Source: an uncultured Lysobacteraceae bacterium
GTDB taxonomy: Bacteria > Pseudomonadota > Gammaproteobacteria > Xanthomonadales > Xanthomonadaceae
DNA: 64,000 nucleotides
Direction of reading: 5' to 3'
Assembly: GCA_936911875.1 (NCBI GenBank)
Contig: CAKZGB010000008.1
Location: 117,359-181,358, forward strand
The number at the start of each line of letters is the position of its first letter. Position 1 is the first letter of the stretch. This document shows, in pieces, positions 1 to 64,000 of this stretch. Below the pieces are notes generated by a model, which made no database searches, was not told the origin of the DNA, and worked only from the letters and a program-made list of their open reading frames with translations. The position numbers were made by a program, and so were the translations under genes.

Positions 1-1590
1 GAAACCAACGATGTACGTACGCCGACCGGCTTTAAACAAGCCTATGAGCAGTACGTTGAGATGGGTTGGCCGAGTCTGGTGTCGCCGCCGGAATACGGTG
101 GTCAAGGTCTGCCTGAAACCGTGGGCATGGCCGTCAAGGACATGATCAACGCATCGAACCTGGCGTGGGGTAATTTCCCCCTGCTCTCGCACGGTGCCAC
201 CAATGCCATCGAACATCACGGCAACGACTGGCAGAAACAAGTGGTGCTGCCGCATCTGATCAACGGCTCGTGGACCGGCACGATGTGTCTGACCGAACCG
301 CAATGCGGCACCGATCTGGGGCTGATCAAAACGCGCGCCGTTCCTAATAGCGACGACACTTATTCGATTACCGGCACCAAGATTTTCATTACGGCCGGCG
401 AACACGATCTGGCCGAAAACATTATCCACCTGGTGTTGGCAAAGCTCCCTGATGCGCCCGAAGGCAGCAAGGGCATCTCCCTGTTCCTGGTACCGAAATT
501 CAATATCGATGCCGAAGGCAATCTCGGCGATCGCAACAACGTCAAGTGCGGTTCGATTGAACACAAGATGGGCATCCATGGTTCGGCCACTTGCGTCATG
601 AACTTTGACGACGCCAAGGGTTATCTCGTCGGCCAACCGAATAAAGGCCTGATGGCCATGTTCACCATGATGAACTCAGCTCGCCTGGGCGTCGGTCTGC
701 AAGGTCTCGGCTTGAGTGATCGCGCCACGCAAAACGCGCTGCGTTATGCACGTGAGCGTCTGCAGATGCGTGCCGCCAATCAGCCGACACGTCCGGACAA
801 ACCTGCCGATCCGATCATCGTGCACCCCGATGTGCGTCGCATGCTGCTGACCAATAAGGCGCTGGTCGAAGGCGGTCGTATGCTGCTGTACAGCGCCGGC
901 CTGCACGCCGATTCCGCCAGCCACGGTAGCGACGCGACAACCGCCGCCACCGACAATGCCGTCGTCGGTTACCTGACGCCGATCGCCAAAGCCTGCATGA
1001 CCGAGTGGAGCATCGAGTGCACCTACAACGCCATGCAGTGTCTGGGCGGCCACGGGTACATCGCCGAACATGGCCTTGAACAACTCGCCCGCGACGCACG
1101 CATCACCACCTTGTACGAAGGCACCACCGGCATTCAAGCTCTCGACTTGCTAGGACGTAAAGTACTGCAACTCAAGGGCGAAGGCATGCAGGCGTTCGGC
1201 GCGCATCTGCTCAAACTGGTCACCGAATGCATGGCCGTGCCGCAATTGGCAGCCCATGCACAAGAGCTCGGCAAGGCAGCGCAGGAACTGCAGGAACTGA
1301 CCTTGCACCTTGCTCAAGCCGTGCAGAAAGACGGCAACGAAGTGGGCGCCGCCGCGTACGACTACCTGATGTACTCAGGCTATGTTGTGCTGGGTTACTG
1401 GTGGTTGCGTGCAGCCAAGACCGTGCTCGATGGTGGCACTTCAGCGGATGCGGAATTTACTGCGGCCAAGCTGGAAACGGCCGACTTCTACTTCGCCCGT
1501 CTGTTCCCGCGGACGCGCACCCATGCGGCTGCAATTCGTAGCGGCGCGGCAACCCTGATGACCATGCCCGATGCGCATTTCGATGCCTGA
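1..1590 (+). CDS. acyl-CoA dehydrogenase, large FadE-like type (5' end outside window)
   Basis: Frame is open from nt 1. Translation carries acyl-CoA dehydrogenase core motifs (TMCLTEPQCGTDLG, GTKIFITAGEHDL, TTLYEGTTGIQALDL) and a long C-terminal extension. Confidence 0.8.
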   Translation, partial: ETNDVRTPTGFKQAYEQYVEMGWPSLVSPPEYGGQGLPETVGMAVKDMINASNLAWGNFPLLSHGATNAIEHHGNDWQKQVVLPHLINGSWTGTMCLTEPQCGTDLGLIKTRAVPNSDDTYSITGTKIFITAGEHDLAENIIHLVLAKLPDAPEGSKGISLFLVPKFNIDAEGNLGDRNNVKCGSIEHKMGIHGSATCVMNFDDAKGYLVGQPNKGLMAMFTMMNSARLGVGLQGLGLSDRATQNALRYARERLQMRAANQPTRPDKPADPIIVHPDVRRMLLTNKALVEGGRMLLYSAGLHADSASHGSDATTAATDNAVVGYLTPIAKACMTEWSIECTYNAMQCLGGHGYIAEHGLEQLARDARITTLYEGTTGIQALDLLGRKVLQLKGEGMQAFGAHLLKLVTECMAVPQLAAHAQELGKAAQELQELTLHLAQAVQKDGNEVGAAAYDYLMYSGYVVLGYWWLRAAKTVLDGGTSADAEFTAAKLETADFYFARLFPRTRTHAAAIRSGAATLMTMPDAHFDA

Positions 1591-1636
1591 TCGGCGTTAC
1601 ACGATTCTGTAAAAAAAGTCGTGCTATAGTCGGCCC

Positions 1637-2332
1637 ATGGAGACCGACTACGCAAGACTGCGTGACGAACCCTCCGGAACGCCGAGTTCGAACTCGGCAC
1701 CGGACTTCGGTCTCGACGCCGCCGAATTTGGCGAGACTGTCCATCCTTCCAACACTCGTCGTACGCCGCAACTGCTGGCGCTCGATGCTCACGGCCGCGT
1801 GTTGAACTGGATCAACTGGCAGGACGCCGCATGCCTTTACTCGCGCGAAGCGATCGCATGGACCTTGGGTGATCCGTGCATTGAACTGCGCGGCGGCATC
1901 TCAAGGGAGCATGGCGAACGCAGCACCCTGGCACTGCATCCGATCATTGCCTCGCGCGGTCACGTTCGCGCTAAAGGTTGGGATCCGACTCCTAATCTCA
2001 CCAACACCGCGCTGTTCGCACGCGACTCGCAGCTGTGCATGTACTGCGGCGAGCACAAGCCTCGCGGCCAGCTCACGCGTGACCATGTGCATCCGGTCTC
2101 TAAGGGCGGTCTGGATATCTGGGAGAACGTCGTCGCGGCTTGCATTCACTGCAATTCGCGCAAGGGCAACCGCACGCCGGCGCAAGCCCACATGCCCTTG
2201 CTGGCCATTCCGTATCGGCCCTCGTGGGTTGAGCACCTGATCCTGTCCAATCGCAATATTCTGGCCGATCAGATGGAGTTTCTCAGGGCGCAATTGCCCA
2301 AGGATGCCCGACTCCGCCAGCTGCTGGCCTGA
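1637..2332 (+). CDS. HNH endonuclease
   Basis: C-terminal HNH nuclease motif: CMYCG..LTRDHVHPVSKGG..WENVVAACIHCNSRKGNRTP. Precise start uncertain. Confidence 0.7.
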   Translation: METDYARLRDEPSGTPSSNSAPDFGLDAAEFGETVHPSNTRRTPQLLALDAHGRVLNWINWQDAACLYSREAIAWTLGDPCIELRGGISREHGERSTLALHPIIASRGHVRAKGWDPTPNLTNTALFARDSQLCMYCGEHKPRGQLTRDHVHPVSKGGLDIWENVVAACIHCNSRKGNRTPAQAHMPLLAIPYRPSWVEHLILSNRNILADQMEFLRAQLPKDARLRQLLA

Positions 2333-2379
2333 GGCCCGCACACCGCAAGCGCGGTGGCGTTTCACGCTAAAATGGGTGA

Positions 2380-4287
2380 GTGAACGCTAACTCCGCACCA
2401 ATGATCGATTCCGAACTGTTTCCGCGTCTGTCGCGCATCCAAGTACCCTCTGATTTGCGCCAAGTCCCCGAGGACGAATTGCCGGAAGTCGCTGCGGAAC
2501 TGCGCCGCTATCTGATTCAGGAGGTCTCCAAAGTCGGTGGCCACTTTGGCGCGGGCCTGGGCGTTATTGAATTGACGGTTGCCTTGCATTGGCTGTTCGA
2601 CACGCCAAATGACCGCCTGGTCTGGGACGTCGGCCATCAGACCTATCCGCACAAGATCCTGACCGGGCGTCGCGATACCATCGCCACGGTCAAGCAGAAA
2701 GATGGCGTCGCACCGTTTCCGAAGCGCGAGGAATCCGAGTACGACACCTTTGGCGTCGGCCACTCCTCCACTTCGATCTCCGCAGCGCTGGGCATGGCGA
2801 TTGCGCTGCAGGCGCAGAACGATCCGCGCCATGTCGTGGCCATCATTGGCGACGGTGCGATGACGGGCGGTATGGCCTTCGAAGCGTTGGCACATGGTGG
2901 TGGTTTGGCCGATGATCCCGAACGGCAGGAACCGAACCTGCTGGTGATTCTCAACGACAACCAGATGTCGATCTCCGAGAACGTCGGTGGTGTGACCAAG
3001 ATGCTGGGCAAGCTCACGAGCTCGGTCACGCTCAACAAGATTCGTGATGGTGCCAAGCAACTGCTCGGTGACAAGCACACGGGGCCGGCCAAGGTTGTCA
3101 AACGCTGGGAAGAACATTGGAAGGGCACGTTCCTGCCTTCGACCATGTTTGAACAGATGGGCTTTCATTACACGGGACCGATTGACGGTCACGACCTGCC
3201 GGCGCTGCTGAAAGCACTGAAATTACTGAAGGATCGTAAGGGTCCGCAGGTGTTGCACCTGATGACCACCAAGGGCAAGGGCTATGAGCTCGCCGAGGGT
3301 GATCAGATCGGTTATCACGCCGTGTCGCCATTTGATCCGGCGCAAGGCATGGTGGCTCAGGTGGGTGCCGTCAAAAAGCCAACGTATACCGATGTGTTCG
3401 GCGATTGGATCTGCGACATGGCCAAGGCCGATTCCAAACTGATCGGCATCACGCCGGCGATGCGCGAGGGCTCCGGCCTGGTGCGTTTCAGCAAGGAATA
3501 TCCGCAACGCTATTACGATGTCGCGATTGCCGAGCAGCACGCGGTGACTTTGGCCGCCGGTATGGCGTGCGAAGGCATGAAGCCTGTCGTCGCGATCTAC
3601 TCGACCTTCCTGCAACGCGGCTACGATCAGCTCGTGCACGATGTCGCGATTCAGAACCTTGATGTGATGTTTGCGATTGACCGCGCCGGTGTTGTGGGCC
3701 CCGATGGGGCGACGCATGCGGGCAATCTCGATATCTCCTTCCTGCGTTGCGTGCCGAACATGGTACTGGCCGTGCCGTCGGACGAGAACGAGTGCCGTCA
3801 GTTGCTGACCACCTGTTACCGGTACGAAGGCCCTACCGCCGTGCGTTATCCGCGCGGTACCGGCCCCGGTGTTACGGTATCGGAATCGCTCGATACTTTG
3901 CCGGTTGGCAAGGGCGAGATTCGCCGTCAGGGACAGGACATTGCGCTGCTGGTATTCGGCACGCCACTCGCCGCCGCCCTGCAAGTGGCCGAAGAATGTA
4001 ACGCCACCGTCGCCAACCTGCGCTTCGCCAAGCCGTTAGATCGCGATCTGATTCTGGATCTGGCCGCCAAGCATCGCGTGCTGGTCACGATCGAAGACAA
4101 CGTCGTGGCCGGCGGTGCCGGTTCCGGTGTGGCCGAACTGCTGAGCGCACAGGGCGTCGGCACGCGCGTCGTGCATCTGGGTCTGCCCGATGCGTTCCAG
4201 CATCACGGCACGCGCGAACAGCTCCTTTCCGAAGCCGGCATCGACGCCGACGGCATCCGTAAGGCGCTGACTCCCCTGCTCGCTTAA
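2380..4287 (+). CDS. dxs: 1-deoxy-D-xylulose-5-phosphate synthase
   Basis: Full-length colinear match by eye to Dxs ([57 protein letters not shown]). Start could also be the M at 2401. Confidence 0.95.
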
Positions 4288-5165
4288 TAGGCGCAGCGTC
4301 CGGCCTGCAGTTCTTCGTAGCGGCCGGGGAACACTTCCTTGAGATAACTGCGGCTTCGGTCGTAGTCACTCTCCGCCTGCTCAGCCAGCTGCGGATTGAT
4401 CGGTTGCGGCTTGTCGATCCGGATGTAGTGAAAGCCCTGATACGGCACGCGCGCCGCGGCCAATGCGTTACGCATGTTGTCGATGTTGGCTTTGCCGTCA
4501 TCGACCAGTACGACGCGATCAAAACGGTCACGCAAATTCAGACGATCAAGCAGATGAAGCAGCATCACGCCCTTGTCCTGACCCGAAGTCATAAAGACGC
4601 CGTGGTAGTAGCTAAGGGTTGCATGTCGCGCGCCATCGGCACTCTTCCATTCCCAGATGCTGCCTTCGGAATTTCCGTTTAGGGCGCTCGGAAAGTTGTA
4701 GCCGTTGCGCTGCAGTTCGCGCTCGGTAGCGCCGCGGTAATTGCCACTGCGCGAGGTCAGAAACAGCTTGGGCTGCGAGACGGCGTTGAAGATGGCGGGC
4801 GCATCGGCTTGCGTCGGCTTCATAGTCTGCGCTTCGTAACTGAGTGCAATGTAATCGAACTTGCATTTGACCTGTTGCTCGTTCGGCAGGTCTTTCGCCT
4901 TTTGCCATTCGTACCAGTAATCGGATCCGAAAAACTGCTCGGCCGTCAGCACGGTGTCATCGATATCAAACACGAACAGGGTTCGCTGATCCTGCTTCGC
5001 TGCAAAGTCAGCGACTGCCGTTAGGTCATCGATATCGGTGACCACTGAGACCGGCATCACTGTCGAAGGCTGCACGGGCGCCGTCGGCGCTTGTTGCGGG
5101 ACGCTGACACACGCCGTCAGCATCAGACCGGCGAGAAGCACAGGCACCAATTGAGAAGGTTTCAT
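4284..5165 (-). CDS. HAD-superfamily phosphatase-like lipoprotein
   Basis: Signal peptide with lipobox LTAC ([19 protein letters not shown]) and HAD motif I ([11 protein letters not shown]). Start taken at the MKPSQ Met inside the longer ORF. Confidence 0.5.
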
Positions 5166-5657
5166 TGCAATAGGATAGGCGTACGGAAGCTGCCGATAAA
5201 GGGCTCGGCATTGCAATGTTTAAATGGGTGCCCCTGCAACTCCGGTATGGCCTTGATTCGTCGAGTCAGTTGGGCTTTGTGTAACGGAGTCTGAACATCA
5301 ATATTGGAGCCCGTCACTGTCCTGCGATATTCTGCGCTCTAGGCGGTAACGCCGTCTGCCAAACCCCCTTCCCCCGGGCCTGAGTACCTGGGATCACGTT
5401 GGGGGTTTTGCTTTGGCTGAAACAAGTCCTAAGGCAGATTCCCTTGACGATCCTCCGCCATCAATACGCGAACCCTGCTCAACTCGCCTTTGGAGTCGCC
5501 CCTGCGGATCCGCGGCGATACGATGCCTTCCGACGCATCTTTTTCATTGCAGCCAAGGCTCAGGCCGTAACGCCCGTAAAATAATAGATGAAACGGGAAA
5601 TAATAGATGGGGCCGAATCTGAACAGATCGCCGAAACCCTTTGTTTTTCAGTGCTAA

Positions 5658-5704
5658 ATTGGTCGGGACGGCCGGATTTGAACCGACGACCACTTGTCCC
5701 CCAG
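5658..5704. repeat. attL: 47-bp direct repeat identical to the 3' half of tRNA-Pro (partial tRNA copy)
   Basis: attggtcgggacggccggatttgaaccgacgaccacttgtcccccag is identical to 42880-42926. The flanks diverge immediately on both sides. Confidence 0.85.
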
Positions 5705-5792
5705 TGTAGCGGAATGATCAGTCGATTCAATCACTTAGCGGCGTGGAATTTATCCACACCCCGCACTGAAACGGCTCAACCAAGCGGCTCTA

Positions 5793-7007
5793 TCAGCGTA
5801 TTTTATCCACCTTTTCGAGCCTTTCTGACGGCTGAGCGGGCTCAACATAGGCCACGTCGTGATCATAAACAGCGGTCATTGCAGGCGTCCGGTGACCAGC
5901 AGCTTGTTGCTTGGCAGCGCGGTCTCCGGGGGTATCTGTAATGCCGCGATGCTTCAGCCCGTGGAGCTTCATGCCTGCCGGTATGACCCCTTGAGCGACA
6001 GCAGCGCTGCGGCACTTCTTCCAAGCGTCACTAAGGGCTGCGGACGTCAACGGCTCACCCGATAAATTGACGAAGAGCGGGCGAGACGCGCCAAATATAT
6101 TGACCTCGTTCTTGTTACGTGCCCGAACGGCCTTGCGATAGTCTTTCAACGCGGCGACAGCGGATTCGAGGCGGGCATTCCAGTGGGTTAAGGTCGGTTC
6201 GGATCCCTTTAGCCGCTCAGCATAGAGCCCCAATTCAGGGATACACGAAGCGTCCGTCAGCATGACCAGCTCTGACCGCCGCAGCCGGCACAAGTACGCA
6301 ATTTCCATGGCCGGCCAAAGGTACCCAGGGAAGGAATGCCGCTCACCCGGCGCTGCCCTGCGCCCCTCGGATCGAGTGCGGGATTTGATCCATGAGATCA
6401 GTCGCTCGTGGGCATCGCGGGTGGGCATACCATGTTGCCGCTTCTCCCGCTGGGTCTCAACGCCCTGGGCAATGTTCTGGACCATGTATCCGCGATTAGC
6501 AGCCCAACTGAATAGCACGCTTGAGTAGCTCTTGGCCGCGCGTCCCTTCGCCGGCATCGGGACGATTGCGCCCTCGGCGTTTGGCCTCCCGGCCGAGAGC
6601 ATATCAATTACCCGCTGCCAGAATGGGCGAGTCAATCGTTTGGGATCCAAGCTCCCCAGCCGCGCACCTGACTTCAATACCAGCTCGCAAATGGCCTTCC
6701 TGGAATAGCCGTAAGATGCCTGGGTTGCCGCGCCGAGTGAAAGGAAGTGGGGGCTTTTCGTAAATTCGTTGGCAAGCCAGTCGAGATCTCGTTTCGTCGA
6801 TTCGTGACGCGACTCCGCGATTGCATGGAGCTCAGAAAGCGTCGCTCCAGCCCCGGCAACCGTTAACGTCGAGGCCCTTCCGTCTTTCATGAGGCGAACA
6901 TACCAATACCTTCGCGATCGCTTCCAGTAGATGCCGTTCGGCAGCTTGGCTTGATCGATGTGCGACGGGATGGTTGGGTCGAATTTGCGTTTGCGTCCGC
7001 GAGTCAT
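5793..7007 (-). CDS. int: tyrosine recombinase / phage integrase
   Basis: 404 aa with the C-terminal catalytic region (HGLKHRGITD...AGHRTPAMTAVYDHD, ending in Y). Adjacent to the att repeat. Confidence 0.9.
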   Translation of the reverse strand: MTRGRKRKFDPTIPSHIDQAKLPNGIYWKRSRRYWYVRLMKDGRASTLTVAGAGATLSELHAIAESRHESTKRDLDWLANEFTKSPHFLSLGAATQASYGYSRKAICELVLKSGARLGSLDPKRLTRPFWQRVIDMLSAGRPNAEGAIVPMPAKGRAAKSYSSVLFSWAANRGYMVQNIAQGVETQREKRQHGMPTRDAHERLISWIKSRTRSEGRRAAPGERHSFPGYLWPAMEIAYLCRLRRSELVMLTDASCIPELGLYAERLKGSEPTLTHWNARLESAVAALKDYRKAVRARNKNEVNIFGASRPLFVNLSGEPLTSAALSDAWKKCRSAAVAQGVIPAGMKLHGLKHRGITDTPGDRAAKQQAAGHRTPAMTAVYDHDVAYVEPAQPSERLEKVDKIR

Positions 7008-7231
7008 AGGAGTTCGTCTGGGTCATACGCGTTGCTATCGTTTGCGGCCGACCGCGAGATGCCCAGGGCATAGTTGAATGCTTCGAGCGTCGTTACACAG
7101 CCACCATTGCCATCGTATGTAAACGGCACCCGTCTGTCACGCAGCCACGCCTCTACCGTCCGTAGGCGCGGTTTACGGCCGGGGCGGCAAAGTTCCTGCA
7201 GGTCAGCGAATTGGAGAATGCCGGCAACCAT
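7004..7231 (-). CDS. xis: excisionase-like DNA-binding protein
   Basis: 75 aa overlapping the int start. LRTVEAWLRDRRVPF resembles the lambda Xis winged-helix region (LETVRRWVRECRIFP). Confidence 0.55.
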   Translation of the reverse strand: MVAGILQFADLQELCRPGRKPRLRTVEAWLRDRRVPFTYDGNGGCVTTLEAFNYALGISRSAANDSNAYDPDELL

Positions 7232-7387
7232 CGAAAGAGCTACAGCTCCCGTTTGGTCGGCGCGGTCACCACGCCAAACTGAATACGGACCGACTTACCG
7301 GACAGGCTGCCTATAAAGATCCGCAGCGCATTCCAAGGGGTGAGCTTGAACTCAACAGCCCACGGTTGAACGGGATCAGGGGGGCCA

Positions 7388-7702
7388 TTACTCACGATTG
7401 AGCTCCTTGCCCTGGTGGCCATGGCACGCCGATTCCGATGCAGCACGTTCGCTCGGCTGGCAGTTGCTCACTTCGCCCCCCCCTGCTGCCGTTTGGGTTG
7501 AGGCATCGAGATACCGGATATTCCAGGTGGGGTGCATAAGCGAACGATCAGAGGGTTTGGCATCGAACTGGACCCGTAACCATCCAAAGCGCGCCGATCG
7601 AATGGTGCCTCGCCATCTGCTCTGATCGTTGGCGAGAAACTCGATCCGAGCGCCGCGCTTGGCCGGCACGCCGTACGTGTCGCGAATGTATTTGAGGCTC
7701 AT
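7388..7702 (-). CDS. hypothetical phage early protein
   Basis: ORF in the leftward early operon. N-terminal two thirds look protein-like; the C-terminal part is doubtful. Confidence 0.4.
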   Translation of the reverse strand: MSLKYIRDTYGVPAKRGARIEFLANDQSRWRGTIRSARFGWLRVQFDAKPSDRSLMHPTWNIRYLDASTQTAAGGGEVSNCQPSERAASESACHGHQGKELNRE

Positions 7703-7947
7703 AGCACATCACCGCGGGCGAGAAAGCTCGGCGGTTCGACCTGGAATCGCGGTGGCGGCAGTGGCAGCGGAGCAACCGGGCCAAACAGCTCCTTGAATCG
7801 CGTCAGACGGCTTTCGAATGCCAGAAGGCGGTCAAGGTTGCTCTGGTCGTGCAGTTCATCGATGTAGCGCGTGTCGATGATGATTCCGCACCGAACCAGG
7901 TCGGGCGGTGTGCTGGGGAATGCGGGGTCGAGTTGCAGGACTCTCAT
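7699..7947 (-). CDS. hypothetical phage early protein
   Basis: ATGA start/stop overlap with the neighbouring genes, typical of translationally coupled phage early genes. Confidence 0.4.
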   Translation of the reverse strand: MRVLQLDPAFPSTPPDLVRCGIIIDTRYIDELHDQSNLDRLLAFESRLTRFKELFGPVAPLPLPPPRFQVEPPSFLARGDVL

Positions 7948-8291
7948 TTGCCAGACTCCAGTGCCGCTTGAACTGCCGGGCTGCGGATCCGCGCAGTGAT
8001 GCGGGTCAGTTCACGTTGCAGTCGCTCGGACTTGTGCTCGACGGCTGCAAGGCGAGCCATGAACGAGTTGGCGGGCTCAATCGTCGGCAGTCCGCTCTGC
8101 TCGGTCGAGCCTGTGCCAGCGGAAGTCAGATCCCGGACCGTCTGCAGGTCCCTCGCCCACTCGTCTGCGCGGCGCTCGTACTCGGCCGCGTTGATGTCAT
8201 TGCCCAGGGCCCGCTCGGCCTCTGCGATCTTGCGCAGGAAGTCAGGACCTTGCAGCCGAAGTGTGTGCACGGTGGCGACATTGCGGCTCAT
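7944..8291 (-). CDS. hypothetical phage early protein
   Basis: Start moved to the internal Met (MSRNVATV...). The upstream part of the 171-aa ORF is Arg-rich frame noise overlapping the next gene. ATGA overlap with the 8288-8533 gene. Confidence 0.45.
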   Translation of the reverse strand: MSRNVATVHTLRLQGPDFLRKIAEAERALGNDINAAEYERRADEWARDLQTVRDLTSAGTGSTEQSGLPTIEPANSFMARLAAVEHKSERLQRELTRITARIRSPAVQAALESGK

Positions 8292-8533
8292 TTCACAGCC
8301 TCCACGTCCGGCCGAGCAACCGGGTCGTTTTTCGCGGTGGGCGCCTGCAGGTCGGCGATTACAAGGCGAGCGGCGGCCAGTTGGGTCTCGAGGTAGGACG
8401 CCCTGCCCTTGTAGTGAGCGACGGCGGCGTTCGCAAAACTCAGCTTCGACCGATACCACTCGGCATCCCGCTCAAGCGCATCGACGCGGCTGGCCGGCAC
8501 GTAGCCGAAGTACGACATCAGATGTTTGATCAT
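8288..8533 (-). CDS. hypothetical phage early protein (coiled-coil)
   Basis: 81 aa, coiled-coil-like, with 4-nt overlaps to both neighbours. Confidence 0.45.
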   Translation of the reverse strand: MIKHLMSYFGYVPASRVDALERDAEWYRSKLSFANAAVAHYKGRASYLETQLAAARLVIADLQAPTAKNDPVARPDVEAVK

Positions 8534-8760
8534 CGCGAAGCCTCCCGCAGGATCTTGCGGCCCGCTGCAATGGCGAAGGCGGTCGAGCGGCCTTCAACCT
8601 GTAGGGTTCGAAGGGCGGCATGGATGGCCTGATGACGGATGGAGTTGGACACCCCTGCCCTAGTGGCGGCCGTGCGGACCGCTGTGATGGCGGTGCTGGC
8701 CTGGGCGAGGTTGATGACGCTGGCAGTGCAGCGTGCCTGAAGCTGTTGAGCGTGACCCAT
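8530..8760 (-). CDS. hypothetical phage early protein
   Basis: 76 aa, first gene of the leftward early operon. GAGGG SD lies 9 nt upstream, inside the hairpin stem. Confidence 0.4.
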   Translation of the reverse strand: MGHAQQLQARCTASVINLAQASTAITAVRTAATRAGVSNSIRHQAIHAALRTLQVEGRSTAFAIAAGRKILREASR

Positions 8761-8786
8761 AAAAATGCCCTCGAAAGTGAGGGCAT
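8761..8786 (-). terminator. hairpin + U-tract (rho-independent terminator-like) ending the cI operon
   Basis: On the minus strand: ATGCCCTC-ACTTTC-GAGGGCAT followed by TTTT, running directly into the ATG at 8760. Confidence 0.5.
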
Positions 8787-8840
8787 CCGGCGCCAGCCGA
8801 GGGGGCGACTAGCGCCGGGTGCCCATCAGGCGGGTGCCTG

Positions 8841-8891
8841 ATGGGTTAATTAAACGTGGTGTTTATTCAAATGTCAACATGTTGTTTACTC
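8841..8891 (-). promoter_or_regulatory. PL-like promoter with CI operator palindrome
   Basis: On the minus strand: TTGACA (8877-8872), a 17-bp spacer, then TTTAAT. The spacer contains TAAAC-GTGGT-GTTTA (8851-8865), the same 15-mer as at PR, plus an extra GTTTACTC half-site at 8884-8891. Confidence 0.45.
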
Positions 8892-9620
8892 CCCGGTCTG
8901 AGGATAGTCCCCCGAGTCCTCTAGCCAGGTTCGAAAGTCCTGCTCTTCCTGGCTGGTGATTCGAGGCTTGAGATTGCTAACGCGGTCCCATGCAGCATCA
9001 ATTCGTTTGGCCTCCTCTGGACTTGCAAGCGCCTTGCGCCGCATGAAAACCCACCAGTTCAGCTCCACCAAATTTGGGATGAAGCTCGCCCGCAATGGAT
9101 ACGGTTCTTCCGGTGGCAACCATCCGTTTACTTTTGGTGACTCCGAGAACTCGAGTTCAATCCTCTGCTCCCATTCTGTGTTCAATGGTCGACGACCACT
9201 TCCCATGGCAATAGCGTAGGCAGCAGTTTTGCAACGCATGAGATATCGACCAGGAACAGCAGCCAGAAGGGCTTCATAGCCCTCATTTGATCCGGATTTG
9301 TAGTCAGAAATGCTAATTTTCCGGCAGCGGCTTTGGGCCCACTCATGCAACTCTTCATCTGAAACACCGGACATTGCCGATATTTGCTTTGCAAAATGGC
9401 ACATCTTGGCAACTTCACGATGTCGAAAGCCGCGAATCGTTGCAGTGAAGAATGCCACTGCATCAAATGCCTTTATGCCGTCCCCAAGCTGGTCCTCGAT
9501 CTTTCGACGTAATTCGAGCCATCGATCGAGACTATTCGGTTCAGATATGAAAGAGCTCATTGAAAGGGACCCCAGTAAACTGTCACGGCAAAATGGAAAC
9601 GGCTCGCATGCTCGAGCCAA
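8886..9620 (-). CDS. hypothetical protein (244 aa), low-GC cargo downstream of cI
   Basis: ORF directly downstream of the repressor on the same strand and upstream of the terminator hairpin. Visibly lower GC than the flanks. No recognisable motifs. Alternative start at MSSFISEPN (9563). Confidence 0.55.
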   Translation of the reverse strand: MARACEPFPFCRDSLLGSLSMSSFISEPNSLDRWLELRRKIEDQLGDGIKAFDAVAFFTATIRGFRHREVAKMCHFAKQISAMSGVSDEELHEWAQSRCRKISISDYKSGSNEGYEALLAAVPGRYLMRCKTAAYAIAMGSGRRPLNTEWEQRIELEFSESPKVNGWLPPEEPYPLRASFIPNLVELNWWVFMRRKALASPEEAKRIDAAWDRVSNLKPRITSQEEQDFRTWLEDSGDYPQTGE

Positions 9621-9650
9621 ACCTTGGTCTACGCACAGATGTTCATAGAC

Positions 9651-10343
9651 CTAGATCATTCGCTTGATCGACACGTTAACAAGTACACGACCACCGATGA
9701 TCATCTCTTCCGGCGCAGGAAAGTCAGGATAGGCCTTGTTTGTGCTGACAACGTAGAGCTGGTCTCTTGCTTGCAATATCTTGAACTGGGCGCCGTGACC
9801 TGTATTGATCAGGTATACCCCGTCACCATCAAAGTGGGTAATCGAAGTATCAACCCATGCGACTTCCCCGGACTCGAGCACGCCAGGAAGTGAATCCCCT
9901 CGACCCGTCATCAACTTCACGCGCCCCGGCGCCGGTAGGAATCCGACCTTCTTTCGTACTTCGTGCTCGCTGACTTCCAAGATGTTTACCACTTCTGGGA
10001 AGTCTTGATTAATAACTGGTCCACCCATGCCTGCCACCCCATCGATCTGTTCAAGTCGAACGTAGCCGTCTGGCGTTTCATTGCTTGAGACTGAATCCAG
10101 CAGCTCCGTGCCGATGCCTTCAAACACGTAAACCGGATTGATCCCTTTCACGGCAGCAAAGCGTAGAGACGCTTCGGCAGATACGCCGCGGCGCTTCCAA
10201 TTGTTTGCGCTTTGCGGCGTGGCATCGATCCAGGCTGCGATCTCCGTTTGATTTACATCGGGCTCAATCGCACGGGCCGCGTCCAGCAGCCGCTGAAAAC
10301 TTGGATGGGTAGTGTTTTCTTCCATGGGTTTAGTGTGAAACAT
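9651..10343 (-). CDS. cI: CI-like prophage repressor (HTH_XRE + S24 LexA-like peptidase)
   Basis: N-terminal HTH (QTEIAAWIDATPQSANNWKRRG). C-terminal S24 signature GDSL(PG) Ser and the downstream Lys (VSIKRM). Divergent from a cro-like gene. Confidence 0.8.
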   Translation of the reverse strand: MFHTKPMEENTTHPSFQRLLDAARAIEPDVNQTEIAAWIDATPQSANNWKRRGVSAEASLRFAAVKGINPVYVFEGIGTELLDSVSSNETPDGYVRLEQIDGVAGMGGPVINQDFPEVVNILEVSEHEVRKKVGFLPAPGRVKLMTGRGDSLPGVLESGEVAWVDTSITHFDGDGVYLINTGHGAQFKILQARDQLYVVSTNKAYPDFPAPEEMIIGGRVLVNVSIKRMI

Positions 10344-10406
10344 TCCGTTTACTCTTTGTTACACGCACTGTTGACTTTTATATAAACGTGGTGTTTACTT
10401 TCTTCC
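10344..10406. promoter_or_regulatory. OR/PR/PRM-like switch region between cI and cro
   Basis: TTGACT (10371-76), a 17-bp spacer containing TAAAC-GTGGT-GTTTA (10383-10397), then TTTACT (10394-99). The cro ATG follows 7 nt later, so the transcript is near-leaderless. An additional GTTTACTC half-site sits at 10347-54. Confidence 0.5.
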
Positions 10407-10640
10407 ATGAACGAATTAAACGAATCCATGGAGCGACATCCCGACGCCGAACTCATAGATCAACTGGGCGGATCAAAGACCGTCGCGGAACTATGTGGCT
10501 TCAACGGCGTCGACGGAATTCGCCGGGTCAGTAACTGGCGCCGCCGCGGGATCCCGGCAGCGATTCGATTGGCGCACTTGCATCTCTTTGGAACGACGGG
10601 GAATGCCTGTAAGTCAGAGCGTGAGGACGCAGCGGCATGA
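10407..10640 (+). CDS. cro: Cro/YdaS-like DNA-binding protein
   Basis: 77 aa divergent from cI. The VSNWRRRGIPAAIRLAHL motif is typical of YdaS/Cro-family HTH proteins. Confidence 0.6.
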   Translation: MNELNESMERHPDAELIDQLGGSKTVAELCGFNGVDGIRRVSNWRRRGIPAAIRLAHLHLFGTTGNACKSEREDAAA

Positions 10641-10842
10641 TTCTCGCAACCCACGTAATGATCCGCACGGCGGTACGTCACGGTTCTCGGCTTGTCGCGT
10701 CGAACAAACAGAATGGCAACGGTCACCGTTGGTCGCCCGAATTGGCACGCTCGTACCGGCAACAACTGCAATAACTCATTTAGGTCCACGGCTCGGCTCC
10801 ATATTGGTGTCGGGCCATCTTTCCACCCCTGGAGGGGAAAAC

Positions 10843-11238
10843 ATGGGAACAGGTCTTCCCAACAATTCCCAACTCACTTTGCAGTTGGAACCCGGTCTCT
10901 CCCATCGGCACTTGTCGCTGCGGGATTGCTTGGCTGCACAGGTCTACCAGATCGGCCACGGACGTGTCGCTGCACGCCTCGATATCGCTCCGTCCAAGTT
11001 GACGGAGAAGCTGGCAGGCTGCGATTCATCCGGCAAGGCCCGTGGGCTGAGCGTCGATGAACTCGAGCGCTACCTCGAACGCTGTGACGATGCCACTCCG
11101 ATCCTGTATCTGGTGGACAAGTTCTTGAGAGACCCGCGGGCACAGCAGCAAGACGCGCTCTCCAAGTTGGCGACCCTTGCGGAGCAGCTGCCTGCCCTGC
11201 TCGCAGCCGCCGGATACCAGGAGAAGAAGAAACGGTGA
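10843..11238 (+). CDS. hypothetical phage regulatory protein (CII-position)
   Basis: Start at ATG 10843 preceded by GGAGGGG. The longer 10495 ORF overlaps cro in another frame. Confidence 0.45.
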   Translation: MGTGLPNNSQLTLQLEPGLSHRHLSLRDCLAAQVYQIGHGRVAARLDIAPSKLTEKLAGCDSSGKARGLSVDELERYLERCDDATPILYLVDKFLRDPRAQQQDALSKLATLAEQLPALLAAAGYQEKKKR

Positions 11239-11266
11239 GCACTATTGCGACCATAGGGGTGCGCTC

Positions 11267-11590
11267 ATGAACCCGAAACCTGCCCCGTGCTACACCGCTG
11301 AGCAAATCAACGCGCGGATCCGTGAACTTACCGTTGGCAGATCCCAGCCCACTCTGATGGATTGGGCACTTGCGACGACCTACGCCAGGGTAATGGCCGA
11401 AGGCGGTTTTAAGACTCAGGATGAATCCGAGCAGCCACTTCAGCAAGTGCAATCGAAATTAGATCCGGCTTCATGTAACCCGATTCCCCCGGCGGCGGCA
11501 TCACGCCCGGTCCAATTTCGTTCTGTAGTTCGATGCTTCGCGATTGCAGCGATCGGAATACTGCTGCTTGATCGGGGTGCGAATCGATGA
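11267..11590 (+). CDS. hypothetical phage protein
   Basis: GC3 is high in the first half only. An antisense alternative exists at 11409-11654 with an AGGAGG SD. Confidence 0.3.
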   Translation: MNPKPAPCYTAEQINARIRELTVGRSQPTLMDWALATTYARVMAEGGFKTQDESEQPLQQVQSKLDPASCNPIPPAAASRPVQFRSVVRCFAIAAIGILLLDRGANR

Positions 11591-11759
11591 GTGAACGCAC
11601 CATCGCCTCGAGCACTTTGACGCGACGCTCCAGATCACCAATTGATACAGACATGTCGTCCTCCTTGCGGGCTTTGTTGAGTAGTGTCCTCAAAGCATAC
11701 CGCAAGGCTGGGCGGCACCTTTTGATCACCCTGCGCAATGACCTGGTGGGAGGCCGCCC

Positions 11760-12308
11760 ATGAAGCCGCATCATCCGCTTGTTACCTGGTGGCGAGTGCC
11801 GCTCCGGAATGTCATGCGCAACGGGTGGAGATGGCTCGACACCATGACAGTGCCGGAGGCGGCGGCGAGACATCAGGACGCGGAGCAATTCAAGGAGTCC
11901 TTGCGTCAGGCCGTAGCGCCCGGTTTGAAAGTGAACATGACGGACCTCACCCTGAAGCGCCTCTGGCAGTTGGACAACAGTGCCGCGCCTTCTGAACATG
12001 ATCCTTCCATGTCTGAGTCTGAACGCCTGGAGCTGGTCGCGAAGTACTACTGGCTTGGCATGTCGAAGGAGCAAGTTCGAGAGCTGGTCGAGGCTTGTGG
12101 TGTGGAGTTCCTCGATCCCAAATGCTTGCCTTCCACTATCCGTAAGTACTTCGATATCTATCCGGAAGGTGCGCTTGATGCCATCCGTGAGGAGCTGGGC
12201 GAGTGCGCGGCAAAGGGTCAGCTCGATCGATCGCGACAACTGATCGAAGGTCTGGGTCTCACGTGGATTGATCCGCGCGGAACGTGCACGACTCCTGATC
12301 AGAATTGA
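11760..12308 (+). CDS. hypothetical phage protein
   Basis: GGGAGG SD 7 nt upstream of the ATG. 182 aa, protein-like composition. Confidence 0.45.
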   Translation: MKPHHPLVTWWRVPLRNVMRNGWRWLDTMTVPEAAARHQDAEQFKESLRQAVAPGLKVNMTDLTLKRLWQLDNSAAPSEHDPSMSESERLELVAKYYWLGMSKEQVRELVEACGVEFLDPKCLPSTIRKYFDIYPEGALDAIREELGECAAKGQLDRSRQLIEGLGLTWIDPRGTCTTPDQN

Positions 12309-12474
12309 AACTGACCGAGAACCCTTGATCATGTGCCCATGCCTTAACGTCATCGTCCCAGTACTCCCCTCGAAACCCGTGGCCATTCACGAGTTGCAAC
12401 CATGGCACATCGAGCCCTCCATTCTCGCGAATGGTCTTGGCCAAGTGGTCCAAATGATTCCCGAAAGACGTCAT
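12259..12474 (-). CDS. small hypothetical protein (71 aa)
   Basis: Strong SD (GGGAGGG, 6-nt spacing) before the ATG. Sits in the ~500-bp gap before the primase gene. Confidence 0.35.
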   Translation of the reverse strand: MTSFGNHLDHLAKTIRENGGLDVPWLQLVNGHGFRGEYWDDDVKAWAHDQGFSVSFNSDQESCTFRADQST

Positions 12475-12807
12475 ATACCGCCCTCCCTGTGGGCTACTTG
12501 TGTGGGAGCTTCTAGCCTAACGCAGGGAGGGCAACCCCAATGAAGCACCCATCGCTATTCCGGGTCAGCATGACCGGTCGAACCCGCACCCTCTGGGCCG
12601 GCTTCGCGCTCTCCATTTATCACCAAACAACCCCGGCCCCCTATGGGGTTAAGAGCCGCGCGTGCGCACGCGTGCGGGGTTTCAGTCAGGCCCTCGGCCG
12701 CCTCGGAGCGGGCTTCGAGCCGGGGAAGGGTCCTCCTGGGGCTTGGGGGAATGAGGGTAGTTCAGACCCCGTTTTTCGTGTAGACAGCGGGGTCAAGAGT
12801 CACTGAA

Positions 12808-15192
12808 ATGACCCAGAACTACGTTGACGTCCTCGATCAGCTCCGCTCCGCCGGGCTGATCCTCGATAGCCTCGATACCTCGGGGCGCATGAAGCGTTGC
12901 AAGGTCGAAGGCGACCGCGAGCATCGCGGCTGGTATGTGCTGCACGAGATCCGCACCGATGACGGAACCGACCTGATCGTCGGGTCGTACGGGATATGGC
13001 GCGGGAACGATGCCGGCACTCAGAAGGTCAAGCTGACAAAGGCCGCCATTACTGCGGAACAGCGGGATGCGATCAGGCAACGCCAGCGGCAAGACCGCCA
13101 GCGTGCGGAACGCGAACGCCAGGAGACTGCAACTCGTGCTGCGGACCGGGCGCGTGAAGCATGGCTCAAGATGGTGGAGCAAGGCTCGAGCCAATATCTG
13201 GCACGAAAGGGCGTGTCGGGACACGGTGTGCGCTACTCGCCTACCACCGGCGCCCTGGTAATTCCGATGATCGATGTCGGCGGCCACATTCACGGCTTGC
13301 AGATCATCCGTGACAACCCGGCGCGTGATCAGCGTGAAAAAGAGTACTGGCCACGCGGCTTGTCCAAGCAAGGCCACTTCCACCTCATGGGCGGCGTGCC
13401 ATCAACAGTGCTGTTGCTGGCCGAAGGATATGCCACGGCGGCGAGTCTGTTTGAAGCCACCGGGTACCCGGTGGCAGTCGCGTTTGACGCCGGCAACCTG
13501 GTGCCCGTGGCCACGGCGCTGCACAAGAAATACCCGTACGCAAAGATTCTGATCTGCGCAGACGACGACCGATTCCAAAAGTGCCGCGGATGCAACTCGC
13601 CGGTCGACCTGGTGAGTGACCCCGCCGACTGTCCCACGTGCGGCAGCCAGCACAAAGCGACCAACGCAGGGGTCGGCGCCGCAAGCGCTGCTGCCCTGGC
13701 TGCTCATGGTGCGTGGTTGGCGCCACGGTTTGGCGACGAGGAGAAGGTGCGGCAGGACTTCATTGAGCGCGGCCGCAAGCTAACAGACTTCAATGATCTA
13801 CATGTACGCGAGGGCCTGCAGGCCGTCCGTGCTCGAGTGGAATCCCAACTCACGGAGCTCCAATGGAATGTTCCATCAAGCCACCACGCTACACCGACAA
13901 TTGAGGGGGGCGGGGTCCGAACTCTGACCCCTATTGATAGCCTTCCCGAGCTGCTTGAGCGCTATGCCGTGATCTACGGCGCCGGGGGCTATGCATTCGA
14001 CTTCCGCGACCGAATGATCGTCAAGCTCGGCGATGTTCGGGACGCATGCTTGAACAGCCAAACGTACAAGTGGTGGATGGAACGTCCCGACCGGCGCCTG
14101 GTCTACCAGAACCAAATTGGATTTGATCCTACCGATCGGGATCCGAACATCGTTTGCAACTTGTGGCACGGCTGGCCGACTGAGCCCAAAGCCGGTTACT
14201 GCGCGAATCTGCTGAACCTGCTGAGCTACTTGTGCAGCGCCGATGAAAATGCGGATGAGCTGGCCGACTGGTTGCTTAAGTGGATCGCATATCCGCTGCA
14301 GCATCCCGGCGCCAAGATGAAAACCACTGTGGTGATGCATGGCCCGCAAGGCACCGGCAAGAACTTGCTGTGGGAGAGCGTCATGGCGATCTACGGAGCG
14401 TACGGCAACGTGATCGGTCAGGACGCGCTCGAAGACAAATTCAATGACTGGGCATCGAAGAAACTCTTTATGGTCGCCGATGAAATCGTCGCGCGGCAGG
14501 ATCTGTACCACGTCAAGAACAAGCTCAAGACGCTGATCACCGGCGATCAGATCCGGATCAACCCGAAGGGCTCCATGAGCTACGTGGAACGAAACCACGT
14601 GAACTTCGTCTTCCTCTCGAATGAAACCGTGCCGACCGTGCTGGAAGAAGACGATCGGCGCCACTGTGTCATCTGGACGCCGCCGCGGCTCGAACCAAGT
14701 TATTACCAGGCAGTCCTGGACAACATCGCTAAGGACGGCGTCGCGCATTTGCACGACTATTTGCTCACGGTCGATCTCGAGGACTTCGGCCCGGGCACAC
14801 TTCCGCCAAAGTCGGAGGCGAAGGGCAAGCTAATCGATCAGTCGATGGATTCAACGGCTCGGTTCGGACATGCGTTCGTGGCCGGCGAGTTTGAGCGTCT
14901 ACGCCGGCGCCCGTGCCTGGCACAGGACATGTACAACCTCTACCGGTCGTATTGCCGGGCCCAAGGACTGCGTGAGATGCCGCAACCCCGGCTGCTGAAT
15001 GTGCTCGATCGGCGGTTCGGGTCGCGACCGGCACGCAAGCGGTGGCAGTCCGACTATGACGTGAAGCAATCGTCGGTGCTGATGTGGGACTTTAGCCCAC
15101 CGGAGGGATCCGACGAACGAACCTGGTTAGGGGCTGAAATCACGGCATTTCACAATGCGGTCAAGGACTACCTGGGGGGACAGAGTGGTTAA
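12808..15192 (+). CDS. P4-alpha/D5-type primase-helicase (TOPRIM + zinc ribbon + SF3 helicase)
   Basis: TOPRIM (LLLAEGYATAASLFEATGYPVAVAFDAGNL), zinc ribbon (CRGCNSP..CPTCGSQH) and Walker A (VVMHGPQGTGKNLL). 794 aa. Confidence 0.9.
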   Translation: MTQNYVDVLDQLRSAGLILDSLDTSGRMKRCKVEGDREHRGWYVLHEIRTDDGTDLIVGSYGIWRGNDAGTQKVKLTKAAITAEQRDAIRQRQRQDRQRAERERQETATRAADRAREAWLKMVEQGSSQYLARKGVSGHGVRYSPTTGALVIPMIDVGGHIHGLQIIRDNPARDQREKEYWPRGLSKQGHFHLMGGVPSTVLLLAEGYATAASLFEATGYPVAVAFDAGNLVPVATALHKKYPYAKILICADDDRFQKCRGCNSPVDLVSDPADCPTCGSQHKATNAGVGAASAAALAAHGAWLAPRFGDEEKVRQDFIERGRKLTDFNDLHVREGLQAVRARVESQLTELQWNVPSSHHATPTIEGGGVRTLTPIDSLPELLERYAVIYGAGGYAFDFRDRMIVKLGDVRDACLNSQTYKWWMERPDRRLVYQNQIGFDPTDRDPNIVCNLWHGWPTEPKAGYCANLLNLLSYLCSADENADELADWLLKWIAYPLQHPGAKMKTTVVMHGPQGTGKNLLWESVMAIYGAYGNVIGQDALEDKFNDWASKKLFMVADEIVARQDLYHVKNKLKTLITGDQIRINPKGSMSYVERNHVNFVFLSNETVPTVLEEDDRRHCVIWTPPRLEPSYYQAVLDNIAKDGVAHLHDYLLTVDLEDFGPGTLPPKSEAKGKLIDQSMDSTARFGHAFVAGEFERLRRRPCLAQDMYNLYRSYCRAQGLREMPQPRLLNVLDRRFGSRPARKRWQSDYDVKQSSVLMWDFSPPEGSDERTWLGAEITAFHNAVKDYLGGQSG

Positions 15193-15213
15193 TGTGTCAC
15201 CAAAATTCAGTGT

Positions 15214-15597
15214 TGTGCAGCATGGTGTGCGGCATCTGTGCGGCATGGTGTGCGGTATCTGTGCAGCATCTTGTGCGGCATGCTGTGCGGTATCTGTGCG
15301 GCATCTGTGCGGTATGGTGTGCGGTATCAAAACCGCTGCCGGTGCGGCTGTGCAGCATGTGCGGCATCCCGCGCACCTGTGCACACGTGCGCAGGCGCGT
15401 GCGTATACCCGCGCGTATGTGCGTGTGCCCGCGCGTACGCATGCCGCACATGGTGCACAGGCCCGTCACTGCGCGGTTTCATGCTGCACAGCATGCTGCA
15501 CAACGTGCTGCACACCGGCACCTGATGCTGCACAGATCCGCAGGGTCACGCGCGCGAACCCATTTTCTTTTTTGCTGAAAGAAAAAGTGGTGGTGGG
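15214..15597. repeat. iteron array / putative phage replication origin region
   Basis: About 12 tandem copies of TGTGCRGYAT(C/GG) at 11-12-bp spacing (15214-15370), then CCCGCGCGTA x2 and (A/C)TGCTGCACA x4, then an AT-rich tract. Non-coding 400 bp directly after the primase-helicase gene. Confidence 0.6.
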
Positions 15598-16179
15598 ATG
15601 AGTGAGGAAACCTGCACCCGGAAAGAGTTCGCCGCTCGTCTCGGCTTCCGGCCTTCCTACGTCTCGCAGCTGATCAAAGACGGCCGCGTGGTGCTCACTA
15701 ACGATGGGGCGCGGGTGTGTGTGCAGGCGTCTATCGACAAGATCCGCGCAACACGTGATCCGTCCAAGATGGCTACGGTCGAACGCCACGCGGCGAAGCG
15801 TGCAACTGAAACCGAAGCGGCGCCACCTCCGCCGCCGGCGCCTCCGGATGACCCAGACAGCGAAGGGGAATACCAGTTCTCGGATGCACGCGGCAAGCGC
15901 GAGCACTATCTCGCCCTTGCGGCGAAACGGGATTACGAAATCTCAATGGGCGATCTGTTGCGGACCGCTGATGTGCGCAGGGTTCTGCTGGATGCCGGCA
16001 ACGCGCTCCGGCAGCGGTTCGAGCAACTGCCTACGATCCTGGCGCCGGCCATTGTCGAAGCGGCGCCTCGCGGTGAGTCGGCTGTGCGTGTCGTGATCGA
16101 TGATGCACTGAACCATGCCTTGGGAGAGTTCAGTCGCGCCCTTGCGAAACTCGGAGGCTCCGATGGAACAGCGGGTTGA
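15598..16179 (+). CDS. terminase small subunit (Nu1-like N-terminal HTH)
   Basis: N-terminal HTH (KEFAARLGFRPSYVSQLIKDGRV) like lambda Nu1. Immediately upstream of, and overlapping, the large terminase gene. Confidence 0.6.
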   Translation: MSEETCTRKEFAARLGFRPSYVSQLIKDGRVVLTNDGARVCVQASIDKIRATRDPSKMATVERHAAKRATETEAAPPPPPAPPDDPDSEGEYQFSDARGKREHYLALAAKRDYEISMGDLLRTADVRRVLLDAGNALRQRFEQLPTILAPAIVEAAPRGESAVRVVIDDALNHALGEFSRALAKLGGSDGTAG

Positions 16180-18076
16180 TGCATTCGTGCAAAGGCATCT
16201 GGCGCAGGCGCTGGCGCCGCGCACACGCATGTCGGTCAGTGAGTGGGCGGACCGATACATGGTGCTCAGTAGCAAGGGCTCCGCCGAGCCGGGCCAGTGG
16301 CGGACTTCTCGCAACCCGGTGCTGCAAGAGCCGATGGATGCACTGTCTGCGACCAGTAGCGCGTCCGCCGTCGTCCTCAAGTTCCCGATTCAGCTCGGCA
16401 AGACTTCGGTGGCCATCAACTGGCTGGGTTACGTCATGGGTCACGCGCCGGGCCCCTTGATGGTGTGCCTGCCCGGCGAGATTTCGATGGTGAAGTGGTC
16501 GGCGCAGAAGTTGGAGCCGGCGCTTGCGGAATCACCCGAGATGCGTCGGCCGCTGACGTCGGTTGCTTCACGTGAAACGGCCAATCAGAAGAACTTTAAG
16601 GATTTTGCGGGCGGCCAGTTGTACCTGGAACACGCGGGCTCGACGGCACGCCTCAAATCGACAACGGTGCGCTACCTGATCGTGGATGAGGTAGACGAAT
16701 TTTCGGCCGCTTTGACCAGTGGTGACGATCCACTGGCGTTACTGAAGGGCCGGATCTCGGCATATCCAGGCATCTCGAAAGAGCTGTACATCTCGACACC
16801 GACGATCAAAGAAGCCTCGCGCATCGATGAGCTGTACGACGCCGGTTCACGCGCGACGTTTCATGTTCCATGCCCAGAGTGTGGTCACGAGCAACCATTG
16901 GCATGGGATGGCCTGCACTGGAATGCTTCGCTCACGGCCGTTTGGTACGTGTGCCGGGAATGCGGCGTCTGCATCGAAGAGCATCACAAGCCGGCGATGA
17001 TCCGCAAAGGCCGATGGGTGCATGCCGACCCAGACAATCGGGTGCGCAGCTTTACCGTCAGCGGCTTGTACTACCCGATCGGTCTCGGCCCGCGCTGGTT
17101 GGATCTGGCCCGGGAGTGGATCGGCGCCCAGGGCGACCCCGCCAAACTGAAAACCTTCGTCAATGACCGTCTTGCAGAGTCGTGGGAAGACCCGGCAAAA
17201 CGAGCGATACGGCAAGACCAGCTGCGAGACCGCGCGCTACCGTATCCGTTGCGCACCGCGCCCGCCGGCGCCCTTGTCCTGACGGCAGGCGTCGACACGC
17301 AGGACGACCGCCTCGAGGTGCAGATCGTCGGCTGGGGCCGCGACTTGCGTTCTTGGACGATCGATTACGTCCGCATCGATGGCGACCCCGCCAACGAATC
17401 GACCTGGGTAGCGCTCACCGAACTGCTCAATCGCCCAATCGTGACGGACTCGGGCGCACTGCTGCAGATCCAGGCGACCGCCATCGACGCCGGCGGCCAC
17501 AGGACTGAATATGTAAAGCACTACGTGCGCAAGATGCTAATCCGCCGACCGTTGGCCATTTTTGGCGCCAAGCCCGCCAATGCGCCGATCCTTTCGCGCG
17601 GCAAGCTCGTCGACGTGACCGTCAATGGCCAGCTCGATAAGCGCGGCGTGAAGATCCACCACGTGGGCACGATTGCAGCGAAGAACTGGATCTATGGGCG
17701 GATTGGGACAGACGCCGATAAGGATCCGGCAGATCGCCTGATGCACTTTTCGGATCAGTTGCCGGAGGCGTTCTTCCCAGGCGTGGTGTCCGAAGTATGG
17801 GACCCGCGCAAGGGCCGGTTCGTCAATCGGCGCGGTGCTCGCAATGAGCCGCTCGACACCCTGGTTTACGCATATGCAGCAGCCCATCATGCCGAGCTAC
17901 GCCTGCAACATTACACTCGCGCCGACTGGGATCAGGTGGAGCAAGCCGTGCTGAGTCGTCGACTGAAACCAGGCAAGGACCCGGAAGGCTCCGCCGCCAA
18001 ACCGGCGCCCCCAAAGGTGCCCGCACCTGGTTCGAACCGTCGAGGCCTTGCTGGTGACGATTGGAGCATCCGATGA
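16163..18076 (+). CDS. terminase large subunit (lambda GpA family)
   Basis: GpA-type ATPase (FPIQLGKT Walker A-like, LIVDEVDEF Walker B). Start at ATG 16163 after GGAGG. Confidence 0.9.
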   Translation: MEQRVDAFVQRHLAQALAPRTRMSVSEWADRYMVLSSKGSAEPGQWRTSRNPVLQEPMDALSATSSASAVVLKFPIQLGKTSVAINWLGYVMGHAPGPLMVCLPGEISMVKWSAQKLEPALAESPEMRRPLTSVASRETANQKNFKDFAGGQLYLEHAGSTARLKSTTVRYLIVDEVDEFSAALTSGDDPLALLKGRISAYPGISKELYISTPTIKEASRIDELYDAGSRATFHVPCPECGHEQPLAWDGLHWNASLTAVWYVCRECGVCIEEHHKPAMIRKGRWVHADPDNRVRSFTVSGLYYPIGLGPRWLDLAREWIGAQGDPAKLKTFVNDRLAESWEDPAKRAIRQDQLRDRALPYPLRTAPAGALVLTAGVDTQDDRLEVQIVGWGRDLRSWTIDYVRIDGDPANESTWVALTELLNRPIVTDSGALLQIQATAIDAGGHRTEYVKHYVRKMLIRRPLAIFGAKPANAPILSRGKLVDVTVNGQLDKRGVKIHHVGTIAAKNWIYGRIGTDADKDPADRLMHFSDQLPEAFFPGVVSEVWDPRKGRFVNRRGARNEPLDTLVYAYAAAHHAELRLQHYTRADWDQVEQAVLSRRLKPGKDPEGSAAKPAPPKVPAPGSNRRGLAGDDWSIR

Positions 18077-18390
18077 GCGCGTCCTACCAGGAGATGCTGC
18101 GCGAGATGACAACACAAGTCATTGTGGAAACCGGCCTCACGGAGTCCATCGCACACAAGTGCGCTGTGGCCGTGATGACGGTGCTGCAGGAAAAGAAGGC
18201 TGCAAATGGTCTTCTGTATGTCAGTGGACCAAGCCGGCATCTTGATTTGCTGCAGATCGAGCAGGATTTCCGCGCCGGGCGTTCGGTGCGATTCGTCTGC
18301 CGCAAATACCGCATCTCGCGACAGCGGCTGCTAAGAGAGTATCCACAGGCGTTCCCGGGTAAAAATACCGCGCAGGTGGCGAAAAAATGA
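18073..18390 (+). CDS. Mor/C-family-like transcriptional activator
   Basis: C-terminal HTH (IEQDFRAGRSVRFVCRKYRISRQRLLREY) resembles Mu Mor/C late activators. ATGA overlap with terL. Confidence 0.5.
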   Translation: MSASYQEMLREMTTQVIVETGLTESIAHKCAVAVMTVLQEKKAANGLLYVSGPSRHLDLLQIEQDFRAGRSVRFVCRKYRISRQRLLREYPQAFPGKNTAQVAKK

Positions 18391-18530
18391 CCATGGGAAT
18401 AGTGGTCTGATTAGCGACCAACCACTACATATAGTGATCCGGGGGAATAACAAGAAAATGCTATTGCTTTCCAACTACAGACCCTCTTAGAATTCACGTA
18501 AACAAGTGGACCGGGCATTTCCTGGTCGGC

Positions 18531-18561
18531 GCAAAAGCCTCGATCCTATGGTCGAGGCTTT
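18531..18561. terminator. bidirectional hairpin terminator
   Basis: AAAGCCTCGA-tcctatgg-TCGAGGCTTT, a perfect 10-bp stem. Overlaps the stop of the antisense DUF3800 gene and follows the Mor-like gene. Confidence 0.5.
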
Positions 18562-19433
18562 GGGCTATCTGGGCTCGGATAAATTTTGAGGCCCCATCCA
18601 TGGTAGCCCTTCCCAACGCGGGACCGTCCGCCTTCGCAATAAAATTTCTTCTTCAGAGCTTCGAAAGCTCGATTCTTGATGGATTGCTCCGGGTTGAAAA
18701 CCGCAAGCCCGATTGGACGCGCAACTAGGTCCGCTAATTGCAGCCCAGAAGAAAGTGCAGATTTCGTGATGATCTTAATGTCAAACATGTATCGAATGCG
18801 GTGTCGGTTCTGACCATCACAGATGCGTCGGAATTCTAACTCCAGACCGTGGTCCATATCTTTTCCTCTCCCTTCCACAACTACATAGGTCAGCTTGTTT
18901 TGCTCCGACTTCTCACATAGAAAGTCGTAGAGCGTTTCCATGCAATGTTGGAGCCCAATTCGATACGCATTTGTCGTCTCAGCGTCCCGTGCGTTTACGC
19001 GGCGCTTGTCAATGACGCAACTAATGAGGATGAAATTGCAGCGCTTAACAATTGCACCAAGGCTCGCCATGAAGGACTCGTGTTCATCTTTTGACTTAAA
19101 AAAGTTGAACGGTGGCTTGCGCTTGCGAATCTCGGACTCGTGCAGATTTACCTGATCATGCCCAAAGTACTTAAATTTAAATCGCTGCAATCGAGGGATC
19201 ACTTCCCGGCAGTAGTGCCCCTTGTGAAAAACGCAAAAAGCAAGGCAAAAAACCGGGTATCGATCCTCGTACTTTTTTAGAGGGTGGTGCCCAGACTCGT
19301 CAACGTAAACTACGTACTGCCCAAACTCGATGCCCTCAGCTCTAGAGACGTCCGATCTTTCGGTGCTCGCTAGCTGCCTGAGGGGCAACGATAGCTGGGT
19401 CTCTCGCCGCTGACGATTCTTCCGTCGCGTCAT
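18546..19433 (-). CDS. DUF3800-family protein (moron cargo)
   Basis: Both DUF3800 signature motifs are present: DES (YVDESGHHP) near the N-terminus and QxxD (LQLADLVA) near the C-terminus. AT-rich, antisense to all flanking structural genes, with its own flanking hairpins. Confidence 0.75.
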   Translation of the reverse strand: MTRRKNRQRRETQLSLPLRQLASTERSDVSRAEGIEFGQYVVYVDESGHHPLKKYEDRYPVFCLAFCVFHKGHYCREVIPRLQRFKFKYFGHDQVNLHESEIRKRKPPFNFFKSKDEHESFMASLGAIVKRCNFILISCVIDKRRVNARDAETTNAYRIGLQHCMETLYDFLCEKSEQNKLTYVVVEGRGKDMDHGLELEFRRICDGQNRHRIRYMFDIKIITKSALSSGLQLADLVARPIGLAVFNPEQSIKNRAFEALKKKFYCEGGRSRVGKGYHGWGLKIYPSPDSPKPRP

Positions 19434-19608
19434 TCTCTTGCCCTGATGAAGTCAAATGTAAGATCAACAAATTACCCGTCAAACCTACAGTGCGCACGTT
19501 TTCAAAGAAAAAAGAAACACACCTGTTTTTTTTCTCTTAAGTTTCAATAGGTTACAAGAGGGGGTGCGTTCGTTTTCTGTGTGACTCGGACGCACCACCT
19601 CGAAAACA

Positions 19609-19866
19609 ATGGTACTCACGATGAGTACTAATTCCGACCGCCTGCAGCTCTACCTGGACGCCGAACGCAAGATTTTGGCCGGCCAGACGGTGCGATTTGG
19701 TGACCGCCTGATCACGTACGCCGAGCTCGGCGATGTGCAGGCAGAGATCACCCGCCTGCAACGTGCGGTAGCCGAGGAGCAAGCCGGCAAGAATGCTGGC
19801 GCCCGCGGTCGGTTCTCCCAGGCGGACTTTGGCGGACGCCCTTGCGGCGACTGGAACACGCAATGA
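19609..19866 (+). CDS. head-tail joining protein W-like
   Basis: LQLYLDAERKILAGQTVRFGDRLITYAELGDVQAEITRLQRAV matches the lambda gpW family pattern. Positioned before the portal gene. Confidence 0.55.
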   Translation: MVLTMSTNSDRLQLYLDAERKILAGQTVRFGDRLITYAELGDVQAEITRLQRAVAEEQAGKNAGARGRFSQADFGGRPCGDWNTQ

Positions 19867-21398
19867 CCGGTTCCGCCGCCCTGGCCTCGAAGCGGTTGAT
19901 CCGCGCGATTGCCGCCGACCAATTACACGCCGAACAGTTCTCCAAAACTCCTGAAGCCCGTACCGGGGCTCCTTTGGCTCGAGCGCACGAGGCCGTGCGT
20001 CCGTCGCGCTCGCGCCGGCTTTTTGGAGATGAGGGTTCGGGCAACCGGATTGTCTCGAGCGATGCCAAGTCGCTGCGAGATCAGGCACGCGCCTTGGAGC
20101 GCGATTACGACGTCGCGGCCAACGCGCTCAACATCCTGGTCCAGAACACCGTTGGCTCGGGTATCGATGTCATGCCGGCCCCGCGGAAGGCGGGCGGCCA
20201 AGTAAACCGCGACCTCGCGCAGCAGCTGCGCGATCTGTGGGACGAATGGTGGGACCGGCCGGAAGTTACGGGCATCCATGATTTCGGCAAGTGCCAGCAG
20301 CTCATGGCTCGCTCGGCATTTCGCGATGGCGAGGCGTTCTTTCAGCACGTCCGCGGCATGATGAGCTCGCTCGATCATCTGACGATCGTGCCGTACTCGC
20401 TGGAGATGCTCGAGGCCGACCTGGTGCCGCTGCACGCCGACGATGCCTCCAGCAATCTTTCGCAAGGCGTCTACCGCAACGCGTGGGGCCGCATCACCGG
20501 TTACCAGGTCTACAAATCGCACCCCGGCGACATGATCGGGATCCGCGAAGAAACCAAATTTGTACCTGCTGACCGCCTGCAGAGCGTGGCCTGCATCAAC
20601 CGTATTGGCCAAGTCCGCGGCTTGTCGATCTTCGCTCCGGTGATGAACCGCTTCCGCGACATCCAGGACTACGAAAACTCTGAGCGCATCGCGGCCAAGG
20701 TGGCTGCGAGCTTCTGCGCACAGATCATCAAGGATACGAGCCTGCTACAGACCCCGAGCCTTGGCGGTCTGGATGCAGCCGTTGACCGGACCATTCGCAG
20801 CTTCAATATGGTCCCGGGCCTGATCGGCGATGAACTGTTGCCGGGCGAGCGGATCGAAGTGATCGACTCCAAGCGCCCGAATCCGAACATTGAAACCTAC
20901 CTCAACTCTCAGATGCGCCGTGCGGCCGGCGGGCTTGGAACCAGCTTCAGCTCGCTGTCGATGAACTACAACGGCACCTACTCGGCCCAGCGCCAGGAGC
21001 TTGTCGAGAAGTTTGGCTACTACGCCATGCTCGGCGAGTGGTTTGTGGCGAAATTCGTCCGGCCGGTCTGGGAGGAGTTCGTAATAGCTGCTGTGCAGCG
21101 CGGGCTCGTACGCATTCCGGCCGGCTGGACGATCCGCAACATACAAGCAGCACACTTCGTCCGGCCGGCCATGCCGTGGATCGACCCGCTCAAGGAAATC
21201 CTGGCGCGTCAGCAGGCTGTCGAAGCCGGTTGGCTGGCACCGCAGCAAGCGATCTTGCAATCCGGCAACGATCCCGAGGAGGTCCTACGTCTGCGCGAGG
21301 ACTGGAAGGCGCAAGCCGGCGACCCGCCCCCAACGCAACCCAACACCGAAGGCCGCGCCGCATTCGTCGCGCTGGCCAGTGGAGATCCCAATGCCTAA
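19863..21398 (+). CDS. portal protein (lambda gpB family)
   Basis: Size and N-terminal region typical of lambda-family portals. ATGA overlap with the W gene. Confidence 0.85.
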   Translation: MTGSAALASKRLIRAIAADQLHAEQFSKTPEARTGAPLARAHEAVRPSRSRRLFGDEGSGNRIVSSDAKSLRDQARALERDYDVAANALNILVQNTVGSGIDVMPAPRKAGGQVNRDLAQQLRDLWDEWWDRPEVTGIHDFGKCQQLMARSAFRDGEAFFQHVRGMMSSLDHLTIVPYSLEMLEADLVPLHADDASSNLSQGVYRNAWGRITGYQVYKSHPGDMIGIREETKFVPADRLQSVACINRIGQVRGLSIFAPVMNRFRDIQDYENSERIAAKVAASFCAQIIKDTSLLQTPSLGGLDAAVDRTIRSFNMVPGLIGDELLPGERIEVIDSKRPNPNIETYLNSQMRRAAGGLGTSFSSLSMNYNGTYSAQRQELVEKFGYYAMLGEWFVAKFVRPVWEEFVIAAVQRGLVRIPAGWTIRNIQAAHFVRPAMPWIDPLKEILARQQAVEAGWLAPQQAILQSGNDPEEVLRLREDWKAQAGDPPPTQPNTEGRAAFVALASGDPNA

Positions 21399-23598
21399 CC
21401 CCCTATCCCCCCCGACGCTTTCGTCCGCGCAGTACGCCACGCTGTCCAAGCTGCGCCCTCTCGCCCGCGCTGCGCACGCGGCGACCATGCCCCCGGTGTT
21501 GGCTCTGCAGCCCCGCGCCGAAGGCTCCCGCGAGGCGGAACTGTGGATCTATGGCCCGATCGGCGAAGACTGGTGGGATGACACGTCGCTCTCCGCAAAT
21601 GACGTCGTTTCGGCGCTCAAGGATATTCGCGTTGATGTGATCACCGTTCGGATCAACTCCTACGGTGGCTCGGTCTCGGACGGCATCGCCATCTACAACG
21701 AACTGCGCCGACACGCCGACAACTTCGGCACAAAGATCGTGGTGGAGCTGGGTTCTATTGCGGCCTCGATCGCTTCGCTGATCGCTGCCGCCGGCGACAT
21801 TGTGCGCATGCCTGCCAATGCACTGCAGATGCTCCACGCGCCCTGGGGCTATCTGTGGGTCGAAGGCAATGCAGTTGAAATGCTGAGCGCTGCCGAGGAC
21901 ATTGCCGCAGCGCTGACTGCATTCGGCAAAGCGATGGCCCCATCGTACGCCCGCAAGTCCGGCAAGCCGGCCAGCTACTACCAAGACATCTGGGACAGCG
22001 GCAAGGATCGGTGGCTGACTGCCGAGGAATGTCTTGCCGAGGGACTGATCGACGAGATCATCGGCACTGCACAGACCGATGACACGGAACTGCAAGCCGC
22101 ATTCCAACCGTTGTACGCCCGCCCGGGCGCCCCTGTGCAACAGATTCAAGCCGCACTTCGCGGCTCGCAACAACCCCCGGTGTTTGCACCGATCTCTACC
22201 CCGGCGGCGGGTGCTGCCGCACCTTCCCCCTCCACTCAAGGAACCACTGATATGCCGACCGCAACTCAGCCGGCCACCACGCCGGATTCGACCGTTGACG
22301 TTGCTGCACAAGCTGCTGCATCTGTCCGCGCCGCAATCGCCACCCGCAATGCGGAAATTCTTGCCATGACGGAACCGCACCGCGGCAACCCGGAAGTGAT
22401 GACGATCGTTAACGCCGCCCTGGCCAATCCCGATGATGCCGTCACTGCCCAATCGGTCGGCCACGAAGTGCTGCGTGCACTGGGCGGCCAAACGGAGCCG
22501 CTGGGCGGCTTCCAACGCGTCGAGGCTGGCGTCGACGCGCGTGATCGCCGCATTCAGGGCATGACCCTCGCGATCCAAGCTCGCGCCGGTGTCAGGGTTG
22601 ACGCGGCCGGCAACCAATTCCGCGGTTTGTCGCTGCGTGAAATGGCCCGTGCTTGCGCCGAGGCGGCCGGTGTCGATACCCGCGGCATGGCGCCGTCGCA
22701 GTTCATTCAAGCGGCGATTACCCACACTAGCTCCGACTTCCCGGCCATCGCCGGTAATACGGTGCGCAGCGCCGCGCTGCGTGGCTATGCCGACACGCCG
22801 GAGAATTTCAGCAGCTTCACTACGGCTGCCTCGGTTCCGGATTTCAAAGTGACATCGCTCGCCGGCCTGGGCACGTTTATCGGAATCACTGAGGTGCCCG
22901 AAGGTGCCGAGTACAACTATGGAACCTTCTCCTCGCAAGGTGCAGAAGTCCAAATCGTAAAGCGTGGCGGCATTTTCTCGATCACTGAAGAGGCCATCAT
23001 CAACGATGACCTTGGCTGGTTCGACAAGGTCCCGTATCGCATGGGCGCAGCGGCCAAGCGTTCGCTGGGTGACGAGGTCTTCGGCATCCTGACCAAGAAC
23101 GCCAACTTGGCCGATGGCCAACCGCTCTTCCACGCCTCGCACGGCAACCTAGCAACGGGTGCCGCGCTGCTGACCGCCTCGCTCGAGGCCATGTTTGCAT
23201 CGATGGCCACGATTACCGACAGCAATGGCAACCTGCTCCATCTGCAAGGCCGAGTGCTCGTCGTGCCGGTGGGTCTGGGTGCCACGGCTCGTGCGATTTT
23301 GGAATCGCAAGTCGAGATCATCGCCGGCAAGAACGCCACCGCACCGAACACGATGCGCGGCCGCTTTGCGGTTGTCGAAGATGCACGTCTCGACGTCGCC
23401 GATCCGAAAGCCTGGTACATCATCGCCGACCCGGCGCTGGTGGACACCATCATCGTCGCCTACCGCGACGGCGTTCAAGAACCGACTGTTACCACCAAGC
23501 AGGGCTGGAACGTTGAAGGCATCGAAGTGAAGGTCCGCCTGGATGCCAAGCCCGGCCTCGTCGATTACCGCGGCCTGCGCAAGAACCCGGGCGTCTAA
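21391..23598 (+). CDS. prohead protease (S49/ClpP family) - Ala/Pro-rich linker - major capsid protein fusion
   Basis: N-terminal ClpP/S49 protease domain (ELWIYGPIGEDWW...INSYGGSVSDGIAIYN). Low-complexity middle region. C-terminal ~330 aa with HK97-fold capsid character. GGAG SD before ATG 21391. Confidence 0.8.
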   Translation: MPNPLSPPTLSSAQYATLSKLRPLARAAHAATMPPVLALQPRAEGSREAELWIYGPIGEDWWDDTSLSANDVVSALKDIRVDVITVRINSYGGSVSDGIAIYNELRRHADNFGTKIVVELGSIAASIASLIAAAGDIVRMPANALQMLHAPWGYLWVEGNAVEMLSAAEDIAAALTAFGKAMAPSYARKSGKPASYYQDIWDSGKDRWLTAEECLAEGLIDEIIGTAQTDDTELQAAFQPLYARPGAPVQQIQAALRGSQQPPVFAPISTPAAGAAAPSPSTQGTTDMPTATQPATTPDSTVDVAAQAAASVRAAIATRNAEILAMTEPHRGNPEVMTIVNAALANPDDAVTAQSVGHEVLRALGGQTEPLGGFQRVEAGVDARDRRIQGMTLAIQARAGVRVDAAGNQFRGLSLREMARACAEAAGVDTRGMAPSQFIQAAITHTSSDFPAIAGNTVRSAALRGYADTPENFSSFTTAASVPDFKVTSLAGLGTFIGITEVPEGAEYNYGTFSSQGAEVQIVKRGGIFSITEEAIINDDLGWFDKVPYRMGAAAKRSLGDEVFGILTKNANLADGQPLFHASHGNLATGAALLTASLEAMFASMATITDSNGNLLHLQGRVLVVPVGLGATARAILESQVEIIAGKNATAPNTMRGRFAVVEDARLDVADPKAWYIIADPALVDTIIVAYRDGVQEPTVTTKQGWNVEGIEVKVRLDAKPGLVDYRGLRKNPGV

Positions 23599-23694
23599 GC
23601 CCGTACGGATCCCGAGTGCGGTCCACCCCTTCCGCACTCGGGATCCACCTCTTTCATCCCCCATTCCTGCCTTTCCACTCAAGGAACCCCTGAT

Positions 23695-24021
23695 ATGGCA
23701 ACTAACTACAAAGAACGCGGCGAGACGATTACGTTCGTCGCAGAGTCGGCGCTGACCTCGGGCGCCCTCGTCCTGCTCGACGGCCTGGCCGTTGTCAGCC
23801 TCAATGACACCGCCGCCGGTGATACGGCCGTCGGTCACGCCGAAGGTGTCTACAACCTGCCAGCTCTGGCGGGCACCGAAGCAGAGATCGGCGCCATCGC
23901 TTACGTCACCGCCGGCGGCGACGTCACGGACGTTGCGACTGACAACACCCGTATCGGTCGCTTCTGGAGCGCTGTTGGCGCTTCCGACACCAAGGCTCGC
24001 GTCAAACTCAACGCCGCCTAA
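23695..24021 (+). CDS. small capsid-associated protein (DUF2190-like, possible decoration protein)
   Basis: 108 aa directly after the capsid gene, AAGGAA SD. Gly/Ala/Thr-rich beta composition. Confidence 0.4.
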   Translation: MATNYKERGETITFVAESALTSGALVLLDGLAVVSLNDTAAGDTAVGHAEGVYNLPALAGTEAEIGAIAYVTAGGDVTDVATDNTRIGRFWSAVGASDTKARVKLNAA

Positions 24022-24024
24022 GCC

Positions 24025-24531
24025 ATGGCCATCCGTCAAACCGCCGCCGTGTTAAAAGCCATCGATTCCGGTCTGCAATTGCTGCCGGAGTCGATGGACT
24101 CGCGCGAAGCCCGCTTGCTCATGGGCGCCATCGCCCTGCAGGAATCCAAGGGCAAGCACCGCTGGCAGATCCTCAACGTCCCGGGGTTGAAAGGCCCCGC
24201 ACGTGGGCTCTGGCAGTTCGAGCGCGGCGGCGGCGTGACCGGTGTGATGCAGCATCCCCGAACTCGGAACTTTGCCAAGGCCGTTTGCGACCAGCATGGC
24301 ATTCCGTTCGTCCCGCGTTACGTGCACTCGGCGCTGGAAGTCAATGATGTGCTCGCAGCGGTATTTGCCCGCTTGCTTCTTTGGTCGGATCCGCGCCGGC
24401 TGCCGCCGATTGGCAATATCTCGGGCGCGTGGGATTGTTACGAGCGCAACTGGCGCCCCGGCAAGGCCAAGCCGATGGCGTGGCCCGAAAACTATGCGGC
24501 CGCTGTGGCGGCGCTAGGAGACATCGAATGA
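24025..24531 (+). CDS. lytic transglycosylase-like endolysin (SLT motif)
   Basis: ALQESKGKH...GPARGLWQFE resembles the SLT E-S...GLMQ catalytic signature. Leads a holin/spanin set. Confidence 0.45.
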   Translation: MAIRQTAAVLKAIDSGLQLLPESMDSREARLLMGAIALQESKGKHRWQILNVPGLKGPARGLWQFERGGGVTGVMQHPRTRNFAKAVCDQHGIPFVPRYVHSALEVNDVLAAVFARLLLWSDPRRLPPIGNISGAWDCYERNWRPGKAKPMAWPENYAAAVAALGDIE

Positions 24532-24827
24532 GCAACGCACCGGAAACGGTGAGCGTCACGCGGGAGACCGTGCGCCGCGCCTTTAATATCTTCGACAGCG
24601 TGATCATCGCCGCGCTGCTGGGTGTCGGCGCATTGCTGGTCAACCTTAATAACGCGGTCATTTCGCTGTCAGCCGATGTGAAATCGTTGACTAACGCGCA
24701 GCTGGCGCAGCAGGCGGCCCTTGGCGAGCTGCCGAACGTCCGCGCCAAGATGGCCGAGTTTGACGTCCGCATCAAGCGCAATGCCGAAGACATCGCGGAG
24801 ATCCGCGACATGCGAGGTCTCAAGTAA
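24528..24827 (+). CDS. membrane protein, lysis-associated (single TM + coiled coil)
   Basis: ATGA overlap with the upstream gene. TM helix FDSVIIAALLGVGALLVNL followed by a coiled coil. Confidence 0.4.
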   Translation: MSNAPETVSVTRETVRRAFNIFDSVIIAALLGVGALLVNLNNAVISLSADVKSLTNAQLAQQAALGELPNVRAKMAEFDVRIKRNAEDIAEIRDMRGLK

Positions 24828-25231
24828 TGAACGCTCGACACTTCACGATCGCGGGCTTCGCGGCCCTGCTCGCTGCACTCGCTGCCAACGGTAGCGCGGC
24901 ATTTGAGGCACTGGCCGGACTGCCGGTTGTGCTGCAGACGTTTTCGGCAACGATGCCGCTTGGCCTCGTCTCCGCCTTGATGACGCAAGTCATTTGCATG
25001 CTGGCTTGGTATCACCTCAACCGCCGCGGCGCCCGTTTGCACTCGTTGGATGCAGACCTGATCGCGTTGCTCTTGGGTGTCATGTTGGCCATGGCGCAGA
25101 CCTTGGTCGGCTGGCCGAAAACGGCTGACGACATTCTGCAGTCGCTGCTGGTCGGCATTTTGACGGGTCTCGCCGCACCGATCCTTGCGAAGTTGGTCAT
25201 GGCCCTGCTGCGCACGGATTCGAAAGAATGA
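24827..25231 (+). CDS. holin-like multi-TM protein
   Basis: 134 aa with 3-4 predicted TM helices, upstream of Rz/Rz1. Confidence 0.5.
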   Translation: MNARHFTIAGFAALLAALAANGSAAFEALAGLPVVLQTFSATMPLGLVSALMTQVICMLAWYHLNRRGARLHSLDADLIALLLGVMLAMAQTLVGWPKTADDILQSLLVGILTGLAAPILAKLVMALLRTDSKE

Positions 25232-25620
25232 ACCCCTTCAACCCCTATGCGCTCGGTAGTGCTGTGTTGATCCTGGTGGTCACCGCCGCCGTGTCCTACA
25301 GCTACGGCCGTGCAGCCGGTGTCGATGCCGGACGAACCGCTGCCGCTCGTCAGTACGCTGCCGACATCGATGCGTTGCGCGTCGAACGTAACGATCTGAA
25401 ATCCGCCAATGAGATCTTGACCGATGCACTGACCCGCGCTCGAGGTGCCCTCGCAATGGTCAATGAGCAGCAGCGGCTGAACGAGGCTACTCGCACCTTG
25501 GCTGGCGCCAAGTTCAGCGCCGCCGGCGCTGATGCGATTCGTAGCCGTGCCGAGCTAGAGGCATACATGCGCGACCTCAACGCACGCTGCGCGGCTGGCG
25601 ATTGTGGGGACCTGAAATGA
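25228..25620 (+). CDS. i-spanin (Rz-like)
   Basis: N-terminal TM followed by a periplasmic coiled coil. Overlapped by a lipoprotein gene. Confidence 0.65.
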   Translation: MNPFNPYALGSAVLILVVTAAVSYSYGRAAGVDAGRTAAARQYAADIDALRVERNDLKSANEILTDALTRARGALAMVNEQQRLNEATRTLAGAKFSAAGADAIRSRAELEAYMRDLNARCAAGDCGDLK

Positions 25621-25931
25621 TGCGTCTCCTCTTGCTCTCGATATTGCTGACCGGCTGCGCTGGCAATGCCGTGAAGCCGGACCCGGCGCCGCATACGACC
25701 CGCGCCCAGGCCCAGGCTGCAACGCCGACGGTTGTGGAGCGCGTAGTGGAAGTGCCGCTGAAACTCAGCGCGGAGCAGCTCGGCCTGTTTGCCGACTGCT
25801 ACAACGAGCCCGCGAAGGAAGCAACCTACAACGAAGCCAAGCGCGTGGCCAATTTGCGGGATGCCTCGATCAAAGAATGCAACGGCCGGCTTGCCAAAGG
25901 CCGTGCGTTGTTGGGCGGTGGTCAGCGATGA
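25617..25931 (+). CDS. o-spanin (Rz1-like lipoprotein)
   Basis: MMRLLLLSILLTGC lipobox. Start overlaps the Rz stop (ATGATG/TGA). Confidence 0.6.
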   Translation: MMRLLLLSILLTGCAGNAVKPDPAPHTTRAQAQAATPTVVERVVEVPLKLSAEQLGLFADCYNEPAKEATYNEAKRVANLRDASIKECNGRLAKGRALLGGGQR

Positions 25932-26752
25932 ATCAGTTGAAAATCGCATTGAACTTCGACGCCTTTACGCGATCGCTGACCGCGCTCGAGACCCGGCAGT
26001 TGCCGTTCGCCATCGTGCGTGCGACCAACGAGACGGCATTCAAGGTCCGGACGGCATGGATGGAAGAGTCCAAGCGAGTCTTTGACCGCCCGACACCGTT
26101 GACTCAGCGGGCCGCACAATGGGATCGCGCGACCAAAGCCAAGCCGTACGCAGTTATCAAACTGCGCGACGAAGCATCGAAGGGCACGCCACCGGCGAAG
26201 TACCTGCTCGCTGAAGTGCTCGGCGGCAAGCGTGTGGCGAAGGGCTTCGAGTTGCGTCTTCGCGAGGCCGGCATCATGGCCGACAGCGAGTTTGCAGTTC
26301 CTGGCAAAGGCGTTCGCCTCGATGGCTACGGCAATATCCGCGGCGGCGATCTCACGGCCATGCTCGCTGCTAGTCGTGCGCTGCGGGATTCGCGCCAGAA
26401 CAAACCCCGCAATGCATTCCGCGTGGCGGGCGATACGAAGCGCAAGTACGAACGCAACGTCATGCAAACTCGCGCGACGTTCAAGACACGCCGCAAGCGT
26501 GCGGCCAAGGTGGACTACTTCGCGATCCACATCGCAGGCAAACGACTCAAGCCGGGTGTCTATCAGCGGATGACGACTGCGTCCGGCTCGACCATTCGGC
26601 CCGCGCTCGTGTTTGTTAAACAACCGAGCTACCGCGCTCGGTACGACATCTTCAAGTATGCGGGCAAGACCTACAACCGCTACTTCCCCACCATTTTGCG
26701 CAATGAGCTGGGCAAGGCCGTGGCCAGCGCTACCGCGCGGGGTTGGGCATGA
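25928..26752 (+). CDS. hypothetical phage structural/morphogenesis protein
   Basis: Start at MNQLK, with ATGA overlap to Rz1. Basic 274-aa protein. Confidence 0.5.
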   Translation: MNQLKIALNFDAFTRSLTALETRQLPFAIVRATNETAFKVRTAWMEESKRVFDRPTPLTQRAAQWDRATKAKPYAVIKLRDEASKGTPPAKYLLAEVLGGKRVAKGFELRLREAGIMADSEFAVPGKGVRLDGYGNIRGGDLTAMLAASRALRDSRQNKPRNAFRVAGDTKRKYERNVMQTRATFKTRRKRAAKVDYFAIHIAGKRLKPGVYQRMTTASGSTIRPALVFVKQPSYRARYDIFKYAGKTYNRYFPTILRNELGKAVASATARGWA

Positions 26753-27090
26753 GCCAGCGCACCGCACTTCAAGCCATGGACTCCGCCGTGTTCGGTGCAT
26801 TCTCCGATGCGGGATTTGCCGATGCTGCCACCTACTCGGCGCCTCCGTCTGGCGCCGCCCAGGCATGTACGGTGCTTGTAGATCGCCCTCCCGCAGTGTT
26901 CGGGGATGACGAATTGCCGGTGTACACGCGGCAAGTCCTGGTGACCTTTCAGCGTGCGCAGGTGCAACCGGTCGTCGGCGGCACCGTTGCCATCGGCGCC
27001 GATACGTTTGAGCTCTGGCGCGTTCTGCGCGAGGACGAAAGCATGGCGCAATGGGTCTGTGCGCCGCGTAGTGCGGGGGCGACACCATGA
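26749..27090 (+). CDS. head-tail joining protein (lambda FII-like)
   Basis: Pattern resembles lambda FII (VFGDDE..PVYTRQVLVT..VGGTVAIGADTFEL..V..DES..W). ATGA coupling. Confidence 0.5.
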   Translation: MSQRTALQAMDSAVFGAFSDAGFADAATYSAPPSGAAQACTVLVDRPPAVFGDDELPVYTRQVLVTFQRAQVQPVVGGTVAIGADTFELWRVLREDESMAQWVCAPRSAGATP

Positions 27091-27551
27091 GTCCGCAACC
27101 CACTCCGATCCAGACCCTGCTCGGTTGCGTTCGCACGCTCCTGGCCGACATCGTAGCCGCGAACGGGTATTGGACCGATGCTGGCGCCGATGCGCAGGTC
27201 GGCGGCGAACAGATCCTGGACGACAGCAACACCGGCTGCGCAGTGGCCGTGGTCTGGGAAAAATCATCCCGTGCACCGGAGGGTCTGCATCTCTCGCACC
27301 GCCAAGTGCAGTTCGGCGTGCTGATCAAGTGCCCTGCGAGCGTGCTCGATGCGCACCAGCAGACGCTGAAAGTCGCCGATGACGTGGAGAAGGCCCTGCG
27401 AGATCGCCAACGGTCCTATCCGGCCGGCTTTCGACACCCCGAATTTATTGAGTCCGGACCGATCCGCTCCGAAGATGCCGCCGGCTGGGTCGGCGTCCTT
27501 GCGCATTACACCAGCGTCATCCCCATCACCACGAAAGGAACAACACCATGA
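27087..27551 (+). CDS. tail completion protein (Z/U-position)
   Basis: Position between the head-tail joining gene and the major tail gene. Overlapping stops and starts. Confidence 0.45.
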   Translation: MSPQPTPIQTLLGCVRTLLADIVAANGYWTDAGADAQVGGEQILDDSNTGCAVAVVWEKSSRAPEGLHLSHRQVQFGVLIKCPASVLDAHQQTLKVADDVEKALRDRQRSYPAGFRHPEFIESGPIRSEDAAGWVGVLAHYTSVIPITTKGTTP

Positions 27552-28279
27552 AAGATGCATCCTACGTCGGCTCCGGCCGTGTGTATTTGAAGGAGCTGGG
27601 CGCCAGCACCGGTTACGTGGACATCGGCAACTGTTCGCAGCTGAACATCGCGCCCCAGACCGATTCGCAGCGTCTGGCAGACTACACCCAACCGGGCGGC
27701 GGCACTGCCAATCAATTTGAGCGACTGACGTCGGTCAACATGACCATGTCGTTCCACGATTTCAACGCCGCCAACTTGGCACTGGCGTTGCGAGGCGGCA
27801 CGACGGCCGTGACCGCGGCGACCGTCACCGACGAAGTCGTTGCCGTGATCCCTGGCACCTACTCCCCGACTGCCAAGATCCCGACCGCGATCACCTCGGT
27901 CACCAGCGCCGATGGTGTGACCACCTTCGATGTGGGTGACGATTATGAGATCCGCAGCGGCGGCATCTACATCCCGATCGGCAGCGCCATCGTGACCGGC
28001 AACGTCAAGGTCAGCTATACGCACGCCGCACAGAAGGTAGTGGAGGCATTCATTTCGGCCGCGAAGAAGTACGAGCTGCTGTTCGAAGGTCTCAACGAAG
28101 CACAGAGCGGTGCACCGGTTCGCATCCAGTGCTACCGCGTGAGCACCGGCCTGCTCGGCCAACTGGCCGCCATCAGCACCGACTATGCCGCCGGCGAAGT
28201 CTCGGGCGAGCTACTCAAGGACTCCACGCGCACCGGTGCGGGTCTGAGCCAATACCTGACCGTCACGGTGTCGGAATAA
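27548..28279 (+). CDS. major tail protein (gpV-like)
   Basis: 243 aa, position before the G/GT pair, beta-rich. Confidence 0.6.
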   Translation: MKDASYVGSGRVYLKELGASTGYVDIGNCSQLNIAPQTDSQRLADYTQPGGGTANQFERLTSVNMTMSFHDFNAANLALALRGGTTAVTAATVTDEVVAVIPGTYSPTAKIPTAITSVTSADGVTTFDVGDDYEIRSGGIYIPIGSAIVTGNVKVSYTHAAQKVVEAFISAAKKYELLFEGLNEAQSGAPVRIQCYRVSTGLLGQLAAISTDYAAGEVSGELLKDSTRTGAGLSQYLTVTVSE

Positions 28280-28283
28280 AGCC

Positions 28284-28715
28284 ATGACTGATCCGTTCGA
28301 GGTACTGACACCGGTCGAAGCGGTCCGCACCTTGACCATCCGTGGCGCCACGATTCCTGTGGCGCCGCTGGTGGCCAAGCAATTTGGACCCGTTGCCAGG
28401 CATATGCGTCCGCTGCTCGAAGGCGCATCGAACGCGCTCGACGCGTGGCGCGGCGGTTCGCTTTCCGGCGATGAGATCACGGCCGAAGAACTCTCCCTGT
28501 TGACCACGCTGGTCGAGGCCCATTGCGATGATCTGATCGCAGCGGTAGCCGCTGCAACGAATCAGCCGATCGATTGGGTTGGCAACCTTCTGCCCAACGA
28601 ATTGGCCGCGCTGGCGAGCGAGGTCTGGAGTGTCAACAAGGATTTTTTCGCCAGGACCCTGGGATCGCTCACGGCGATGGTCACCAGGGTGCCGGTGGAT
28701 CCGACGAACCACTGA
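28284..28715 (+). CDS. tail assembly chaperone G
   Basis: 143 aa acidic protein directly upstream of the tape measure gene, with a -1 frame extension. Confidence 0.6.
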   Translation: MTDPFEVLTPVEAVRTLTIRGATIPVAPLVAKQFGPVARHMRPLLEGASNALDAWRGGSLSGDEITAEELSLLTTLVEAHCDDLIAAVAAATNQPIDWVGNLLPNELAALASEVWSVNKDFFARTLGSLTAMVTRVPVDPTNH

Positions 28716-28882
28716 CCTGGGCCGACCACGTGGCCGTGCTGCTCGCAGCCGGCCATGACCTCGCCTCGATCCTTGGCATGACGTACCGCCAAATCCAGCT
28801 CCACCTCGCCGCAGCGCACCGTCTGCACGAAAGCCGCTCCACCGAACTCACCACCATCTTTCAGGCATCCCTACTCCGATGA
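28284..28882 (+). CDS. tail assembly chaperone G-T fusion via programmed -1 frameshift
   Basis: Slippery heptamer T TTT TTC at 28643-28649 in the G frame (D-F-F). The -1 frame stays open to 28882 (FFRQDPGIAHGD...IFQASLLR) and ends at the tape-measure start. Confidence 0.5.
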
Positions 28883-31608
28883 GCAACAAGGCCATCACTG
28901 AACTCGCGGTCAAGCTCTCCGCCGACATCGGCGATCTCAAGCGCGACATGGCGGTGGTACGCAGCGAGTTGCGCCGTACGCAGTCGGAGGCCAACAGGAA
29001 CGCGCCGATCTTTTCCAGTTGGAATAAGAGCATCGGATCCGTCCGATCCAGTCTGGTCGGGTTGCGCTCCAGCCTGGTGGGATTTGCTGGCGTTTCGGCA
29101 TCTGCATTTTCGGCGCAAGAGGTGATCGAACTCGCCGACACGTACACGAGCCTGCAGGCCAAATTAGGTTTGGTCACCAGTTCAGAGCAGCAACGGGCCC
29201 GGGTCCAGTCCGAGCTCTTCAACATGTCGCAGAACAATCGCACATCGCTGGAGAGTAGCGTCGGGCTGTACGTTCGATTGGCCCAGTCGTCGGACGCGCT
29301 TCGCAACAACGAAAGTCTTTTGCTCTCGACAGTCGATCGCGTGTCCAAGTCGCTCATCATCTCCGGTGCCAGTGCATCGGAGTCGGCATCTGCGCAGCAG
29401 CAATTCTCGCAAGCGCTGGCCTCCGGCAAGCTCAGAGGAGATGAGTTCAACTCCATCATGGAGAACTCGCCAAGGCTTGCGAAAGCGTTGGCTGATGGTC
29501 TCGGTGTTCCGGTGGGCGCGCTTCGGCGTATGGCCGAACAGGGGGAGCTAACGACCGATCGTGTTATTGGAGCGATCCATAGCCAGGGCGATGCCATCGA
29601 CGAGGAGTTCAGCAAGATCCCCGTCATCGTGAGCGGTGCGTGGCGGCAGTTCAAGAACGCCACGCTCGAGGCCGTCGGGGTCACTGATCAGGCATCGGGT
29701 GCCAGCCGTACACTGAGCACCGCCATCACGGAGATGGCGGCGTCCATGAGCTCTCCGGAGACACGTGCGTCGATCGCTGCGTTGATTACAGACCTTGGCC
29801 GGGTTGCCCAAGCGGCTGTGACTACCGCGAACTGGCTCAATAAGGTGTTTAACAGGGCCAGCGATGCGTATAACTTTTCGCAGTATCGCCGCTGGGGCGG
29901 AAAAATGTTCGAGGGGATGACTCCAGAGCAGGAACGCGCCACCCGCGCATCAATCGCCCGTCAGGGTGCAAAGGGTCTGCAGGGCGGCGGGTTCGGCGTC
30001 ACGCAGGGAATGATTGATGACGTCAACACGAACACTGCCAGGTTGCGTGAGCTCAACGCCAACAGGACCGCAGAGGATGCGGTGCAGTTGGCAATGTCTC
30101 GCATCAAGCGTCCCGGAGGTGCTGGTGTGGCGCCCGTCTCTGTCGCTCCGGCGGGACGCGCCAATTCTGGTGGACGATCTGGTCGTAGCGGCCGGAGTTC
30201 GGGCGGTGACTCGCCGGCGGCACTTCTTGCAGCAACGGCTGACGCCACGGAACTTGCGACCGACCAGATTAAGCGCTCGCTCGAAAGCCTTGAAGGCCAG
30301 TACAAATCCGGTGCCCTCGGCATCGCGGACTACTTTGGCCAAAAGCTGAAGCTGCAAAAAGAGAGTCTGGATCTGCAGATCGCGGAAGCCGGCGCTGAAA
30401 TGCGCGGCGCCAAGACGGTGGAGGCGCGGTCCAGAGCAATGACACAGTTGGCCAAGTTGATGCGAGACCGCTCCGACTTGGAACAGCAAGCCAAAGAAGA
30501 TGCGGAGGCCGCAAACAAAGAGCTCACCCACTCGTACGAAGAGGTCGCAAAGAAGGTTGGAGAGGCCAACGCGGACGCGGTATCCATCACGCGGGCGGAG
30601 CTGGAGAAGCAGTACGGCGAATTGATCGCCAAGCTCAACCTCAACGGCCGGACGGTCGAGGCCGCCCTGGTTGGCCGATACATCGACTCGACATCCAAGA
30701 TCGCCGGTGTGCAGGCCGCCTCGGAACGCGCGGATACCATCGGCTCCGGACTGTCCACGCGAGAAGGCAGCCTGTCCTCGCAAATCGCCGCCGGCACGTT
30801 GTCCACCGCGGAGGGCGAGCGACAGATCCTTGCCGCTCGCCAGCAAGCCATCGCGCAATTGAAGGAGCTCCGAGCCGCGCAACTTGCCGCCCTGGCCTCG
30901 ATGGCGCCTGGCAGTCCCGAGCATACCAAGGCACTCGAGGGCATAGAGAAGCTCTCGGAGCAGATCGCTGATGTCACAGCCTCGACCAAGACTCTGCGGA
31001 ATGAGATGAAGGATCAAGCGATCAATGACTTGAACAACTTCTTTTCCGTGCTACGAACTGGCGCTATGAGCGGCAAGGAAGCACTGCTGGACATGGTCAG
31101 CTCGTTCCTTAATGCGCTGGCAGCGGCAATGCAAAACAAGGTGAGTACGGGGATCGTCGAGGCCGTGTTTGGGCTACTTACTCCAAAGACGCAGCCAGCG
31201 GAGGTGTTTCATGGCGGCGGCATCGCCGGGAATGGTGCCAGGTTCCGCAGCATGTTTAACCCGATGCTGTTCGGCGAGGCTCCGCGCTTTCATAGCGGCG
31301 GCTTTCCAGGTCTTGCTCCCAACGAGGTTGCGGCCGTTCTGCAGCGCGGCGAAGAAGTCCTGACGTCTAACGATCCGCGTCATTCGCGCAACGGCGGTGG
31401 CCTGCGCGGCGGCACCTCGAGTCAAGTCAACACGGTATCCGTCACAGTGAACATCGATCAGAGCGGCAATGCGACGGGTAGCGTCAACGGAAGCGACACC
31501 TCCAGTCGTGAGCTGGGCGACCTCGTGGGGCGCAAGGCGAAAGACGTGCTGGTGCAGGAATCCCGACAAGGCGGACTCCTGTGGAAGATGATGAACGGGG
31601 CCTCCTGA
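28879..31608 (+). CDS. tail tape measure protein
   Basis: 909 aa, Ala/Gln-rich coiled-coil, in the canonical position. Confidence 0.85.
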   Translation: MSNKAITELAVKLSADIGDLKRDMAVVRSELRRTQSEANRNAPIFSSWNKSIGSVRSSLVGLRSSLVGFAGVSASAFSAQEVIELADTYTSLQAKLGLVTSSEQQRARVQSELFNMSQNNRTSLESSVGLYVRLAQSSDALRNNESLLLSTVDRVSKSLIISGASASESASAQQQFSQALASGKLRGDEFNSIMENSPRLAKALADGLGVPVGALRRMAEQGELTTDRVIGAIHSQGDAIDEEFSKIPVIVSGAWRQFKNATLEAVGVTDQASGASRTLSTAITEMAASMSSPETRASIAALITDLGRVAQAAVTTANWLNKVFNRASDAYNFSQYRRWGGKMFEGMTPEQERATRASIARQGAKGLQGGGFGVTQGMIDDVNTNTARLRELNANRTAEDAVQLAMSRIKRPGGAGVAPVSVAPAGRANSGGRSGRSGRSSGGDSPAALLAATADATELATDQIKRSLESLEGQYKSGALGIADYFGQKLKLQKESLDLQIAEAGAEMRGAKTVEARSRAMTQLAKLMRDRSDLEQQAKEDAEAANKELTHSYEEVAKKVGEANADAVSITRAELEKQYGELIAKLNLNGRTVEAALVGRYIDSTSKIAGVQAASERADTIGSGLSTREGSLSSQIAAGTLSTAEGERQILAARQQAIAQLKELRAAQLAALASMAPGSPEHTKALEGIEKLSEQIADVTASTKTLRNEMKDQAINDLNNFFSVLRTGAMSGKEALLDMVSSFLNALAAAMQNKVSTGIVEAVFGLLTPKTQPAEVFHGGGIAGNGARFRSMFNPMLFGEAPRFHSGGFPGLAPNEVAAVLQRGEEVLTSNDPRHSRNGGGLRGGTSSQVNTVSVTVNIDQSGNATGSVNGSDTSSRELGDLVGRKAKDVLVQESRQGGLLWKMMNGAS

Positions 31609-31952
31609 TGGACACTTTTAATCCCGAATGGATGCCACTGATCGGCTGCACAAAAACCCACAAGTTCCGCGTTCGCAGCGTTCAGTTTGGAGACGGCTAC
31701 CGACAGACAGCTGGAGATGGGCCCAACCCGAAGGCCAGCGAATACCAGTTGCAGTGGGTCGTCGACGGCACGACCGCGCAGTCCATCAAGTCGTTCCTTG
31801 ACAGCCAAGAAGGCTGGCGCAAGTTCATCTTCACCCCACCCGGCAATGGCGAGCTTTCCCAGTACGTGACCTGCGAAGGCTACGAGGCCGTCGAAGACGG
31901 CGAAGGTTGGGAAAAGATTTCAGCAACATTTGTCTCATCGGTGACTCCATGA
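31608..31952 (+). CDS. minor tail protein M
   Basis: MDTFNPEW start overlapping the TMP stop. Lambda gpM-like size and position. Confidence 0.7.
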   Translation: MDTFNPEWMPLIGCTKTHKFRVRSVQFGDGYRQTAGDGPNPKASEYQLQWVVDGTTAQSIKSFLDSQEGWRKFIFTPPGNGELSQYVTCEGYEAVEDGEGWEKISATFVSSVTP

Positions 31953-32620
31953 CGATTTCACAAGACGTCCAGGGACTTGAGCCCGGCGCGATCTTTCGCT
32001 GCTTTGAACTGGATGCCACGCACATCGGCGCGGGCAAGTTGTTTTTTCACGGGCACGACGGCGTTGGTCGCGTGCGTTGGCAAGGGGTGGACTACGACTA
32101 CCACCCGGTGGCCGTGGCGGGCATCAAGGTGTCGTCGAGTTCAACGGCACGCCCCACGTTCTCCGTGGCCGACATCAACGGAGCCATTACCGCTATTTGT
32201 CAGGTCACGGATGAGCTGTTAGGTGCACGGCTTGTGGTGCGGTCGACCATGGTGAAGTATCTCGATGAACTGGGCGAGACTCCGGATCCGAATCAGCATT
32301 TCCCCGATCAGCTATGGTTTGTAGAACGCCGCGCCGATGACGACGGGGATGCCATCGTCTTTGAATTGGCCAGCGGGATGGAGTTCAACGGGCTGCAACT
32401 GCCGCGGCGGAAGATCATCGCCTCCCATTGCATTTGGCGCTACCGTGACGCGAACTGCGGATATACCGGCTCCCCGGTGGCCGACGCGGACGGGAACCCG
32501 ACGGATCAGATGGCACTGGATCGGTGCGGTAAGCGCCTTTCCGATTGCAAGCTCCGTTTCGGTGCGAACGGAGAGCTGAGGACGTCCGCATTCCCCGCTG
32601 CCGGACTGGTGCGGATGTAA
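31949..32620 (+). CDS. minor tail protein L
   Basis: C-terminal CIWRYRDANCGYTGSPVADADGNPTD..RCGKRLSDCKLRFG matches the lambda gpL C-terminus. Confidence 0.8.
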   Translation: MTISQDVQGLEPGAIFRCFELDATHIGAGKLFFHGHDGVGRVRWQGVDYDYHPVAVAGIKVSSSSTARPTFSVADINGAITAICQVTDELLGARLVVRSTMVKYLDELGETPDPNQHFPDQLWFVERRADDDGDAIVFELASGMEFNGLQLPRRKIIASHCIWRYRDANCGYTGSPVADADGNPTDQMALDRCGKRLSDCKLRFGANGELRTSAFPAAGLVRM

Positions 32621-33360
32621 TGGAATTCCCAGTACTTCAATCCAACGCACGAGATGCCGCCTACGCCCACGCCATGGCCTCCTATCCCAACGAGTCCGTA
32701 GGCTGGGTGATCCAGCGTCCTGACGGCAACCAGGAGTTCGTACGTGGCGAGAATGTCCATCCCCAGCCGCGCGCGGCGTTTCGTACGCGCCCGCAGGACT
32801 GGGCGGATGCCGAAGACGCGGGCGAGATCGTCGCCTTTGTCCACAGTCATCCGGACCAGCCTGGCTTTGCATCCGATGCCGACAGGCTCGGCTGCGGAAC
32901 GTCCGATCTGCCATGGTGGGTCGTAGTTCTTGGTGCCGACGGCGTGGTTGGTGACTTCTGGATCACACCGGAGCCCTTTGAGGCGCCATTGGTGGGCCGG
33001 CAGTACGTGTTTGGCGTATTGGATTGCTACGCCTTGGTGCGCGACTGGTATCGCACCGAGCGCGGCATCACGTTGCCGGACTTTGATCGCGATGACCCGG
33101 ACTTCTGGAAGCGCGGTGACGACGTGTTCGGCCGAAACATCGAGGCCGCGGGCTTTGCTCCCGCGTCAGGTGCTCCGGTGGTCGGTGACGTCATCTTGTT
33201 ACGTTCCGGCAGTACGCAAGTGGACAACTGCTGTGGTGTGCTGATCGAGGATGGATTATTCCTTCACCACCCAACCGGGCGCCTGTCCCGCCGGGATCTC
33301 TATGGCGGCCCCTGGCGCCGCATGACGTCCCGAATCCTTAGGTATCAAACCCGTGAGTAA
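32620..33360 (+). CDS. tail assembly protein K (JAB/MPN + NlpC/P60)
   Basis: JAMM motif FVHSHPDQPGFASDAD and NlpC/P60 Cys region FGVLDCYALVRDWY. Confidence 0.8.
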   Translation: MEFPVLQSNARDAAYAHAMASYPNESVGWVIQRPDGNQEFVRGENVHPQPRAAFRTRPQDWADAEDAGEIVAFVHSHPDQPGFASDADRLGCGTSDLPWWVVVLGADGVVGDFWITPEPFEAPLVGRQYVFGVLDCYALVRDWYRTERGITLPDFDRDDPDFWKRGDDVFGRNIEAAGFAPASGAPVVGDVILLRSGSTQVDNCCGVLIEDGLFLHHPTGRLSRRDLYGGPWRRMTSRILRYQTRE

Positions 33361-34042
33361 CTTGCGAACTGTGCGATTCTACGGCCACTTGGGTCGTAAA
33401 TTTGGCCGCAGCTTTCAGCTCGCGGTAAGCTCGCCCGCCGAAGCAATCGCCGCTTTAGGTGCGCAGCTCCCTGGGCTGCAGCAATATCTCTACCAGAGCA
33501 AGTCGAAAGGCGTCGAATACGCGGTATTTGTTGGGGAGACCAACATTACCGCCGATGAACTGGCCCACCCCAGTGCCAATTCGACGATCAAGTTCGCGCC
33601 GGTACTGGTGGGCGCCGGGGGCAAGAATGGCGTACTCCAGACGATTGTCGGCGGACTCCTCGTCATCGCGGGCGCTGTGCTGACCGTGTATGGCTTTGGA
33701 AATATCGGCGTACCGATGACAAAGTTCGGCTGGTCGATGGTCATTGGTGGCATTGCGCAGATGCTCGCGCCACAGCCAAAGGGCGGACCTGACGACAAGG
33801 CCGACGATAGGGCCAGCTATGTGTTTAGCGGGCCCGTTAATACTCTCGCCCAGGGCAATCCGGTCCCGGTGGGTTATGGCCGCATGTACGTCGGCTCGGC
33901 GGTTGTCTCTGCCGGTATCGAAACCCGCGACCAGGGCATTGTCCCGGCCGGTTCCAACATCAACAATCCTCCGTCCGATACCCCGCAGCGTAGCGGCGGC
34001 GGCTCGCCGGACTGGCAACGCGACTTTACGCCGGAGCAATAA
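33353..34042 (+). CDS. tail assembly protein I
   Basis: Lambda gpI-like N-terminus (VRFYGHLGRKFGRSFQLAVSSPAEAIAAL) and hydrophobic middle. Confidence 0.75.
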   Translation: MSNLRTVRFYGHLGRKFGRSFQLAVSSPAEAIAALGAQLPGLQQYLYQSKSKGVEYAVFVGETNITADELAHPSANSTIKFAPVLVGAGGKNGVLQTIVGGLLVIAGAVLTVYGFGNIGVPMTKFGWSMVIGGIAQMLAPQPKGGPDDKADDRASYVFSGPVNTLAQGNPVPVGYGRMYVGSAVVSAGIETRDQGIVPAGSNINNPPSDTPQRSGGGSPDWQRDFTPEQ

Positions 34043-37000
34043 TGGCAGATGGTAACCAACTCACCGGGGCCGGTGGCAAGAAGTCCACAGAAGCGAGTGA
34101 AGCTCCGGACAGCCTGCACTCGATCGCAACCGCTCGGATTGTCGATGTCATCTCCGAGGGCCCAATTAAGGGCCTCGTCACCGGCGACGCACGCAGCGTC
34201 TTCTACGACCGCACCCCGGTGCGCAACGCGGATGGCTCGGACAACTTCGAGAACTTTATCCTCGACATCCGGCATGGGACGGTCGATCAGGCCCATGTTC
34301 CTGGCCAACCAGGCGTTGAGAACGAGGTCGCCCTTGCCGGCGGCAGCGGCGTCGAACTCAAGTACAACGAGCCCTTCACCCAGGCCATTACCAACCCGGA
34401 TCTCTCTGCCGTTCGCGTAAAGATCTATGTGCCGCAGCTGCAACGGGCGGACAGCGCCAATAACCGGCTCGATGGCGATCGTGTGGTGATCCGTTACGAA
34501 TTGTCGACGGACGATTCCGCGTTCGTCGCGGTCTATGAAGAGGCCATCGACGGCAAGACCCGCAATGGATACGAGCGATCGACGACGATCTATCTGCCCG
34601 AAGCCACTACCGGATGGATGCTCCGCGCCACACGCCTAACCCCGGATGCGACGAACAGCACGCAGGTCAATAAGACGTACCTTCGCAGTTACACCGAGCT
34701 GATCAACGTCAAGCTCGCGATGCCAAACACAGCTTACGTGGCCAATACCATCGGCGCGGATCAATTTTCGTCCATCCCTACCCGGATCTACCACACCGAT
34801 CTTCTCCTCGTTGAGATTCCCTCGAACTACGATCCCATCGCGCGGACCTACACCGGGATCTGGGATGGCACCTTTGTGCAGGCATGGACGGACAACCCGG
34901 TCTGGTGTACGCGTGATTTCATCGTCAACGATCGCTACGGCTGCGGGCATCTGGTGTCCGCGGAGTTGCCGAATAAGTGGGCGCTCTACAAGCTCTCGAT
35001 GCATTGTGACGAGCTGGTACCGAACGGCAAAGGTGGCCAAGAGCCTAGGTATCGGTTCTCGGCCTATTTTCAGCAACAGGCCGATGCCTGGAAAGTAATC
35101 AACGACATGCTCGGCTCGTTCCGAGCCATGCAATTCTGGATGGGTGGAACGATCAACGTGGTCGGCGATATGGCTGACGACCTGTTCGACATCTACACTC
35201 CGGCGGACGTGAAGGACGGCAAGTTCAACACGTCATCCACTGGCCGTGCAGCCCGGCACACCGCAGCGTATGTCACGTACTTCGACGAAGACGACTTTTC
35301 CACGCAAAAGATCGCCTACGTTGAGGATGCCGATGCCATCGCGCGGTTTGGGTTCAACGAGACATCCGTCATCAACATCGGGTGCCCGTCCTACTCCCAG
35401 GCGATTCGGTTCGGCCGCTCGATCATTGCCAGTGAGCAGTTCGAGACGGAGATGATCAGTTTTGTCGTCGGCCTCGAGGGCAAGCTCGTGCCGCCTGGGG
35501 CCATCATCGGCGTAATGCGTCCGCAGTTGATGGGTGAGCGCATGGGCGGACGGGTGTCTGCTGCGACGCTCACATCGATCACCGTCGACCATATGCCGAT
35601 CACCGCACCAGTAGCCGGTGACATCTTGAACATCGTGACGCCCGCCGGTGAGGTCGAAAAGGCCACCGTGGCGACCGTGTCGGGCCGCACGATCACCGTC
35701 GAAGCGGCGTTCTCGGCTGTGCCCCTCGCGGAGTCGACGTGGGTCCTTGAGCGCACTAATCTCCGGATGCGCCAGTACCGGGTACTCGACATCGACGAGT
35801 CTGAAGACTCTCTCGAATGGACCATTACGGCCCTCCTGCACGAACCGGCCAAGTACGCGTACATTGACGCGCTCGAGCCCATTGTGCCAGCTCCGACTTA
35901 CGCACCTCAGGTGCCGGCACGGCCGACCGGCCTCGAGATGGACGTGCGTGTCATTGTTGAGCATGCGACGTCCCAGACGGTCCTGGCGTTCTCCTGGTCG
36001 ACTGTGTTTGGGGTCCAAAACTATGATGTGGAGTACCAGTTTGGCCAGGGCCCGTGGAATCGCATCGACCGACTCACGGGCACCGCCACCGACGTGTACT
36101 CCGCCGTCCCCGGTCCGGTTCGTTTCCGTGTCCGCGCGACCAACGCATCGGGTGTTTCGTCTCCCTGGTCCGACCCGTATGCTGGGACCGTACCTGAAAA
36201 TATGACCCCGGGCGGTGCGCTTGCGGAGGCACTCGTTGACATCGATGCCGCGGTGTCCGACAACGTCATCAGCCGCTCGGAGAAACTGGCCGAAACCGTG
36301 CGCTGGAACGGAGCGATCTCCGCGCTGTCGTCTGACCAGTCCAAGGCGACCGCGGCAGGTGTGGCGCATACCGATTACACTGCCGCCTACACGGCGCTGC
36401 AAGCGTACATTGACGGGCTCGATCCTGCACTGACCGATATGGCCCACGACACGCCTGTCGTCGGCTCGACCTACCGCACGGCGTGGAACCTATACCTAAC
36501 GCAGCGCACTCTGCTGCTGAACGCGATTGCGGACAAGGCACGGACAACCTCGACTTGGAGCGGCGTATCAGGCACGGGCAAGCCGCAGGACAACGCGGAC
36601 GTGACGGCCACTGCGCCCGCCTTTACAGCGGTCAACGTTCGGATGCCGGGCGGGACGGACGTGCTGGTAACGGCTAACGCCGCAGCCGCAGATGCAACCG
36701 CTAAAGCCAATGCCGCCCGCGATGCCGCTGTCCTAGCCGCCGCCAATGCCGCGTCCACCCTCTACGCAACCCAAGCGCGGGCCGCCGCTTTGCAAGCGCA
36801 GATCAATGACGTGGTGGGAACTGCCGACGACTGGGTGGATGACAGGGATTACCCGAAAGGCGATTCCGTCCGCAACAACGGAATACTGTACCGCGCCAAA
36901 CAGCCTGTACCCGCTGGCACTCCGACGAGCGATACGGCGTACTGGGAAAACATCGGCAACTATTCCAGTGTCGGCGAAGCGGTCGCGGCCGCCGTGGATA

Positions 37001-39522
37001 TGTCCACTACGGCTTCAACATGGGTGAGTTCATACGGGGAACAGACGCGGGGCGTGATTGCGCGGGTTCCGTCAGGGACGGGGCAACTGTCCACCGAAGC
37101 CTACGCCCTGCAAACCGCACAGGCGCAGGTCTCGCCTGAAAGTGCCGTTGGGCAGTTCATGTCGACAACGGGTGCGCGTCTGCCCGATGGGAACGGCAAG
37201 ATTGCATCGGCATCGTCGGTTGATTCGGTGCGGTCAACGGTTGAGGTGCTGAAAAGCCCGAAATCCAACGGCATTTCCGATCCATATTTTCAAACGTCTG
37301 CGTGGACAAATTCATGGAATCACGGTTATCCCATTGACGGGTACTTTGGCCGCGCCTTACTCCTGCCCGCGTCCAGCGGTTTGAAGTGGTGGGCATACGA
37401 TGCGCCCGTGAGCGCGGGATGGGGTTACACGGCAAGCATCGACGCGTACAGGGACAACGGCTCGGGACAGGTCTTTATCAATGTCCGGTACCTTGACGCC
37501 GACAAGAATCATGTGGCATGGGGCGAGACATTCGGGCTAAGTGCGGTCGCGGAATGGAAGCGCATCTCGCATTACGAAATCGCACCGGCGGGCGCGGTAT
37601 GGAAGCGCATATTTTGCGAAACCGCAGAGACAACAGGCTCGGCCTACTTTGCAAATCCAGCCAACAAACAAGGGGTGGATGACAGCTTCAGCGATGACAC
37701 GCTGTTGCGTGCCACAACGGAACGGGTGCAGTCCATTTCCGTTGAGGTCGAGGACAGCAAAGCCCGCATCGGCAACGTGGAAACAGCCATTGCCGATGAA
37801 GCGGGTGCGCGTGCGCAGGCGATCAGTAACATCCAAGCGGATTACAACGGCAAACTCGATACAAAGGCATCCCATACGCAACTGTCCGAAGCCGTTGCGG
37901 GCGAAGCCAGTGCGCGTTCCATTGCCATTTCCGCATTGCAGGGGCAGGTGGCAGGAAAGGCGGACGCATCCATCGTCAATCAGGCCGTGATTGACATTGG
38001 TGTGCTGAAAAGCCCAACGGCAAATGGTGTCCAAGACCCGTACTTCCAAACGTCTGAATGGATTAATGCCACAAATCACGGGCAAATCGTTGAGGGATAT
38101 TATGGTCGAGCGTTATTGTTGCCAGCATCGGCAGGTCTGAAATGGTGGCATTACGATGTTCCCGTTAATGCGGGTTGGGGCTACACATTAAGCGGTGAAA
38201 TCTACCGCGACAACACGGCAGGTTCGGCATTTTTCAATGTCGAGTATCTGGACGCTAATAGGAATCACGTTGCATGGGGTGAATCCTTCGGAAATAACAC
38301 GGCGGCAAGATGGGCCCGAATCTCTCATTTTGAAGTGCCCCCCGCAGGTGCGGCTTACAAAAGAATCTACTGCGAGACGATTGATACAACGGGGACATCG
38401 TACTTCAACAAACTGGCGAACAAGCAGGGTTTGGACGATTCGTTTTCCGATGACTCCGCCGTAATGGCCAACCTCCAGCAACTCAACGCCCTGAACTTCG
38501 CAATGGGCGGCGTGAACGGTCAGGTCGCGCACTCGCAGTCCATCACGTACAAGCTCGGACAGTTGGAAACAAGTTGGGGCAACTTTGCCACGGCGGAATT
38601 GCCCGAACTCGCAACGAAGGCTCAAGCGCAGCAGTATGCGAGTGCCGTGGTCGCGCCCGATTCGGCAATGGCCACGTACATCAACAACCTGAACCTTGCG
38701 GTCGGCGGGGTGAATGGGGCGGCAGTAAGCAGCACTAGCTTAACGTACCGCGCAAATACGCTCGAAGCCACTAAGGTCGAATACCAGATCGTCGGCGGCA
38801 AGGTCAGCGGCTACCGTGTCGGCAACAACGGCGCGTATTCGACGTTCGAGATCATCGCCGATTCAATCGAAATGGTGACGGGCAGCAATACAGGTGTCGC
38901 CATCACCAAGAACAAAATGGACCGCGTTTTCGGCAATGCCGCGTTTTATGAGGGCGACCCGTTTGGCGCGGATAATCTAGTGTTCTGGATCGGCCCGAAG
39001 TCCATCGCAAAAGCGAGCGCTACAAAAGCCAACGGCACGTTCTGGATTAGCTCTTCGGGTGATCGTGGCGGCGGCGCGATGATCGGCTCGTTCAGCACGT
39101 CACGCGCAAGTGCTACGTCATCCACGCCAAATGGGACCGTTGAGGTCTCTACAGGCAGCTTCGAGCGCAGTTCGAGCAATGCGCAGATCACAGTGTCTGT
39201 CGGCATGTTTGCGTTCCGCACGTCATCGGGATCAGGCACCAACTCAACGGCGGCGCAATCTGTATCTGGCGTGATTGAGAAATCCGTTGACGGCGGCGCA
39301 TGGACTCAGGTGGGTGGATGGTCTGCGCGAGGAAGCTACAACGTCGAGTACGATTCAGGCATCAAGTCCGAGGTATCCGAAGTATCAGGCGGCGGCTATG
39401 CGGCGGACACAACGTCAGGCACGAATATCGCATATCGGGCGAGGCGAACGGGCGGCGGTGTCAATCTCGTCTCTAGTGTCGCAAACAACATGACAATCAG
39501 CATCACAGTGGAGCAAGTCTAA
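34042..39522 (+). CDS. host specificity protein J / central tail fibre
   Basis: 1826 aa, gpJ-like N-terminal two thirds. The C-terminal third contains a tandem duplicated ~150-aa domain and a distinct distal domain. Confidence 0.9.
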   Translation: MADGNQLTGAGGKKSTEASEAPDSLHSIATARIVDVISEGPIKGLVTGDARSVFYDRTPVRNADGSDNFENFILDIRHGTVDQAHVPGQPGVENEVALAGGSGVELKYNEPFTQAITNPDLSAVRVKIYVPQLQRADSANNRLDGDRVVIRYELSTDDSAFVAVYEEAIDGKTRNGYERSTTIYLPEATTGWMLRATRLTPDATNSTQVNKTYLRSYTELINVKLAMPNTAYVANTIGADQFSSIPTRIYHTDLLLVEIPSNYDPIARTYTGIWDGTFVQAWTDNPVWCTRDFIVNDRYGCGHLVSAELPNKWALYKLSMHCDELVPNGKGGQEPRYRFSAYFQQQADAWKVINDMLGSFRAMQFWMGGTINVVGDMADDLFDIYTPADVKDGKFNTSSTGRAARHTAAYVTYFDEDDFSTQKIAYVEDADAIARFGFNETSVINIGCPSYSQAIRFGRSIIASEQFETEMISFVVGLEGKLVPPGAIIGVMRPQLMGERMGGRVSAATLTSITVDHMPITAPVAGDILNIVTPAGEVEKATVATVSGRTITVEAAFSAVPLAESTWVLERTNLRMRQYRVLDIDESEDSLEWTITALLHEPAKYAYIDALEPIVPAPTYAPQVPARPTGLEMDVRVIVEHATSQTVLAFSWSTVFGVQNYDVEYQFGQGPWNRIDRLTGTATDVYSAVPGPVRFRVRATNASGVSSPWSDPYAGTVPENMTPGGALAEALVDIDAAVSDNVISRSEKLAETVRWNGAISALSSDQSKATAAGVAHTDYTAAYTALQAYIDGLDPALTDMAHDTPVVGSTYRTAWNLYLTQRTLLLNAIADKARTTSTWSGVSGTGKPQDNADVTATAPAFTAVNVRMPGGTDVLVTANAAAADATAKANAARDAAVLAAANAASTLYATQARAAALQAQINDVVGTADDWVDDRDYPKGDSVRNNGILYRAKQPVPAGTPTSDTAYWENIGNYSSVGEAVAAAVDMSTTASTWVSSYGEQTRGVIARVPSGTGQLSTEAYALQTAQAQVSPESAVGQFMSTTGARLPDGNGKIASASSVDSVRSTVEVLKSPKSNGISDPYFQTSAWTNSWNHGYPIDGYFGRALLLPASSGLKWWAYDAPVSAGWGYTASIDAYRDNGSGQVFINVRYLDADKNHVAWGETFGLSAVAEWKRISHYEIAPAGAVWKRIFCETAETTGSAYFANPANKQGVDDSFSDDTLLRATTERVQSISVEVEDSKARIGNVETAIADEAGARAQAISNIQADYNGKLDTKASHTQLSEAVAGEASARSIAISALQGQVAGKADASIVNQAVIDIGVLKSPTANGVQDPYFQTSEWINATNHGQIVEGYYGRALLLPASAGLKWWHYDVPVNAGWGYTLSGEIYRDNTAGSAFFNVEYLDANRNHVAWGESFGNNTAARWARISHFEVPPAGAAYKRIYCETIDTTGTSYFNKLANKQGLDDSFSDDSAVMANLQQLNALNFAMGGVNGQVAHSQSITYKLGQLETSWGNFATAELPELATKAQAQQYASAVVAPDSAMATYINNLNLAVGGVNGAAVSSTSLTYRANTLEATKVEYQIVGGKVSGYRVGNNGAYSTFEIIADSIEMVTGSNTGVAITKNKMDRVFGNAAFYEGDPFGADNLVFWIGPKSIAKASATKANGTFWISSSGDRGGGAMIGSFSTSRASATSSTPNGTVEVSTGSFERSSSNAQITVSVGMFAFRTSSGSGTNSTAAQSVSGVIEKSVDGGAWTQVGGWSARGSYNVEYDSGIKSEVSEVSGGGYAADTTSGTNIAYRARRTGGGVNLVSSVANNMTISITVEQV

Positions 39523-39800
39523 TGAGCTACAAATCCATCGCGCTGATGGCGCAAGATCAAGACCTTCGCGCACGAATCCGCGCAGCAATCGCAATGGAGG
39601 GCAACTCGACCGCCAACTGGCAGCTAGAGGAGACCTACTGGAAAATGGCCGCCGCTTCGGATTGGGACGATGCCTATGACTATGCGCAGGCAACGAATGT
39701 GGAAAGGCCGGGATGGAACGAATCCGTCATCACTGACCAGATGATCCTGTCGCGCCTGCAAGCCCTGTATCCGCCGTATGTGGCACCGGGAATGCCCTAA
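39522..39800 (+). CDS. hypothetical protein (92 aa)
   Basis: ATGA overlap with the J stop. Acidic, Trp-rich. Confidence 0.35.
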   Translation: MSYKSIALMAQDQDLRARIRAAIAMEGNSTANWQLEETYWKMAAASDWDDAYDYAQATNVERPGWNESVITDQMILSRLQALYPPYVAPGMP

Positions 39801-40166
39801 GCAGGTACGGCCATAGCAGCACACTCAGTCTGCCATACCCACACGACAGGGGAGCGCGATTGCATCAAACTCCCCTCATGGACATTCAAACAATCAAAGC
39901 ACTGCTCGCCACGCTGCGGCAGGCCCTGTACCAATACGACGATCACCTAGCGGCGACCGTACTCCATATCGAGACTCTGCTGGATCAGTTGGAGCCGTAA
40001 CCCCTCGGCTGGCGGGGTCATCCGCCTCAGATCAGCCCGCGAAACTCGATCAGACACTCAAAATAAGGGTAAGGGCGGGTTTCACGGGTGATTTTCGGGC
40101 GGGAATTGAATCTTTGACCGTGTCAGAATATTCTTGATATCGTGTCGATAAACAAGGGGATTCTGG

Positions 40167-41033
40167 GTGCTGGATCAAAAATCAGTCGATGACCTAATCG
40201 ATGCGGATTCAGATCGCGATTTTATAGTTATTAGCGATCGCATTTCCCGCGAACTCCACTATCGACTTAGCAGAGCATTAGAGAAACAATCCTCAAATAG
40301 TCGCTGCACCGTTTTCCTCACAACGTGGGGAGGTGATCCGGATGGAGGCTATCGAATAGCGCGCTGCCTGCGCCACTACTACAAGGATGGCATTCGTCTG
40401 GTAATCCCTAGCTGGTGTAAAAGTGCCGGCACTCTCATCGCTATGGGTGCTGACGAGTTGGCCATAGGAGATCTCGGAGAGTTAGGTCCCGTAGATATTC
40501 AGGTTCTAAAGGGCTCGGAACTGGAGGAGCGTAGTAGCGGTCTTGATATTCAAGAGGCTGTCGCGGTAATCGAGAAAGAAGCAAAGGACATGTTCGTCGC
40601 CGCGTTACATGAGATTAAAGGTATGGGTCTTTCTACCAAACTTTCCGGCGAATTTGCTGCCCAAGTTACTGCTGCGCTAGTCGCACCGATCGCTTCACAG
40701 ATCGACCCGATCCGTCTCGGAGAAATGAACCGCGCTACAAGGATCGCGCATGAATATGGTGCGCGACTCAGCGGTAGATCGGGTAACCTTAAGCCTGGGG
40801 CGATTGCATATCTGATCACAAAATACCCAACTCACAGTTTTGTGATTGATCGCCTTGAAGCCAAAATACTGTTCAATCGAGTCAGCAACATGAACAGCCC
40901 CGAGACGGTTTTCTGTGACAAGAATTGGGGTATCATTGGCGAGCCAAATGATACAGTGCTTGTATTGACGCGGTCTCAGCCCAACATCGCCGCGGTTCCG
41001 ACGCAAGCAGTATCCACTACGACGAGCGCATGA
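40167..41033 (+). CDS. ClpP/SppA-fold (S49/SDH-like) serine protease
   Basis: GTG start after AAGGGGA. TTWGGDPDGG...IPSWCKSAGTLIAMGADELAIGDLGELGPVD resembles the ClpP/SppA Ser region. Low GC. Confidence 0.55.
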   Translation: MLDQKSVDDLIDADSDRDFIVISDRISRELHYRLSRALEKQSSNSRCTVFLTTWGGDPDGGYRIARCLRHYYKDGIRLVIPSWCKSAGTLIAMGADELAIGDLGELGPVDIQVLKGSELEERSSGLDIQEAVAVIEKEAKDMFVAALHEIKGMGLSTKLSGEFAAQVTAALVAPIASQIDPIRLGEMNRATRIAHEYGARLSGRSGNLKPGAIAYLITKYPTHSFVIDRLEAKILFNRVSNMNSPETVFCDKNWGIIGEPNDTVLVLTRSQPNIAAVPTQAVSTTTSA

Positions 41034-41227
41034 CCATGAAAAAAAATAAAAGACTGACGGTCATTGAGTGTAAGAATGTGACCCCTGAACAGTGCCAGGA
41101 TCAACCGTCTTCCTTGGCACAGTTTTCTGGATCGTCTGAAGATAGCTACATTCGAACTGCATTTGAAATGACTGAGCGTATGGAGAATGAATCGGAATTG
41201 ATTGCGGAACAACTTTTATTCCGCTGA
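41030..41227 (+). CDS. small acidic protein (65 aa), translationally coupled to the protease
   Basis: ATGA overlap with the protease stop. A hairpin terminator follows at 41322-41341 (GGCCGGGC agaa GCCCGGCC + T-tract). Confidence 0.4.
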   Translation: MTMKKNKRLTVIECKNVTPEQCQDQPSSLAQFSGSSEDSYIRTAFEMTERMENESELIAEQLLFR

Positions 41228-41699
41228 TCGGTTATTCCGCCGGCTTGGCCTTGGTCAGCGCGTGGTCGTTACAGACTGTCATGACTGGGGATTTTCAATC
41301 CCCTGCGCTACCAACGAGAACGGCCGGGCAGAAGCCCGGCCGTTCCGTTTGGTTTTGCTTAGCAGCGGACCAAGAACCGCCATGCCTCATATCCGTAATC
41401 GTGCGCGTCGAGGACGCGATCCGAATTACGAACACGGCGGTACCGGCAATAAATCCACCGGAATCCGCGCGGCGCAGGGTCATGAATCATCATGACAGTG
41501 CTCCTCGGAGCCAACCAAAGCTGAACAGCTCTGGGTGTGGCCTTACTCAAACTCCCGAACCCTCTGAAAGAGTTACCAATGGCACTTGTGCCGCGGGCCT
41601 CCAGGTCCTATAGTTCGGGTTGCTATCGAAGCAAGGACTCGACGCTGGCTCCTACCACGTCGAATTCATCAAAGCACCACTTTCGCGAGTGGTGCTTTT

Positions 41700-42269
41700 T
41701 TATTTCAATGCGCGCATTAACTCGGCCCTCTTCTTGTTGAAGTTCGTGTGGTAATAGTTTGCAGCTTCGTAGCTCATTCCGTACTGCTCGCTGATTGTGA
41801 TCGCGCAATCTACAACAAGCGCCCGCTCGATCGGGGCAAGTAAGCCCGCAGCGAATGTATTGGCTTGCCACTCAGGATCCTGATACCGCGGAACTGACTC
41901 TGCCGGCATTGCGAGACGGTGGTACCCCTCCCTGCAGTGCATTGCCAAGTGGCCAAACTCGTGCGCTACAGTGAATCTCGATCGACCATCAGAACGTTCA
42001 GCGCCTTCGTACGTCGAGCGACTTAACACAATTCCACTCCCATCAGGCCGCGTAAAGCCTAACGATCCCGCCATCTCATAGTCTTCATACACTTCGAGAT
42101 TAAACACTCTGCCGTCGGGTGAAATTCTGTGTTCGAGCACATCAATCAAATCAATTTGCTGATTGTCCTCGACGTAAGCTCGACGAATGCTCTGCGCCAA
42201 CAAGTAGATTTGCACCGTACTCAACGGCGGAACTACATAATTCGCATTTCCTAAAGCGAAATTGCTCAT
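41700..42269 (-). CDS. ImmA/IrrE-family zinc metallopeptidase (DUF955/COG2856-like)
   Basis: HEXXH motif VAHEFGHLAMH. Directly downstream of an XRE HTH gene. Confidence 0.7.
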   Translation of the reverse strand: MSNFALGNANYVVPPLSTVQIYLLAQSIRRAYVEDNQQIDLIDVLEHRISPDGRVFNLEVYEDYEMAGSLGFTRPDGSGIVLSRSTYEGAERSDGRSRFTVAHEFGHLAMHCREGYHRLAMPAESVPRYQDPEWQANTFAAGLLAPIERALVVDCAITISEQYGMSYEAANYYHTNFNKKRAELMRALK

Positions 42270-42271
42270 TA

Positions 42272-42637
42272 CTACTCCTTTGGCGTTGTTAGTTGATTCA
42301 AAAGTGCGGAAATGTCTGCAGACTCAAGCTGCTCGTATCGGCGTGCAAAGGCAACTGCCAGCTCGCGTGCGCGAGCGTCCGGATTAGTTCGAACAGAAAT
42401 TGAAACCTCTTTTACGGTTTCAATTGCAAGTCGATCGAGCTCTGCCGCTGTAGCATGATCAAGTTGCAGTTGTTCGGTCAACCGCGAGACAAAGTCCGGC
42501 GGCACTGGCTTGCGGCCTGTTTCCAATGCTGAGATGTACGCCACGCTGAGTCCGAGCTTCTTTGCCAGCTCCCCGAGCGTCATCCGATCACGTTCGAAGC
42601 GAACCCTTTTTAGGGCGCTACCAAACTTGTTCAACAT
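42272..42637 (-). CDS. XRE-family HTH transcriptional regulator
   Basis: HTH MTLGELAKKLGLSVAYISALETGRK. Forms an operon with the ImmA-like peptidase. Confidence 0.7.
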   Translation of the reverse strand: MLNKFGSALKRVRFERDRMTLGELAKKLGLSVAYISALETGRKPVPPDFVSRLTEQLQLDHATAAELDRLAIETVKEVSISVRTNPDARARELAVAFARRYEQLESADISALLNQLTTPKE

Positions 42638-42881
42638 GCGTATTCCTCCGTAGGGGATTGATTCAGCCTGCCCCCGTTTCGCCAGGCTGCCAACCGGCTC
42701 AAATGCCGATTTGAACCAATCCTACACCCAATGGGAGAACATTTCAACCAACGGGAAGAAAAGACGAAAACTGGCGTCGAAATTTATCCCGACTTTTATC
42801 CAGCCCGATATTTCTGAACGAAATCGCAAGCCAACAAAAAAGCCTTTCCCAATGATATCAATCACTTAGAAAAGGCTTGAT

Positions 42882-42959
<78 letters not shown>

Positions 42960-43017
42960 TCACTGAAAAGCCCGCACATCGGCGGGCTTGTAATTATAGC
43001 GCAAATTGCCGAATCGG

Positions 43018-43374
43018 TCAGCGGCGCAGCATGTGCAAAACGTCTTCGAGCTCCATGCGGACTTGCTTGATGATCTGTGCGCTCATGGCGGACTCGTCCT
43101 TGCCGGCATCGCCTTCGAGACGCAGGCGGGCACCACCGATGGTGTAGCCCTGCTCGTATAGCAGGCCGCGGATCTGGCGCACCATCAGCACCTCGTGGCG
43201 CTGATAGTAGCGACGGTTGCCGCGACGCTTGACGGGCGACAGCGACGGAAATTCCGTTTCCCAGTAGCGCAGAACGTGCGGTTTGACATCGCACAGTTCC
43301 GAGACCTCACCAATGGTGAAGTAGCGCTTGGCCGGAATCGGTGGCAGTTCTTTATTGCTGCTGGGATCCAACAT
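43018..43374 (-). CDS. MerR-family transcriptional regulator
   Basis: N-terminal MerR HTH ([25 protein letters not shown]). Overlaps the ihfA 3' end by 23 nt. Confidence 0.7.
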
Positions 43375-43654
43375 AAGCCTCTACGCGCTCCTTGAGTTTC
43401 TGGCCCGGACGGAAGGTGACCACCGTACGTGCAGTAATTGGGATTTCTTCGCCGGTCTTGGGGTTGCGACCGGGACGCTGGCTCTTACGGCGCAGATCGA
43501 AATTGCCGAAACCCGACAGTTTCACCTGGCGTCCGTCTTCGAGCGCAGCGCGCAGCACGTCAAAAAACGCATCGACAAATTCCTTTGCCTCGCGCTTGTT
43601 GAGTCCGACTTCATCGAACAGACGTTCAGCCATTTCGGCCTTGGTCAGTGCCAC
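43352..43654 (-). CDS. ihfA: integration host factor subunit alpha
   Basis: [48 protein letters not shown] start after GGAGG. Confidence 0.9.
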
Positions 43655-43832
43655 TGTATGCCTCCGCAACTACCTGAGAATTTATCTGCCGTTCAGATTG
43701 AAGACCGGGCAACAATCCTTCAGGGGTTGTTTAGATTGCTTGATTCCTTTTTAAAAATCAAGCATCTACGGGACATTCTCAACCCGAAAAGTGGCGAATG
43801 TGCTGCAAGCGGCCCGCAGCGCAGGGAGTTCT

Positions 43833-44264
43833 TTACTCGAATTCGGGGTCCAGCCGCACCATGGGTCGGGCGAGCCGGTCACCGATCCAGGCCATGGGGA
43901 TGTAGGCGAACAGAAAATCAACCGCCATGAACCAGCCCGGAAACGGAATAGCAGAATAGATATGGATGGCCATCGCAAGAAACAGGAGCGCGACGTTCAT
44001 CGCTGCCATCAGGTGATAGCGCCCTGCGATCTTGGCTGCAGCAAACGCGCCTATCAGCGAGGAAAAGACATCTGCAAGGAACGGAAAGATGAAGTGCTGC
44101 GGCTGCATCAGGTGCACCGATGCACGCACCCCTTCGGTGGTCGTCATGTCGGAGCCGGCGGGTGAGCCGATCAGTACTGTACCGAGCCATTCGAATGTCG
44201 AATTAACAACGCCACCAATAACAAGTCCAACGATTACAGCAAGAATGGCGCGCAGAAACGGCAT
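43833..44264 (-). CDS. hypothetical membrane protein
   Basis: 143 aa with about 4 TM helices. Confidence 0.4.
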   Translation of the reverse strand: MPFLRAILAVIVGLVIGGVVNSTFEWLGTVLIGSPAGSDMTTTEGVRASVHLMQPQHFIFPFLADVFSSLIGAFAAAKIAGRYHLMAAMNVALLFLAMAIHIYSAIPFPGWFMAVDFLFAYIPMAWIGDRLARPMVRLDPEFE

Positions 44265-44381
44265 GCAGACACAGAACGGTTAAGAAGAGTTCTCTACTCT
44301 ACGCCATTCTCGGACTGCATACCTATGTCAAAAGTCCCGCCATGGTGCAACAAACGATCACGCCATAGTGGAATTCGGACT

Positions 44382-46799
44382 TTATGCGCGAATCGACGCG
44401 CCAAGTGTGTCGTGCATCGCATCGACAACAGCAGTCACCACGCCTTCGACATCGGAATCGGTCAGAGTACGCTGCGCATCCTGCAGAATCAGACCAATGG
44501 CCAGACTCTTATGCCCTTCGGCAATGCCCTTGCCTGCGTACTGATCGAACAGTACCAGCTCCTTGAGCAACGGACCCGCGGCCTTCTTCATCGTTTGAGC
44601 GACGACGCCCCACTGCACTGATTGCGGCAGTACAAACGCCAGGTCGCGTCGCACCGAGGGGAACTTGGACAGTGCCTGTACAGACTTACCGACGCGTTGA
44701 GTCAGCGGCGCCAGATCCAGCTCGAAGCCGTAAACCGGCACATCGACACCGAAAGCAGCAGCGAGTTGCGGATGCAGCTGACCGATCCAGCCCACGATCT
44801 CGCCATCGACACGCACCATTGCCGAACGACCCGGATGCGCAAACGTCGGAGCACCGGTTTCGAACGACAAGGTTACGCCGGCCAAGGCAGCGAGCGATTC
44901 CAGATCGCCCTTGATGGCGTAGAAATCAACCGGCGTCGAATTGCCGGCCCATTGCTCGCCTTGCGCAGAACCGACGGCCACAGCGGCGACACGTTGCGTA
45001 TGCACAGGCGCCGAGTCCGAAACGTCAGAAGGCTTAGACGTCAGCCAAGCTTCTTGGCCCGCCGGCGTGAATGCGTTGCCCAGCTCGAACAGGCGAACAC
45101 GCGTTTGCTGACGTGCGAGGTTGCGTGCAGCTGCGCTCAGCAGACCCGGCAGAAGACCCGGACGCATCACCGCCAATTCGGCACTCAACGGATTCGCCAG
45201 TTCAACGCGCAATGCGTCTTCGACTTGCCAGTGCGTCAGATCGGCTGCATCAACAAACGCATAGTTGATCGTTTCACGATAATCGCGCGCAGCCAACTGA
45301 CGACGTACGGAACCTTCCGGCACCACAGATTCACTTGCAGTTTTCAGCGGCGCATCGCCGTTAGGCAAGGTCATCGGCAAAGCATCGTAGCCGTAGATGC
45401 GCGCAATCTCTTCGATCAGATCTTCTTCAATCTCCAGATCGAAGCGACGGGTCGGCGCGGTCACCGACCAGCCTTCGGCAGAAGTCACCGGCTGCAGACC
45501 CAGCGATTCGAGAATCTGTGCCACGCGTTCATCGGGAACTTGCATGCCAAGCAACGAGGCCAGACGATCACGACGCAACGCAATCGTGCGTGCGACAGGC
45601 AACTGATCCGAAAGCGTTACCGCCGTCACCGGACCAGCTTCACCGCCGCCGTTTTCCATGATCAGACGCGTTGCGTATTCGATGGCGGTGCCCGGCAATT
45701 CCGGATCCACGCCGCGTTCAAAGCGGTGCGATGCATCGGTGTGCAGACCGAGCTTACGGGCCTGCCCCATAATCGATGCCGGCGCAAAATGCGCAGCCTC
45801 AAGGAACAGATTGACCGTAGTCTCAATAACCTTGCTTGATTCGCCGCCCATAATGCCGGCCAAGGCGATCGGCGCATCGTTATCGGTAATCACCAGGAAC
45901 GAATCATCGAGCTTATGCTCACGACCGTCGAGCAGCATCAGCGTTTCGCCGGCACGCGACTTGCGCACACCTACTTCGCCTTGCAGACGATCATTGTCGA
46001 AGGCATGCATCGGCTGACCGAGTTCCATCATCACGTAAGCCGTGACATCGACGTACAGATTGATCGGCTTGATACCGCTGCGACGCAGACGTTCCTGCAT
46101 CCAGATCGGCGCTTGCGCATTCGCGCGCACACCGCGAATCACACGACCGACATAATGCGGCGCATCGGCACCCGCCTGCAGATTAATCGCGCGCTGATCT
46201 GTAATCGAAGCGACCACCGGCTTGTCATTCAACGGGCTCACGGCACCACCGGTCGCGGCAGCCACATCGTAAGCAATGCCGCGAATACCGAAACAGTCAG
46301 CGCGGTTCGGCGTCAGTTTGATTTCGATCGAGGCATCAGGCAACGACAGGTAATCACGCAGCGGCGTGCCCACCGGTGCATCGGCAGGCAGTTCCATGAT
46401 GCCGGCAGCGCCGTCATCAATCGCCAGCTCTTTGCCGGAGCACAACATGCCGAACGATTCGACCCCGCGCAGCTTGGCCGGCTTGATCGTAAAATCACCC
46501 GGCAACACGGCACCTACAGTCGCCAATGCGGTTTTCAGACCTGCGCGCGCATTCGGAGCACCGCAGACAATCTGCACAGGCTCTGCGCCACCAAAGGCGA
46601 CGGAGCACACTTGCAGACGATCTGCTTGCGGATGCCGCTCGGCCGACAGAATTTCGGCCACGACCACGCCTTCGAGCGATTCACCTAAGGGCGTTACGTC
46701 TTCGACTTCGAGACCGATCGCCGTCAGCGTGGAAACCAGATCGGCGCGCGTGAGTCCAGAAGGAACCTGATCACGCAACCAGTTTTCAGAAAATTTCAT
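44382..46799 (-). CDS. pheT: phenylalanine--tRNA ligase beta subunit
   Basis: 805 aa; N-terminus MKFSENWLRDQV typical of PheT. Confidence 0.95.
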   Translation of the reverse strand: MKFSENWLRDQVPSGLTRADLVSTLTAIGLEVEDVTPLGESLEGVVVAEILSAERHPQADRLQVCSVAFGGAEPVQIVCGAPNARAGLKTALATVGAVLPGDFTIKPAKLRGVESFGMLCSGKELAIDDGAAGIMELPADAPVGTPLRDYLSLPDASIEIKLTPNRADCFGIRGIAYDVAAATGGAVSPLNDKPVVASITDQRAINLQAGADAPHYVGRVIRGVRANAQAPIWMQERLRRSGIKPINLYVDVTAYVMMELGQPMHAFDNDRLQGEVGVRKSRAGETLMLLDGREHKLDDSFLVITDNDAPIALAGIMGGESSKVIETTVNLFLEAAHFAPASIMGQARKLGLHTDASHRFERGVDPELPGTAIEYATRLIMENGGGEAGPVTAVTLSDQLPVARTIALRRDRLASLLGMQVPDERVAQILESLGLQPVTSAEGWSVTAPTRRFDLEIEEDLIEEIARIYGYDALPMTLPNGDAPLKTASESVVPEGSVRRQLAARDYRETINYAFVDAADLTHWQVEDALRVELANPLSAELAVMRPGLLPGLLSAAARNLARQQTRVRLFELGNAFTPAGQEAWLTSKPSDVSDSAPVHTQRVAAVAVGSAQGEQWAGNSTPVDFYAIKGDLESLAALAGVTLSFETGAPTFAHPGRSAMVRVDGEIVGWIGQLHPQLAAAFGVDVPVYGFELDLAPLTQRVGKSVQALSKFPSVRRDLAFVLPQSVQWGVVAQTMKKAAGPLLKELVLFDQYAGKGIAEGHKSLAIGLILQDAQRTLTDSDVEGVVTAVVDAMHDTLGASIRA

Positions 46800-46811
46800 G
46801 CGGGTCAGACC

Positions 46812-47807
46812 TTATTCGTAGCTTTGCAGGAAGCGCGTGTCGCTCTCAAAGAACTTGCGCAAATCATCAACGCCATAACGCAGCATGGCAAAGCGTTCTA
46901 CACCGAGACCGAATGCGAATCCGCGATATTGCTCGGGATCAAGACCGACGTTGCGCAGTACATTGGGATGCACCATGCCGCAACCGAGTACCTCGAGCCA
47001 CTTGGACGAACCGTCGGGTTGCTTCCAGGCGATATCGACTTCGGCCGACGGCTCCGTGAACGGAAAATACGAAGGCCGGAACCGCATCTCAAAATCTTTC
47101 TCAAAAAAAGCACGCACAAAAGCAGCCAGCGTTCCCTTTAGATCAGCGAACGAGGACTTGTCGTCGATGAGCAGGCCTTCGACCTGATGGAACATAGGCG
47201 TGTGCGTCTGATCGCTATCGCTGCGATACACCTTGCCCGCAGCGATCATGCGCAGAGGCGGCTTGTTTTGCAGCATGTAACGGATCTGCACGCCCGAGGT
47301 ATGGGTACGCAGCAGACGGCCGTCGGGGAAATAGAACGTGTCATGCATGGCACGCGCCGGGTGATGCGGCGGGAAATTCAACGCTTCGAAGTTGTGCCAG
47401 TCGTCTTCGATCTCCGGACCGTCGGCGAGTTCATAACCCATGCGGCCAAAGATGTCGGCAATGCGTTCGAGCGTGCGCGACACCGGATGCATCGAACCCA
47501 AAGTGGGATTCAAACCGGGCAAGGTCACGTCCACGGTCTCAGCAGCGAGCTGTGCCTGCATGCGTTCCGCATCCAGCGTCAGCTTGCGATCGTTCAAGGC
47601 GGTGGAGACCGCATCGCGTGCACGGTTGATGGCCTCACCGGCGGCCTTGCGCTCATCGGCAGGCAACGTGCCTAGCGTCTTGAGCAGACCGGAAATGCTG
47701 CCTTGTTTACCGACCAGCGAGACGCGCAGGGCATCCAGTGATTCGGGGGATTCCGCGGCCGCAATCCGGGCCAGCGCATCTTGTTGAATGGATTCGATCG
47801 TGCTCAT
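46812..47807 (-). CDS. pheS: phenylalanine--tRNA ligase alpha subunit
   Basis: Class II aaRS motifs ([21 protein letters not shown]). Start at MSTIESIQ. Confidence 0.9.
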
Positions 47808-47927
47808 GACTGTATTGTCGTTGCCGTGTTCGCAAAAGAAAATGGGGAAGGACTTGCGCCCTTCCCCATTTGAATCGGGTGTCGGCGCGTCACCGCGAAG
47901 GCGGCGCACCGGATACCTGTGCGGGTA

Positions 47928-48281
47928 TTACAGCGCTGCCTTAGCTTTTTCGGCCAGGGCTGCAAAACCGGCGGCATCGTGCACGGCGATATCGGCCAGG
48001 ACCTTACGGTCCAGCGTGATACCGGCCTTGCCCAGACCGTTGATGAAACGGCTGTAGCTCATGCCATTGATGCGGGCAGCCGCATTGATGCGGGTGATCC
48101 ACAGCGAACGGAAGTTGCGCTTCTTTTGCTTACGGCCGATGTAGGCATATTGCAGTGCCTTGGTAACCGCTTGCTTAGCAACGCGGAAGACCTTACGGCG
48201 GCCATTGTAGTAACCCTTGGCTTGGGCCAGGATCTTCTTGTGACGACGTCGTGCTTGGACGCCACGCTTAACTCGTGCCAT
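47928..48281 (-). CDS. rplT: 50S ribosomal protein L20
   Basis: [18 protein letters not shown]... Confidence 0.95.
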
Positions 48282-48302
48282 TGTTGTTCTCCTCTACCTG
48301 GC

Positions 48303-48500
48303 TTATGCGTACGGAAGCATGCGATCGATGCGGCCTGCGTCTTCCGCACGGACGTGATTCGTCTGACGGAGGTTACGCTTACGCTTGGTCGCCTTCTTGG
48401 TGAGGATGTGGCTGCGGTTAGCATGACCGCACTTGTACTTGCCGCTAGCGGTCTTGAAGAATCGCTTGCCGGCCGAACGGCTGGACTTAATCTTGGGCAT
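48303..48500 (-). CDS. rpmI: 50S ribosomal protein L35
   Basis: [23 protein letters not shown]... Confidence 0.9.
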
Positions 48501-48800
48501 TTTCAAATGTCCTTATGACTGTTGATGACTGACTCAGGCGACGGCGTACTACAGCTACCGTTCTTTCCAATCCTTGCCCGAAGCCGGTGAAAGGCCCCTA
48601 ATCGCGTGCGCGACCAGAGACGGGTCCGTGATCCTGCAGCGGTGATTTGCCACAGGAAGCTGGCCATTATGTCAGGATTCGCCGCCCTCCGCAAGCCAAT
48701 TTGTCACTAAATTCAATCACTTGCACGGCTACTGGCACTATTTTATCCATCTCGAAGGCCAATCGGGCACATCCTTGTCCAATTTTCGGTAGCCAGCACG

Positions 48801-49895
48801 GTGCCACAGCCCCAAAATGGGCCCATGGAGACCCGCATGCAGCTGAGTTTTGACACCATGTACCGCGCCCTGTGCGACAAGGATGCCGCGTACGAGGGCC
48901 TGTTCCTGACGGGCGTCAAGACCACCGGCATTTTCTGCCGCACCACCTGCACGGCCCGCAAACCCAAGCCCGAGAACGTCGAGTTCTTCCCCGATGCCGC
49001 CGCGGCCATGGCCAAGGGCTATCGCGCCTGCAAAGTCTGCCGCCCGCTGGAATACCCCGACGCCACCCCGCCCTACATCCGCAGCCTGCTCGACGAGCTG
49101 GCCGCCGACCCTTCGCTCAAATTACGTGCGCAGGATTTGCGCAACCGCGGCCTGGAGCCCGCCACGGTTACCCGCTGGTTCCGCAAGCACCACGGCACCA
49201 CGTTCGTGGCCTACCAGCGCCTGCAGCGCATCAACTACGCATTCAAACGTCTCGACAAAGGACACGCAGTGACCGATACCGCCCTCGAATCCGGATTTGA
49301 ATCGCTAAGTGGCTTCAACGACTCGTTTAAGGCCGTGTTCGGCACCCCGCCCTCGCGTCGCGGTGAGGTGTCGGTGGTCGACCTGCAACGCATCGAGACC
49401 CGCCTCGGCACCATGATCGCCTGCGCCACCGCCAAGGGCATCTGCCTGCTCGAGTTCAGCGAGCGCAAAATGCTCGAGACCGAGTTCCGCCAGATCAGCC
49501 GTCATTTCGGCGCGGTGATAGCCGTCGGTGAGAACCCGCACATCGCGTTGCTTGAACGCGAGCTCCACTCCTATTTCGAAGGCACTCTGCGCGACTTCAC
49601 CGTCCCCCTGGATCCGGTTGGAACCGAGTTCCAGCGCAAAGTCTGGGACGTGCTGCGTGGCATTCCTTACGGTCAGACTCGCTCGTATGCGGAGCAGGCT
49701 CAGTTGATTGGCCAGCCTACCGCCGTGCGCGCCGTTGCCACCGCCAACGGAATGAACAAGATTGCGATTGTCATTCCGTGCCATCGCGTAATCGGCAAGG
49801 ACGGTAAGCTGGTCGGTTACGCCGGCGGTTTGCATCGCAAGCAGTACCTGCTCGACCTGGAGCGCGGCATCACGCCTCTACTCGCCGATCGTTAA
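48801..49895 (+). CDS. ada: Ada: methylphosphotriester-DNA methyltransferase/AraC regulator fused to O6-methylguanine-DNA methyltransferase
   Basis: Ada Zn-binding domain (FCRTTCTARKP...YRACKVCRP), AraC HTH, and C-terminal MGMT (IPCHRVIGKDG). Confidence 0.8.
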   Translation: MPQPQNGPMETRMQLSFDTMYRALCDKDAAYEGLFLTGVKTTGIFCRTTCTARKPKPENVEFFPDAAAAMAKGYRACKVCRPLEYPDATPPYIRSLLDELAADPSLKLRAQDLRNRGLEPATVTRWFRKHHGTTFVAYQRLQRINYAFKRLDKGHAVTDTALESGFESLSGFNDSFKAVFGTPPSRRGEVSVVDLQRIETRLGTMIACATAKGICLLEFSERKMLETEFRQISRHFGAVIAVGENPHIALLERELHSYFEGTLRDFTVPLDPVGTEFQRKVWDVLRGIPYGQTRSYAEQAQLIGQPTAVRAVATANGMNKIAIVIPCHRVIGKDGKLVGYAGGLHRKQYLLDLERGITPLLADR

Positions 49896-51395
49896 GCGGG
49901 GAACACGGATCGGTGGCAGTAACCGCCGCACAAACACCGGATCGCGATAGTAGACGATCTTGCGCGCCGCAATCGGGTCGGGCATCCCCTCGATCATCAG
50001 CACGCATCGGTCTTTGCCCATCGCTTTTAACTCCTGCGGAAGCATCAGCGGGCGCCGCTCCTCAGACGTACTCACCGAACGATCCCGCCCGCGGTTGATG
50101 GTCGCCTTGGACACCGAGCGGTCGCCCAGCATCTCCGAATACTCCTTCGCGTCCTGATGCTCGCGTGGCGCAAACAGAATCTGCGCCGCATGATTGGTAA
50201 TCAGCGTGCGCGCCACCTCCTTGCCGTAGACCGCATCCAGCTGCGCCACACTCTGGATAATCGGCAGCAACCGCAAGTTGTACCCCGCCATGTACGCCAC
50301 CGCGCTGGCGAGAATCTCGATCTTGCCGACCGCCGTGAACTCATCCATCAGCAGCAGACATGGAATCTGTAACCCGTTCTCTGCCGAAGGCAGTTCGCGC
50401 GTATTGAGGTTAATCAGCTGCGAGAACAGCACGTTGATCAGCAGACGCGCCTCGGCCAGGCGGTGCGGCGGTATCACGACATAAATCGTCATGGGGAGGC
50501 GACGCACATCGCGCAGGTCAAAGTCATTGCAGGCCGTTGCGGCTGCGAGCTGCGGATCGACCCACGGATTCAGCGGCTCCAGCAAACTGCCGATGATCGA
50601 GGCAAAGGTGTCTCCCGCCTGCGACAGCAGACCATCCAGTGCGCGACGCGTCTCATCACGGACAAACGGATCCGCTCGCAGCTGCCGCAGATAGTCGGCG
50701 ATCGGACGGCCATCGCCTAAGGCTAAACGATGAATGCCGGCCAGCGATGGTTGCTGTACTGCTGTGTCGCCGAACTCGGCCCAGTAATCCTTGCGGTCAA
50801 ACGCATACAGCGTCAGGGCCAAAAACGCATTGCGTGCCTGTCCGACCCAGAACCGATGCTGCGGATCGGCCTCCGGATACAGGAGGGCTGCCAGCGCCGT
50901 CAGGTCCGCAACGCGCCTATGCGCATCGTCGGACACATAGGCCAACGGATTCCATCGATGGGTCTCACCATGTTGCGAATACGGGTCGAACTTGTAGACG
51001 GAATGGCCGCGACTTTGACGCCAGCCACCGGTGAGCTGAAAGTTCTCACCCTTGATATCCAGTACGACGACCGAGCCTTCGTAATGGAGCAAGTTCGGTA
51101 CGACGATGCCCACGCCCTTGCCGGATCGTGTCGGTGCTGCCAGTAGCACGAACTGCTGCCCCGGTAGGCCCAGCAGTCCGCTGCCGGCACGCCCAAGCAG
51201 AATGCTATTGGGCCCAATGAGAGTGAGACCTAGGCGCTTACAGTCAGCAGGTCCGGCAAATCGTGAACGGCCGTAGAGCCCGCGCTCTGCCGAGCGATTC
51301 GCGACTCCAATGAGCATTGCGCCCGGCAACACCAGAGCCGCCAAGGTGATCACCAACACCCAGGGGTCTATGGCCGCGAAACTCGGGACACTCAC
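49878..51395 (-). CDS. type IV secretion coupling protein (VirD4/TraG-like)
   Basis: N-terminal TM and Walker A (AAPTRSGKGVGIVVPN). 505 aa, short for the family. Confidence 0.7.
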   Translation of the reverse strand: MSVPSFAAIDPWVLVITLAALVLPGAMLIGVANRSAERGLYGRSRFAGPADCKRLGLTLIGPNSILLGRAGSGLLGLPGQQFVLLAAPTRSGKGVGIVVPNLLHYEGSVVVLDIKGENFQLTGGWRQSRGHSVYKFDPYSQHGETHRWNPLAYVSDDAHRRVADLTALAALLYPEADPQHRFWVGQARNAFLALTLYAFDRKDYWAEFGDTAVQQPSLAGIHRLALGDGRPIADYLRQLRADPFVRDETRRALDGLLSQAGDTFASIIGSLLEPLNPWVDPQLAAATACNDFDLRDVRRLPMTIYVVIPPHRLAEARLLINVLFSQLINLNTRELPSAENGLQIPCLLLMDEFTAVGKIEILASAVAYMAGYNLRLLPIIQSVAQLDAVYGKEVARTLITNHAAQILFAPREHQDAKEYSEMLGDRSVSKATINRGRDRSVSTSEERRPLMLPQELKAMGKDRCVLMIEGMPDPIAARKIVYYRDPVFVRRLLPPIRVPRLTIGE

Positions 51396-52576
51396 TGCAT
51401 CAGGCGCTTATGGGCCTGCGGCAACATCGCCTCGGCAAACTCACGGCCGACGTTGCGCGTGTAGCGACCCAAATCATGCATGTTGGTGACACTCGCATCG
51501 GCCGGCATGGCCATCGCCTCTTTGACTGCAACATAGGCCAACAACGCACCTGGTCCGGCCGGATTCCCGCGAATGATCGCGATCTTCACCAGATCTTTGG
51601 ACACCTCAACGGCATCGGCCTTATCAATGCCGGCAGCTTTCGCTGCATATCCCAGCGCCGCACTGACATTGTCACCCAGCGGTCCCCAGACCTTTTTGAC
51701 GTCCGTTCCTAGCTGTTCGACTTTGGAGCGGATCGAATGTACGAGATTCAGATCCGTCTCCTTGATTTCCTTCCAATGCGCCTTAAGCGCCGCACCCACC
51801 TGTGCCGTTATACGCCCCGTGATTGGAAGCCCCTGCTCGCGTTGAAATGACTCGACCGCAGCTTTGGTGCAGGGTCCGACGATTCCATCGACGGCAAGGC
51901 GATTGCCTTGCCGATCGCGCATTCCTAATGCATTGAGAATGCGTTGCGCATCGGAGATAGACACGGAATCGCCTTCGGTTTGCTTAGCTTTTATGCGAAT
52001 CGGTTCCGCAGTTGGTGACAGACAGCGTACCATCAGCTGATCGATTCGACCCTCCCATGCGCGGGAGTAGGACACGCAACGTTGCGCTGCTTTGATCGAA
52101 TCCGGCTGGCTCTTAATTACACCGTTCACGACGCGACGTGCGCCAAACGGATCATCGACGCCATCGCCAATGAATCGAGCTAAAGGTTTGCCGGTGAACA
52201 TGCCATCGCGCATACCAACTACGAGGATCCTGGCGGCAATGTCCGGACGCGAAGCCAGTGCAGGATTTCGGATGAGCTCGCCATCCAATCCAAGTGCCTC
52301 GTCCATTTTGCGGTAGTTGGATTTGTGGGTGAGCTGAACATAGCCGCGCCCGCTGTAGGACGCCCCGCCCTCGTATCGCAGACGCCGTGCCTGCTGATCG
52401 CCGTTAATTTCACGAGTCCTGGTAAAGTTGGCCGTCTCGTGCTGGGCAGTGCCGAGGATATACGCAATCTGCTTAGGATCTTTGACATTGTTCTTCAGGC
52501 ACTCGCGTACAATCAGCTGTACGGACTCGTCTTTTGAGATGCCAAATTCATTGGTTCCGTTTCTTGCTTTCATCAC
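51392..52576 (-). CDS. peptidoglycan hydrolase: GH19/lysozyme-like domain + PG-binding domain
   Basis: GTAQHETANF...SGRGYVQLTHKSNY (GH19-like) and DGIVGPCTKAAVESFQREQGLPITG (PG_binding_1). Confidence 0.55.
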   Translation of the reverse strand: MMKARNGTNEFGISKDESVQLIVRECLKNNVKDPKQIAYILGTAQHETANFTRTREINGDQQARRLRYEGGASYSGRGYVQLTHKSNYRKMDEALGLDGELIRNPALASRPDIAARILVVGMRDGMFTGKPLARFIGDGVDDPFGARRVVNGVIKSQPDSIKAAQRCVSYSRAWEGRIDQLMVRCLSPTAEPIRIKAKQTEGDSVSISDAQRILNALGMRDRQGNRLAVDGIVGPCTKAAVESFQREQGLPITGRITAQVGAALKAHWKEIKETDLNLVHSIRSKVEQLGTDVKKVWGPLGDNVSAALGYAAKAAGIDKADAVEVSKDLVKIAIIRGNPAGPGALLAYVAVKEAMAMPADASVTNMHDLGRYTRNVGREFAEAMLPQAHKRLMQ

Positions 52577-53532
52577 ACTCTCCCCGCAGTCGGAATTGAA
52601 GATCGATAGATGGAGTTCCTGCCTTGGCCGAATGCCGTATGCGGCATGAAGTGGCCGAGCGACCCCTGGAAGAACATGGCAGCCATTGGCGGCGCTGAGA
52701 TAATCAATACAGTCAACAGGAGGCCCAGGCCGCCCTGCTGCAGGGCTTGGCTGGTGATGCCCTCATCAAAATTCAGGCCGGTACCGATCTCAATAAACCG
52801 CGATGCCCAGAAAGCCTCCGCAACTGCGATCGAGAGTCGCAGTGCGACATCGGCAACAAAGCTGAATACTGCTAAGGAAAACAGCGTACCGACGCCATAT
52901 TGCAGCCACTTGTGAAATAACGGCGCTGTACTGCGAAACAGAAGTGCCATCACAAACAGCGGGCCGAATCCCACAAACAGTGCCATTGCCATCTCAAACA
53001 TCAGCAGCATGGCGGCGGCGCTAATTGCCGGTCCGGCGCTACCCAGCCCGGCCATCCACAGAGCCCGCACCTTGCGCGTCTCCAGCTCGCCATCGCCTTC
53101 CGTCTCCAGCGCATCAATCCCTGCTGTTGCGATCTGCATGTACGCCAGACTCCGGTCCACGGACTTCGCTGCGGTCCCTTCCTCGCCCGTCACAACTTCG
53201 TGGATTTCTGCATTGAGGTTTGTGGTGAAGAACCGATGCAAGGAGACCCCGCCAACTGACATCGCCGTTGCCACCGCAACAATCAACGTGGCCCGCATGG
53301 ATCTGAAAATCAGTCCGCTCAGACTCTCGCGCAACTGCCCCATCGCGATGAGATAACCCTGCAGCAGTACCCAAAGGGTCAGAAGACTCAATGAGAGCCC
53401 GCCGATCCACGCCATCATTCGCCCCATCATGGCCAGGCCAAAGTCACGAATCTCGTCACGCAGGAACCCGTAAATCAGCTGGTAGAAGCTGAACTCGCCA
53501 ATTGATGGCACCTCCAGCAGCGGAATACTCAT
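52573..53532 (-). CDS. VirB6/TrbL-like T4SS inner-membrane protein
   Basis: Polytopic membrane protein in the VirB6 position. Confidence 0.55.
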   Translation of the reverse strand: MSIPLLEVPSIGEFSFYQLIYGFLRDEIRDFGLAMMGRMMAWIGGLSLSLLTLWVLLQGYLIAMGQLRESLSGLIFRSMRATLIVAVATAMSVGGVSLHRFFTTNLNAEIHEVVTGEEGTAAKSVDRSLAYMQIATAGIDALETEGDGELETRKVRALWMAGLGSAGPAISAAAMLLMFEMAMALFVGFGPLFVMALLFRSTAPLFHKWLQYGVGTLFSLAVFSFVADVALRLSIAVAEAFWASRFIEIGTGLNFDEGITSQALQQGGLGLLLTVLIISAPPMAAMFFQGSLGHFMPHTAFGQGRNSIYRSSIPTAGRV

Positions 53533-54326
53533 CTGCGGGATGCCTTTTCCAGCGCCAACTTTAATGCAGCCGACTGAACCAGACCGCCAATGATCGGATT
53601 GCGCCCTTGCAGCTCTCTGCGGGTCGCTATCTTCTGCAGATCAGCCAGATCCTGCAGGTAGAGATCATAGGCTGACATCGTGGCTTGCCACTCCTGCAAA
53701 TCCTGCGATGTCGCCGCCATGAAACGGGCAATGTCATTGTCGTTACCGGCCAAATCGCCGGGGCGATCGTCGACATCATCGCGCGCTTCCTGCAGTTGCT
53801 CCAACTGAGCACTTCGCTCCTTCAGACGGCGCAGAAGCGACACCGTCGCGTTGAATCTCAGGTTCTGCGCCATCACCCGGCGCACGCACAACTCCGTTTG
53901 CCACTCCTTGCTGCTCGCAGTGCCGCTCATTCGTCCCATGACACCGGCAATGACTCCTGAGACTCCCGATCGGGCAGAACCGCAGCGGGATTCAATATCC
54001 GTATCGATGGCACGTTCTTCAAATTCCGGCCTGGACTGCGCTTCAAGATTCCCGAAGCGCCGTACTCCAATGAGCTGTTTAACGATATGTTGCAGCTGAC
54101 TGGTGTTGTATGCGCTTTGCTCCGCCCATCGCAATGCCTGCTGCTGAAATTCGGCAAGATTCAGCGAGCCGTTGTGCAGCTGCGTCAGAACGTTTTGCAT
54201 GGTATGGACGCTATCCCACACCGGCAAACCCGACGCTCGAACGGGGGTCGCGATCAGCCCCATGGCAAGACAGCATGCTGCCAGCGGCGCCATCGGTTGC
54301 AAATACGATTTGTCTTTCATCTTCAT
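53529..54326 (-). CDS. VirB5/TrbJ-like protein
   Basis: Signal peptide plus a coiled coil; lies between the VirB4-like and VirB6-like genes. Confidence 0.5.
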   Translation of the reverse strand: MKMKDKSYLQPMAPLAACCLAMGLIATPVRASGLPVWDSVHTMQNVLTQLHNGSLNLAEFQQQALRWAEQSAYNTSQLQHIVKQLIGVRRFGNLEAQSRPEFEERAIDTDIESRCGSARSGVSGVIAGVMGRMSGTASSKEWQTELCVRRVMAQNLRFNATVSLLRRLKERSAQLEQLQEARDDVDDRPGDLAGNDNDIARFMAATSQDLQEWQATMSAYDLYLQDLADLQKIATRRELQGRNPIIGGLVQSAALKLALEKASRR

Positions 54327-56599
54327 CACTCCTTGGATACGCCCGATAACACATCCAGCAATTCGGATTGACCGTAGAGATCCAACCTGCAAACTGCACT
54401 AAGTCCACGTTGTTTGATCAGAAAATGGCGACTGGTCTCGCCCAGACTCCTGACTCGCTCAAACTCCTCCCGGCTGAGCTTGAGACCGTTGCAGTACTCG
54501 TCCGGATTGGCGCTAGGGTTTGGCAGCAACAGCAGTGTCGCTGTCTGCCCGATCAGTGAGGATGCAATCGGGCTGGCCAGCGCATCGTCCGGACTTTGGG
54601 TTGCAAACAATCCCAGACCGTTCTGCTTTCGAATCGTCTTTTGCTTGTTGCGAATGAATGCAGTCAGCTCTTCGTGTCCATCCAGAACTCGCCAGAACTC
54701 ATCGATGGCGTAGATCAGACGATGCCCGTCTAGGAGCTGCTCCAGCCGGAACAGCAGGTAGCTCACTAACGGCACACGAATCGACGGATCGTTGAGCAGG
54801 TCGGTGCAGTCGACGCCAATAATCGGAGCCTTTTCGCCTTCGAAATAATCCTGAGCCCGGTCGAATACCCAACCCAGAGACTGACCTTGCGTCCACCGAT
54901 GCAGCGCAGCGTACAGGGATTGATCGCCGCGATTCGGGAGCAGCACGCGCAGGTTTGTCAGGGTCCGATGTTCCGGCTCCGCCATTGCGATCTGATCGAG
55001 CGCAATACGCAGCTCCTGTTCCTCGACCTGCGACCACTCGGATCGATGCGTTAGAACGGCAAGCCATTGCAGCAGGAAGCCACGATATTCAGGGTTACCC
55101 GCCAGCACCAGTGGATTGAGACCGGGTGACTGGCCATAGCGCAATTCGAGATACTTGCCGCCCACTCGCTCAATAAATGCACGTGACGCCCGGTCCTTGT
55201 CGAACAGGAATAGCCGAGGTCGCGGTTCGAGCAGTAATGCGTTGGCCAACAGATAGTTCATCAGAACCGTCTTTCCCACGCCTGATTTGCCGATGATCAG
55301 CGTGTTGCCCAAGACCAGTTCGCCAATGGAACTACGTCCGGGTTCGCTCGGATGAAAACTGAAGTGATGCAGCTGTCCTTGCCTTGTCCGAAATGCACAA
55401 ACTGCGGGGCCCCACGGATTGCCTTCGGACTTGCCCAGATATTCACCGTGAGGCGCCGTCAATGCCGATGCGTTCTGCGAGCTGATGACAGCGACTCGAG
55501 GCCGATAGCGCCAGTTGCCCGGGAATTGCGCGAGGTATGCGGGAAGCGCTCCATGGGTCTCCCGCACGGATACCAGTCCGTTGCGCGTTAGCTCCGCACG
55601 TGCATCCGCCAGAACCGTCTCCAATGCCTGACGGTTCGCAGCACGTACCGCCAGCGAATAGTGGTACTCACCGAACACCAGCCCACCGCCGCTCAATGCG
55701 TCCATGGCCTGATCCAGTTCGGCGATCTGCGAGACGGCGCGATCCCCCGCTGCCCACAGTCGGGACTTGGCACGATCCAACGTTCTCAGTGCCTGCTGTC
55801 GACCCAACGGTGAAAAGGACTGCGATTGCACATATTCGATCGGCAGGTCCGCCAGAGACGACAACAGGCCGGGCCTCGTTTGCGTCGGATATTCGCGAAC
55901 CTGCAGCATGGCACCGCATCCCGTAGGCATCGTCTCATCCGTCCACGACCAGGTCGCCGATTGGCCATCGAACGTCCAGTCCGACTCCAGCAGATGATTG
56001 CGAATCGGGCCCGCGGGGAGAAGGCCAACATGTTGGTGGTGACCGAGCAAAATGGCCAGAAATCGCATCGGTATCGAAGTCAGATGTCCGTGTTCGTCAC
56101 ACACGCGTAATCGCCTTGGCCGATACGCGAGCAAGCCGGATTCCAAAGCCGCCAGATGCTCCATGTGCGTCACTAACGCGGAGTCGATGGCTTGCGCGCA
56201 ATCTGCAGCATTTTGCAGCTTGGTCGCCTTGGGCATTTGTGGTCGATGCAGAAGTGTCAGATAGTTGCGCACCCTAAAGGCGCCCTGCGCTTGCGCGCCT
56301 CGCGCGCGGTAAAGACTGCGCTCCCATATCGATGGACTGCCGACCGGGGCTGTCAAATTCGGGCTTTCCCGGCGCTTGATCTGATGCGCCCACAACGCGA
56401 AATGCCCGTGATCCGGACCCTTAAGTGAGCGAACTGTGCGCTCGAATTCATCATGGTGACGGCGTAACTCCTCGGCCGACATCCCCTCGGCGGGTAAGCC
56501 GTCGAGCTCCAGCACCGTCATCAGTTCCCCGCCGGTCAGACGAATCACGCCTGCCTCCACATGAGATGAGTACGGGAGTACGTCAGCGATGGATGCCAT
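54326..56599 (-). CDS. VirB4/TrbE-like T4SS ATPase
   Basis: Walker A LIIGKSGVGKTVLMNYL; about 750 aa. Confidence 0.85.
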   Translation of the reverse strand: MASIADVLPYSSHVEAGVIRLTGGELMTVLELDGLPAEGMSAEELRRHHDEFERTVRSLKGPDHGHFALWAHQIKRRESPNLTAPVGSPSIWERSLYRARGAQAQGAFRVRNYLTLLHRPQMPKATKLQNAADCAQAIDSALVTHMEHLAALESGLLAYRPRRLRVCDEHGHLTSIPMRFLAILLGHHQHVGLLPAGPIRNHLLESDWTFDGQSATWSWTDETMPTGCGAMLQVREYPTQTRPGLLSSLADLPIEYVQSQSFSPLGRQQALRTLDRAKSRLWAAGDRAVSQIAELDQAMDALSGGGLVFGEYHYSLAVRAANRQALETVLADARAELTRNGLVSVRETHGALPAYLAQFPGNWRYRPRVAVISSQNASALTAPHGEYLGKSEGNPWGPAVCAFRTRQGQLHHFSFHPSEPGRSSIGELVLGNTLIIGKSGVGKTVLMNYLLANALLLEPRPRLFLFDKDRASRAFIERVGGKYLELRYGQSPGLNPLVLAGNPEYRGFLLQWLAVLTHRSEWSQVEEQELRIALDQIAMAEPEHRTLTNLRVLLPNRGDQSLYAALHRWTQGQSLGWVFDRAQDYFEGEKAPIIGVDCTDLLNDPSIRVPLVSYLLFRLEQLLDGHRLIYAIDEFWRVLDGHEELTAFIRNKQKTIRKQNGLGLFATQSPDDALASPIASSLIGQTATLLLLPNPSANPDEYCNGLKLSREEFERVRSLGETSRHFLIKQRGLSAVCRLDLYGQSELLDVLSGVSKE

Positions 56600-56600
56600 C

Positions 56601-56903
56601 CTACCCACGCTGTGCCTCGACGCTTGTTGCACTTAATACCCACTGGCGCGAAGCGGTCCACTCACTGCGACGGAACTGCCATGCCAGTTGCTGACCAAGC
56701 CACAGAATGTCCAGTACCGCTTCGTCATGCGCACAGGCAATTCGCAATGCAGCCAGGACCGGAATCGCACACAGTCCCAGCGGTATCGAAACGGAAACGC
56801 CAATCAGGGCTCCGATCCCCATCACGATCAGCGCAGGAATCAGTGGCACACCCCAAATCAGGGGTTTCCGGGCACAGCCTTTGAATAGCGGATCCGTCTG
56901 CAT
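56601..56903 (-). CDS. VirB3/TrbD-like protein
   Basis: About 100 aa with TM helices, upstream of VirB4. Confidence 0.5.
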   Translation of the reverse strand: MQTDPLFKGCARKPLIWGVPLIPALIVMGIGALIGVSVSIPLGLCAIPVLAALRIACAHDEAVLDILWLGQQLAWQFRRSEWTASRQWVLSATSVEAQRG

Positions 56904-56908
56904 GACAT

Positions 56909-57235
56909 TCAACCCAGTCCGCACGAAACCTGATTGCCGACCAGCATTTTTGCAATTTGAGCAGCCGCGCCAATCAGTAGTCCACCTACCAGCAGCGGCG
57001 CCACGTCATTAAATCGTTTCTGCGCGAAGGCAATCTGGTACCCGGAGACAATGATTGCAATCGTCACAATGGCGATAGAGCCCAGGTTGAGCAAGGTTGT
57101 GATGTTGTCCAGGAACCCGCACAGTTTTGTGCGGGTTTCGTCCAAGCCTCCATTACTCTGAGCTCGTGTAGCTGCCACGTAAAGCAACGGAAATGTGCCG
57201 ACAATCAATTGAAAGTGCTTACGGCGTTTCATTGC
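56909..57235 (-). CDS. VirB2/TrbC-like pilin
   Basis: Signal peptide plus two hydrophobic segments; about 108 aa. Confidence 0.5.
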   Translation of the reverse strand, partial: AMKRRKHFQLIVGTFPLLYVAATRAQSNGGLDETRTKLCGFLDNITTLLNLGSIAIVTIAIIVSGYQIAFAQKRFNDVAPLLVGGLLIGAAAQIAKMLVGNQVSCGLG

Positions 57236-57415
57236 ATGTTCTCTCTGTGGTAATGACATGCGCAGACTGCCATGCGAGCAGCGCATTAACGCGCTAACCC
57301 ATCCACATCAGCGACGAGTGCGGCAGCTCATCTGATTAACGCAACCCCATGTGTAGAGGCTCATCCGTCACTCTGAGGTGGATGCATCTCCGACAAACCC
57401 GCACGCAGATTTCCG

Positions 57416-57961
57416 ATGGCACTCACAGCAATCCGACCCGATGATTCCAAGATGGATATCCGATGCCTAGACGACGAGTCCGGTCTGACGCTGCTGGAAC
57501 TGACAGCAACACTGCTGGTACTGGCACTTGTTGCCGCTTTTAGCGTGCCGTCATTGAAGATCTGGAAGGATCGACTACTACTCGATCAGACCGTGAATGG
57601 TGCCGTTGCAGCCATCCGCTGGACTCGTGCACTCGCGATCGTAGAGGGGCGGCGAATGCGACTGTGCGCACTCGACAGCTCCGATGAATGCGGTCCGTTT
57701 GTCGCCGACCGGTCACGCTGGACCGTGGCGCCGGAGGTGACTCCGTCCGACGTCAGATACCGTTTTACGCAGCCGGCGGGTTATAGCATTCTGGGTCCGG
57801 ACAGTCGCCCGGGCATCCTGTTTCAGACGGACGGATTCACGCCCGGTAGCAATCTGACGCTAAAGGTGTGCGATGCGTCGAAGGCATGGCGTCGGACCAT
57901 CGTGATCAGCAATTCGGGCAGAATCCGCTTGGAGACACCCTCGGTTGGTGCGGTTTGCTAA
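57416..57961 (+). CDS. type IV pilus minor pilin (FimT/GspH-like)
   Basis: Prepilin N-terminus GLTLLELTATLLVLALVA. Confidence 0.6.
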   Translation: MALTAIRPDDSKMDIRCLDDESGLTLLELTATLLVLALVAAFSVPSLKIWKDRLLLDQTVNGAVAAIRWTRALAIVEGRRMRLCALDSSDECGPFVADRSRWTVAPEVTPSDVRYRFTQPAGYSILGPDSRPGILFQTDGFTPGSNLTLKVCDASKAWRRTIVISNSGRIRLETPSVGAVC

Positions 57962-58021
57962 ATTTTCGGATTTGGGTGTTGACTGGCCAGAAAAACAAGA
58001 TAAAATGGTCAGCCTTACCCC

Positions 58022-58098
58022 GCCCGAATAGCTCAGCCGGTTAGAGCACTTGACTGTTAATCAGGGGGTCGTTGGTTCGAGTCCAACTTCGGGCGCCA
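58022..58098 (+). tRNA. tRNA-Asn (anticodon GTT)
   Basis: Hand-folded cloverleaf. Acceptor GCCCGAA/TTCGGGC, anticodon loop CTGTTAA, T-loop GGTTCGAGTCC, CCA. Confidence 0.9.
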
Positions 58099-58108
58099 AG
58101 TATTTGAA

Positions 58109-58137
58109 GAAACCCGCAGAAATGCGGGTTTTTTTCG
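58109..58137 (+). terminator. rho-independent terminator after tRNA-Asn
   Basis: AACCCGCA gaaa TGCGGGTT followed by TTTTT. Confidence 0.6.
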
Positions 58138-58178
58138 TTTGGAGCAGACGAATTTCTTCGCTGAAACCCTGGCTCCCT

Positions 58179-59135
58179 TCAGTGCTTTTCGTGACGAAGG
58201 GCACCTGGCGGATCGACTTGCACGGTCACATGATCGATAGAGTACTGCTCCTGCAGCCACGTCGCCGCGATACCTGGCAACGTGAGCGGATCCGCACCCG
58301 GGGCCGGTGTCACGTGCACGGTGGCGATACTGGATTCGTCGGTCAGGGTCCAAGCATGGAAATGGCCTGCCTCGGCGATGCCCGGCAAGCTCGCCAAACC
58401 GGCCTGCGCTGCCTCGATATCCAGTCCTTGCGGGACTGCCTGCAACAGTACGCGCACAGAGTCGGATACCAGCCTCCAGGCCGAGCGTACTACCAGTAAC
58501 GACACGAAGACGGACAGCAGCGGATCCAATAGTGTCCACCTGGTAAAGAGAATGCCGATGGCTGCTGCGATGGCACCGACGGAGCCTAGCAGGTCTCCCA
58601 TGATGTGCAGGTAGGCGCCGTGAAGATTGCCATCGTTACGCTGCCCTTTGGCGAGAATGTAGGCGGCAAGTACATTGACCAGCAAGCCAATCACCGCCAC
58701 TGTGAGCATCGATCCGGCCATGACCGGGGCCGGCTCACGGATACGCCGGATGGCCTCCCAAATAATCCAGGCGACCAGCAACAGCAAACTGGCACCGTTG
58801 GCTAATGCAGCCAGTACACGGACGCGATGAAATCCGTAGGTCCGGTGCTTGTCCGCCGGTTTTGCAGCAATTCTGTAGGCCACCAAAGCGAGTAAGAGGG
58901 CTGCTGCATCCGACACCATGTGTCCGGCATCGGCGATTAGCGCCAGCGAGCCTGCAATCCATCCGCCGACGGCTTGGACCACTGCATAACCAAGCGTCAG
59001 CCCAAACACCCATTGCATGCGACGGGCGTTATCAACCGTGACTACCGGTGCGTGGTGACCATGGCCATGATCATGGCCATGGTCACCGTCGTGGTCGTGA
59101 TCGTGCTTGTCGGAGTGCGTTTCAGCAGTCATCAA
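58179..59135 (-). CDS. czcD: cation diffusion facilitator (CzcD-like Co/Zn/Cd efflux)
   Basis: His-rich N-terminus (HDHDHDGDHGHDHGHGHH), 6 TM helices, CDF signature. Confidence 0.85.
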   Translation of the reverse strand: MMTAETHSDKHDHDHDGDHGHDHGHGHHAPVVTVDNARRMQWVFGLTLGYAVVQAVGGWIAGSLALIADAGHMVSDAAALLLALVAYRIAAKPADKHRTYGFHRVRVLAALANGASLLLLVAWIIWEAIRRIREPAPVMAGSMLTVAVIGLLVNVLAAYILAKGQRNDGNLHGAYLHIMGDLLGSVGAIAAAIGILFTRWTLLDPLLSVFVSLLVVRSAWRLVSDSVRVLLQAVPQGLDIEAAQAGLASLPGIAEAGHFHAWTLTDESSIATVHVTPAPGADPLTLPGIAATWLQEQYSIDHVTVQVDPPGALRHEKH

Positions 59136-59221
59136 TAAGGGCGCCGGCGGCCGGCCTGTTGTGTGTGTACGGATTTATCTACTGTAGCCGACCGGTGCGT
59201 GTCTTTGGTCTAAAGTTGACT

Positions 59222-59608
59222 TTACGGGCAGCCCGATCCGTCATCCGGAGAGGCGGTCACATCACCAAGTCCGTCCACCTGCAGGGTTGAGCAGGCGCGA
59301 GCAGATATGCGCGCTACCTTAGGCACGGCCTTGTACACTGTCGCTCCGGAAACCGTCAACTTGCGGAACTGATACCAGGACGACTGCTGATTCACGCAGG
59401 TCGGCATCGTAGCTGTCGTCTGGCCTGCCTGAGGATTCAGTGGCTGATCGGCCAGCGCATACCGCAACACACAGGCCTTAGCTGCCGTGATCCGCCCCCT
59501 ATCCACATGTCGCGTGTATCCGACCACAGCAAAACTTGCTATCGCCACCATCAGCGCCATAGCGACCATCAACTCCAGTAACGTGAAACCGGATTGGTCA
59601 GTCTTCAT
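59222..59608 (-). CDS. type IV pilin-like protein (PilE/FimU-like)
   Basis: QSGFTLLELMVAMAL prepilin motif. Confidence 0.6.
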   Translation of the reverse strand: MKTDQSGFTLLELMVAMALMVAIASFAVVGYTRHVDRGRITAAKACVLRYALADQPLNPQAGQTTATMPTCVNQQSSWYQFRKLTVSGATVYKAVPKVARISARACSTLQVDGLGDVTASPDDGSGCP

Positions 59609-60074
59609 AACGTCGCCCGTAATATTTCCGACTACCGGCGGCATCAATACGGATCCAACCTACGGTCCGATCGGTGCGGGTTTCCCTACGGCGAACAGAC
59701 GTGATCCACCACCAACGACCGCTAGCGTTCTCACCGAGATATTCCGCAAGGCCACGCACCTCAGGGTCGAAACCCAAATCGCGTGCAGCAGTCCACGACT
59801 GATTAAGGGTCATTGAACGGGCCGACATACCGGCATTCAGACCACATAGTCCACCGGAGCAGATTCCTGCCACACCGGTATCGCTAAAACCGATAGCATC
59901 TGCAGTGGCCAACCATCCGATGCGCAATGAATTGTCTGCGGTTAATGCCGCAATCTCGGCCCGGGTGAGTCTTGCCAGCAAGGTCGCGCTCTGAATGCAC
60001 TGCAGCGACAGCAGCGAGGCCAGCGCCAGCAGCATTAGCACGGCCGGTAACGCAAATCCACGAGCGTCACTCAT
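59598..60074 (-). CDS. PilX-like minor pilin
   Basis: GFALPAVLMLLALASLL N-terminus. Positioned after PilW. Confidence 0.5.
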   Translation of the reverse strand: MSDARGFALPAVLMLLALASLLSLQCIQSATLLARLTRAEIAALTADNSLRIGWLATADAIGFSDTGVAGICSGGLCGLNAGMSARSMTLNQSWTAARDLGFDPEVRGLAEYLGENASGRWWWITSVRRRETRTDRTVGWIRIDAAGSRKYYGRRYED

Positions 60075-60997
60075 AAATCCCCCGTACGTAACTGATATTG
60101 CTTCCCGTCGATATCGACTCGTACGTGCCGAACCCAACGCGGATTGGTCGCATCCCAAAATCTCAGAAATTTCAGGTCGGTAATACCATCAACAATCTCA
60201 ACGGGACTATTTGATGAAATGAAACTCGAACCCATACCACTGCGAAACAATGCGGGACGCCACTGGTGGTTATATCCGATATACCAGCGAAAGCCTTTCA
60301 TCGAATACATCTGACCGCGAAGAGAAGTTCCGGCCGCACAGCTCCCGCCGGAACCGGCCGGAGCCGGTGCAATGCAAAAAGTGCCACCAACACAGTACGG
60401 AAGCAGGTAGAACGAATCATGGCAGTTAATTCCGGCGTCCATAATGTAGAAACCACGATGGCCAATCTGATTGCTGAAGACACTCGTAACCAGCCATGTC
60501 GTCAGATCCGACGGAATGCAGTGCACCGCCACCGAACCTTCCTCTATGCCCGCCGGCCCATCCAGCACCACATCGGAATGCGAATGCAGCTGTGACTGCA
60601 CCTGCCCTTGCGTCGGGGCAACAAAGGCGATATCAAGAAGCTCCCCCATCCCCGTATACATTCCCGGAAGCCCTACGGTCTCGACCCTCGGAAAGTCATT
60701 GACCGCCCACTGACCGGTGCCGCTTTCGAAGAACCGGAGTGGTGTGCCCGATCCGTGTATTCGCTGCTCGTGCCAAACCGTCGAATCGCCACACAACCCG
60801 GCCACCGCGCGCGACAGGTCCCGACTCATGCGTTCAATTGCCGCGTGCTGATCGAGCATCGTGATGGTGGTATTGCGCACTTGTCCGTTCGCCACTTCGA
60901 TGTCGCGCACCAGAGCGAGTGCGATAAGCAAGGTCAATGAACTCAGTGCCAGACCGATGAAAAGCTCCAACATCGCAAAGCCAGACTCCCGACTCAT
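60071..60997 (-). CDS. PilW-like minor pilin
   Basis: SGFAMLELFIGLAL N-terminus; about 300 aa. Confidence 0.6.
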   Translation of the reverse strand: MSRESGFAMLELFIGLALSSLTLLIALALVRDIEVANGQVRNTTITMLDQHAAIERMSRDLSRAVAGLCGDSTVWHEQRIHGSGTPLRFFESGTGQWAVNDFPRVETVGLPGMYTGMGELLDIAFVAPTQGQVQSQLHSHSDVVLDGPAGIEEGSVAVHCIPSDLTTWLVTSVFSNQIGHRGFYIMDAGINCHDSFYLLPYCVGGTFCIAPAPAGSGGSCAAGTSLRGQMYSMKGFRWYIGYNHQWRPALFRSGMGSSFISSNSPVEIVDGITDLKFLRFWDATNPRWVRHVRVDIDGKQYQLRTGDL

Positions 60998-61359
60998 TAC
61001 TCTGCCTTAATTAGCTGATCAGGCTCTGTGCCCCAACGAGCACTGCCGGTGCAGATGCGCCGCTCGCAATGGACGGTTACGCAGACTTGCGTATCGACAG
61101 ATTCCGTCAGGTTGAGCGCAGTTTGGAGTGCCGAGCCGCACGTCATGCCGGCAATATCATCGCCAATGGCCAGGCCCGATCGCAGATGACGAATCGCCGT
61201 GCCCGCGCGCTGCGTCTCCTGTATCGAAGCGTTGGCCTGCAGCTGAGAGCCAATCAGCGCAACCGCACCCAGCGACAGCAGGACCATCGCGACCAGTGTC
61301 TCGATTAGCGTAAAGCCCGATTCGATGGCGGACTCGGCAGGCAACGTTACGTGTTTCAT
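60997..61359 (-). CDS. PilV-like minor pilin
   Basis: SGFTLIETLVAMVLL N-terminus. Confidence 0.6.
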   Translation of the reverse strand: MKHVTLPAESAIESGFTLIETLVAMVLLSLGAVALIGSQLQANASIQETQRAGTAIRHLRSGLAIGDDIAGMTCGSALQTALNLTESVDTQVCVTVHCERRICTGSARWGTEPDQLIKAE

Positions 61360-61462
61360 GCCGCCAGTCTGCCCGCGAAACCGACTCCACCACGGCCAAA
61401 ACAAAAGAGCGCACCGACCGGCGCGCTCTCTTGGCTGACCAAAGGTACAGCGGGCTAATGCA

Positions 61463-62905
61463 TTAACGCACGACCTCGTAGCAGGGCGTGTACTCGCCCG
61501 AGATCTTCATGCGGCGCTGGTCCACAAAGCTGCGCAGCAACGCATCGAGCGCGGCCATCATCTGCGGATCGCCGTGGATCTTAAACGGACCGTGCTTCTC
61601 AACCTCACGCAAGCCCTCTTCCTTGACGTTACCGGCCACGATGCCCGAGAACGCACGACGCAGATCGGCAGCCAGATCGGACGGCTTGCGACCATAGTGC
61701 AGATCGAGCGAGGCCATGTTGGCATGCGTCGGCGCAAACGGCTTTTGCAGATCCAACGGAATATCCAGCGACCAGTTAAAGAAGAAGCTGTCCTTGCTCT
61801 GGATGCGCGATTCACGAACTTTACGCACGCCGGTCTTCATGTACTTGGCCACAGCGGCCGGATCATCAACGATGATGCGATAGTGCTTGGTCGCGTCCTC
61901 GCCCAAGGTCGCACGAATGAACTGATCGATCTGCTCAAAGTACGCGGCGCTATCCTTCGGACCCGTAAAGACCAGCGGGAACGACAGATCGGCATTTTCT
62001 TCGCGCGTCAGAATGCCGAGCAGATACAGAATTTCCTCGGCCGTACCGGCACCGCCCGGGAACACGATAATGCCGTGTGCCATGCGGACGAAGGCCTCAA
62101 GACGCTTTTCGATATCCGGCAGGATGACCAGCTGGTTGACGATCGGGTTTGGCGATTCGGCGGCAATGATGCCCGGCTCTGTCAGACCGATATAACGCGG
62201 ACGCTGACGACGCTGTTTGGCGTGGGCAATGGTGGCGCCCTTCATCGGACCCTTCATTGCACCCGGACCGCAGCCGGTACAGATGTCCAGGCCACGCAGG
62301 CCCAGCTCATAACCGACTTGCTTGGTGTAGATGTATTCCTCGCGCGAGATCGAGTGACCGCCCCAGCAGACAATCAGATTCGGATCCAGCGGCACCAGCG
62401 AACGTGCATTACGCAGGATATCGAACACGCTATCGGTCAAACCGGCAGTGGTATTCAGATCGCGACGGGTGTCGGCGCCCAGCTCGGTAGCGGCATAGGC
62501 CAGATCGCGCACTACGGCATAGACCAGCTCGGCCACACCGCGAATGATCTCACCATCTACGAAGGCCTGAGCCGGCGCGTGGTGCAAATCGATGCGCAGG
62601 CCACGATCCTGTTGCGTAACCTCAATGTCGAAGCGGTTGAAGAGCTCGGCAGCGGCACGCGGGTCATCGGATGTGGAGCCGGTGGTGAGCACTGCGAGCG
62701 CGCAGCGCTTGAGCAGCTCGTGCATACCGCTGGCGGAAGCGTCACGCAGACGCGCGACTTCATCGCGCGAGAGAATGTCGAGCCCACCCTTGGGATACAG
62801 ATGGGTGGAAACCGTCTCATGCGATGTCAGAAATGGCGCTTTTTCATCATGCGCGTCTTCATCGGCAGCGGCGGCGGGATCGGGTGTTGCATTTTGATTG
62901 GTCAT
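61463..62905 (-). CDS. LOG-family nucleotide 5'-monophosphate nucleosidase (PpnN-like)
   Basis: LOG motif PGGAGTAEEI/GGxGT. About 480 aa with extra N- and C-terminal domains. Start at MTNQNAT. Confidence 0.65.
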   Translation of the reverse strand: MTNQNATPDPAAAADEDAHDEKAPFLTSHETVSTHLYPKGGLDILSRDEVARLRDASASGMHELLKRCALAVLTTGSTSDDPRAAAELFNRFDIEVTQQDRGLRIDLHHAPAQAFVDGEIIRGVAELVYAVVRDLAYAATELGADTRRDLNTTAGLTDSVFDILRNARSLVPLDPNLIVCWGGHSISREEYIYTKQVGYELGLRGLDICTGCGPGAMKGPMKGATIAHAKQRRQRPRYIGLTEPGIIAAESPNPIVNQLVILPDIEKRLEAFVRMAHGIIVFPGGAGTAEEILYLLGILTREENADLSFPLVFTGPKDSAAYFEQIDQFIRATLGEDATKHYRIIVDDPAAVAKYMKTGVRKVRESRIQSKDSFFFNWSLDIPLDLQKPFAPTHANMASLDLHYGRKPSDLAADLRRAFSGIVAGNVKEEGLREVEKHGPFKIHGDPQMMAALDALLRSFVDQRRMKISGEYTPCYEVVR

Positions 62906-63032
62906 GAAAGCCCTCTTTCGTGTTTTTCGTCTTCTATTCAGGTCATCTACCTTAGCAAACCGGACGCCAAAACAGAAACGGCCGGGTTGCCCCGGCCGTT
63001 CTGTGCATTGCTGCGGATCCTTACAGGTTCGA

Positions 63033-64000
63033 TTAGAACTTGTAGCGGAAACCGGCTTGTGCGCTCCACTGCGACACACCGACGTTGAAGCCGTCGGCGT
63101 CGGCGTTAGCCGGCGAAGGAGCTTGCGGCGACGTGAAGTTGTACACGTACTTGCCGCCATCGATACCGACGATGGACGCAACGCCCGTGTCAGCAAAGAA
63201 GCCGTAGTCCATGATGTGACCCCAGTCCTTGTTCAGCAGGTTGCCGATGTTCTGGATGTCCAGCCAGATCTCAGACTTGTGACCCTTGAACAGACCCGGC
63301 AGCTCTTGCGAGAAGCGGACGTCGAAGGTGTGAACGAAGCCGGCACGGCCCGAATTTTGCGGAGCGTAGCGACCCTTCCACTTGGCCAGATCCTTTTCGC
63401 CGTCCAGCCACTGGAAGAACGCGGTTTCCATTGCGGCATTGGCAACGAACTTGCCACCGGTGATGGTGCCGAACTTGACGTCGCCAGGTGCGGCCGGAAC
63501 GTAGAACAGGTCGTTGAAGGAACGGGTGTCGCCGTTCACGTCATTGAAGTAGACATAGCTGAACGGACGGCCGGTACGGCCTTCGTAAACCAGGCCAACG
63601 CTGGTGTTGTAGTCACCGAAGAACTTATGACGCCAGTTCAGCTGACCCGAGAAGCGGTGCTTGATTTCGTAACGGGCAGTCGACAGGACTTCTTCGTTGG
63701 CATCGAACAGGTAGTTGTAGTTCCAACCCGAGCTCGCGGTGGAGCTGGTCAGACCCGAAACTTCCTTAGCGTCGGTGTAGGTATAGCCTGCGTACCACGA
63801 CCAGTCGCTCTTGCTCGAGAACGGCTTGTTCAGGCTGAAGGTCATTTGGTTCGAGTAACCCTTGTCCGTGCTGTCCAGCAGGTACACGGTGTCGAACGAA
63901 CGGTTACGCAAGCAACGGTTGCTGCTCGAGCCCCAGCCCGACAGCTGAGCGGTACAGTTCGCACCGGTACCCCAGAACATGTCGCGGCCGTCCGGACCTT
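63033..64000 (-). CDS. TonB-dependent outer-membrane receptor, C-terminal part (N-terminus beyond window)
   Basis: Beta-barrel-like alternating pattern ending in the C-terminal ...FRYKF. ORF is open to the window edge. Confidence 0.6.
   Translation of the reverse strand, partial: GPDGRDMFWGTGANCTAQLSGWGSSSNRCLRNRSFDTVYLLDSTDKGYSNQMTFSLNKPFSSKSDWSWYAGYTYTDAKEVSGLTSSTASSGWNYNYLFDANEEVLSTARYEIKHRFSGQLNWRHKFFGDYNTSVGLVYEGRTGRPFSYVYFNDVNGDTRSFNDLFYVPAAPGDVKFGTITGGKFVANAAMETAFFQWLDGEKDLAKWKGRYAPQNSGRAGFVHTFDVRFSQELPGLFKGHKSEIWLDIQNIGNLLNKDWGHIMDYGFFADTGVASIVGIDGGKYVYNFTSPQAPSPANADADGFNVGVSQWSAQAGFRYKF

What the first reader, a model, noticed from the sequence alone, without database searches (positions are those of the whole stretch)
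8761..10343. rexAB-like arrangement: unknown 244-aa low-GC gene co-transcribed downstream of the CI repressor and closed by a hairpin/U-tract
The cI gene (9651-10343, minus) is followed on the same strand, after 28 nt, by a 244-aa ORF (8886-9620) with no recognisable motif. The GC content drops from ~9700 to ~8890. The ORF is followed by a strong hairpin + U-tract (8761-8786). The pair would therefore be expressed in the lysogen from the maintenance promoter. This mirrors lambda cI-rexA-rexB and other superinfection-exclusion or defence genes carried in immunity operons. The hairpin also buries the GAGGG Shine-Dalgarno of the first leftward early gene (ATG at 8760), which suggests it has a second role in gating early-left expression.
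Basis: partly seen in the sequence, partly recalled or inferred. Interest (0 to 1): 0.7.

Follow-up and report, generated by a model that had tools for sequence, protein, structure and literature searches.

The report
Unknown gene riding with prophage repressor
A prophage carries, between its CI repressor gene and its leftward operator and promoter (where lambda keeps rexAB), a gene from a rare, unannotated protein family that turns up beside unrelated prophage repressors elsewhere, so it is a good new candidate for a lysogen-expressed defence or sensor gene, though its function is untested.

Summary
Window 8530-10640 is a lambda-type immunity region of a ~37-kb prophage in tRNA-Pro. It reads: cro-like gene, OR (three TAAAC-N5-GTTTA operators 23 bp apart), S24-type cI, gene "X", OL (two operators) with PL, a three-hairpin leader, then the early-left genes.

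Three corrections:
- The hairpin and U-tract lie downstream of PL. The X stop codon sits inside OL2, so this terminator also faces PL transcripts.
- The low-GC block covers cI as well as X.
- X most likely starts at ATG 9560 (224 aa).

Short forms lie directly downstream of unrelated repressors in other prophages. Long forms carry WYL, BRCT, SHOCT or zinc-ribbon domains. Related prophages lacking X hold other cargo at this slot.

Best reading: a lysogen-expressed accessory gene of a new family, probably for exclusion or sensing. Function and co-transcription are inferred, not shown.

The parts
10407..10640 (+). cro-like gene (77 aa), divergent from cI
   Evidence: It matches phrog_8008 'DNA binding protein' at 6.6e-17. 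Its ATG lies 7 nt after the PR -10 hexamer, so the mRNA may be leaderless (inference).
10371..10399 (+). PR: TTGACT-17-TTTACT
   Evidence: This is the best plus-strand promoter match in 10300-10450, at 9/12. It is overlapped by OR1 and OR2.
10383..10397 (.). OR1 operator TAAACGTGGTGTTTA
   Evidence: It is an exact palindromic half-site pattern, identical to OL1.
10360..10374 (.). OR2 operator TACACGCACTGTTGA (2 mismatches)
   Evidence: It was read from the sequence. It is centred exactly 23 bp from both OR1 and OR3, and it overlaps the PR -35 just as OL2 overlaps the PL -35. Assignment is by inference.
10337..10351 (.). OR3 operator GAAACATTCCGTTTA, covering the cI ATG (10341-10343)
   Evidence: It has 1 mismatch to TAAAC-N5-GTTTA.
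9651..10343 (-). cI repressor (230 aa), LexA/CI-type self-cleaving
   Evidence: It matches Peptidase_S24 and phrog_4. By eye the sequence shows AG at 'GVAGMG', 'GDSL' and 'FKIL'. The closest relatives are only 35% identical.
9600..9619 (-). weak terminator-like hairpin GGCUCG-AGCAUG-CGAGCC followed by GUUUCCAUUUU, in the cI-X spacer
   Evidence: The terminator scan found it. The stem is -11 kcal/mol. The region is not significantly structured (z -1.3). It is a possible attenuator, or nothing.
8886..9560 (-). gene X (224 aa from ATG 9560; alternative TTG 9620 gives 244 aa): X domain at residues ~10-145 plus a unique helical C-terminal ~80 aa
   Evidence: Public gene calls give 224 aa. There are 37 distant homologues. 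The AF2 model has pLDDT 85 overall and >95 for residues 10-140. No family-library hit was found.
8874..8888 (.). OL2 operator (TAAACAACATGTTGA on the minus strand), containing the X stop codon and overlapping the PL -35
   Evidence: It has 1 mismatch to the operator pattern. Positions were read.
8851..8865 (.). OL1 operator, identical to OR1
   Evidence: There are 5 pattern matches in the window against 0.43 expected, and 0 of 100 shuffles reached 5.
8849..8877 (-). PL: TTGACA-17-TTTAAT, with predicted start near 8842
   Evidence: At 11/12 it is the best sigma-70 match on the minus strand of 8700-10450.
8822..8845 (-). leader hairpin 1 (10-bp stem, -19 kcal/mol); the PL start falls in its 5' arm
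   Evidence: It is a unique palindrome in the window.
8787..8818 (-). leader hairpin 2 (13-bp stem, -24.9 kcal/mol), abutting hairpin 3
8761..8786 (-). leader hairpin 3 plus U-tract: an intrinsic-terminator-like element that also sequesters the GAGGG SD of the next gene
   Evidence: It forms with P >= 0.99 for every 5' end tested.
8530..8760 (-). first early-left gene (76 aa)
   Evidence: It is called in public assemblies. It is 49% identical over 35 aa to the first early-left gene of the heteroimmune relative L100.

Best explanation
Shown from sequence:
- This is a lambda-type genetic switch with the order cro, OR1-3, cI, X, OL1-2/PL, three-hairpin leader, early-left genes ending in int.
- X fills the whole space between cI and OL. 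Its stop codon lies inside OL2.

Inferred regulation:
- X is transcribed with cI from the maintenance promoter, and from any establishment promoter.
- The transcript must run through OL/PL and stop at the third leader hairpin (8761-8786).
- Transcripts from PL meet the same hairpin, which also hides the ribosome-binding site of the first early-left gene. Early-left expression therefore needs read-through, processing or antitermination.

Shown about the protein:
- X belongs to a rare, unannotated family defined by a ~125-aa all-alpha domain.
- The domain has fixed motifs F(F/Y)T.TRGF..RE and IA.GSGR(K/R)P.

Inferred function:
- The domain is probably a diverged TerB-like helical fold in which TerB's two acidic DG...E motifs have become basic. 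It would then bind an anionic ligand such as a nucleotide, nucleic acid or phosphoprotein, not a metal.
- It has no catalytic signature, so it would act as a sensor or adaptor rather than an enzyme.
- It recurs next to unrelated prophage repressors, it is fused elsewhere to WYL, BRCT, SHOCT and zinc-ribbon modules, and its distribution is patchy. From these, its most likely role is a lysogen-expressed conflict protein for superinfection exclusion or abortive infection. It would work like the rexAB or bstA slot genes without being related to them.
For: Switch anatomy:
- The operator pattern occurs 4 times within 1 mismatch, only at the two expected places, with a fifth phased site at OR2. OR sites are 23 bp apart.
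- PL scores 11/12 and PR 9/12, each overlapped by operators in the same way.
- No promoter candidate serves X.
- The terminator-like hairpin 3 is part of the most stable RNA segment of the prophage.

Family:
- phmmer over 1.84 billion representatives gave 37 relatives at E 5e-18 to 7e-4, all over residues ~20-145.
- A114 and R123 are invariant and G120, S121, G122 nearly so.
- AF2 with that alignment gave pLDDT 85.

TerB link:
- hmmsearch against PDB hit 2jxu (TerB) at E 0.009.
- hhalign gave 67-68% probability, E 5e-5, and aligned both motif pairs.

Context:
- P0005 lies 20 nt after an S24 cI that shares only 25% identity with this one. That phage is related: its first early-left gene is homologous, and its X also sits between cI and its own OL/PL.
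- P0006 follows an HTH_3 repressor divergent from a P22_Cro gene.
- P0029 follows a weak HTH gene divergent from a YdaS-like gene and is followed by BrnT/BrnA.
- P0002 is directly upstream of a gene I read by eye as an integrase (no family search was run on it), and P0018 directly downstream of a zinc-ribbon/TM2 gene. That gene is 44% identical to the one that follows cI in a Stenotrophomonas prophage.
- WYL was found in homologues (Pfam in 6; PADLOC WYL models in 16-21), and BRCT in 2.

Patchiness:
- X is absent from phage S1, from 91 loci with cI relatives and from 50,697 phage records.

Precedent:
- bstA and rexAB sit in this slot and presumably share the repressor promoter (PMC8585504).
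Against: - There are no expression data. A weak hairpin and U-rich tract sit between cI and X. bstA-type genes can have their own start sites.
- No defence-library model hits X.
- The contexts were found by searching for X, so 'always next to a repressor' is biased. It rests on 3-4 independent informative loci. Several WYL-fused homologues sit on short contigs with uninformative neighbours: TetR, DUF6998 and a BRCT gene.
- X is better conserved (36-44% identity) than the adjoining repressors. That would also fit a core lysogeny function.
- The TerB relation is only moderately supported. Pfam TerB is not hit, and TerB's defining acidic motifs are absent.
- A terminator placed after PL is awkward. 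If it is efficient, the phage needs an antitermination mechanism I could not find. If it is weak, cI-X transcripts would leak into xis/int.
Confidence: 0.5

Rival explanations
1. X is a lysogeny or induction regulator rather than a defence gene. It would be co-expressed with the repressor and sense a stress or DNA-damage signal, helped in relatives by WYL or BRCT modules. It would modulate repressor activity, prophage induction or the lysis-lysogeny choice, in the way ImmA partners ImmR or RexB modulates lambda physiology.
For: - X is kept next to three unrelated repressor types and is more conserved than they are.
- WYL domains in characterised regulators sense ssDNA or DNA damage (PMC11662680 and PMC12041258, listed).
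- BRCT modules are fused to X or adjacent to it.
- One X homologue lies between a coiled-coil gene and what looks by eye like an integrase gene, the core of a lysogeny module.
Against: - The window's X lacks a WYL domain.
- The window's CI already has an S24 self-cleavage module and needs no helper.
- X is absent from related prophages: S1, the Stenotrophomonas rhizophila prophage and 91 cI-relative loci. It is therefore dispensable for this type of switch.
- There is no HTH or protease signature.
Confidence: 0.22
2. X is a lysogenic-conversion gene that benefits host physiology, such as stress, metal or envelope tolerance in the manner of TerB-family proteins. It would have no role in phage-phage conflict or in the switch.
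For: - The fold is possibly TerB-like.
- Ter clusters give tellurite, colicin and oxidative-stress phenotypes as well as phage inhibition (PMC12054061).
- The slot is simply a well-expressed place for any cargo.
Against: - TerB's acidic metal-binding motifs are replaced by basic ones.
- No other ter genes lie nearby.
- The fusion partners (WYL, BRCT) and neighbours (BrnTA, SocA/Panacea) point to nucleic-acid or conflict biology.
Confidence: 0.13
3. X is not part of the immunity operon. The hairpin at 9600-9619 terminates cI transcripts, and X is expressed from an unrecognised promoter during lytic growth as an early gene.
For: - A terminator-like hairpin with a U-rich tail lies in the cI-X spacer.
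- The start codon is uncertain. ATG 9560 has only a weak GGGG 9 nt upstream, and TTG 9620 has AAGG only 1 nt upstream.
Against: - The spacer is not significantly structured.
- No promoter-like site can serve X.
- In the related phage L100 the homologue starts 20 nt after cI with a good GAGG SD.
- X lies upstream of PL, so neither early promoter transcribes it in the sense direction.
Confidence: 0.1

Closest known systems
Lambda cI-rexA-rexB immunity operon
   Same: The position is the same: accessory cargo on the cI strand, between cI and OL/PL, in a switch with a tripartite OR and an OL. It is presumably transcribed from the repressor promoter in lysogens.
   Different: - This is one soluble protein, not a sensor plus a 4-TM channel, and it has no sequence or fold relation to RexA or RexB.
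- From my own knowledge, lambda's t_imm lies before OL. Here there is no room, because the stop codon is inside OL2, and the first terminator lies after PL in the PL leader.
BstA of Salmonella prophage BTP1 (Owen et al. 2021, PMC8585504)
   Same: Both are single-protein families found directly downstream of diverse prophage repressors, with some members outside prophages. BstA is the best precedent for reading repressor linkage as a sign of lysogen-expressed abortive infection.
   Different: - There is no homology. No defence-library model matches X at E <= 1, but I did not check that the library includes BstA.
- X has none of the N-terminal DNA-binding domain I recall (from memory) for BstA.
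- No aba-like self-immunity element has been identified. The cI-X spacer repeats are untested.
TerB family (PF05099; PDB 2jxu) and TerB-like folds (2ou3, 2h5n)
   Same: - Both are all-alpha domains of similar size.
- The profile-profile alignment covers 81 columns and puts X's two conserved motifs on TerB's two motifs.
   Different: - Pfam TerB is not hit.
- The acidic D-G...E pairs are replaced by R-G-F..R-E and G-S-G-R.
- No ter operon is present.
- The relation is only ~67% probable.
WYL-domain sensor proteins (CapW, BrxR, DriD, PafBC)
   Same: Most X-family members carry an N-terminal WYL-like domain. In characterised proteins this domain senses ssDNA or other ligands and controls defence or damage responses.
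   Different: - Those regulators are wHTH-WYL-WCX proteins.
- X-family proteins have no HTH and carry X after the WYL domain.
- The window's protein has no WYL domain at all.
Structured lambda PL leader (nutL and the RNase III hairpin before N) and HK022-type put RNAs
   Same: Stable hairpins lie immediately downstream of PL and before the first early-left gene, and the SD is sequestered. The lambda and HK022 comparison rests on my own knowledge.
   Different: - Rfam gives no match.
- There is no second copy downstream of PR.
- The first early-left protein shows no Arg-rich N-like motif.
- The third hairpin looks like a terminator placed before any gene.

Membership tests
Lambda-type (CI/Cro) immunity region | LexA/CI-type repressor with an S24 self-cleavage domain | tested here: met
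   Peptidase_S24 at 5.6e-8, above the Pfam cut-off, and phrog_4 at 5.5e-29.
Lambda-type (CI/Cro) immunity region | Divergently transcribed Cro-like gene across a shared operator region | tested here: met
   The gene at 10407-10640 (+) matches phrog_8008 at 6.6e-17. Only 63 bp separate it from the cI ATG.
Lambda-type (CI/Cro) immunity region | The same operator sequence repeated at OR and OL, overlapping PR and PL | tested here: met
   TAAAC-N5-GTTTA occurs at 8851, 8874, 10337 and 10383, plus a phased site at 10360. There are 5 matches against 0.43 expected.
RexAB | Two-gene system: a RexA sensor plus a RexB polytopic membrane channel | tested here: not met
   There is a single ORF between cI and OL. 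The AF2 model is a soluble helical protein with no transmembrane segment evident. No defence-library model matches.
RexAB | Location between cI and OL/PL on the cI strand | tested here: met
BstA | Sequence homology to BstA | tested here: not met
   No PADLOC model matches at E <= 1, though I did not confirm the library includes BstA, and there is no Pfam domain. Only the genomic position is shared.
TerB (PF05099) | Match to the family model at the curated threshold | tested here: not met
   No Pfam TerB hit for any of 32 X domains, even at E <= 10.
TerB (PF05099) | Remote profile and fold similarity | tested here: inconclusive
TerB (PF05099) | Paired acidic D-G-x3-E motifs | tested here: not met
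   The aligned positions in X are R-G-F-x2-R-E and G-S-G-R.
WYL-domain proteins | Presence of a WYL domain | tested here: not met
   The window protein has none. Among homologues, 6 of 38 match Pfam WYL and 16-21 of 38 match PADLOC or PHROG WYL-type models.
Intrinsic (Rho-independent) terminator | GC-rich stem-loop immediately followed by a U-tract | tested here: met
   The element at 8765-8786 has a 6-8 bp stem (-13.3 kcal/mol) followed by UUUUUAU. The tool's own scan did not list it, perhaps because A-U and G-U pairs extend the stem into the tract. Function cannot be tested here.
put / nut antitermination sites | Match to known RNA families, or paired copies downstream of both PL and PR | tested here: not met
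   Rfam gave no match at E <= 1. No copy of the leader exists elsewhere. No significant structure lies downstream of cro.

The most novel reading that the evidence does not exclude
The X domain is a previously unrecognised ligand-binding module: a TerB-like helical fold with a basic rather than acidic pocket. Together with WYL sensor domains in its longer relatives, it would define a new single-gene conflict system. Prophages would carry the stand-alone form in the repressor operon as a new type of lysogen-expressed abortive-infection or exclusion protein, or alternatively as a repressor-independent induction sensor. In this prophage its expression could additionally be coupled to CI occupancy of OL, because RNA polymerase must cross OL2 and OL1 to finish the gene and reach a terminator.
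Probability: 0.3. Interest if true: 0.7.

Novelty: new member of a known kind. Interest (0 to 1): 0.5.

Why it matters
The interval between the repressor gene and PL is one of the few places where prophage genes are reliably expressed in lysogens. It has already yielded rexAB and bstA. A third, unrelated family that keeps this address beside heteroimmune repressors is a well-defined candidate for a new defence or sensing function, and it is easy to test by deletion and plating. The family has no annotation in Pfam, PHROGs, NCBIfam or PADLOC. Its predicted fold has no close solved relative. Its fusions to WYL and BRCT modules offer a handle on what it senses. The unusual layout is also a small open question in how such switches keep lysogenic and lytic transcription apart: the stop codon lies inside OL2, and a terminator shared by the immunity and PL transcripts sits before the first early gene.

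Tried and rejected
- **No public match.** DNA and protein searches of 50,697 phage records found nothing for the region or for X.
- **Word-indexed protein searches failed.** The search found only X itself. Run with the family alignment, it scored only 8000 candidates and returned 2 proteins.
- **Single-sequence AF2 was useless**, at pLDDT 41.
- **No structural match.** Foldseek against PDB and BFVD gave nothing at E <= 0.001. The afdb50 library was unavailable.
- The alignments had no stretch conserved enough.
- **Motif scan gave false positives.** A back-translated IA.GSGRKPI pattern in IMG/VR returned 3 chance matches in non-coding frames.
- **Early-left genes gave no IMG/VR relatives**.
- **A put- or nut-like reading of the leader was rejected.** Rfam gave no hit, there is no second copy, and nothing structured follows cro.
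- **Promoter-specific refolding was rejected.** I tested whether PL-initiated RNA refolds to avoid hairpin 3. It forms with P >= 0.99 for all 5' ends.
- **The GAPS2 and DNA-ligase hits are not about X.** They come only through the BRCT and WYL parts of homologues.
- **Selection on X could not be assessed.** The only close relative (L002) has no difference across the X gene, the cI-X spacer and the OL/PL/leader region (window 8761-9650) and a single substitution in cI.
- **Host identity was not established.** Exact-sequence look-ups gave no names. The nearest terminase is Stenotrophomonas phage S1 at 58%, and the nearest cI is in a Stenotrophomonas rhizophila prophage at 35%.
Full report
**Setting**

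The window holds a ~37-kb prophage. It is bounded by a 52-nt direct repeat at 5653-5704 and 42875-42926. The right copy is the 3' end of tRNA-Pro(GGG). The integrase (5793-7007, minus) ends a string of small leftward genes.

Public metagenome assemblies contain the same element (L001, identical). They also contain a variant, L002, that is 98.7% identical from int to just right of cro but only 84% identical in the replication and packaging genes. L002 has no difference across X, the cI-X spacer and the OL/PL/leader region (8761-9650) and a single one in cI (10311). The flanks carry 7, 20 and 40 differences.

**Checking the observation**

- cI (9651-10343, minus) is an S24-type repressor.
- A 244-aa ORF (8886-9620) follows on the same strand.
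- Gene callers, and the only database entry (P0001, 224 aa), start it at ATG 9560.
- The named hairpin exists: AUGCCCUC-ACUUUC-GAGGGCAU at 8765-8786, then UUUUU, then the ATG of a 76-aa gene. The GAGGG Shine-Dalgarno lies in the 3' arm.
- GC is indeed low. X is 51.3% and cI 53.2%, against 59.2% for the prophage and GC3 of 62-77% in neighbouring genes. cI and X therefore form one low-GC block. This argues against X being a separate later insertion.

The 14-mer AAACACCACGTTTA occurs exactly twice in 64 kb, at 8851-8864 and 10383-10396. As the palindrome TAAAC-N5-GTTTA (1 mismatch allowed), it marks 8851, 8874, 10337 and 10383. It gives 5 matches in the window against 0.43 expected, and none of 100 shuffles reached 5.

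At OR the sites are centred 46 bp apart. A 2-mismatch copy (10360-10374) sits exactly between them, giving a tripartite OR with 23-bp phasing. OR3 covers the cI ATG. OR1 and OR2 overlap PR (TTGACT-17-TTTACT).

At OL, OL1 and OL2 overlap PL in the same way. PL is TTGACA-17-TTTAAT, scores 11/12, and is the best minus-strand promoter in 8700-10450.

The X stop codon (8886-8888) lies inside OL2. X therefore fills the cI-OL interval completely, which is the rexAB position. It also means no terminator can precede PL.

This segment has z = -7.7. It is the most stable 100-nt window of the prophage on either strand, at -60.5 against a mean of -31.3 (sd 6.9).

**Regulatory reading (inferred)**

- No promoter-like site can serve X.
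- The cI-X spacer has a weak terminator-like hairpin that is not significant on folding.
- The simplest model is a cI-X transcript that crosses OL/PL and ends at hairpin 3.
- PL transcripts meet the same element. It forms with P >= 0.99 whatever the 5' end, so promoter-specific refolding is excluded.
- I found no put- or nut-like device: Rfam gave no match, there is no second copy, and nothing structured follows cro.
- Either hairpin 3 is leaky or processed, or an unknown factor overrides it. This remains open.

**The protein**

Pfam, PHROGs, NCBIfam and PADLOC give nothing for X. An exhaustive phmmer search of 1.84 billion cluster representatives gave 37 relatives (E 5e-18 to 7e-4). All match over residues ~20-145.

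The alignment shows the motifs F(F/Y)T.TRGF..RE and IA.GSGR(K/R)P. A114 and R123 are invariant.

With this alignment AF2 gives pLDDT 85, and above 95 for residues 10-140. The domain is an eight-helix bundle. A less confident helical C-terminal ~80 aa is unique to this protein.

There is one consistent lead, to TerB:
- An X-only profile hits TerB (PDB 2jxu) at E 0.009.
- hhalign against TerB gives 67-68% probability (E 5e-5) over 81 columns.

In the hhalign alignment, TerB's two acidic motifs (SDGvssEE and KSDGn) fall on X's RGF..RE and GSGR. I therefore regard X as probably a diverged TerB-like fold with a basic pocket. It would be a binder of an anionic ligand and not an enzyme. This is an inference.

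**Relatives and their neighbours**

About two thirds of the relatives carry an N-terminal WYL-like domain. Two add a C-terminal BRCT domain. One has a membrane anchor and SHOCT. Two have a zinc ribbon. All library hits of these proteins come through those extra domains, never through X.

The short, WYL-less forms are the informative ones:
- **P0005** starts 20 nt after an S24 cI gene that is divergent from a Cro/YdaS gene (L100-L102). That phage is a true but heteroimmune relative. Its first early-left gene is homologous. Its cI shares only 25% identity, in the protease part. X is 37% identical. Its own operators (AGCC(C/G)GGCT) flank cI-X, and its PL again lies just after X.
- **P0006** follows an HTH_3 repressor divergent from a P22_Cro gene.
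- **P0029** follows a weak HTH gene divergent from a YdaS-like gene, and precedes BrnT/BrnA.
- **P0002** abuts a gene I read by eye as an integrase; no family search was run on it.
- **P0018** follows a zinc-ribbon/TM2 membrane protein. That protein is 44% identical to the gene sitting 22 nt after cI in a Stenotrophomonas rhizophila prophage.

Conversely, X is absent in three places:
- Stenotrophomonas phage S1. It is the closest terminase relative at 58%. Its repressor is followed by an unrelated small gene and opposite-strand cargo.
- All 91 loci with distant cI relatives. Their cI-downstream slot holds lipoprotein-like genes, zinc-ribbon/TM2 genes or nothing.
- All 50,697 phage records.

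**Interpretation**

The arrangement is a genuine analogue of cI-rexAB, and still more of cI-bstA. bstA is a single-protein family whose hallmark is its place downstream of diverse prophage repressors, in a known mosaic hotspot (PMC8585504).

X is not a member of either family. Four things favour a conflict or exclusion role over a core switch function:
- its patchy distribution;
- its independence from repressor type;
- its modular fusions to WYL and BRCT;
- its toxin-antitoxin and membrane-protein neighbours.

The regulator and host-fitness readings remain open. The contexts were found by searching for X, so they are biased and few. Nothing here shows expression or phenotype.

**Verdict**

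- The finding is a new, unannotated member of a known kind: cargo in the repressor operon.
- Interest is moderate (0.5). It would rise if a phenotype is found, or if the TerB-like basic-pocket domain proves to be a new sensor module.

Noticed in passing
window 15203-15374 and 15441-15514: There is an array of about eight 11-12-nt iterons (TGTGCGGCAT-like), with inverted copies about 190 nt downstream. It lies immediately after the primase/DUF5906 gene (12808-15192). It is probably the phage replication origin.
   Followed up: no
window 5653-5704 and 42875-42926; tRNA-Pro(GGG) 42882-42958: A 52-nt direct repeat (96%) marks the prophage ends (attL and attR). The right copy is the 3' end of tRNA-Pro, and the integrated element is about 37.2 kb.
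   Followed up: partly
window 41700-42637 (-) and 40167-41033 (+): Cargo sits at the right end of the prophage. An Xre-type HTH gene (121 aa, identified by eye) is directly followed by a Peptidase_M78/COG2856 (ImmA/IrrE-like, HEFGH) gene. There is also a ClpP-like SDH-type serine protease. This is a second regulator/protease pair in a prophage that already has an S24 CI.
   Followed up: partly
window 18546-19433 (-): A DUF3800 gene lies on the opposite strand just after the large terminase. In the related element L002 this position holds a Dam-type (MethyltransfD12) methyltransferase instead, so it is another variable cargo slot.
   Followed up: no
window 10341-10343 and 10394-10409: The PR -10 hexamer ends 7 nt before the cro ATG. 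OR3 covers the cI ATG, and neither has a good SD. Both cro and cI mRNAs may be leaderless, as lambda cI is from PRM. This is an inference.
   Followed up: no
L100 3499-3879 (-): In the heteroimmune relative, a 126-aa hydrophobic (membrane) protein gene lies on the opposite strand between PL and the first early-left gene. It is absent from the window and is another variable insertion next to the immunity region.
   Followed up: no
L003 6692-7042 and L113 66-518: A zinc-ribbon + TM2 membrane protein family (44% identity between the two) sits 22 nt downstream of cI in a Stenotrophomonas rhizophila prophage. It also sits directly upstream of an X homologue elsewhere. It is a second candidate repressor-linked cargo family.
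   Followed up: partly
window 8761-10310 compared with L002: The immunity module (X, OL/PL and leader, and most of cI) is identical between two prophage variants whose flanking early genes differ at 1-7% and whose replication and packaging genes differ by 16%. This suggests recent exchange or a sweep of the immunity cassette.
   Followed up: partly

What the first reader, a model, noticed from the sequence alone, without database searches (positions are those of the whole stretch)
18391..19608. Antisense AT-rich moron encoding a DUF3800 protein between the terminase/Mor block and the head genes
A 295-aa ORF on the minus strand, with about 42% GC in a ~64% GC phage, is embedded between plus-strand late genes. 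A perfect 10-bp hairpin (18533-18561) overlaps its stop and doubles as the terminator for the upstream Mor-like gene. Another hairpin sits at 19566-19605 just before W. The protein has both DUF3800 hallmark motifs: DES (YVDESGHHP) and QxxD (LQLADLVA). DUF3800 has no assigned function. Its single-gene, independently terminated, foreign-composition insertion inside a late operon is the textbook architecture of phage-carried defence or fitness morons. I am not aware of an established defence role for this family. This is a candidate single-gene anti-phage or exclusion factor expressed from the prophage.
Basis: partly seen in the sequence, partly recalled or inferred. Interest (0 to 1): 0.75.

Follow-up and report, generated by a model that had tools for sequence, protein, structure and literature searches.

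The report
Nuclease gene with hidden partner RNA
The foreign gene wedged into this prophage's late operon is half of a two-part cassette, an RNase H-like DUF3800 nuclease plus a highly conserved small RNA gene on the opposite strand, and this pair recurs in phages, plasmids and restriction-modification loci and looks like an RNA-controlled toxin or anti-phage module.

Summary
The 295-aa minus-strand ORF (18546-19433) is real. It is a bona fide DUF3800 protein and sits in a 1.2-kb low-GC insertion between a Mor-like gene and gpW. GC is 48-50% against about 62% in the flanks, not 42% against 64%.

It is not a single-gene moron. The "perfect 10-bp hairpin" is the terminator-like stem of a conserved, structured small RNA of about 66 nt (18505-18570, plus strand). 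This sRNA has its own promoter, is convergent with DUF3800, and overlaps the DUF3800 stop codon.

- The sRNA accompanies this DUF3800 clade in 80 of 80 genome loci and 45 of 51 viral loci, including Pseudomonas phage JBD68.
- Its structure covaries and is valid only on the antisense strand. It matches no Rfam family.
- Orphan copies occur in phages.
- The protein has an RNase HII/PIWI-like fold, intact acidic residues, and a disordered N-terminal tail with a beta-clamp-binding-type motif (QLSLPL).
- Relatives sit behind hsdS in type I R-M operons, behind cI repressors in prophages, and beside parA on a plasmid.

Best reading, inferred rather than shown: an RNA-restrained nuclease that acts as a toxin or abortive-infection module.

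The defence idea is plausible. DUF3800's links to defence (retron VII, Cas12a2/a3 accessory, PADLOC PDC-M04) were already published.

The parts
18391..19608 (.). Inserted low-GC cassette (moron) between the Mor-like gene and gpW
   Evidence: GC is 0.484 against 0.62-0.63 in the flanking phage genes, and it is the lowest-GC stretch of the window. In the related contig L007, Mor and gpW overlap with no insert.
18546..19433 (-). DUF3800 protein gene (295 aa), an RNase H-like putative nuclease
19374..19391 (-). Codons for QLSLPL (residues 15-20), a beta-clamp-binding-type motif in a disordered N-terminal tail
   Evidence: Residues 1-32 have pLDDT below 50. The motif is QLPLF, QLSLF or QLSLPL in 100 of 120 homologues, and Q[LF]xLF, QFxLPL or ELPLF variants occur in 64 of 80 genome loci, followed by a variable linker of 21-55 aa. 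QLSLPL is the clamp-binding hexapeptide of Hda (PMC3836487). The consensus is QLxLF (PMC4549789). Binding itself was not tested.
18505..18570 (+). Conserved structured small RNA gene, convergent with and antisense to the 3' end of DUF3800
   Evidence: A covariance model built without the window scores it 44.7 bits, E=2e-8, and it is the only hit in the window. The model that includes it gives 54.4 bits. The same element is present in 80 of 80 genome loci and 45 of 51 viral loci. There is no Rfam match.
18464..18493 (+). Promoter-like site for the sRNA: TTGCTT (18464-18469), 18-nt spacer, TAGAAT (18488-18493)
   Evidence: The same arrangement, TTGnnn-N16-18-TAnnnT about 9-11 nt upstream of AARUGG, occurs in 67 of 70 distinct loci, while the sequence between the hexamers varies freely. 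The window's -35 matches only 3 of 6 positions and was not called by the generic scan.
18509..18527 (+). sRNA helix P1 (7 bp, 5-nt loop) within the most conserved 5' module
   Evidence: 99.8% of cells are paired. The U.G pairs (67 of 71 and 39 of 71 sequences) are valid only on this strand. Three pairs show double changes in the divergent set.
The DUF3800 stop codon (18546-18548) lies in its loop
   Evidence: Seven of 10 pairs covary in A3 and 10 of 10 in A5. The consensus is followed by UUUUCGCUUUCU, but the window has UUUGGGCUAUCU.
19455..19482 (-). Promoter-like site for DUF3800 (TTGACG, 16-nt spacer, TACATT)
   Evidence: It is the only sigma-70-like site found in 17900-20000. One site is what shuffled sequence gives by chance, so this is weak evidence.
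19558..19601 (.). Inverted repeat at the right edge of the insert, just upstream of the gpW start codon; function unknown
   Evidence: Arms of 15 nt, 87% complementary. dG -26 kcal/mol, z -3.4. No U-run follows on either strand. Upstream regions are not conserved among homologous loci.
18061..18390 (+). Context: Mor-like ORF, left flank of the insertion
   Evidence: BLASTP E=0.001 to the PF08765 Mor-family protein at the same position in L007. No direct Pfam hit.
19609..19866 (+). Context: gpW-like head-tail adaptor, right flank of the insertion
   Evidence: phrog_118 at E=4.6e-18.

Best explanation
WHAT IT IS
The feature is a 1.2-kb mobile two-gene cassette inserted between the Mor-like gene and gpW.
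- One gene encodes a DUF3800 protein. It has an RNase HII/PIWI-like nuclease fold with its conserved acidic residues intact. It also has a disordered N-terminal tail ending in a beta-sliding-clamp-binding-type motif (QLSLPL).
- The other gene, on the opposite strand, encodes a structured small RNA of about 66 nt with its own promoter. The sRNA's terminator-like stem overlaps the last codons and the stop codon of DUF3800.

SHOWN
- The two genes are obligately linked across proteobacteria, Verrucomicrobia, plasmids and phages.
- The RNA structure covaries and is strand-specific.
- The RNA sequence is far more conserved than the protein.
- The cassette is foreign DNA here and in almost every host examined.

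INFERRED MECHANISM
- The sRNA restrains the nuclease. It could do so as a cis-antisense RNA to the 3' end of the DUF3800 mRNA, through convergent transcription and duplex formation. More likely it binds the protein directly, because the conserved 5' module cannot be explained by antisense pairing alone.
- When the short-lived RNA is lost or outcompeted, for example when an infecting phage shuts off host transcription or when the element is lost, the nuclease is freed.
- The freed nuclease, tethered to DnaN clamps, then cuts replication intermediates such as RNA-DNA hybrids or primers. The outcome is abortive infection or post-segregational killing.
- In this prophage the sRNA lies on the same strand as the late operon. 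Late read-through transcription would therefore flood the cell with antidote sequence and oppose DUF3800 transcription during the phage's own lytic cycle. The degenerate U-tract of this copy would let that transcription continue into gpW.
- Orphan sRNA copies in phages would act as antidote mimics that counter the system.

CONFIDENCE
About 0.9 for the anatomy (a linked protein and sRNA cassette inserted as a moron). About 0.45 for the restrained-nuclease toxin or abortive-infection mechanism. The figure given below is the one for the mechanism.
For: FOLD AND ACTIVE SITE
- Pfam DUF3800. AlphaFold model pLDDT 84.3.
- D45, E46, E187 and D235 are invariant and D142 nearly so.

CLAMP MOTIF
-; literature PMC3836487 and PMC4549789.

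sRNA
- The element immediately 3' of the stop codon is 80-95% identical across phyla, whereas the proteins are 50-60% identical.
- The promoter hexamers are conserved at fixed spacing in 67 of 70 loci, while the sequence between them varies.
- 99.2% of cells are paired, 8 pairs show compensatory change, and 0 of 500 shuffles reach this. Slid controls give 36-61%.
- In an independent, divergent set, 98.2% of cells are paired and 15 of 21 pairs are compensated.
- The abundant G.U pairs would be A.C mismatches on the DUF3800 strand.
- In short variants the ORF ends earlier, yet the nucleotides AGCGAAAAACCCCGATG are retained. The conserved C-terminal SEKPR is therefore imposed by the RNA gene.

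LINKAGE
- 80 of 80 genome loci. 45 of 51 viral loci, always on the opposite strand at the 3' end of the gene.
- Present in JBD68 (50.9 bits), S. meliloti pSymA and Methylorubrum p2METDI.

ASYMMETRY TYPICAL OF TOXIN-ANTIDOTE PAIRS
- 26 of 33 model-confirmed sRNA copies from a pattern scan of viral contigs lack any DUF3800 nearby. One lies between TerL and the portal, and others lie next to P22-type portals.

CONTEXT
- Gene GC is below flank GC in 61 of 63 loci.
- 21 of 80 loci are embedded in type I R-M loci.
- cI-operon position in prophages. parA neighbourhood on a plasmid.
- DUF3800 is the effector in type VII retrons, where a nucleic acid partner accompanies it (PMC7736814).
- A related clade is PADLOC PDC-M04A.
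Against: - Nothing functional has been tested. There is no evidence here that DUF3800 is toxic, that the sRNA is transcribed, or that it binds the protein.
- The window's copy is the most divergent one. Its sRNA scores 44.7-54 bits against 80-90 for typical copies, its -35 box is weak, its U-tract is degenerate, and its closest protein relative is only 56% identical.
- In a Legionella Tn-seq study, a strain-specific DUF3800 gene scored as essential alongside antitoxins (bioRxiv 10.1101/2020.10.01.323287). That is the opposite of what is expected for a toxin. It could be an insertion-cold-spot artefact, or that gene could belong to a different clade.
- Classical type I toxins are small peptides, and type III antitoxins are repeat arrays upstream of the toxin. 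Neither architecture fits.
- The clamp motif is a short linear motif, and 16 of 80 loci lack the N-terminal tail altogether.
- PADLOC has no model for this clade.
- Many genomic copies sit alone among housekeeping genes rather than in defence islands.
Confidence: 0.45

Rival explanations
1. RNA-guided or RNA-activated nuclease. The sRNA is not an antidote. It is a cofactor or guide that forms an active ribonucleoprotein with the PIWI/RNase H-like DUF3800 protein, in the way a minimal Argonaute or an omega-RNA nuclease works, and the complex targets a conserved nucleic acid.
For: - The sRNA's 26-nt 5' module is almost invariant across phyla, even in orphan copies. This fits a specific protein interface or a fixed target.
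- Eleven unrelated RNA motifs accompany DUF3800 genes, in either orientation (PMC5737381). That argues for a protein-RNA partnership rather than antisense control.
- The 5' module does not pair with the rest of the DUF3800 mRNA (mean z -0.26).
Against: - A guide that is identical in all hosts implies one universal target, and none was identified.
- The protein is small, about 250 aa of core, and has no MID/PAZ-like guide-anchoring domains.
- Orphan sRNAs in phages are harder to explain under this model.
- The best fold matches are RNase HII and HIII, not PIWI.
Confidence: 0.2
2. Pure addiction module. The pair is a selfish toxin-antidote cassette that stabilises the prophage, plasmid or island carrying it, and has no role against other phages.
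For: - It sits next to parA/RHH partition genes on p2METDI.
- It is carried on S. meliloti, Paraburkholderia and Novosphingobium megaplasmids.
- Solitary low-GC insertions sit among housekeeping genes.
- A DUF3800 gene was scored 'essential' together with antitoxin genes in Legionella.
Against: - Translational coupling to hsdS inside type I R-M operons, and the rexAB-like position behind cI in many prophages, are typical of defence genes.
- Orphan sRNA copies in virulent-looking phage contigs suggest an arms race.
- Addiction and abortive infection are not mutually exclusive.
Confidence: 0.15
3. This is a single-gene DUF3800 defence moron, and its flanking hairpins are ordinary intrinsic terminators, one of them shared with the Mor-like gene.
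For: - The ORF, the hairpins and the foreign composition are all real.
Against: - The hairpin and the 40 nt beyond it are 80-95% conserved across phyla. They have their own promoter on the other strand, strand-specific G.U pairs and covariation. A terminator would not be conserved in sequence like this.
- Neither strand has a proper U-run in the window.
Confidence: 0.05
4. Roles reversed, or an unrelated RNA. Either the sRNA is an independent phage or mobile-element RNA with its own function, such as a regulator or an attachment-site RNA used by integrases, and DUF3800 merely targets, processes or hitch-hikes on it. Or the RNA is the harmful partner and DUF3800 is the protective one.
For: - Most sRNA copies found by the pattern scan of viral contigs have no DUF3800 nearby.
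- Four contigs have the element abutting the 3' end of a tyrosine integrase gene. One of those integrases ends in ...FPKSEKPR, exactly like DUF3800.
- A DUF3800 gene was scored essential in a Legionella Tn-seq study.
Against: - From the protein's side the linkage is complete, 80 of 80 and 45 of 46 relatives at 39% identity or above. This argues for a functional pair.
- Integrase adjacency is not general (1 of 80 genome loci).
- The integrase-adjacent copies lack a recognisable promoter.
Confidence: 0.1

Closest known systems
DUF3800-associated structured RNA motifs (DUF3800-I to DUF3800-XI; Weinberg et al. 2017, PMC5737381; Rfam RF02969, RF02968)
   Same: A small structured RNA, often with a 3' terminator, is encoded next to a DUF3800 gene, possibly on the other strand. 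The function of those RNAs is unknown.
   Different: This RNA matches none of the 4227 Rfam 15 families even at E<=10. It has a fixed convergent position overlapping the stop codon, and orphan copies occur in phages. I could not read the supplementary alignments of motifs II-XI, so identity with one that is not in Rfam cannot be excluded.
Type VII retrons (RT + msr/msd + DUF3800 effector; Mestre et al. 2020, PMC7736814; DefenseFinder Retron_VII_2)
   Same: A DUF3800 RNase H2-like protein is paired with a dedicated non-coding nucleic acid in a defence context.
   Different: There is no reverse transcriptase or msr/msd here. The neighbours are terminase, a Mor-like gene, gpW and portal. According to PMC7736814 the retron proteins lack the Q of the QxxD motif, which this protein keeps. 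PADLOC gives no retron hit.
TPR-DUF3800 accessory proteins of Cas12a2/Cas12a3 and type VI-F CRISPR loci (PMC10910872, PMC13594972, PMC12669027)
   Same: A DUF3800 RNase H-fold domain is linked to an RNA-based immune system.
   Different: There is no TPR domain, no cas genes and no CRISPR array. This is a free-standing 295-aa protein with a clamp-binding-type tail.
PADLOC phage-defence candidate PDC-M04 (component A is a DUF3800 protein)
   Same: A DUF3800 protein was already flagged as a candidate defence gene. In contig L216 the PDC-M04A gene (E=1e-87) is followed by a second gene and then by a weak convergent copy of the sRNA (28 bits).
   Different: The window's protein and its close relatives do not match the PDC-M04A models. 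The window has no second protein gene.
RNA-antitoxin systems: type I pairs with 3'-overlapping antisense RNAs or nuclease toxins (txpA/RatA, RalR/RalA, SymE/SymR) and type III ToxIN (named from my own knowledge, not checked here)
   Same: A potentially harmful protein is paired with a small, separately transcribed RNA. The RNA is cis-antisense to the 3' end of the mRNA. Orphan antidote-like RNAs occur in phages, as with the pseudo-ToxI of phage TE.
   Different: The protein is a 250-295-aa RNase H-like enzyme, not a small membrane peptide. The RNA is a single structured unit, not a processed repeat array. Its sequence conservation goes beyond what antisense pairing requires. Toxicity is unproven.
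Lambda rexAB-type genes co-transcribed with cI in the lysogen (own knowledge)
   Same: In JBD68, Pkon1 and at least six distinct viral contigs, the DUF3800 gene lies directly downstream of the HTH+S24 repressor on the same strand.
   Different: In this window the cassette is not in the immunity region, which lies at about 9.6-10.3 kb. It is in the late region, with its own promoter-like site.
RNase HII/H2 enzymes recruited to sliding clamps (PCNA-binding PIP box of RNase H2; own knowledge)
   Different: Sequence identity to RNase HII is 7-12%. The clamp motif is N-terminal and of the bacterial QLxLF/QLSLPL type. The gene is accessory, mobile and low in GC.

Membership tests
Pfam PF12686 DUF3800 | HMM score above the gathering threshold | tested here: met
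   58.4 bits against a cutoff of 21, E=1.8e-15, covering profile positions 2-147 of 149.
Pfam PF12686 DUF3800 | Conserved DES and QxxD motifs | tested here: met
   D45-E46-S47 and Q232-L-A-D235 are invariant in 120 homologues.
RNase H-like superfamily | RNase H-like fold with acidic residues at the ends of the core strands and on the C-terminal helix | tested here: met
Type VII retron | Adjacent or fused retron reverse transcriptase and msr/msd ncRNA | tested here: not met
   The neighbours are TerL, a Mor-like gene, gpW and portal. There is no PADLOC hit and no Rfam retron or RT motif.
CRISPR-associated TPR-DUF3800 | TPR domain fused to DUF3800, next to cas12a2/a3 or cas13 and a CRISPR array | tested here: not met
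   The protein has a single Pfam domain and the context is phage structural genes.
PADLOC PDC-M04 | Match to the PDC-M04A model plus a partner gene | tested here: not met
   No PADLOC hit at E<=1 for the window protein or for three relatives. Only the distant protein in L216 matches.
Rfam DUF3800-I / DUF3800-IX and other curated RNA families | Covariance-model match | tested here: not met
   There is no DUF3800-* hit at E<=10 in window 17500-20500 or in a consensus-like copy, L094 10650-11000. The gathering-threshold scan of L002 and L004 found only a tRNA.
Independently transcribed small RNA gene | Own promoter, conserved covarying structure on one strand, 3' hairpin with U-run | tested here: met
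   By sequence analysis only. The promoter is present in 67 of 70 loci. Covariation and strand-specific G.U pairs are shown. The consensus ends in UUUUCGCUUUCU. In the window the -35 box and the U-run are weak. Transcription itself was not testable.
Type I toxin-antitoxin system | Antisense RNA overlapping the toxin mRNA, and a toxic protein, usually a small membrane peptide | tested here: inconclusive
   The cis-antisense overlap of the 3' end is shown by the sequence. The protein is a 295-aa soluble enzyme, not a peptide. Toxicity is not testable here.
Type III toxin-antitoxin system (ToxIN-like) | Tandem-repeat RNA antitoxin upstream of, and co-directional with, an endoribonuclease toxin | tested here: not met
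   The RNA is single-copy, convergent and downstream of the gene. No tandem repeats were found in 18300-19700. The system may still work like one, with an RNA that inhibits the protein; that is not testable here.
Beta-sliding-clamp-binding proteins | QL[SD]LF / QLxLxL peptide in a disordered terminal region | tested here: met
   Sequence level only. QLSLPL is at residues 15-20 in a region with pLDDT below 50. The motif is conserved within an otherwise variable tail. It is identical to the Hda hexapeptide (PMC3836487). Binding to DnaN is not testable with these tools.
Phage moron | Extra gene(s) of deviant composition, with own promoter and terminator, absent from related phages at the same junction | tested here: met

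The most novel reading that the evidence does not exclude
DUF3800 and its dedicated small RNA form a minimal ribonucleoprotein immune effector. The conserved RNA would act as a guide, sensor or allosteric partner of a PIWI/RNase H-like nuclease that is recruited to replication forks through the sliding clamp. That would be a new class of RNA-dependent defence, distinct from CRISPR, Argonaute, retrons and known toxin-antitoxin types. Phages would carry orphan copies of the RNA to subvert it.
Probability: 0.12. Interest if true: 0.9.

Novelty: new variant of a known kind. Interest (0 to 1): 0.72.

Why it matters
- DUF3800 is a large family with no assigned function. A single-sequence search gave 1803 cluster representatives at E<=1e-3 and more than 3241 close homologues.
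- It recurs in retrons, CRISPR loci and defence candidates. Its link to eleven orphan RNA motifs has been unexplained since 2017.
- This locus gives a compact, experimentally tractable example: one protein and one 66-nt RNA, together about 1.1 kb. The RNA-protein architecture is fixed. The RNA is conserved from Alphaproteobacteria to Verrucomicrobia.
- The cassette occurs in a cultured model phage, JBD68 of P. aeruginosa PAO1, for which lysogen RNA-seq already exists, and on S. meliloti pSymA.
- It yields three concrete testable predictions: the RNA acts as an antidote, the nuclease is tethered to the clamp, and phage-borne orphan RNAs counter the system.
- If confirmed, it would explain the DUF3800-RNA association. 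It would also add an RNA-regulated nuclease module to the list of prophage, plasmid and R-M-linked defence or addiction systems.
- For annotation, what looks like a terminator overlapping a stop codon is in fact a gene.

Tried and rejected
- **Protein libraries.** PADLOC, PHROGs and NCBIfam gave no hits for the protein.
- **Single-sequence AlphaFold.** The run was useless, with pLDDT 36.8. It was replaced by the alignment-based model.
- **Fold and structure libraries.** afdb50 was not available. PDB has no relative by sequence. BFVD returned only another DUF3800 protein.
- **Search for a near-identical phage lacking the insert.** The phage collection has no close relative; the best is 65% identity over 11% of the query. 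I used IMG/VR TerL relatives instead.
- **Rfam.** No family matches the sRNA.
- **blastn of the sRNA consensus.** No match in the phage collection or in E. coli genomes. The E. coli collection therefore appears to lack the module.
- **Idea that the cassette is mobilised by, or marks, an integrase attachment site.** Rejected as a general explanation. An integrase lies within 10 kb in 1 of 80 genome loci, and none was found in the window with those queries.
- **Idea that the conserved 5' module of the sRNA pairs in trans with the 5' UTR or ORF of its own DUF3800 mRNA.** Rejected. Mean duplex energy is -27.1 against -26.5 kcal/mol for shuffled sequence, mean z -0.26.
- **Inverted or direct repeats bounding the insert.** Only weak matches were found, such as arms of 21 nt at 71%, so there is no evidence for a transposon-like mechanism.
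- **Literature.** The Weinberg 2017 supplement is not held, and a 2026 bioRxiv paper that mentions DUF3800 is not held. No functional follow-up of DUF3800-associated RNAs was found. JBD68 gp43/gp44 are not discussed in the JBD68 papers.
Full report
**1. The observation**

- The minus-strand ORF 18546-19433 (295 aa, ATG start) exists.
- It is a clear DUF3800 protein: PF12686, E=1.8e-15, 58.4 bits against a gathering score of 21.
- Both family motifs are present: YVDESGHHP at residues 43-51 and LQLADLVA at 231-238.
- The neighbours are as described:
  - a gpA-type large terminase at 16115-18076;
  - a 109-aa ORF at 18061-18390;
  - a gpW-like head-tail adaptor at 19609-19866 (phrog_118);
  - a lambda-type portal at 19842-21398.
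- The composition contrast is real but was overstated. The ORF is 50.0% GC and the 18391-19608 span 48.4%. TerL, gpW and portal are 62-63% and the window is 58.9%. It is still the lowest-GC 888-bp stretch in the window.
- The perfect 10-bp inverted repeat (18534-18543 / 18552-18561) and the second repeat (19558-19572 / 19587-19601, 13 of 15 positions complementary) are present and fold better than shuffled sequence.
- The consensus terminator scan does not call either one. The plus strand after the first hairpin reads TTTGGG.
- The label 'Mor-like' for the 109-aa ORF rests on position and on a weak BLASTP match (E=0.001) to a true Mor-family protein in a related contig.

**2. It is an insertion**

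- No close relative of this phage is in the phage collection.
- I therefore examined 80 IMG/VR contigs that encode TerL relatives. None has a DUF3800 gene.
- The closest with an informative junction is L007 (TerL 60%, portal 40% identical). There the order is TerL, Mor (PF08765, E=1.5e-11), gpW, portal, with overlapping genes and no spacer.
- The TerL-to-portal distance is about 820 bp in L007. In the window about 1.2 kb more lies between these genes, which is the size of the low-GC block.
- The window comes from a 254-kb metagenomic bacterial contig, so this is a prophage.
- Its S24 repressor lies about 8 kb to the left, at roughly window 9651-10343.

**3. What the protein is**

- More than 3241 homologues were found. 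The nearest non-identical one is only 56% identical. Most are about 290 aa and come from Gamma-, Beta- and Alphaproteobacteria and Verrucomicrobia.
- An exhaustive search gave 1803 representatives of 50%-identity clusters at E<=1e-3.
- A model built from a 120-sequence alignment is confident: pLDDT 84.3, pTM 0.82. Residues 1-32 are disordered.
- This agrees with published predictions for other DUF3800 proteins (PMC7736814, PMC10910872).
- D45, E46, E187, Q232 and D235 are invariant and D142 nearly invariant. All are retained in the window's protein.
- No solved structure is detectable by sequence.

**4. An N-terminal clamp-binding-type motif**

- The disordered tail is variable except for one short block:
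  - QLPLF in 92 of 120 homologues, and QLSLF, QLSLPL or QLALF in 8 more;
  - Q[LF]xLF, QFxLPL or ELPLF variants in 64 of 80 genome loci, followed by a linker of 21-55 residues before the catalytic core.
- The window has QLSLPL. This is the very hexapeptide by which E. coli Hda binds the beta sliding clamp (PMC3836487). The general consensus is QLxLF (PMC4549789).
- Sixteen of 80 loci, and the shorter phage and plasmid relatives, lack the tail.
- This is a sequence-level inference. Binding was not tested.

**5. The hairpin is part of a conserved small-RNA gene**

- I compared the 500 nt downstream of the stop codon in 80 genome loci. This gave 2498 significant pairwise matches, all to one element of about 60 nt that starts at the stop codon.
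- The element is 80-95% identical between phyla, while the proteins are 50-60% identical.
- Read on the strand opposite to DUF3800, each locus shows the following:
  - a sigma-70-type promoter, with TTGnnn, a 16-18-nt spacer and TAnnnT in 67 of 70 distinct loci, and free variation between the hexamers;
  - then, about 9-11 nt later, AARUGGAYUGGG-N4-CCCGGUCGGCG;
  - then a 10-bp hairpin, followed by UUUUCGCUUUCU.
- A three-helix structure is supported.
  - In 71 sequences, 99.2% of cells pair and 8 pairs show compensatory change. No shuffle out of 500 reaches this, and slid controls give 36-61%.
  - In a second, more divergent set of 44 sequences that were not used to build the model, 98.2% of cells pair and 15 of 21 pairs are compensated. 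That alignment was fitted to the model, which favours the structure.
- The U.G and G.U pairs are frequent: 67 of 71, 60 of 71, 42 of 71 and 39 of 71 sequences at four positions. On the DUF3800 strand they would be A.C mismatches, so the structure belongs to the antisense strand.
- The conserved C-terminal SEKPR of the protein is encoded by the complement of the RNA's U-run and stem. In short variants the ORF stops earlier, but the nucleotides AGCGAAAAACCCCGATG remain. The constraint is therefore on the RNA gene.
- In the window the element is 18505-18570 (+).
  - A covariance model built without the window scores it 44.7 bits, E=2e-8. It is the only hit in 64 kb.
  - The promoter-like site is TTGCTT (18464-18469), an 18-nt spacer, and TAGAAT (18488-18493).
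  - P1 is 18509-18515 / 18521-18527.
- No Rfam 15 family matches, including the DUF3800-I and DUF3800-IX motifs known to be in Rfam (PMC11701678).

**6. Linkage**

- From the protein's side the linkage is complete.
  - All 80 genome loci carry the RNA: 79 by anchored pattern and one more by the model.
  - Three loci fetched independently also carry it (87-89 bits).
  - In a separate set of 51 viral contigs found with the protein profile, 45 carry the RNA. It is always on the opposite strand at the 3' end of the gene.
  - The exceptions are one truncated locus and five distant relatives (22-31% identity).
- The pair is present in Pseudomonas phage JBD68 (gp43, 38% identical; sRNA 50.9 bits directly after the stop), and weakly in Paracoccus phage Pkon1.
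- It is also on S. meliloti pSymA and on Methylorubrum extorquens p2METDI.
- The reverse does not hold.
  - A DNA-pattern scan of viral contigs gave 63 matches, of which 33 were confirmed by the model. Only 6 of these have a DUF3800 gene alongside. A seventh contig, L216, has a distant DUF3800 gene near a second, weaker copy.
  - Orphan copies keep the 26-nt 5' module plus a generic terminator.
  - They lie between TerL and portal (L218), next to P22-type portals (L178, L210), near a ligase (L186), or abutting the 3' end of tyrosine integrase genes (L167, L168, L193, L204).
  - Several orphans have good promoter hexamers. The integrase-adjacent ones do not.

**7. Context of the pair**

- The gene has lower GC than its flanks in 61 of 63 loci. 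It is therefore foreign almost everywhere.
- In 21 of 80 genome loci it is contiguous with type I restriction-modification genes. Often the order is hsdR-hsdM-hsdS-DUF3800, with a 4-8-nt overlap with hsdS.
- In Pseudomonas it sits in an LPS-core kinase and carbamoyltransferase locus.
- In Halomonas and Aliikangiella it sits alone among housekeeping genes.
- In phages the recurrent position is directly downstream of the HTH+Peptidase_S24 repressor, on the same strand. This holds for JBD68 gp44-gp43, Pkon1 and at least six distinct viral contigs. It is the position of lambda rexAB.
- On p2METDI it lies next to parA.

**8. How it most likely works**

- Shown: this is a mobile two-gene unit made of an RNase H-like enzyme and a dedicated structured RNA, convergent and overlapping.
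- Inferred: the RNA restrains the enzyme.
  - Convergent, overlapping transcription would give antisense control of the mRNA's 3' end.
  - A cis-antisense pair is complementary whatever its sequence. The near-invariance of the 5' module therefore needs another constraint.
  - That module does not pair with the rest of the mRNA.
  - The most economical explanation is direct recognition by the DUF3800 protein. This parallels the nucleic-acid partner of DUF3800 effectors in type VII retrons and the eleven other DUF3800-linked RNA motifs (PMC5737381, PMC7736814).
- Loss of the RNA would release a nuclease that, through its clamp-binding tail, acts on replicating DNA, with RNA-DNA hybrids as the likely substrate.
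- The asymmetry fits a toxin-antidote logic with phage counter-measures: the protein never occurs without the RNA, but the RNA often occurs without the protein, especially in phages.
- In this prophage the RNA lies on the late-operon strand.
  - Late read-through transcription would supply antidote sequence and oppose DUF3800 transcription during the phage's own lytic growth.
  - The U-run of this copy is degenerate, which would allow read-through into gpW.
  - This last point is speculation based on the sequence.
- I put about 0.9 on the anatomy and about 0.45 on the restrained-nuclease toxin or abortive-infection mechanism.

**9. Caveats**

- No expression or phenotype data exist for this clade.
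- The window's copy is the most divergent of all, in both protein and RNA.
- A Legionella Tn-seq study scored a strain-specific DUF3800 gene as essential alongside antitoxins. This conflicts with a simple toxin role unless it is an artefact or concerns another clade.
- PADLOC has no model for this clade, although a distant DUF3800 clade is candidate PDC-M04A.
- I could not check the unpublished-in-Rfam Weinberg motifs II-XI.

**10. Verdict**

It is a moron with a plausible defence role, but it is a protein-RNA pair rather than a single gene, and the family's defence links were already published.
- Relative to what is known, it is a new variant of a known kind, namely DUF3800 with an associated RNA. 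The apparently undescribed elements are the RNA motif, the fixed overlapping architecture, the clamp-binding-type tail and the orphan RNA copies in phages.
- Interest is 0.72.

Noticed in passing
L218 7642-7700; L178 3241-3300; L210 758-819; L186 516-577; L176 724-786 (and identical copies in L179, L182, L194, L195, L215, L223): Orphan copies of the sRNA occur in viral contigs with no DUF3800 gene nearby. They keep the conserved 26-nt 5' module plus a generic terminator. One lies between TerL and the portal, and others lie next to P22-type portals. They may be anti-defence antidote mimics, or the RNA may have a function of its own.
   Followed up: partly
L167 278-1504; L168 12100-13383; L193 102-1690; L204 (sRNA at 12620-12685): In four viral contigs the sRNA-like element abuts the 3' end of a tyrosine integrase gene. 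The L167 integrase ends in ...FPKSEKPR, like DUF3800. This suggests that some integrases use this RNA gene as an attachment site. The pattern is not general: 1 of 80 genome loci has an integrase nearby. These copies also lack a clear promoter.
   Followed up: partly
L085-L164, e.g. L090 4110-10828; L086; L089; L092; L147: In 21 of 80 genome loci, DUF3800 is embedded in a type I restriction-modification locus. It is often translationally coupled to hsdS with a 4-8-nt overlap. This resembles accessory genes such as prrC (a comparison from my own knowledge).
   Followed up: partly
L165 (Pseudomonas phage JBD68, KY707339.1) 4312-5781: JBD68 gp44 is an S24 repressor, gp43 is a DUF3800 protein, and a convergent sRNA follows (50.9 bits). 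All three are annotated only as hypothetical or not at all. Lysogen RNA-seq has been published for this phage, which makes it a ready experimental model.
   Followed up: partly
L216 3291-4711: A distant DUF3800 protein (236 aa) matches PADLOC candidate PDC-M04A at E=1e-87. It is followed by a 178-aa gene with no assigned family, and then by a weak convergent sRNA-like hit (28 bits).
   Followed up: partly
window 15214-15514: The roughly 400-bp gap between the primase/helicase gene and the terS-like gene holds several tandem repeat arrays: a 23-nt unit x5 at 15214-15328, plus 9-, 20- and 12-nt units. They might be iterons or a packaging or regulatory site.
   Followed up: partly
window 40167-42958: A second low-GC block follows the gpJ-like tail protein. 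It holds a weak ClpP/NfeD-like ORF, a Peptidase_M78 (ImmA/IrrE-like) plus HTH_31 pair, and then tRNA-Pro at 42882-42958 (-). This is probably cargo at the right end of the prophage, next to its integration site.
   Followed up: partly
window 19490-19503 and 19564-19577: A 14-nt direct repeat (GTGCGCACGTTTTC / GTGCGTTCGTTTTC) lies upstream of the DUF3800 promoter-like site. The second copy is inside the 19558-19601 inverted repeat. It could be a regulator binding site.
   Followed up: no
P0082 (Halomonas sp.); L108, L126, L148, L152, L159 (Pseudomonas): One source names a DUF3800 homologue '3-deoxy-D-manno-octulosonic acid transferase'. This is probably an annotation carried over from its neighbourhood. 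In Pseudomonas the cassette is inserted in an LPS-core kinase and carbamoyltransferase locus.
   Followed up: no
L004 11073-11145: In Aliikangiella a tRNA gene lies about 150 nt beyond the sRNA, on the same strand as the sRNA.
   Followed up: no

Follow-up and report, generated by a model that had tools for sequence, protein, structure and literature searches.

An SDH-family ClpP-fold protease gene and an XRE-ImmA cassette with a conserved third gene at the attR end of a prophage

Background

ClpP, SppA, the archaeal 1510-N/NfeD stomatin protease and the S49/ClpP-type prohead proteases are self-compartmentalising peptidases. Temperate phages carry accessory genes as passengers of the cI operon, such as rexAB of lambda, stk of 933W and nun of HK022. 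In ImmR/ImmA of the Bacillus element ICEBs1 and of phage phi105, an XRE-family HTH gene and, downstream of it, the gene for a short (~170-190 aa) HEXXH Zn-peptidase share an operon; the pair governs excision or induction of its own element, with cleavage of the repressor upon DNA damage. CapH/CapP, which regulate CBASS and further defence operons, and the Deinococcus pair IrrE/DdrO likewise combine an HTH repressor with an M78 peptidase. CapP and IrrE are proteins of ~290 aa, in which an ssDNA-sensing groove is formed by an HTH in the centre and a GAF domain at the C-terminus, and some, not all, CapP proteins also have a cysteine switch, in which a Cys ~13 residues beyond the second His precedes acidic residues. 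The genes for CapH/CapP lie upstream of the operon that they control and are transcribed away from it. In RosmerTA, an antitoxin with fused HTH and ImmA domains (RmrA) accompanies toxins that are very diverse, and the order of the genes varies. Three-component Xre-COG2856 toxin-antitoxin (TA) modules, abundant in prophages, were predicted by Makarova et al. (2009); in both groups the HTH and ImmA-type peptidase are accompanied by a highly variable third component, and some of these systems are proven anti-phage.

Here we describe an island at the right end of a prophage in a 64,000-nucleotide stretch of DNA from an uncultured Lysobacteraceae bacterium (the window). Gene identities, the protease fold, the intactness of its catalytic Ser, synteny statistics, the coding status of a 44-aa gene and predicted transcription-unit boundaries were all computed here, and the features are listed in Table 1. 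An earlier sequence-only reading had located every ORF it described correctly and had proposed a serine protease with a small partner protein under an XRE-ImmA damage switch. Our preferred interpretation, held tentatively and at a little short of an even chance, is that the island consists of two separate accessory units, each widespread in prophages, lying tail to tail beside attR: a protease unit active in the lysogen, with a probable role in exclusion or abortive infection, and an ImmR/ImmA-type switch with a 44-aa protein as its output.

Table 1. Predicted features of the island and its borders (positions counted from the first nucleotide of the window)
Feature	Position	Strand	Remarks
92-aa orphan ORF	39522-39800	+	Start overlaps J stop (TAATG); GC ~0.57
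46-aa orphan ORF	39860-40000	+	TTG start; 40 aa from ATG at 39878
Promoter-like site TTGACC-18-TATCGT with TG	40114-40143	+	Ahead of protease gene
288-aa SDH-family ClpP-fold serine protease, cytoplasmic	40167-41033	+	Pfam, PHROG, homologs, predicted fold
65-aa ORF	41030-41227	+	Overlaps protease stop (ATGA)
GC-rich hairpin, 12 bp	41318-41345	.	Strong terminator for plus-strand protease transcript; 14 nt beyond stop of 44-aa gene
44-aa protein gene MMIHDPAPRGFRWIYCRYRRVRNSDRVLDAHDYGYEAWRFLVRC	41359-41493 with stop (41362-41493 without)	-	GAGGAG Shine-Dalgarno sequence 7 nt upstream
Hairpin: A-run, 11-bp stem, T-run	41671-41698	.	Directly after ImmA stop codon
189-aa ImmA-type Zn-metallopeptidase	41700-42269	-	Peptidase_M78; HEFGH 103-107, E133
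121-aa XRE-family HTH protein, C-terminal helical extension	42272-42637	-	HTH_31/HTH_3; capH model 8.9e-9
Promoter-like site TTGAAA-17-TAGGAT	42747-42719	-	Upstream of XRE gene
attR core	42879-42926	-	Inside tRNA-Pro(ggg) 42882-42958; right border of 37-kb prophage

Prophage setting and borders of the island

An att repeat of 46-48 nt is present at ~5657-5704 and again at the attR core, and an integrase gene (5793-7007) lies near the left copy; the island therefore abuts attR, in agreement with the cargo region at a prophage end that had been described. Upstream of it is a J-like gene of 1826 aa (FNIII-A_GpJ). GC content is ~0.51 over 40-43 kb against 0.60-0.63 in the phage body, as the earlier reading had noticed, and the low-GC island extends from ~40000 to 42880, between the tail-fibre gene J and attR/tRNA-Pro. 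The left border had been drawn too far out, since low GC begins only near 40000. The 92-aa ORF, whose start overlaps the J stop and whose GC is phage-like, is probably part of the tail module and not of the island; it had no Pfam, PHROG or PADLOC match and was carried by its own genome only. No homolog of the 46-aa ORF was found among 160 related loci. Elsewhere in the prophage, a CI-type S24 repressor gene (9651-10343) forms part of a CI-S24/cro-like pair (9651-10640), and a portal gene (19842-21398) is followed by one for a fusion of prohead protease and capsid protein (21379-23598; CLP_protease and Phage_capsid_4).

A protease of the SDH family

The product of the longest plus-strand gene of the island matches SDH_protease and NfeD1b_N in Pfam, and phrog_21683 at 4e-73. 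Its SDH_protease score of 29.3 bits is just under the curated cut-off of 31.3, and its NCBIfam NF047768 score is 35.1 against a cut-off of 250, the two curated models (PF01972, NF047768) being built on distant, largely archaeal-type members. We assign it to the SDH family because homologs of 50-60% identity carry PF01972. In all, 430 homologs were collected, many of them named 'SDH family Clp fold serine proteinase', several by NCBI; hundreds are 50-63% identical, with E values down to 1e-98, and most of these carry PF01972. The AF2 model has a pLDDT of 85 and finds ClpP, SppA and the 1510-N protease as best Foldseek matches, so that the original call of a ClpP/SppA-fold serine protease was right.

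The protein shares with ClpP, SppA, the 1510-N/NfeD protease and the prohead proteases the fold and the position of the nucleophilic Ser, but only 11-17% identity. It differs from these relatives in a large helical insertion (residues ~125-205), in having neither signal peptide nor membrane anchor, and in the placement of its gene outside the head module. The nucleophile S86 (CKSAG) is intact, invariant in the family, and aligns with the catalytic Ser of ClpP; H223, D110, D127, D180 and D228 are invariant as well, which points to a Ser-His-Asp triad and not to the Ser-Lys dyad of SppA. The C-terminal tail is short (24 aa), and no substrate-selection domain, sensor domain or ATPase partner could be recognised.

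A function as prohead protease was considered and rejected. Head-protease models match weakly (phrog_1684, 1e-5; NF045542, 2e-4), the gene lies at the att end, and the phage possesses its own capsid-fused ClpP protease, which bears out the earlier remark that a second protease is not needed for morphogenesis. Homologs are located in lysogeny modules and not in head modules; they are accessory genes of patchy occurrence, carried by (pro)phages and in the vicinity of integrases, rather than chromosomal housekeeping genes. No PADLOC model matches the protease, consistent with the earlier opinion that no named defence system fits, and a literature search found no functional account of an SDH-family protease.

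The 65-aa ORF downstream of the protease gene

The ATGA overlap between the protease stop and the 65-aa ORF is present as described, with an alternative ATG at 41036 that would give 63 aa, and an A8 run at 41039-41046. The overlap suggests translational coupling, and an independent gene caller also predicts the ORF. These two observations would suit one integrated four-gene system, in which a toxic protease is checked by the 65-aa protein and switched on when ImmA cleaves the XRE protein after DNA damage, much as CapH/CapP act for CBASS. Yet no relative of the 65-aa ORF was found among 1.84 billion representative proteins, its best PADLOC match is only HEC-02B at E 0.011, and among the homolog loci small ORFs coupled to the protease are not a family feature. 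The anticipated recurrence of protease and small-protein pairs was thus not seen, and the 65-aa protein does not qualify as a conserved partner; the ORF is either a young lineage-specific gene or non-coding.

The XRE-ImmA pair resembles ImmR/ImmA

The domain calls made previously for the two larger minus-strand genes are supported by Pfam and by the PADLOC capP and capH models. The HTH gene lies 2 nt upstream of the peptidase gene, and peptidase residues H103, E104, H107 and E133 are invariant. In the sizes of the products (121 and 189 aa), their order within one operon and their location near the end of an integrated mobile element, the pair is like ImmR/ImmA. The XRE protein is presumed to be an autorepressor and the substrate of the peptidase, with cleavage triggered by stress as in ImmR/ImmA. 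There is one difference in setting: the prophage has a separate CI-S24/cro-like pair, and the XRE-ImmA pair is therefore unlikely to be its master switch.

With CapH/CapP and IrrE/DdrO the pair shares the logic of an HTH repressor and an M78 peptidase next to accessory cargo, including the HEXXH motif, the third Glu ligand and the adjacent repressor gene. Among solved structures CapP (7t5t, E 2.6e-12) is indeed the best match of the peptidase, but the profile aligns to only residues 81-179 of its 291 aa. Whereas CapP and IrrE continue, the 189-aa protein ends after the peptidase domain and contains neither the central HTH nor the GAF domain. The analogy with CapH/CapP drawn in the sequence-only reading has accordingly to be replaced, the peptidase being ImmA-like and not CapP. 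As to the cysteine switch, C111 of the protein is only 4 residues after H107 and is not conserved among cassette homologs.

A conserved 44-aa third gene

The operon has a third gene, missed in the earlier reading, which encodes a basic protein of 44 aa. It is tightly linked to the cassette and has a near-perfect Shine-Dalgarno sequence. Among 240 loci covered, the protein was found at 32 unrelated ones with ~64-90% identity, and it matches phrog_33859 (4e-18). Differences at the three codon positions number 65/46/197, with 136 synonymous and 73 non-synonymous substitutions; this third-position bias is a clear coding signature. Gene prediction nearly always passes it over, with only 8 database entries for the 32 occurrences in 240 loci. 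The model of the protein has a pLDDT of 89.5 and its fold matched nothing in the PDB; PADLOC has no match for it. To our knowledge no such additional conserved gene has been described for ImmR/ImmA. The XRE-ImmA cassette, very common in prophages, thus has a third, strongly conserved component, so that its current description as a two-gene unit may fall short.

A small conserved protein in this position invites comparison with RosmerTA and other three-component TA modules. The XRE and ImmA proteins would then be a split RmrA antitoxin or regulator, with the 44-aa protein or the protease as toxin, and the module would stabilise the prophage or abort infection. The PADLOC RmrA models match both peptidase and HTH protein, each over its respective domain; the diversity of RosmerTA toxins, their variable gene order, the predicted Xre-COG2856 modules and the tight linkage and extreme conservation of the 44-aa gene all agree with this, and SLATT_5 and PBECR3 effectors are among the neighbours of the cassette elsewhere. 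Against it, RmrA is one fused protein and the domains here are in separate genes; the RmrT models match neither the protease nor the 65-aa ORF nor the 44-aa protein, a weak argument given the great diversity of these toxins; and the 44-aa protein is not hydrophobic and has no known fold. Many cassettes, moreover, lie beside integrases, where a role in control of excision is equally plausible. On balance we consider a Rosmer-like module rather unlikely.

Predicted transcription units

A promoter-like site precedes the protease gene and is overlapped by the palindromes AGAATATTCT (40125-40134) and TATCGTGTCGATA (40138-40150); promoter-like sites are no more numerous in the region than chance would give, and only the position of this one is suggestive. 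Just downstream of the minus-strand promoter-like site is a perfect palindrome, TCAAATGCCGATTTGA (42699-42714), a candidate autoregulatory operator for the XRE protein; the pattern is expected 0.09 times per window. When the protease and XRE promoter regions of the window were compared, no operator in common was found.

The previous description of two operons with their own terminators is correct in that both hairpins exist, but the minus-strand operon runs past the hairpin at 41671-41698 to the 44-aa gene and ends at the hairpin at 41318-41345, which is probably a bidirectional terminator shared by both operons. The former hairpin has a stronger T-run when read antisense to the cassette, and its position is conserved across cassette loci. 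In L026 and L060, two relatives with a collinear arrangement, the 44-aa gene likewise has an equivalent terminator on its 3' side, and the protease gene is preceded by a separate promoter-like site, as in the window. By these predicted signals the protease and the cassette are separate transcription units, also in the collinear relatives.

These observations also bear on the four-gene system. The convergent layout without a shared operator is unlike that of CapH/CapP. The cassette comes with a conserved output gene and a terminator that belong to it, and even where the two units are collinear a separate predicted promoter serves the protease. Control of the protease by the XRE-ImmA pair, as first suggested, is thus not borne out: whatever joins the two units in the window, a common operator controlling their transcription is not the link.

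Genomic neighbourhoods of the protease family

The protease adjoins an XRE-ImmA pair in 8 independent lineages of 114, in addition to the window (joint P ~1e-6), so the association seen here holds at the family level. All 17 ImmA matches in protease-seeded loci lie within 1.2 kb of the protease, and the 8 lineages show all four orientations. The convergent layout, including the 44-aa gene, also occurs in L036. Klebsiella phage ST13-OXA48phi12.4 and its relatives carry the pair in divergent orientation to the protease. This is the classical CapH/CapP layout and, together with the recurrence of the pair beside the protease and the capP and capH matches, counts in favour of the four-gene system. 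Most members of the protease family, however, have no such regulator, and with the evidence from the 65-aa ORF and the transcription signals this makes the integrated system quite unlikely.

The opposite view is that the neighbours are coincidental, two unrelated morons in one att-proximal hotspot, with the protease serving some purpose outside phage conflict, for example general peptide turnover or lysogenic conversion. The cassette is generic: of the 80 viral loci seeded with ImmA only 1 has the protease, and other genes are its usual neighbours. The two units are also separate in transcription, and their common preference for prophage ends and lysogeny modules would by itself raise co-occurrence. 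A spacing of no more than 1.2 kb, seen in 8 independent lineages and in every orientation, is nevertheless far tighter than a shared 16-kb neighbourhood would produce, and the units are also neighbours in the middle of the Klebsiella phage genome. We therefore regard pure coincidence as unlikely, and a functional or selective link between the two units as likely, because their adjacency is commoner than chance.

A more frequent neighbour is a CI-type repressor. In 22 of the 114 lineages the protease gene directly follows, in the same orientation, a gene for an HTH and Peptidase_S24 repressor (median gap 95 nt), in many cases with a divergent cro-sized gene followed by Rha/ANT and replication genes. 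Integrase families are next in frequency; an integrase was found within 8 kb of the protease in 14 of 80 genome loci and 20 of 80 viral loci. At least 93 matches to the family are present in IMG/VR, and two sequenced phages also carry it. This lysogeny-module habit is common and not universal: temperate phages usually keep the gene next to a repressor, though in ~75% of the family no regulator of either kind, repressor or XRE-ImmA pair, lies within 2.5 kb.

Possible roles of the two units

Returning to the two-unit interpretation, unit 1 would comprise a self-promoted gene for a soluble ClpP-fold SDH protease followed by a lineage-specific orphan ORF. The protease would be made in the lysogen, where it most likely would cut a protein of a superinfecting phage, or a host protein, leading to exclusion or abortive infection. 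This role is our best guess from the analysis as a whole, the position next to cI being circumstantial support for defence, and the gene is a reasonable candidate for phage exclusion rather than a demonstrated new defence system. Unit 2 would be an ImmR/ImmA-type switch: the XRE protein may repress its own promoter through the palindrome at 42699-42714, the short M78 peptidase may cleave it on a stress signal, and the output would be the 44-aa protein encoded beyond the positionally conserved hairpin.

A different role would make the protease an accessory of repressor-cleavage switches, degrading the DNA-binding fragment of a cleaved CI or XRE repressor and so sharpening induction. Host ClpXP degrades the fragments of LexA and lambda CI, the protease has a ClpP fold, and this one idea covers both kinds of cleavable-repressor neighbour, S24-type (22 lineages) and XRE-ImmA (8). 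It is at odds with the majority of family members, which have no adjacent repressor, with the 30 kb between the protease and the phage's own CI in the window, and with the lack of a recognisable adaptor or ATPase for substrate delivery; co-transcription with cI would also produce the protease while the repressor must remain stable. We judge it improbable.

If SDH proteases do protect lysogens, a ClpP-fold protease that needs no partner would join the known defence effectors, and hundreds of annotated, unstudied genes that temperate phages keep in the repressor-adjacent slot would acquire a function. A bolder and not very likely extension would see the SDH ClpP-fold proteases as a widespread, unrecognised class of prophage immunity effectors that consist of a single gene, work without an ATPase and are expressed from the operon of the repressor and, separately, the ~44-aa protein (phrog_33859) as an XRE-ImmA output acting on a conserved host target; their pairing would then be cooperation, a damage or infection signal releasing the micro-protein, which triggers or directs the protease.

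The nearest parallel to the repressor-adjacent genes is rexAB of lambda. In the 22 lineages the SDH protease occupies the same slot, downstream of CI and co-oriented with it, a position that implies expression in the lysogen. There is no relationship in sequence or fold between the protease and rexAB or other passengers of the cI operon. In the window the protease lies at the opposite end of the prophage from cI, and the slot holds an unrelated 244-aa ORF (8886-9620).

Setting of the prophage-end island

The sequence-only reading had described, at the right end of the prophage, a cargo island of low GC in which a protease gene and a coupled 65-aa ORF converge on an XRE-HTH/ImmA gene pair. This raw observation was essentially right: all of the ORFs, the ATGA overlap and the two hairpins are present, and the drop in GC was confirmed, with values of 0.60-0.63 across the phage body against ~0.51 at 40-43 kb. 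The onset of low GC was placed at ~40000, at a resolution of 200 nt. No relatives of the island at the DNA level were found among sequenced phages. The upstream 92-aa and 46-aa ORFs are orphans; the 92-aa ORF is probably part of the tail module rather than of the island, because its GC is phage-like and its start overlaps the stop of the J-like gene.

Features of the prophage and its right-end island, with homologs of the 44-aa micro-ORF in compared loci
Feature	Coordinates	Strand	Remarks
Prophage			~37 kb, between direct repeats of 46-48 nt that are the 3' end of tRNA-Pro(ggg)
att repeat copies	~5657-5704 and 42879-42926
Integrase	5793-7007		left prophage end
CI-type HTH/S24 repressor	9651-10343		divergent cro-sized ORF beside it
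ClpP-type prohead protease (residues 86-229) fused to major capsid domain (421-736)	21379-23598	+	single 739-aa ORF
Tail-fibre gene, J-like	stops at 39522		1826 aa
Protease	40167-41033	+	288 aa
65-aa ORF	41030-41227	+
44-aa micro-ORF	41362-41493	-	between the two hairpins, downstream of ImmA
ImmA-type M78 peptidase	41700-42269	-
XRE-HTH gene	42272-42637	-
Palindrome TCAAATGCCGATTTGA	42699-42714		candidate autoregulatory operator of the XRE protein
tRNA-Pro(ggg)	42882-42958	-
44-aa homologs	L163 6678-6806; L166 6682-6810; L060 1627-1758; L026 7471-7590; L036 9318-9196		and 27 more loci

The protease and its family

The 288-aa protease matched the Pfam families SDH_protease (5.6e-7, just below the curated cut-off) and NfeD1b_N, and weakly the NCBIfam 'SDH family Clp fold serine proteinase'; its match to the uncharacterised phage family phrog_21683 was strong (4e-73). 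A database search yielded 430 relatives, the nearest of which, apart from the protein itself, are 55-63% identical, come mainly from Xanthomonadales and Burkholderiales, and for the most part carry PF01972. Alignment of 25 sequences outlined a conserved core of ~265 residues with invariant S86 (in 'CKSAGT'), H223 (in 'YPxHxFVIDR') and several Asp residues. Structural matches of the AlphaFold model (pLDDT 85) are ClpP, SppA and 1510-N, a stomatin protease of archaea, and S86 pairs with the catalytic Ser of ClpP in a profile search. Neither a signal peptide nor a membrane segment was found in the protein. We conclude that it belongs to an uncharacterised family and is a soluble, probably active serine protease with the ClpP fold. 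No PADLOC model matches any member of this family. We found no functional study of it in the literature, where the family names turn up in 15 papers, each time in passing; S49 or ClpP-like proteases in connection with defence likewise received only incidental mention.

Protease loci were drawn from reference genomes (80), IMG/VR viral contigs (80) and two sequenced phages, and were collapsed at 85% identity to 114 lineages; all neighbours within 2.5 kb were then clustered without bias. The two biggest neighbour families both proved to be HTH + Peptidase_S24 repressors. Such a repressor occurs in 22 of the 114 lineages, always directly upstream and on the same strand (median gap 95 nt), and often there is also a cro-sized divergent gene, followed by Rha/ANT antirepressor and replication genes. 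In the lambda immunity region, the slot next to cI holds rexAB. By gene order, the repressor-protease arrangement is a lambdoid immunity-region layout, with the protease where lambda has rexAB. Because of this habitual place in a repressor operon, a role in the lysogen is proposed for the protease, most plausibly as an accessory enzyme that would exclude or abort superinfecting phages by proteolysis. A rival reading, in which the protease removes cleaved repressor fragments and so makes induction sharper, we consider very improbable.

Integrase families are the next commonest neighbours, and the share of loci with a tyrosine recombinase no more than 8 kb away is similar for the genome loci (14/80) and for bona fide viral contigs (20/80). 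The taxonomic spread is patchy, reaching from Proteobacteria to Chlorobi, Acidobacteria, Cyanobacteria and Verrucomicrobia. The repressor and integrase neighbours, the recombinase frequency and this patchiness mark the family as a mobile accessory that belongs to lysogeny modules. The homologs are neither chromosomal housekeeping genes outside mobile elements nor morphogenetic proteases, so that both sequence-based grounds for refutation named in the sequence-only reading fall away; the head module of the window prophage, with its portal gene, has a prohead protease of its own in the capsid fusion. In one member of the large enterobacterial cluster (locus L136) the protease gene is broken into ORFs of 173 aa (7899-8420) and 182 aa (8442-8990), an apparent pseudogene, which shows that at least some lysogens can do without the gene.

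C-terminal tails and the 65-aa ORF

Most homologs are 310-365 aa long, the extra length being due to an acidic, disordered C-terminal tail. In the homologs P0002-P0120 these tails are rich in Gly, Pro, Glu and Asp and range from 6 to 105 aa (median 67); that of the window protease is 24 aa, and tails of 30 aa or less were seen in 17 of 230 members. A motif 'G-[LV]-R-[VI]-R' followed by basic residues is present in a subset of 39 of the 230, the tail motif '[LVIM]R[VILA]R' likewise in only 39, and a few tails have an amphipathic 'LLxL' end. Such appendages might serve for autoinhibition or for the recruitment of substrates.

The idea that the 65-aa ORF is such a tail, split off by a frameshift, was rejected. 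The ORF has no BLAST similarity to any tail, tail length is too variable and short tails are known, and the protease stop lies upstream of a run of eight A residues, so that slippage there could not restore the frame. This A8 run (41039-41046, codons 4-6 of the 65-aa ORF, right past the protease stop) could be a site of slippage or phase variation, or else a sequencing-error hotspot. Among 1.84 billion representative proteins, searched exhaustively with HMMER, the sole match was the 65-aa protein itself. The idea that other family members have a conserved small partner was likewise rejected: coupled small ORFs lie beside ~20% of homologs, are mostly basic and mutually unrelated, and look like chance ORFs. 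The 65-aa ORF, which an independent gene caller also predicted, may be a young gene; by these comparisons it does not count among the conserved components. The coupled partner that had been proposed is thus an orphan, and small-ORF coupling is no trait of the family.

The XRE/ImmA pair and a conserved micro-ORF

A gap of 2 nt separates the gene for the 121-aa HTH protein from that for the 189-aa M78 peptidase (HEFGH, E133). The two had been described as the domain pair of both the ImmR/ImmA and the CapH/CapP switches. The sole solved relative of the window peptidase is CapP (7t5t), and the match is confined to the peptidase domain. CapP and IrrE are proteins of ~290 aa that sense ssDNA in a groove to which a central HTH and, at the C terminus, a GAF domain contribute; the window peptidase has neither and shares its architecture with ImmA. 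Because the central HTH and GAF domain are absent, we classify it by domain content as ImmA-like and not a CapP.

Between the two hairpins lies a stretch of 400 bp with host-like GC, and the minus strand there encodes a 44-aa protein that is absent from the source annotation and went unnoticed in the sequence-only reading. In 32 unrelated loci the micro-ORF recurs downstream of ImmA, at a distance of 125-200 nt and with identities of 64-89% save for two divergent copies (43-47%); ImmA itself, at 30-40% identity, is far less conserved. Substitutions fall mostly at the third codon position (65/46/197), and 136 codon changes are synonymous versus 73 non-synonymous. This pattern is that of a real gene, with translation predicted. 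The product is rich in Arg and aromatic residues and matches phrog_33859 (function unassigned) and no Pfam family; AlphaFold gives it a confident small beta-sheet fold, which had no significant match in the PDB. Only 8 such proteins occur in a database of 5.8 billion, so annotation misses the micro-ORF systematically. Two other explanations of the spacer were discarded. For a non-coding RNA in 41345-41670, Rfam gave only noise (RNAI, E 0.12; SorY, E 0.09), and the spacer proved to contain the 44-aa gene; the host-like GC, which might have pointed to two separately acquired cassettes, is accounted for by the Arg-rich conserved coding sequence.

A strong predicted terminator follows the micro-ORF in the window and in the collinear loci L060 and L026. 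Because the micro-ORF precedes the terminator at 41318-41345, the minus-strand operon is, from its predicted signals, xre-immA-(hairpin)-micro-ORF and ends at that hairpin, which had been attributed to the protease operon alone. A second hairpin, with a preceding A-run, lies directly past the ImmA stop in nearly all cassette loci (41671-41698 in the window, 1483-1509 in L060). Its position is kept from locus to locus; on the antisense strand the T-run is stronger and the hairpin scores as a terminator. It might act as an attenuator, terminate transcription in both directions, or mark where a cis-antisense RNA resembling those of type I toxin-antitoxin systems ends; no antisense promoter was found there. 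Past this hairpin, a near-perfect Shine-Dalgarno sequence (TAAGGAGGTG) precedes the micro-ORF. A covariation-supported RNA structure in the spacer from ImmA to the micro-ORF was considered and dropped, the alignment being too heterogeneous; the conservation observed for hairpin and Shine-Dalgarno sequence is positional.

The xre-immA-micro-ORF cassette may be an ImmR/ImmA-type stress switch whose output would be the micro-protein. A Rosmer-like or three-component toxin-antitoxin system with the micro-protein or the protease as toxin is an alternative that we regard as unlikely. In loci L244 and L245 (5001-5147) a 44-aa homolog occurs without an annotated XRE/ImmA pair, after a 105-aa gene lacking a Pfam match; it lies beside an MmeI-type restriction-modification gene in L244 and beside ParD-like and transposase genes in L245. 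Hence the micro-protein can also be paired with other genes upstream, in mobile or defence-island surroundings.

Relation of the protease to the cassette

The protease-seeded loci contain 17 ImmA-like genes, every one of them within 1.2 kb of the protease and paired with an XRE gene; they represent 8 independent lineages and all four relative orientations. Under a model of uniform placement within loci, the joint probability of this proximity is ~1e-6. The window layout, micro-ORF included, is repeated exactly in a Saccharospirillum MAG (L036), L026 and L060 have collinear xre-immA-micro-ORF-protease arrays, and the Klebsiella phage ST13-OXA48phi12.4 and its relatives have a divergent layout. 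Viewed in reverse, of the 80 viral-contig loci with the closest ImmAs only 1 has the protease. The association is strong from the protease side and weak from the cassette side. ImmA cassettes in viral contigs are mostly beside integrases or lysis genes at prophage ends, occasionally with SLATT_5 or PBECR3 effectors. Coincidental neighbourhood in a cargo hotspot, to which the reverse count might lend itself, is distinctly unlikely beside the proximity found from the protease side. Protease-linked ImmAs are 19-31% identical to the window ImmA and unlinked ones up to 42%; the linked ones being no nearer, recruitment of the cassette has happened repeatedly.

A shared operator was sought between the protease and XRE promoters, and between these and the prophage cI/cro region, and nothing beyond chance emerged. 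The promoter regions of the window protease and XRE gene carry different palindromes, and the micro-ORF of L026 and L060 is set apart from the protease by a terminator and a fresh promoter-like site. Since no motif is common to both promoters and these signals intervene, protease and cassette are separate transcription units, even in collinear loci, that are adjacent more often than expected by chance. Damage-responsive control of the protease by XRE/ImmA, as had been suggested, finds no footing here. With both this control and the coupled partner unsupported, the integrated four-gene system of the sequence-only reading is quite improbable, and the island, a well-founded experimental lead, is a weaker one than was proposed; the conserved micro-protein raises its value.

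The best reading, which we hold tentatively, combines a lysogen-expressed protease, an ImmR/ImmA-type switch with micro-protein output, and a pairing of the two that would reflect cooperation or common selection and not a common operator. The annotated ClpP-fold protease family, the ImmR/ImmA-type cassette and the prophage-end cargo region are of known kinds. What appears to be undescribed is the family-wide habit of SDH proteases to travel in cI operons, their recurrent pairing with XRE-ImmA cassettes, and the 44-aa gene hidden in those cassettes.

Other features of the prophage, with probable cargo

Directly downstream of the prophage's own CI gene, a 244-aa ORF (8886-9620, minus strand) lies in a patch of low GC (0.51) and had no match in Pfam or PADLOC. 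It is a candidate for a further lysogen-expressed moron, in the slot used elsewhere by the SDH protease. GC is low again at 18-20 kb (0.53-0.54), in a patch with a gene for a 295-aa DUF3800 protein (18546-19433, minus strand), on the opposite strand just ahead of the portal gene; PADLOC gave no match, and the gene is likely additional cargo. Right after the 794-aa primase/helicase-type gene (12808-15192), units of 11-12 nt (TGTGCGGCATC-like) are repeated at 15203-15348 in six overlapping copies with a spacing of 11-23 nt, and resemble the iterons of a phage replication origin.
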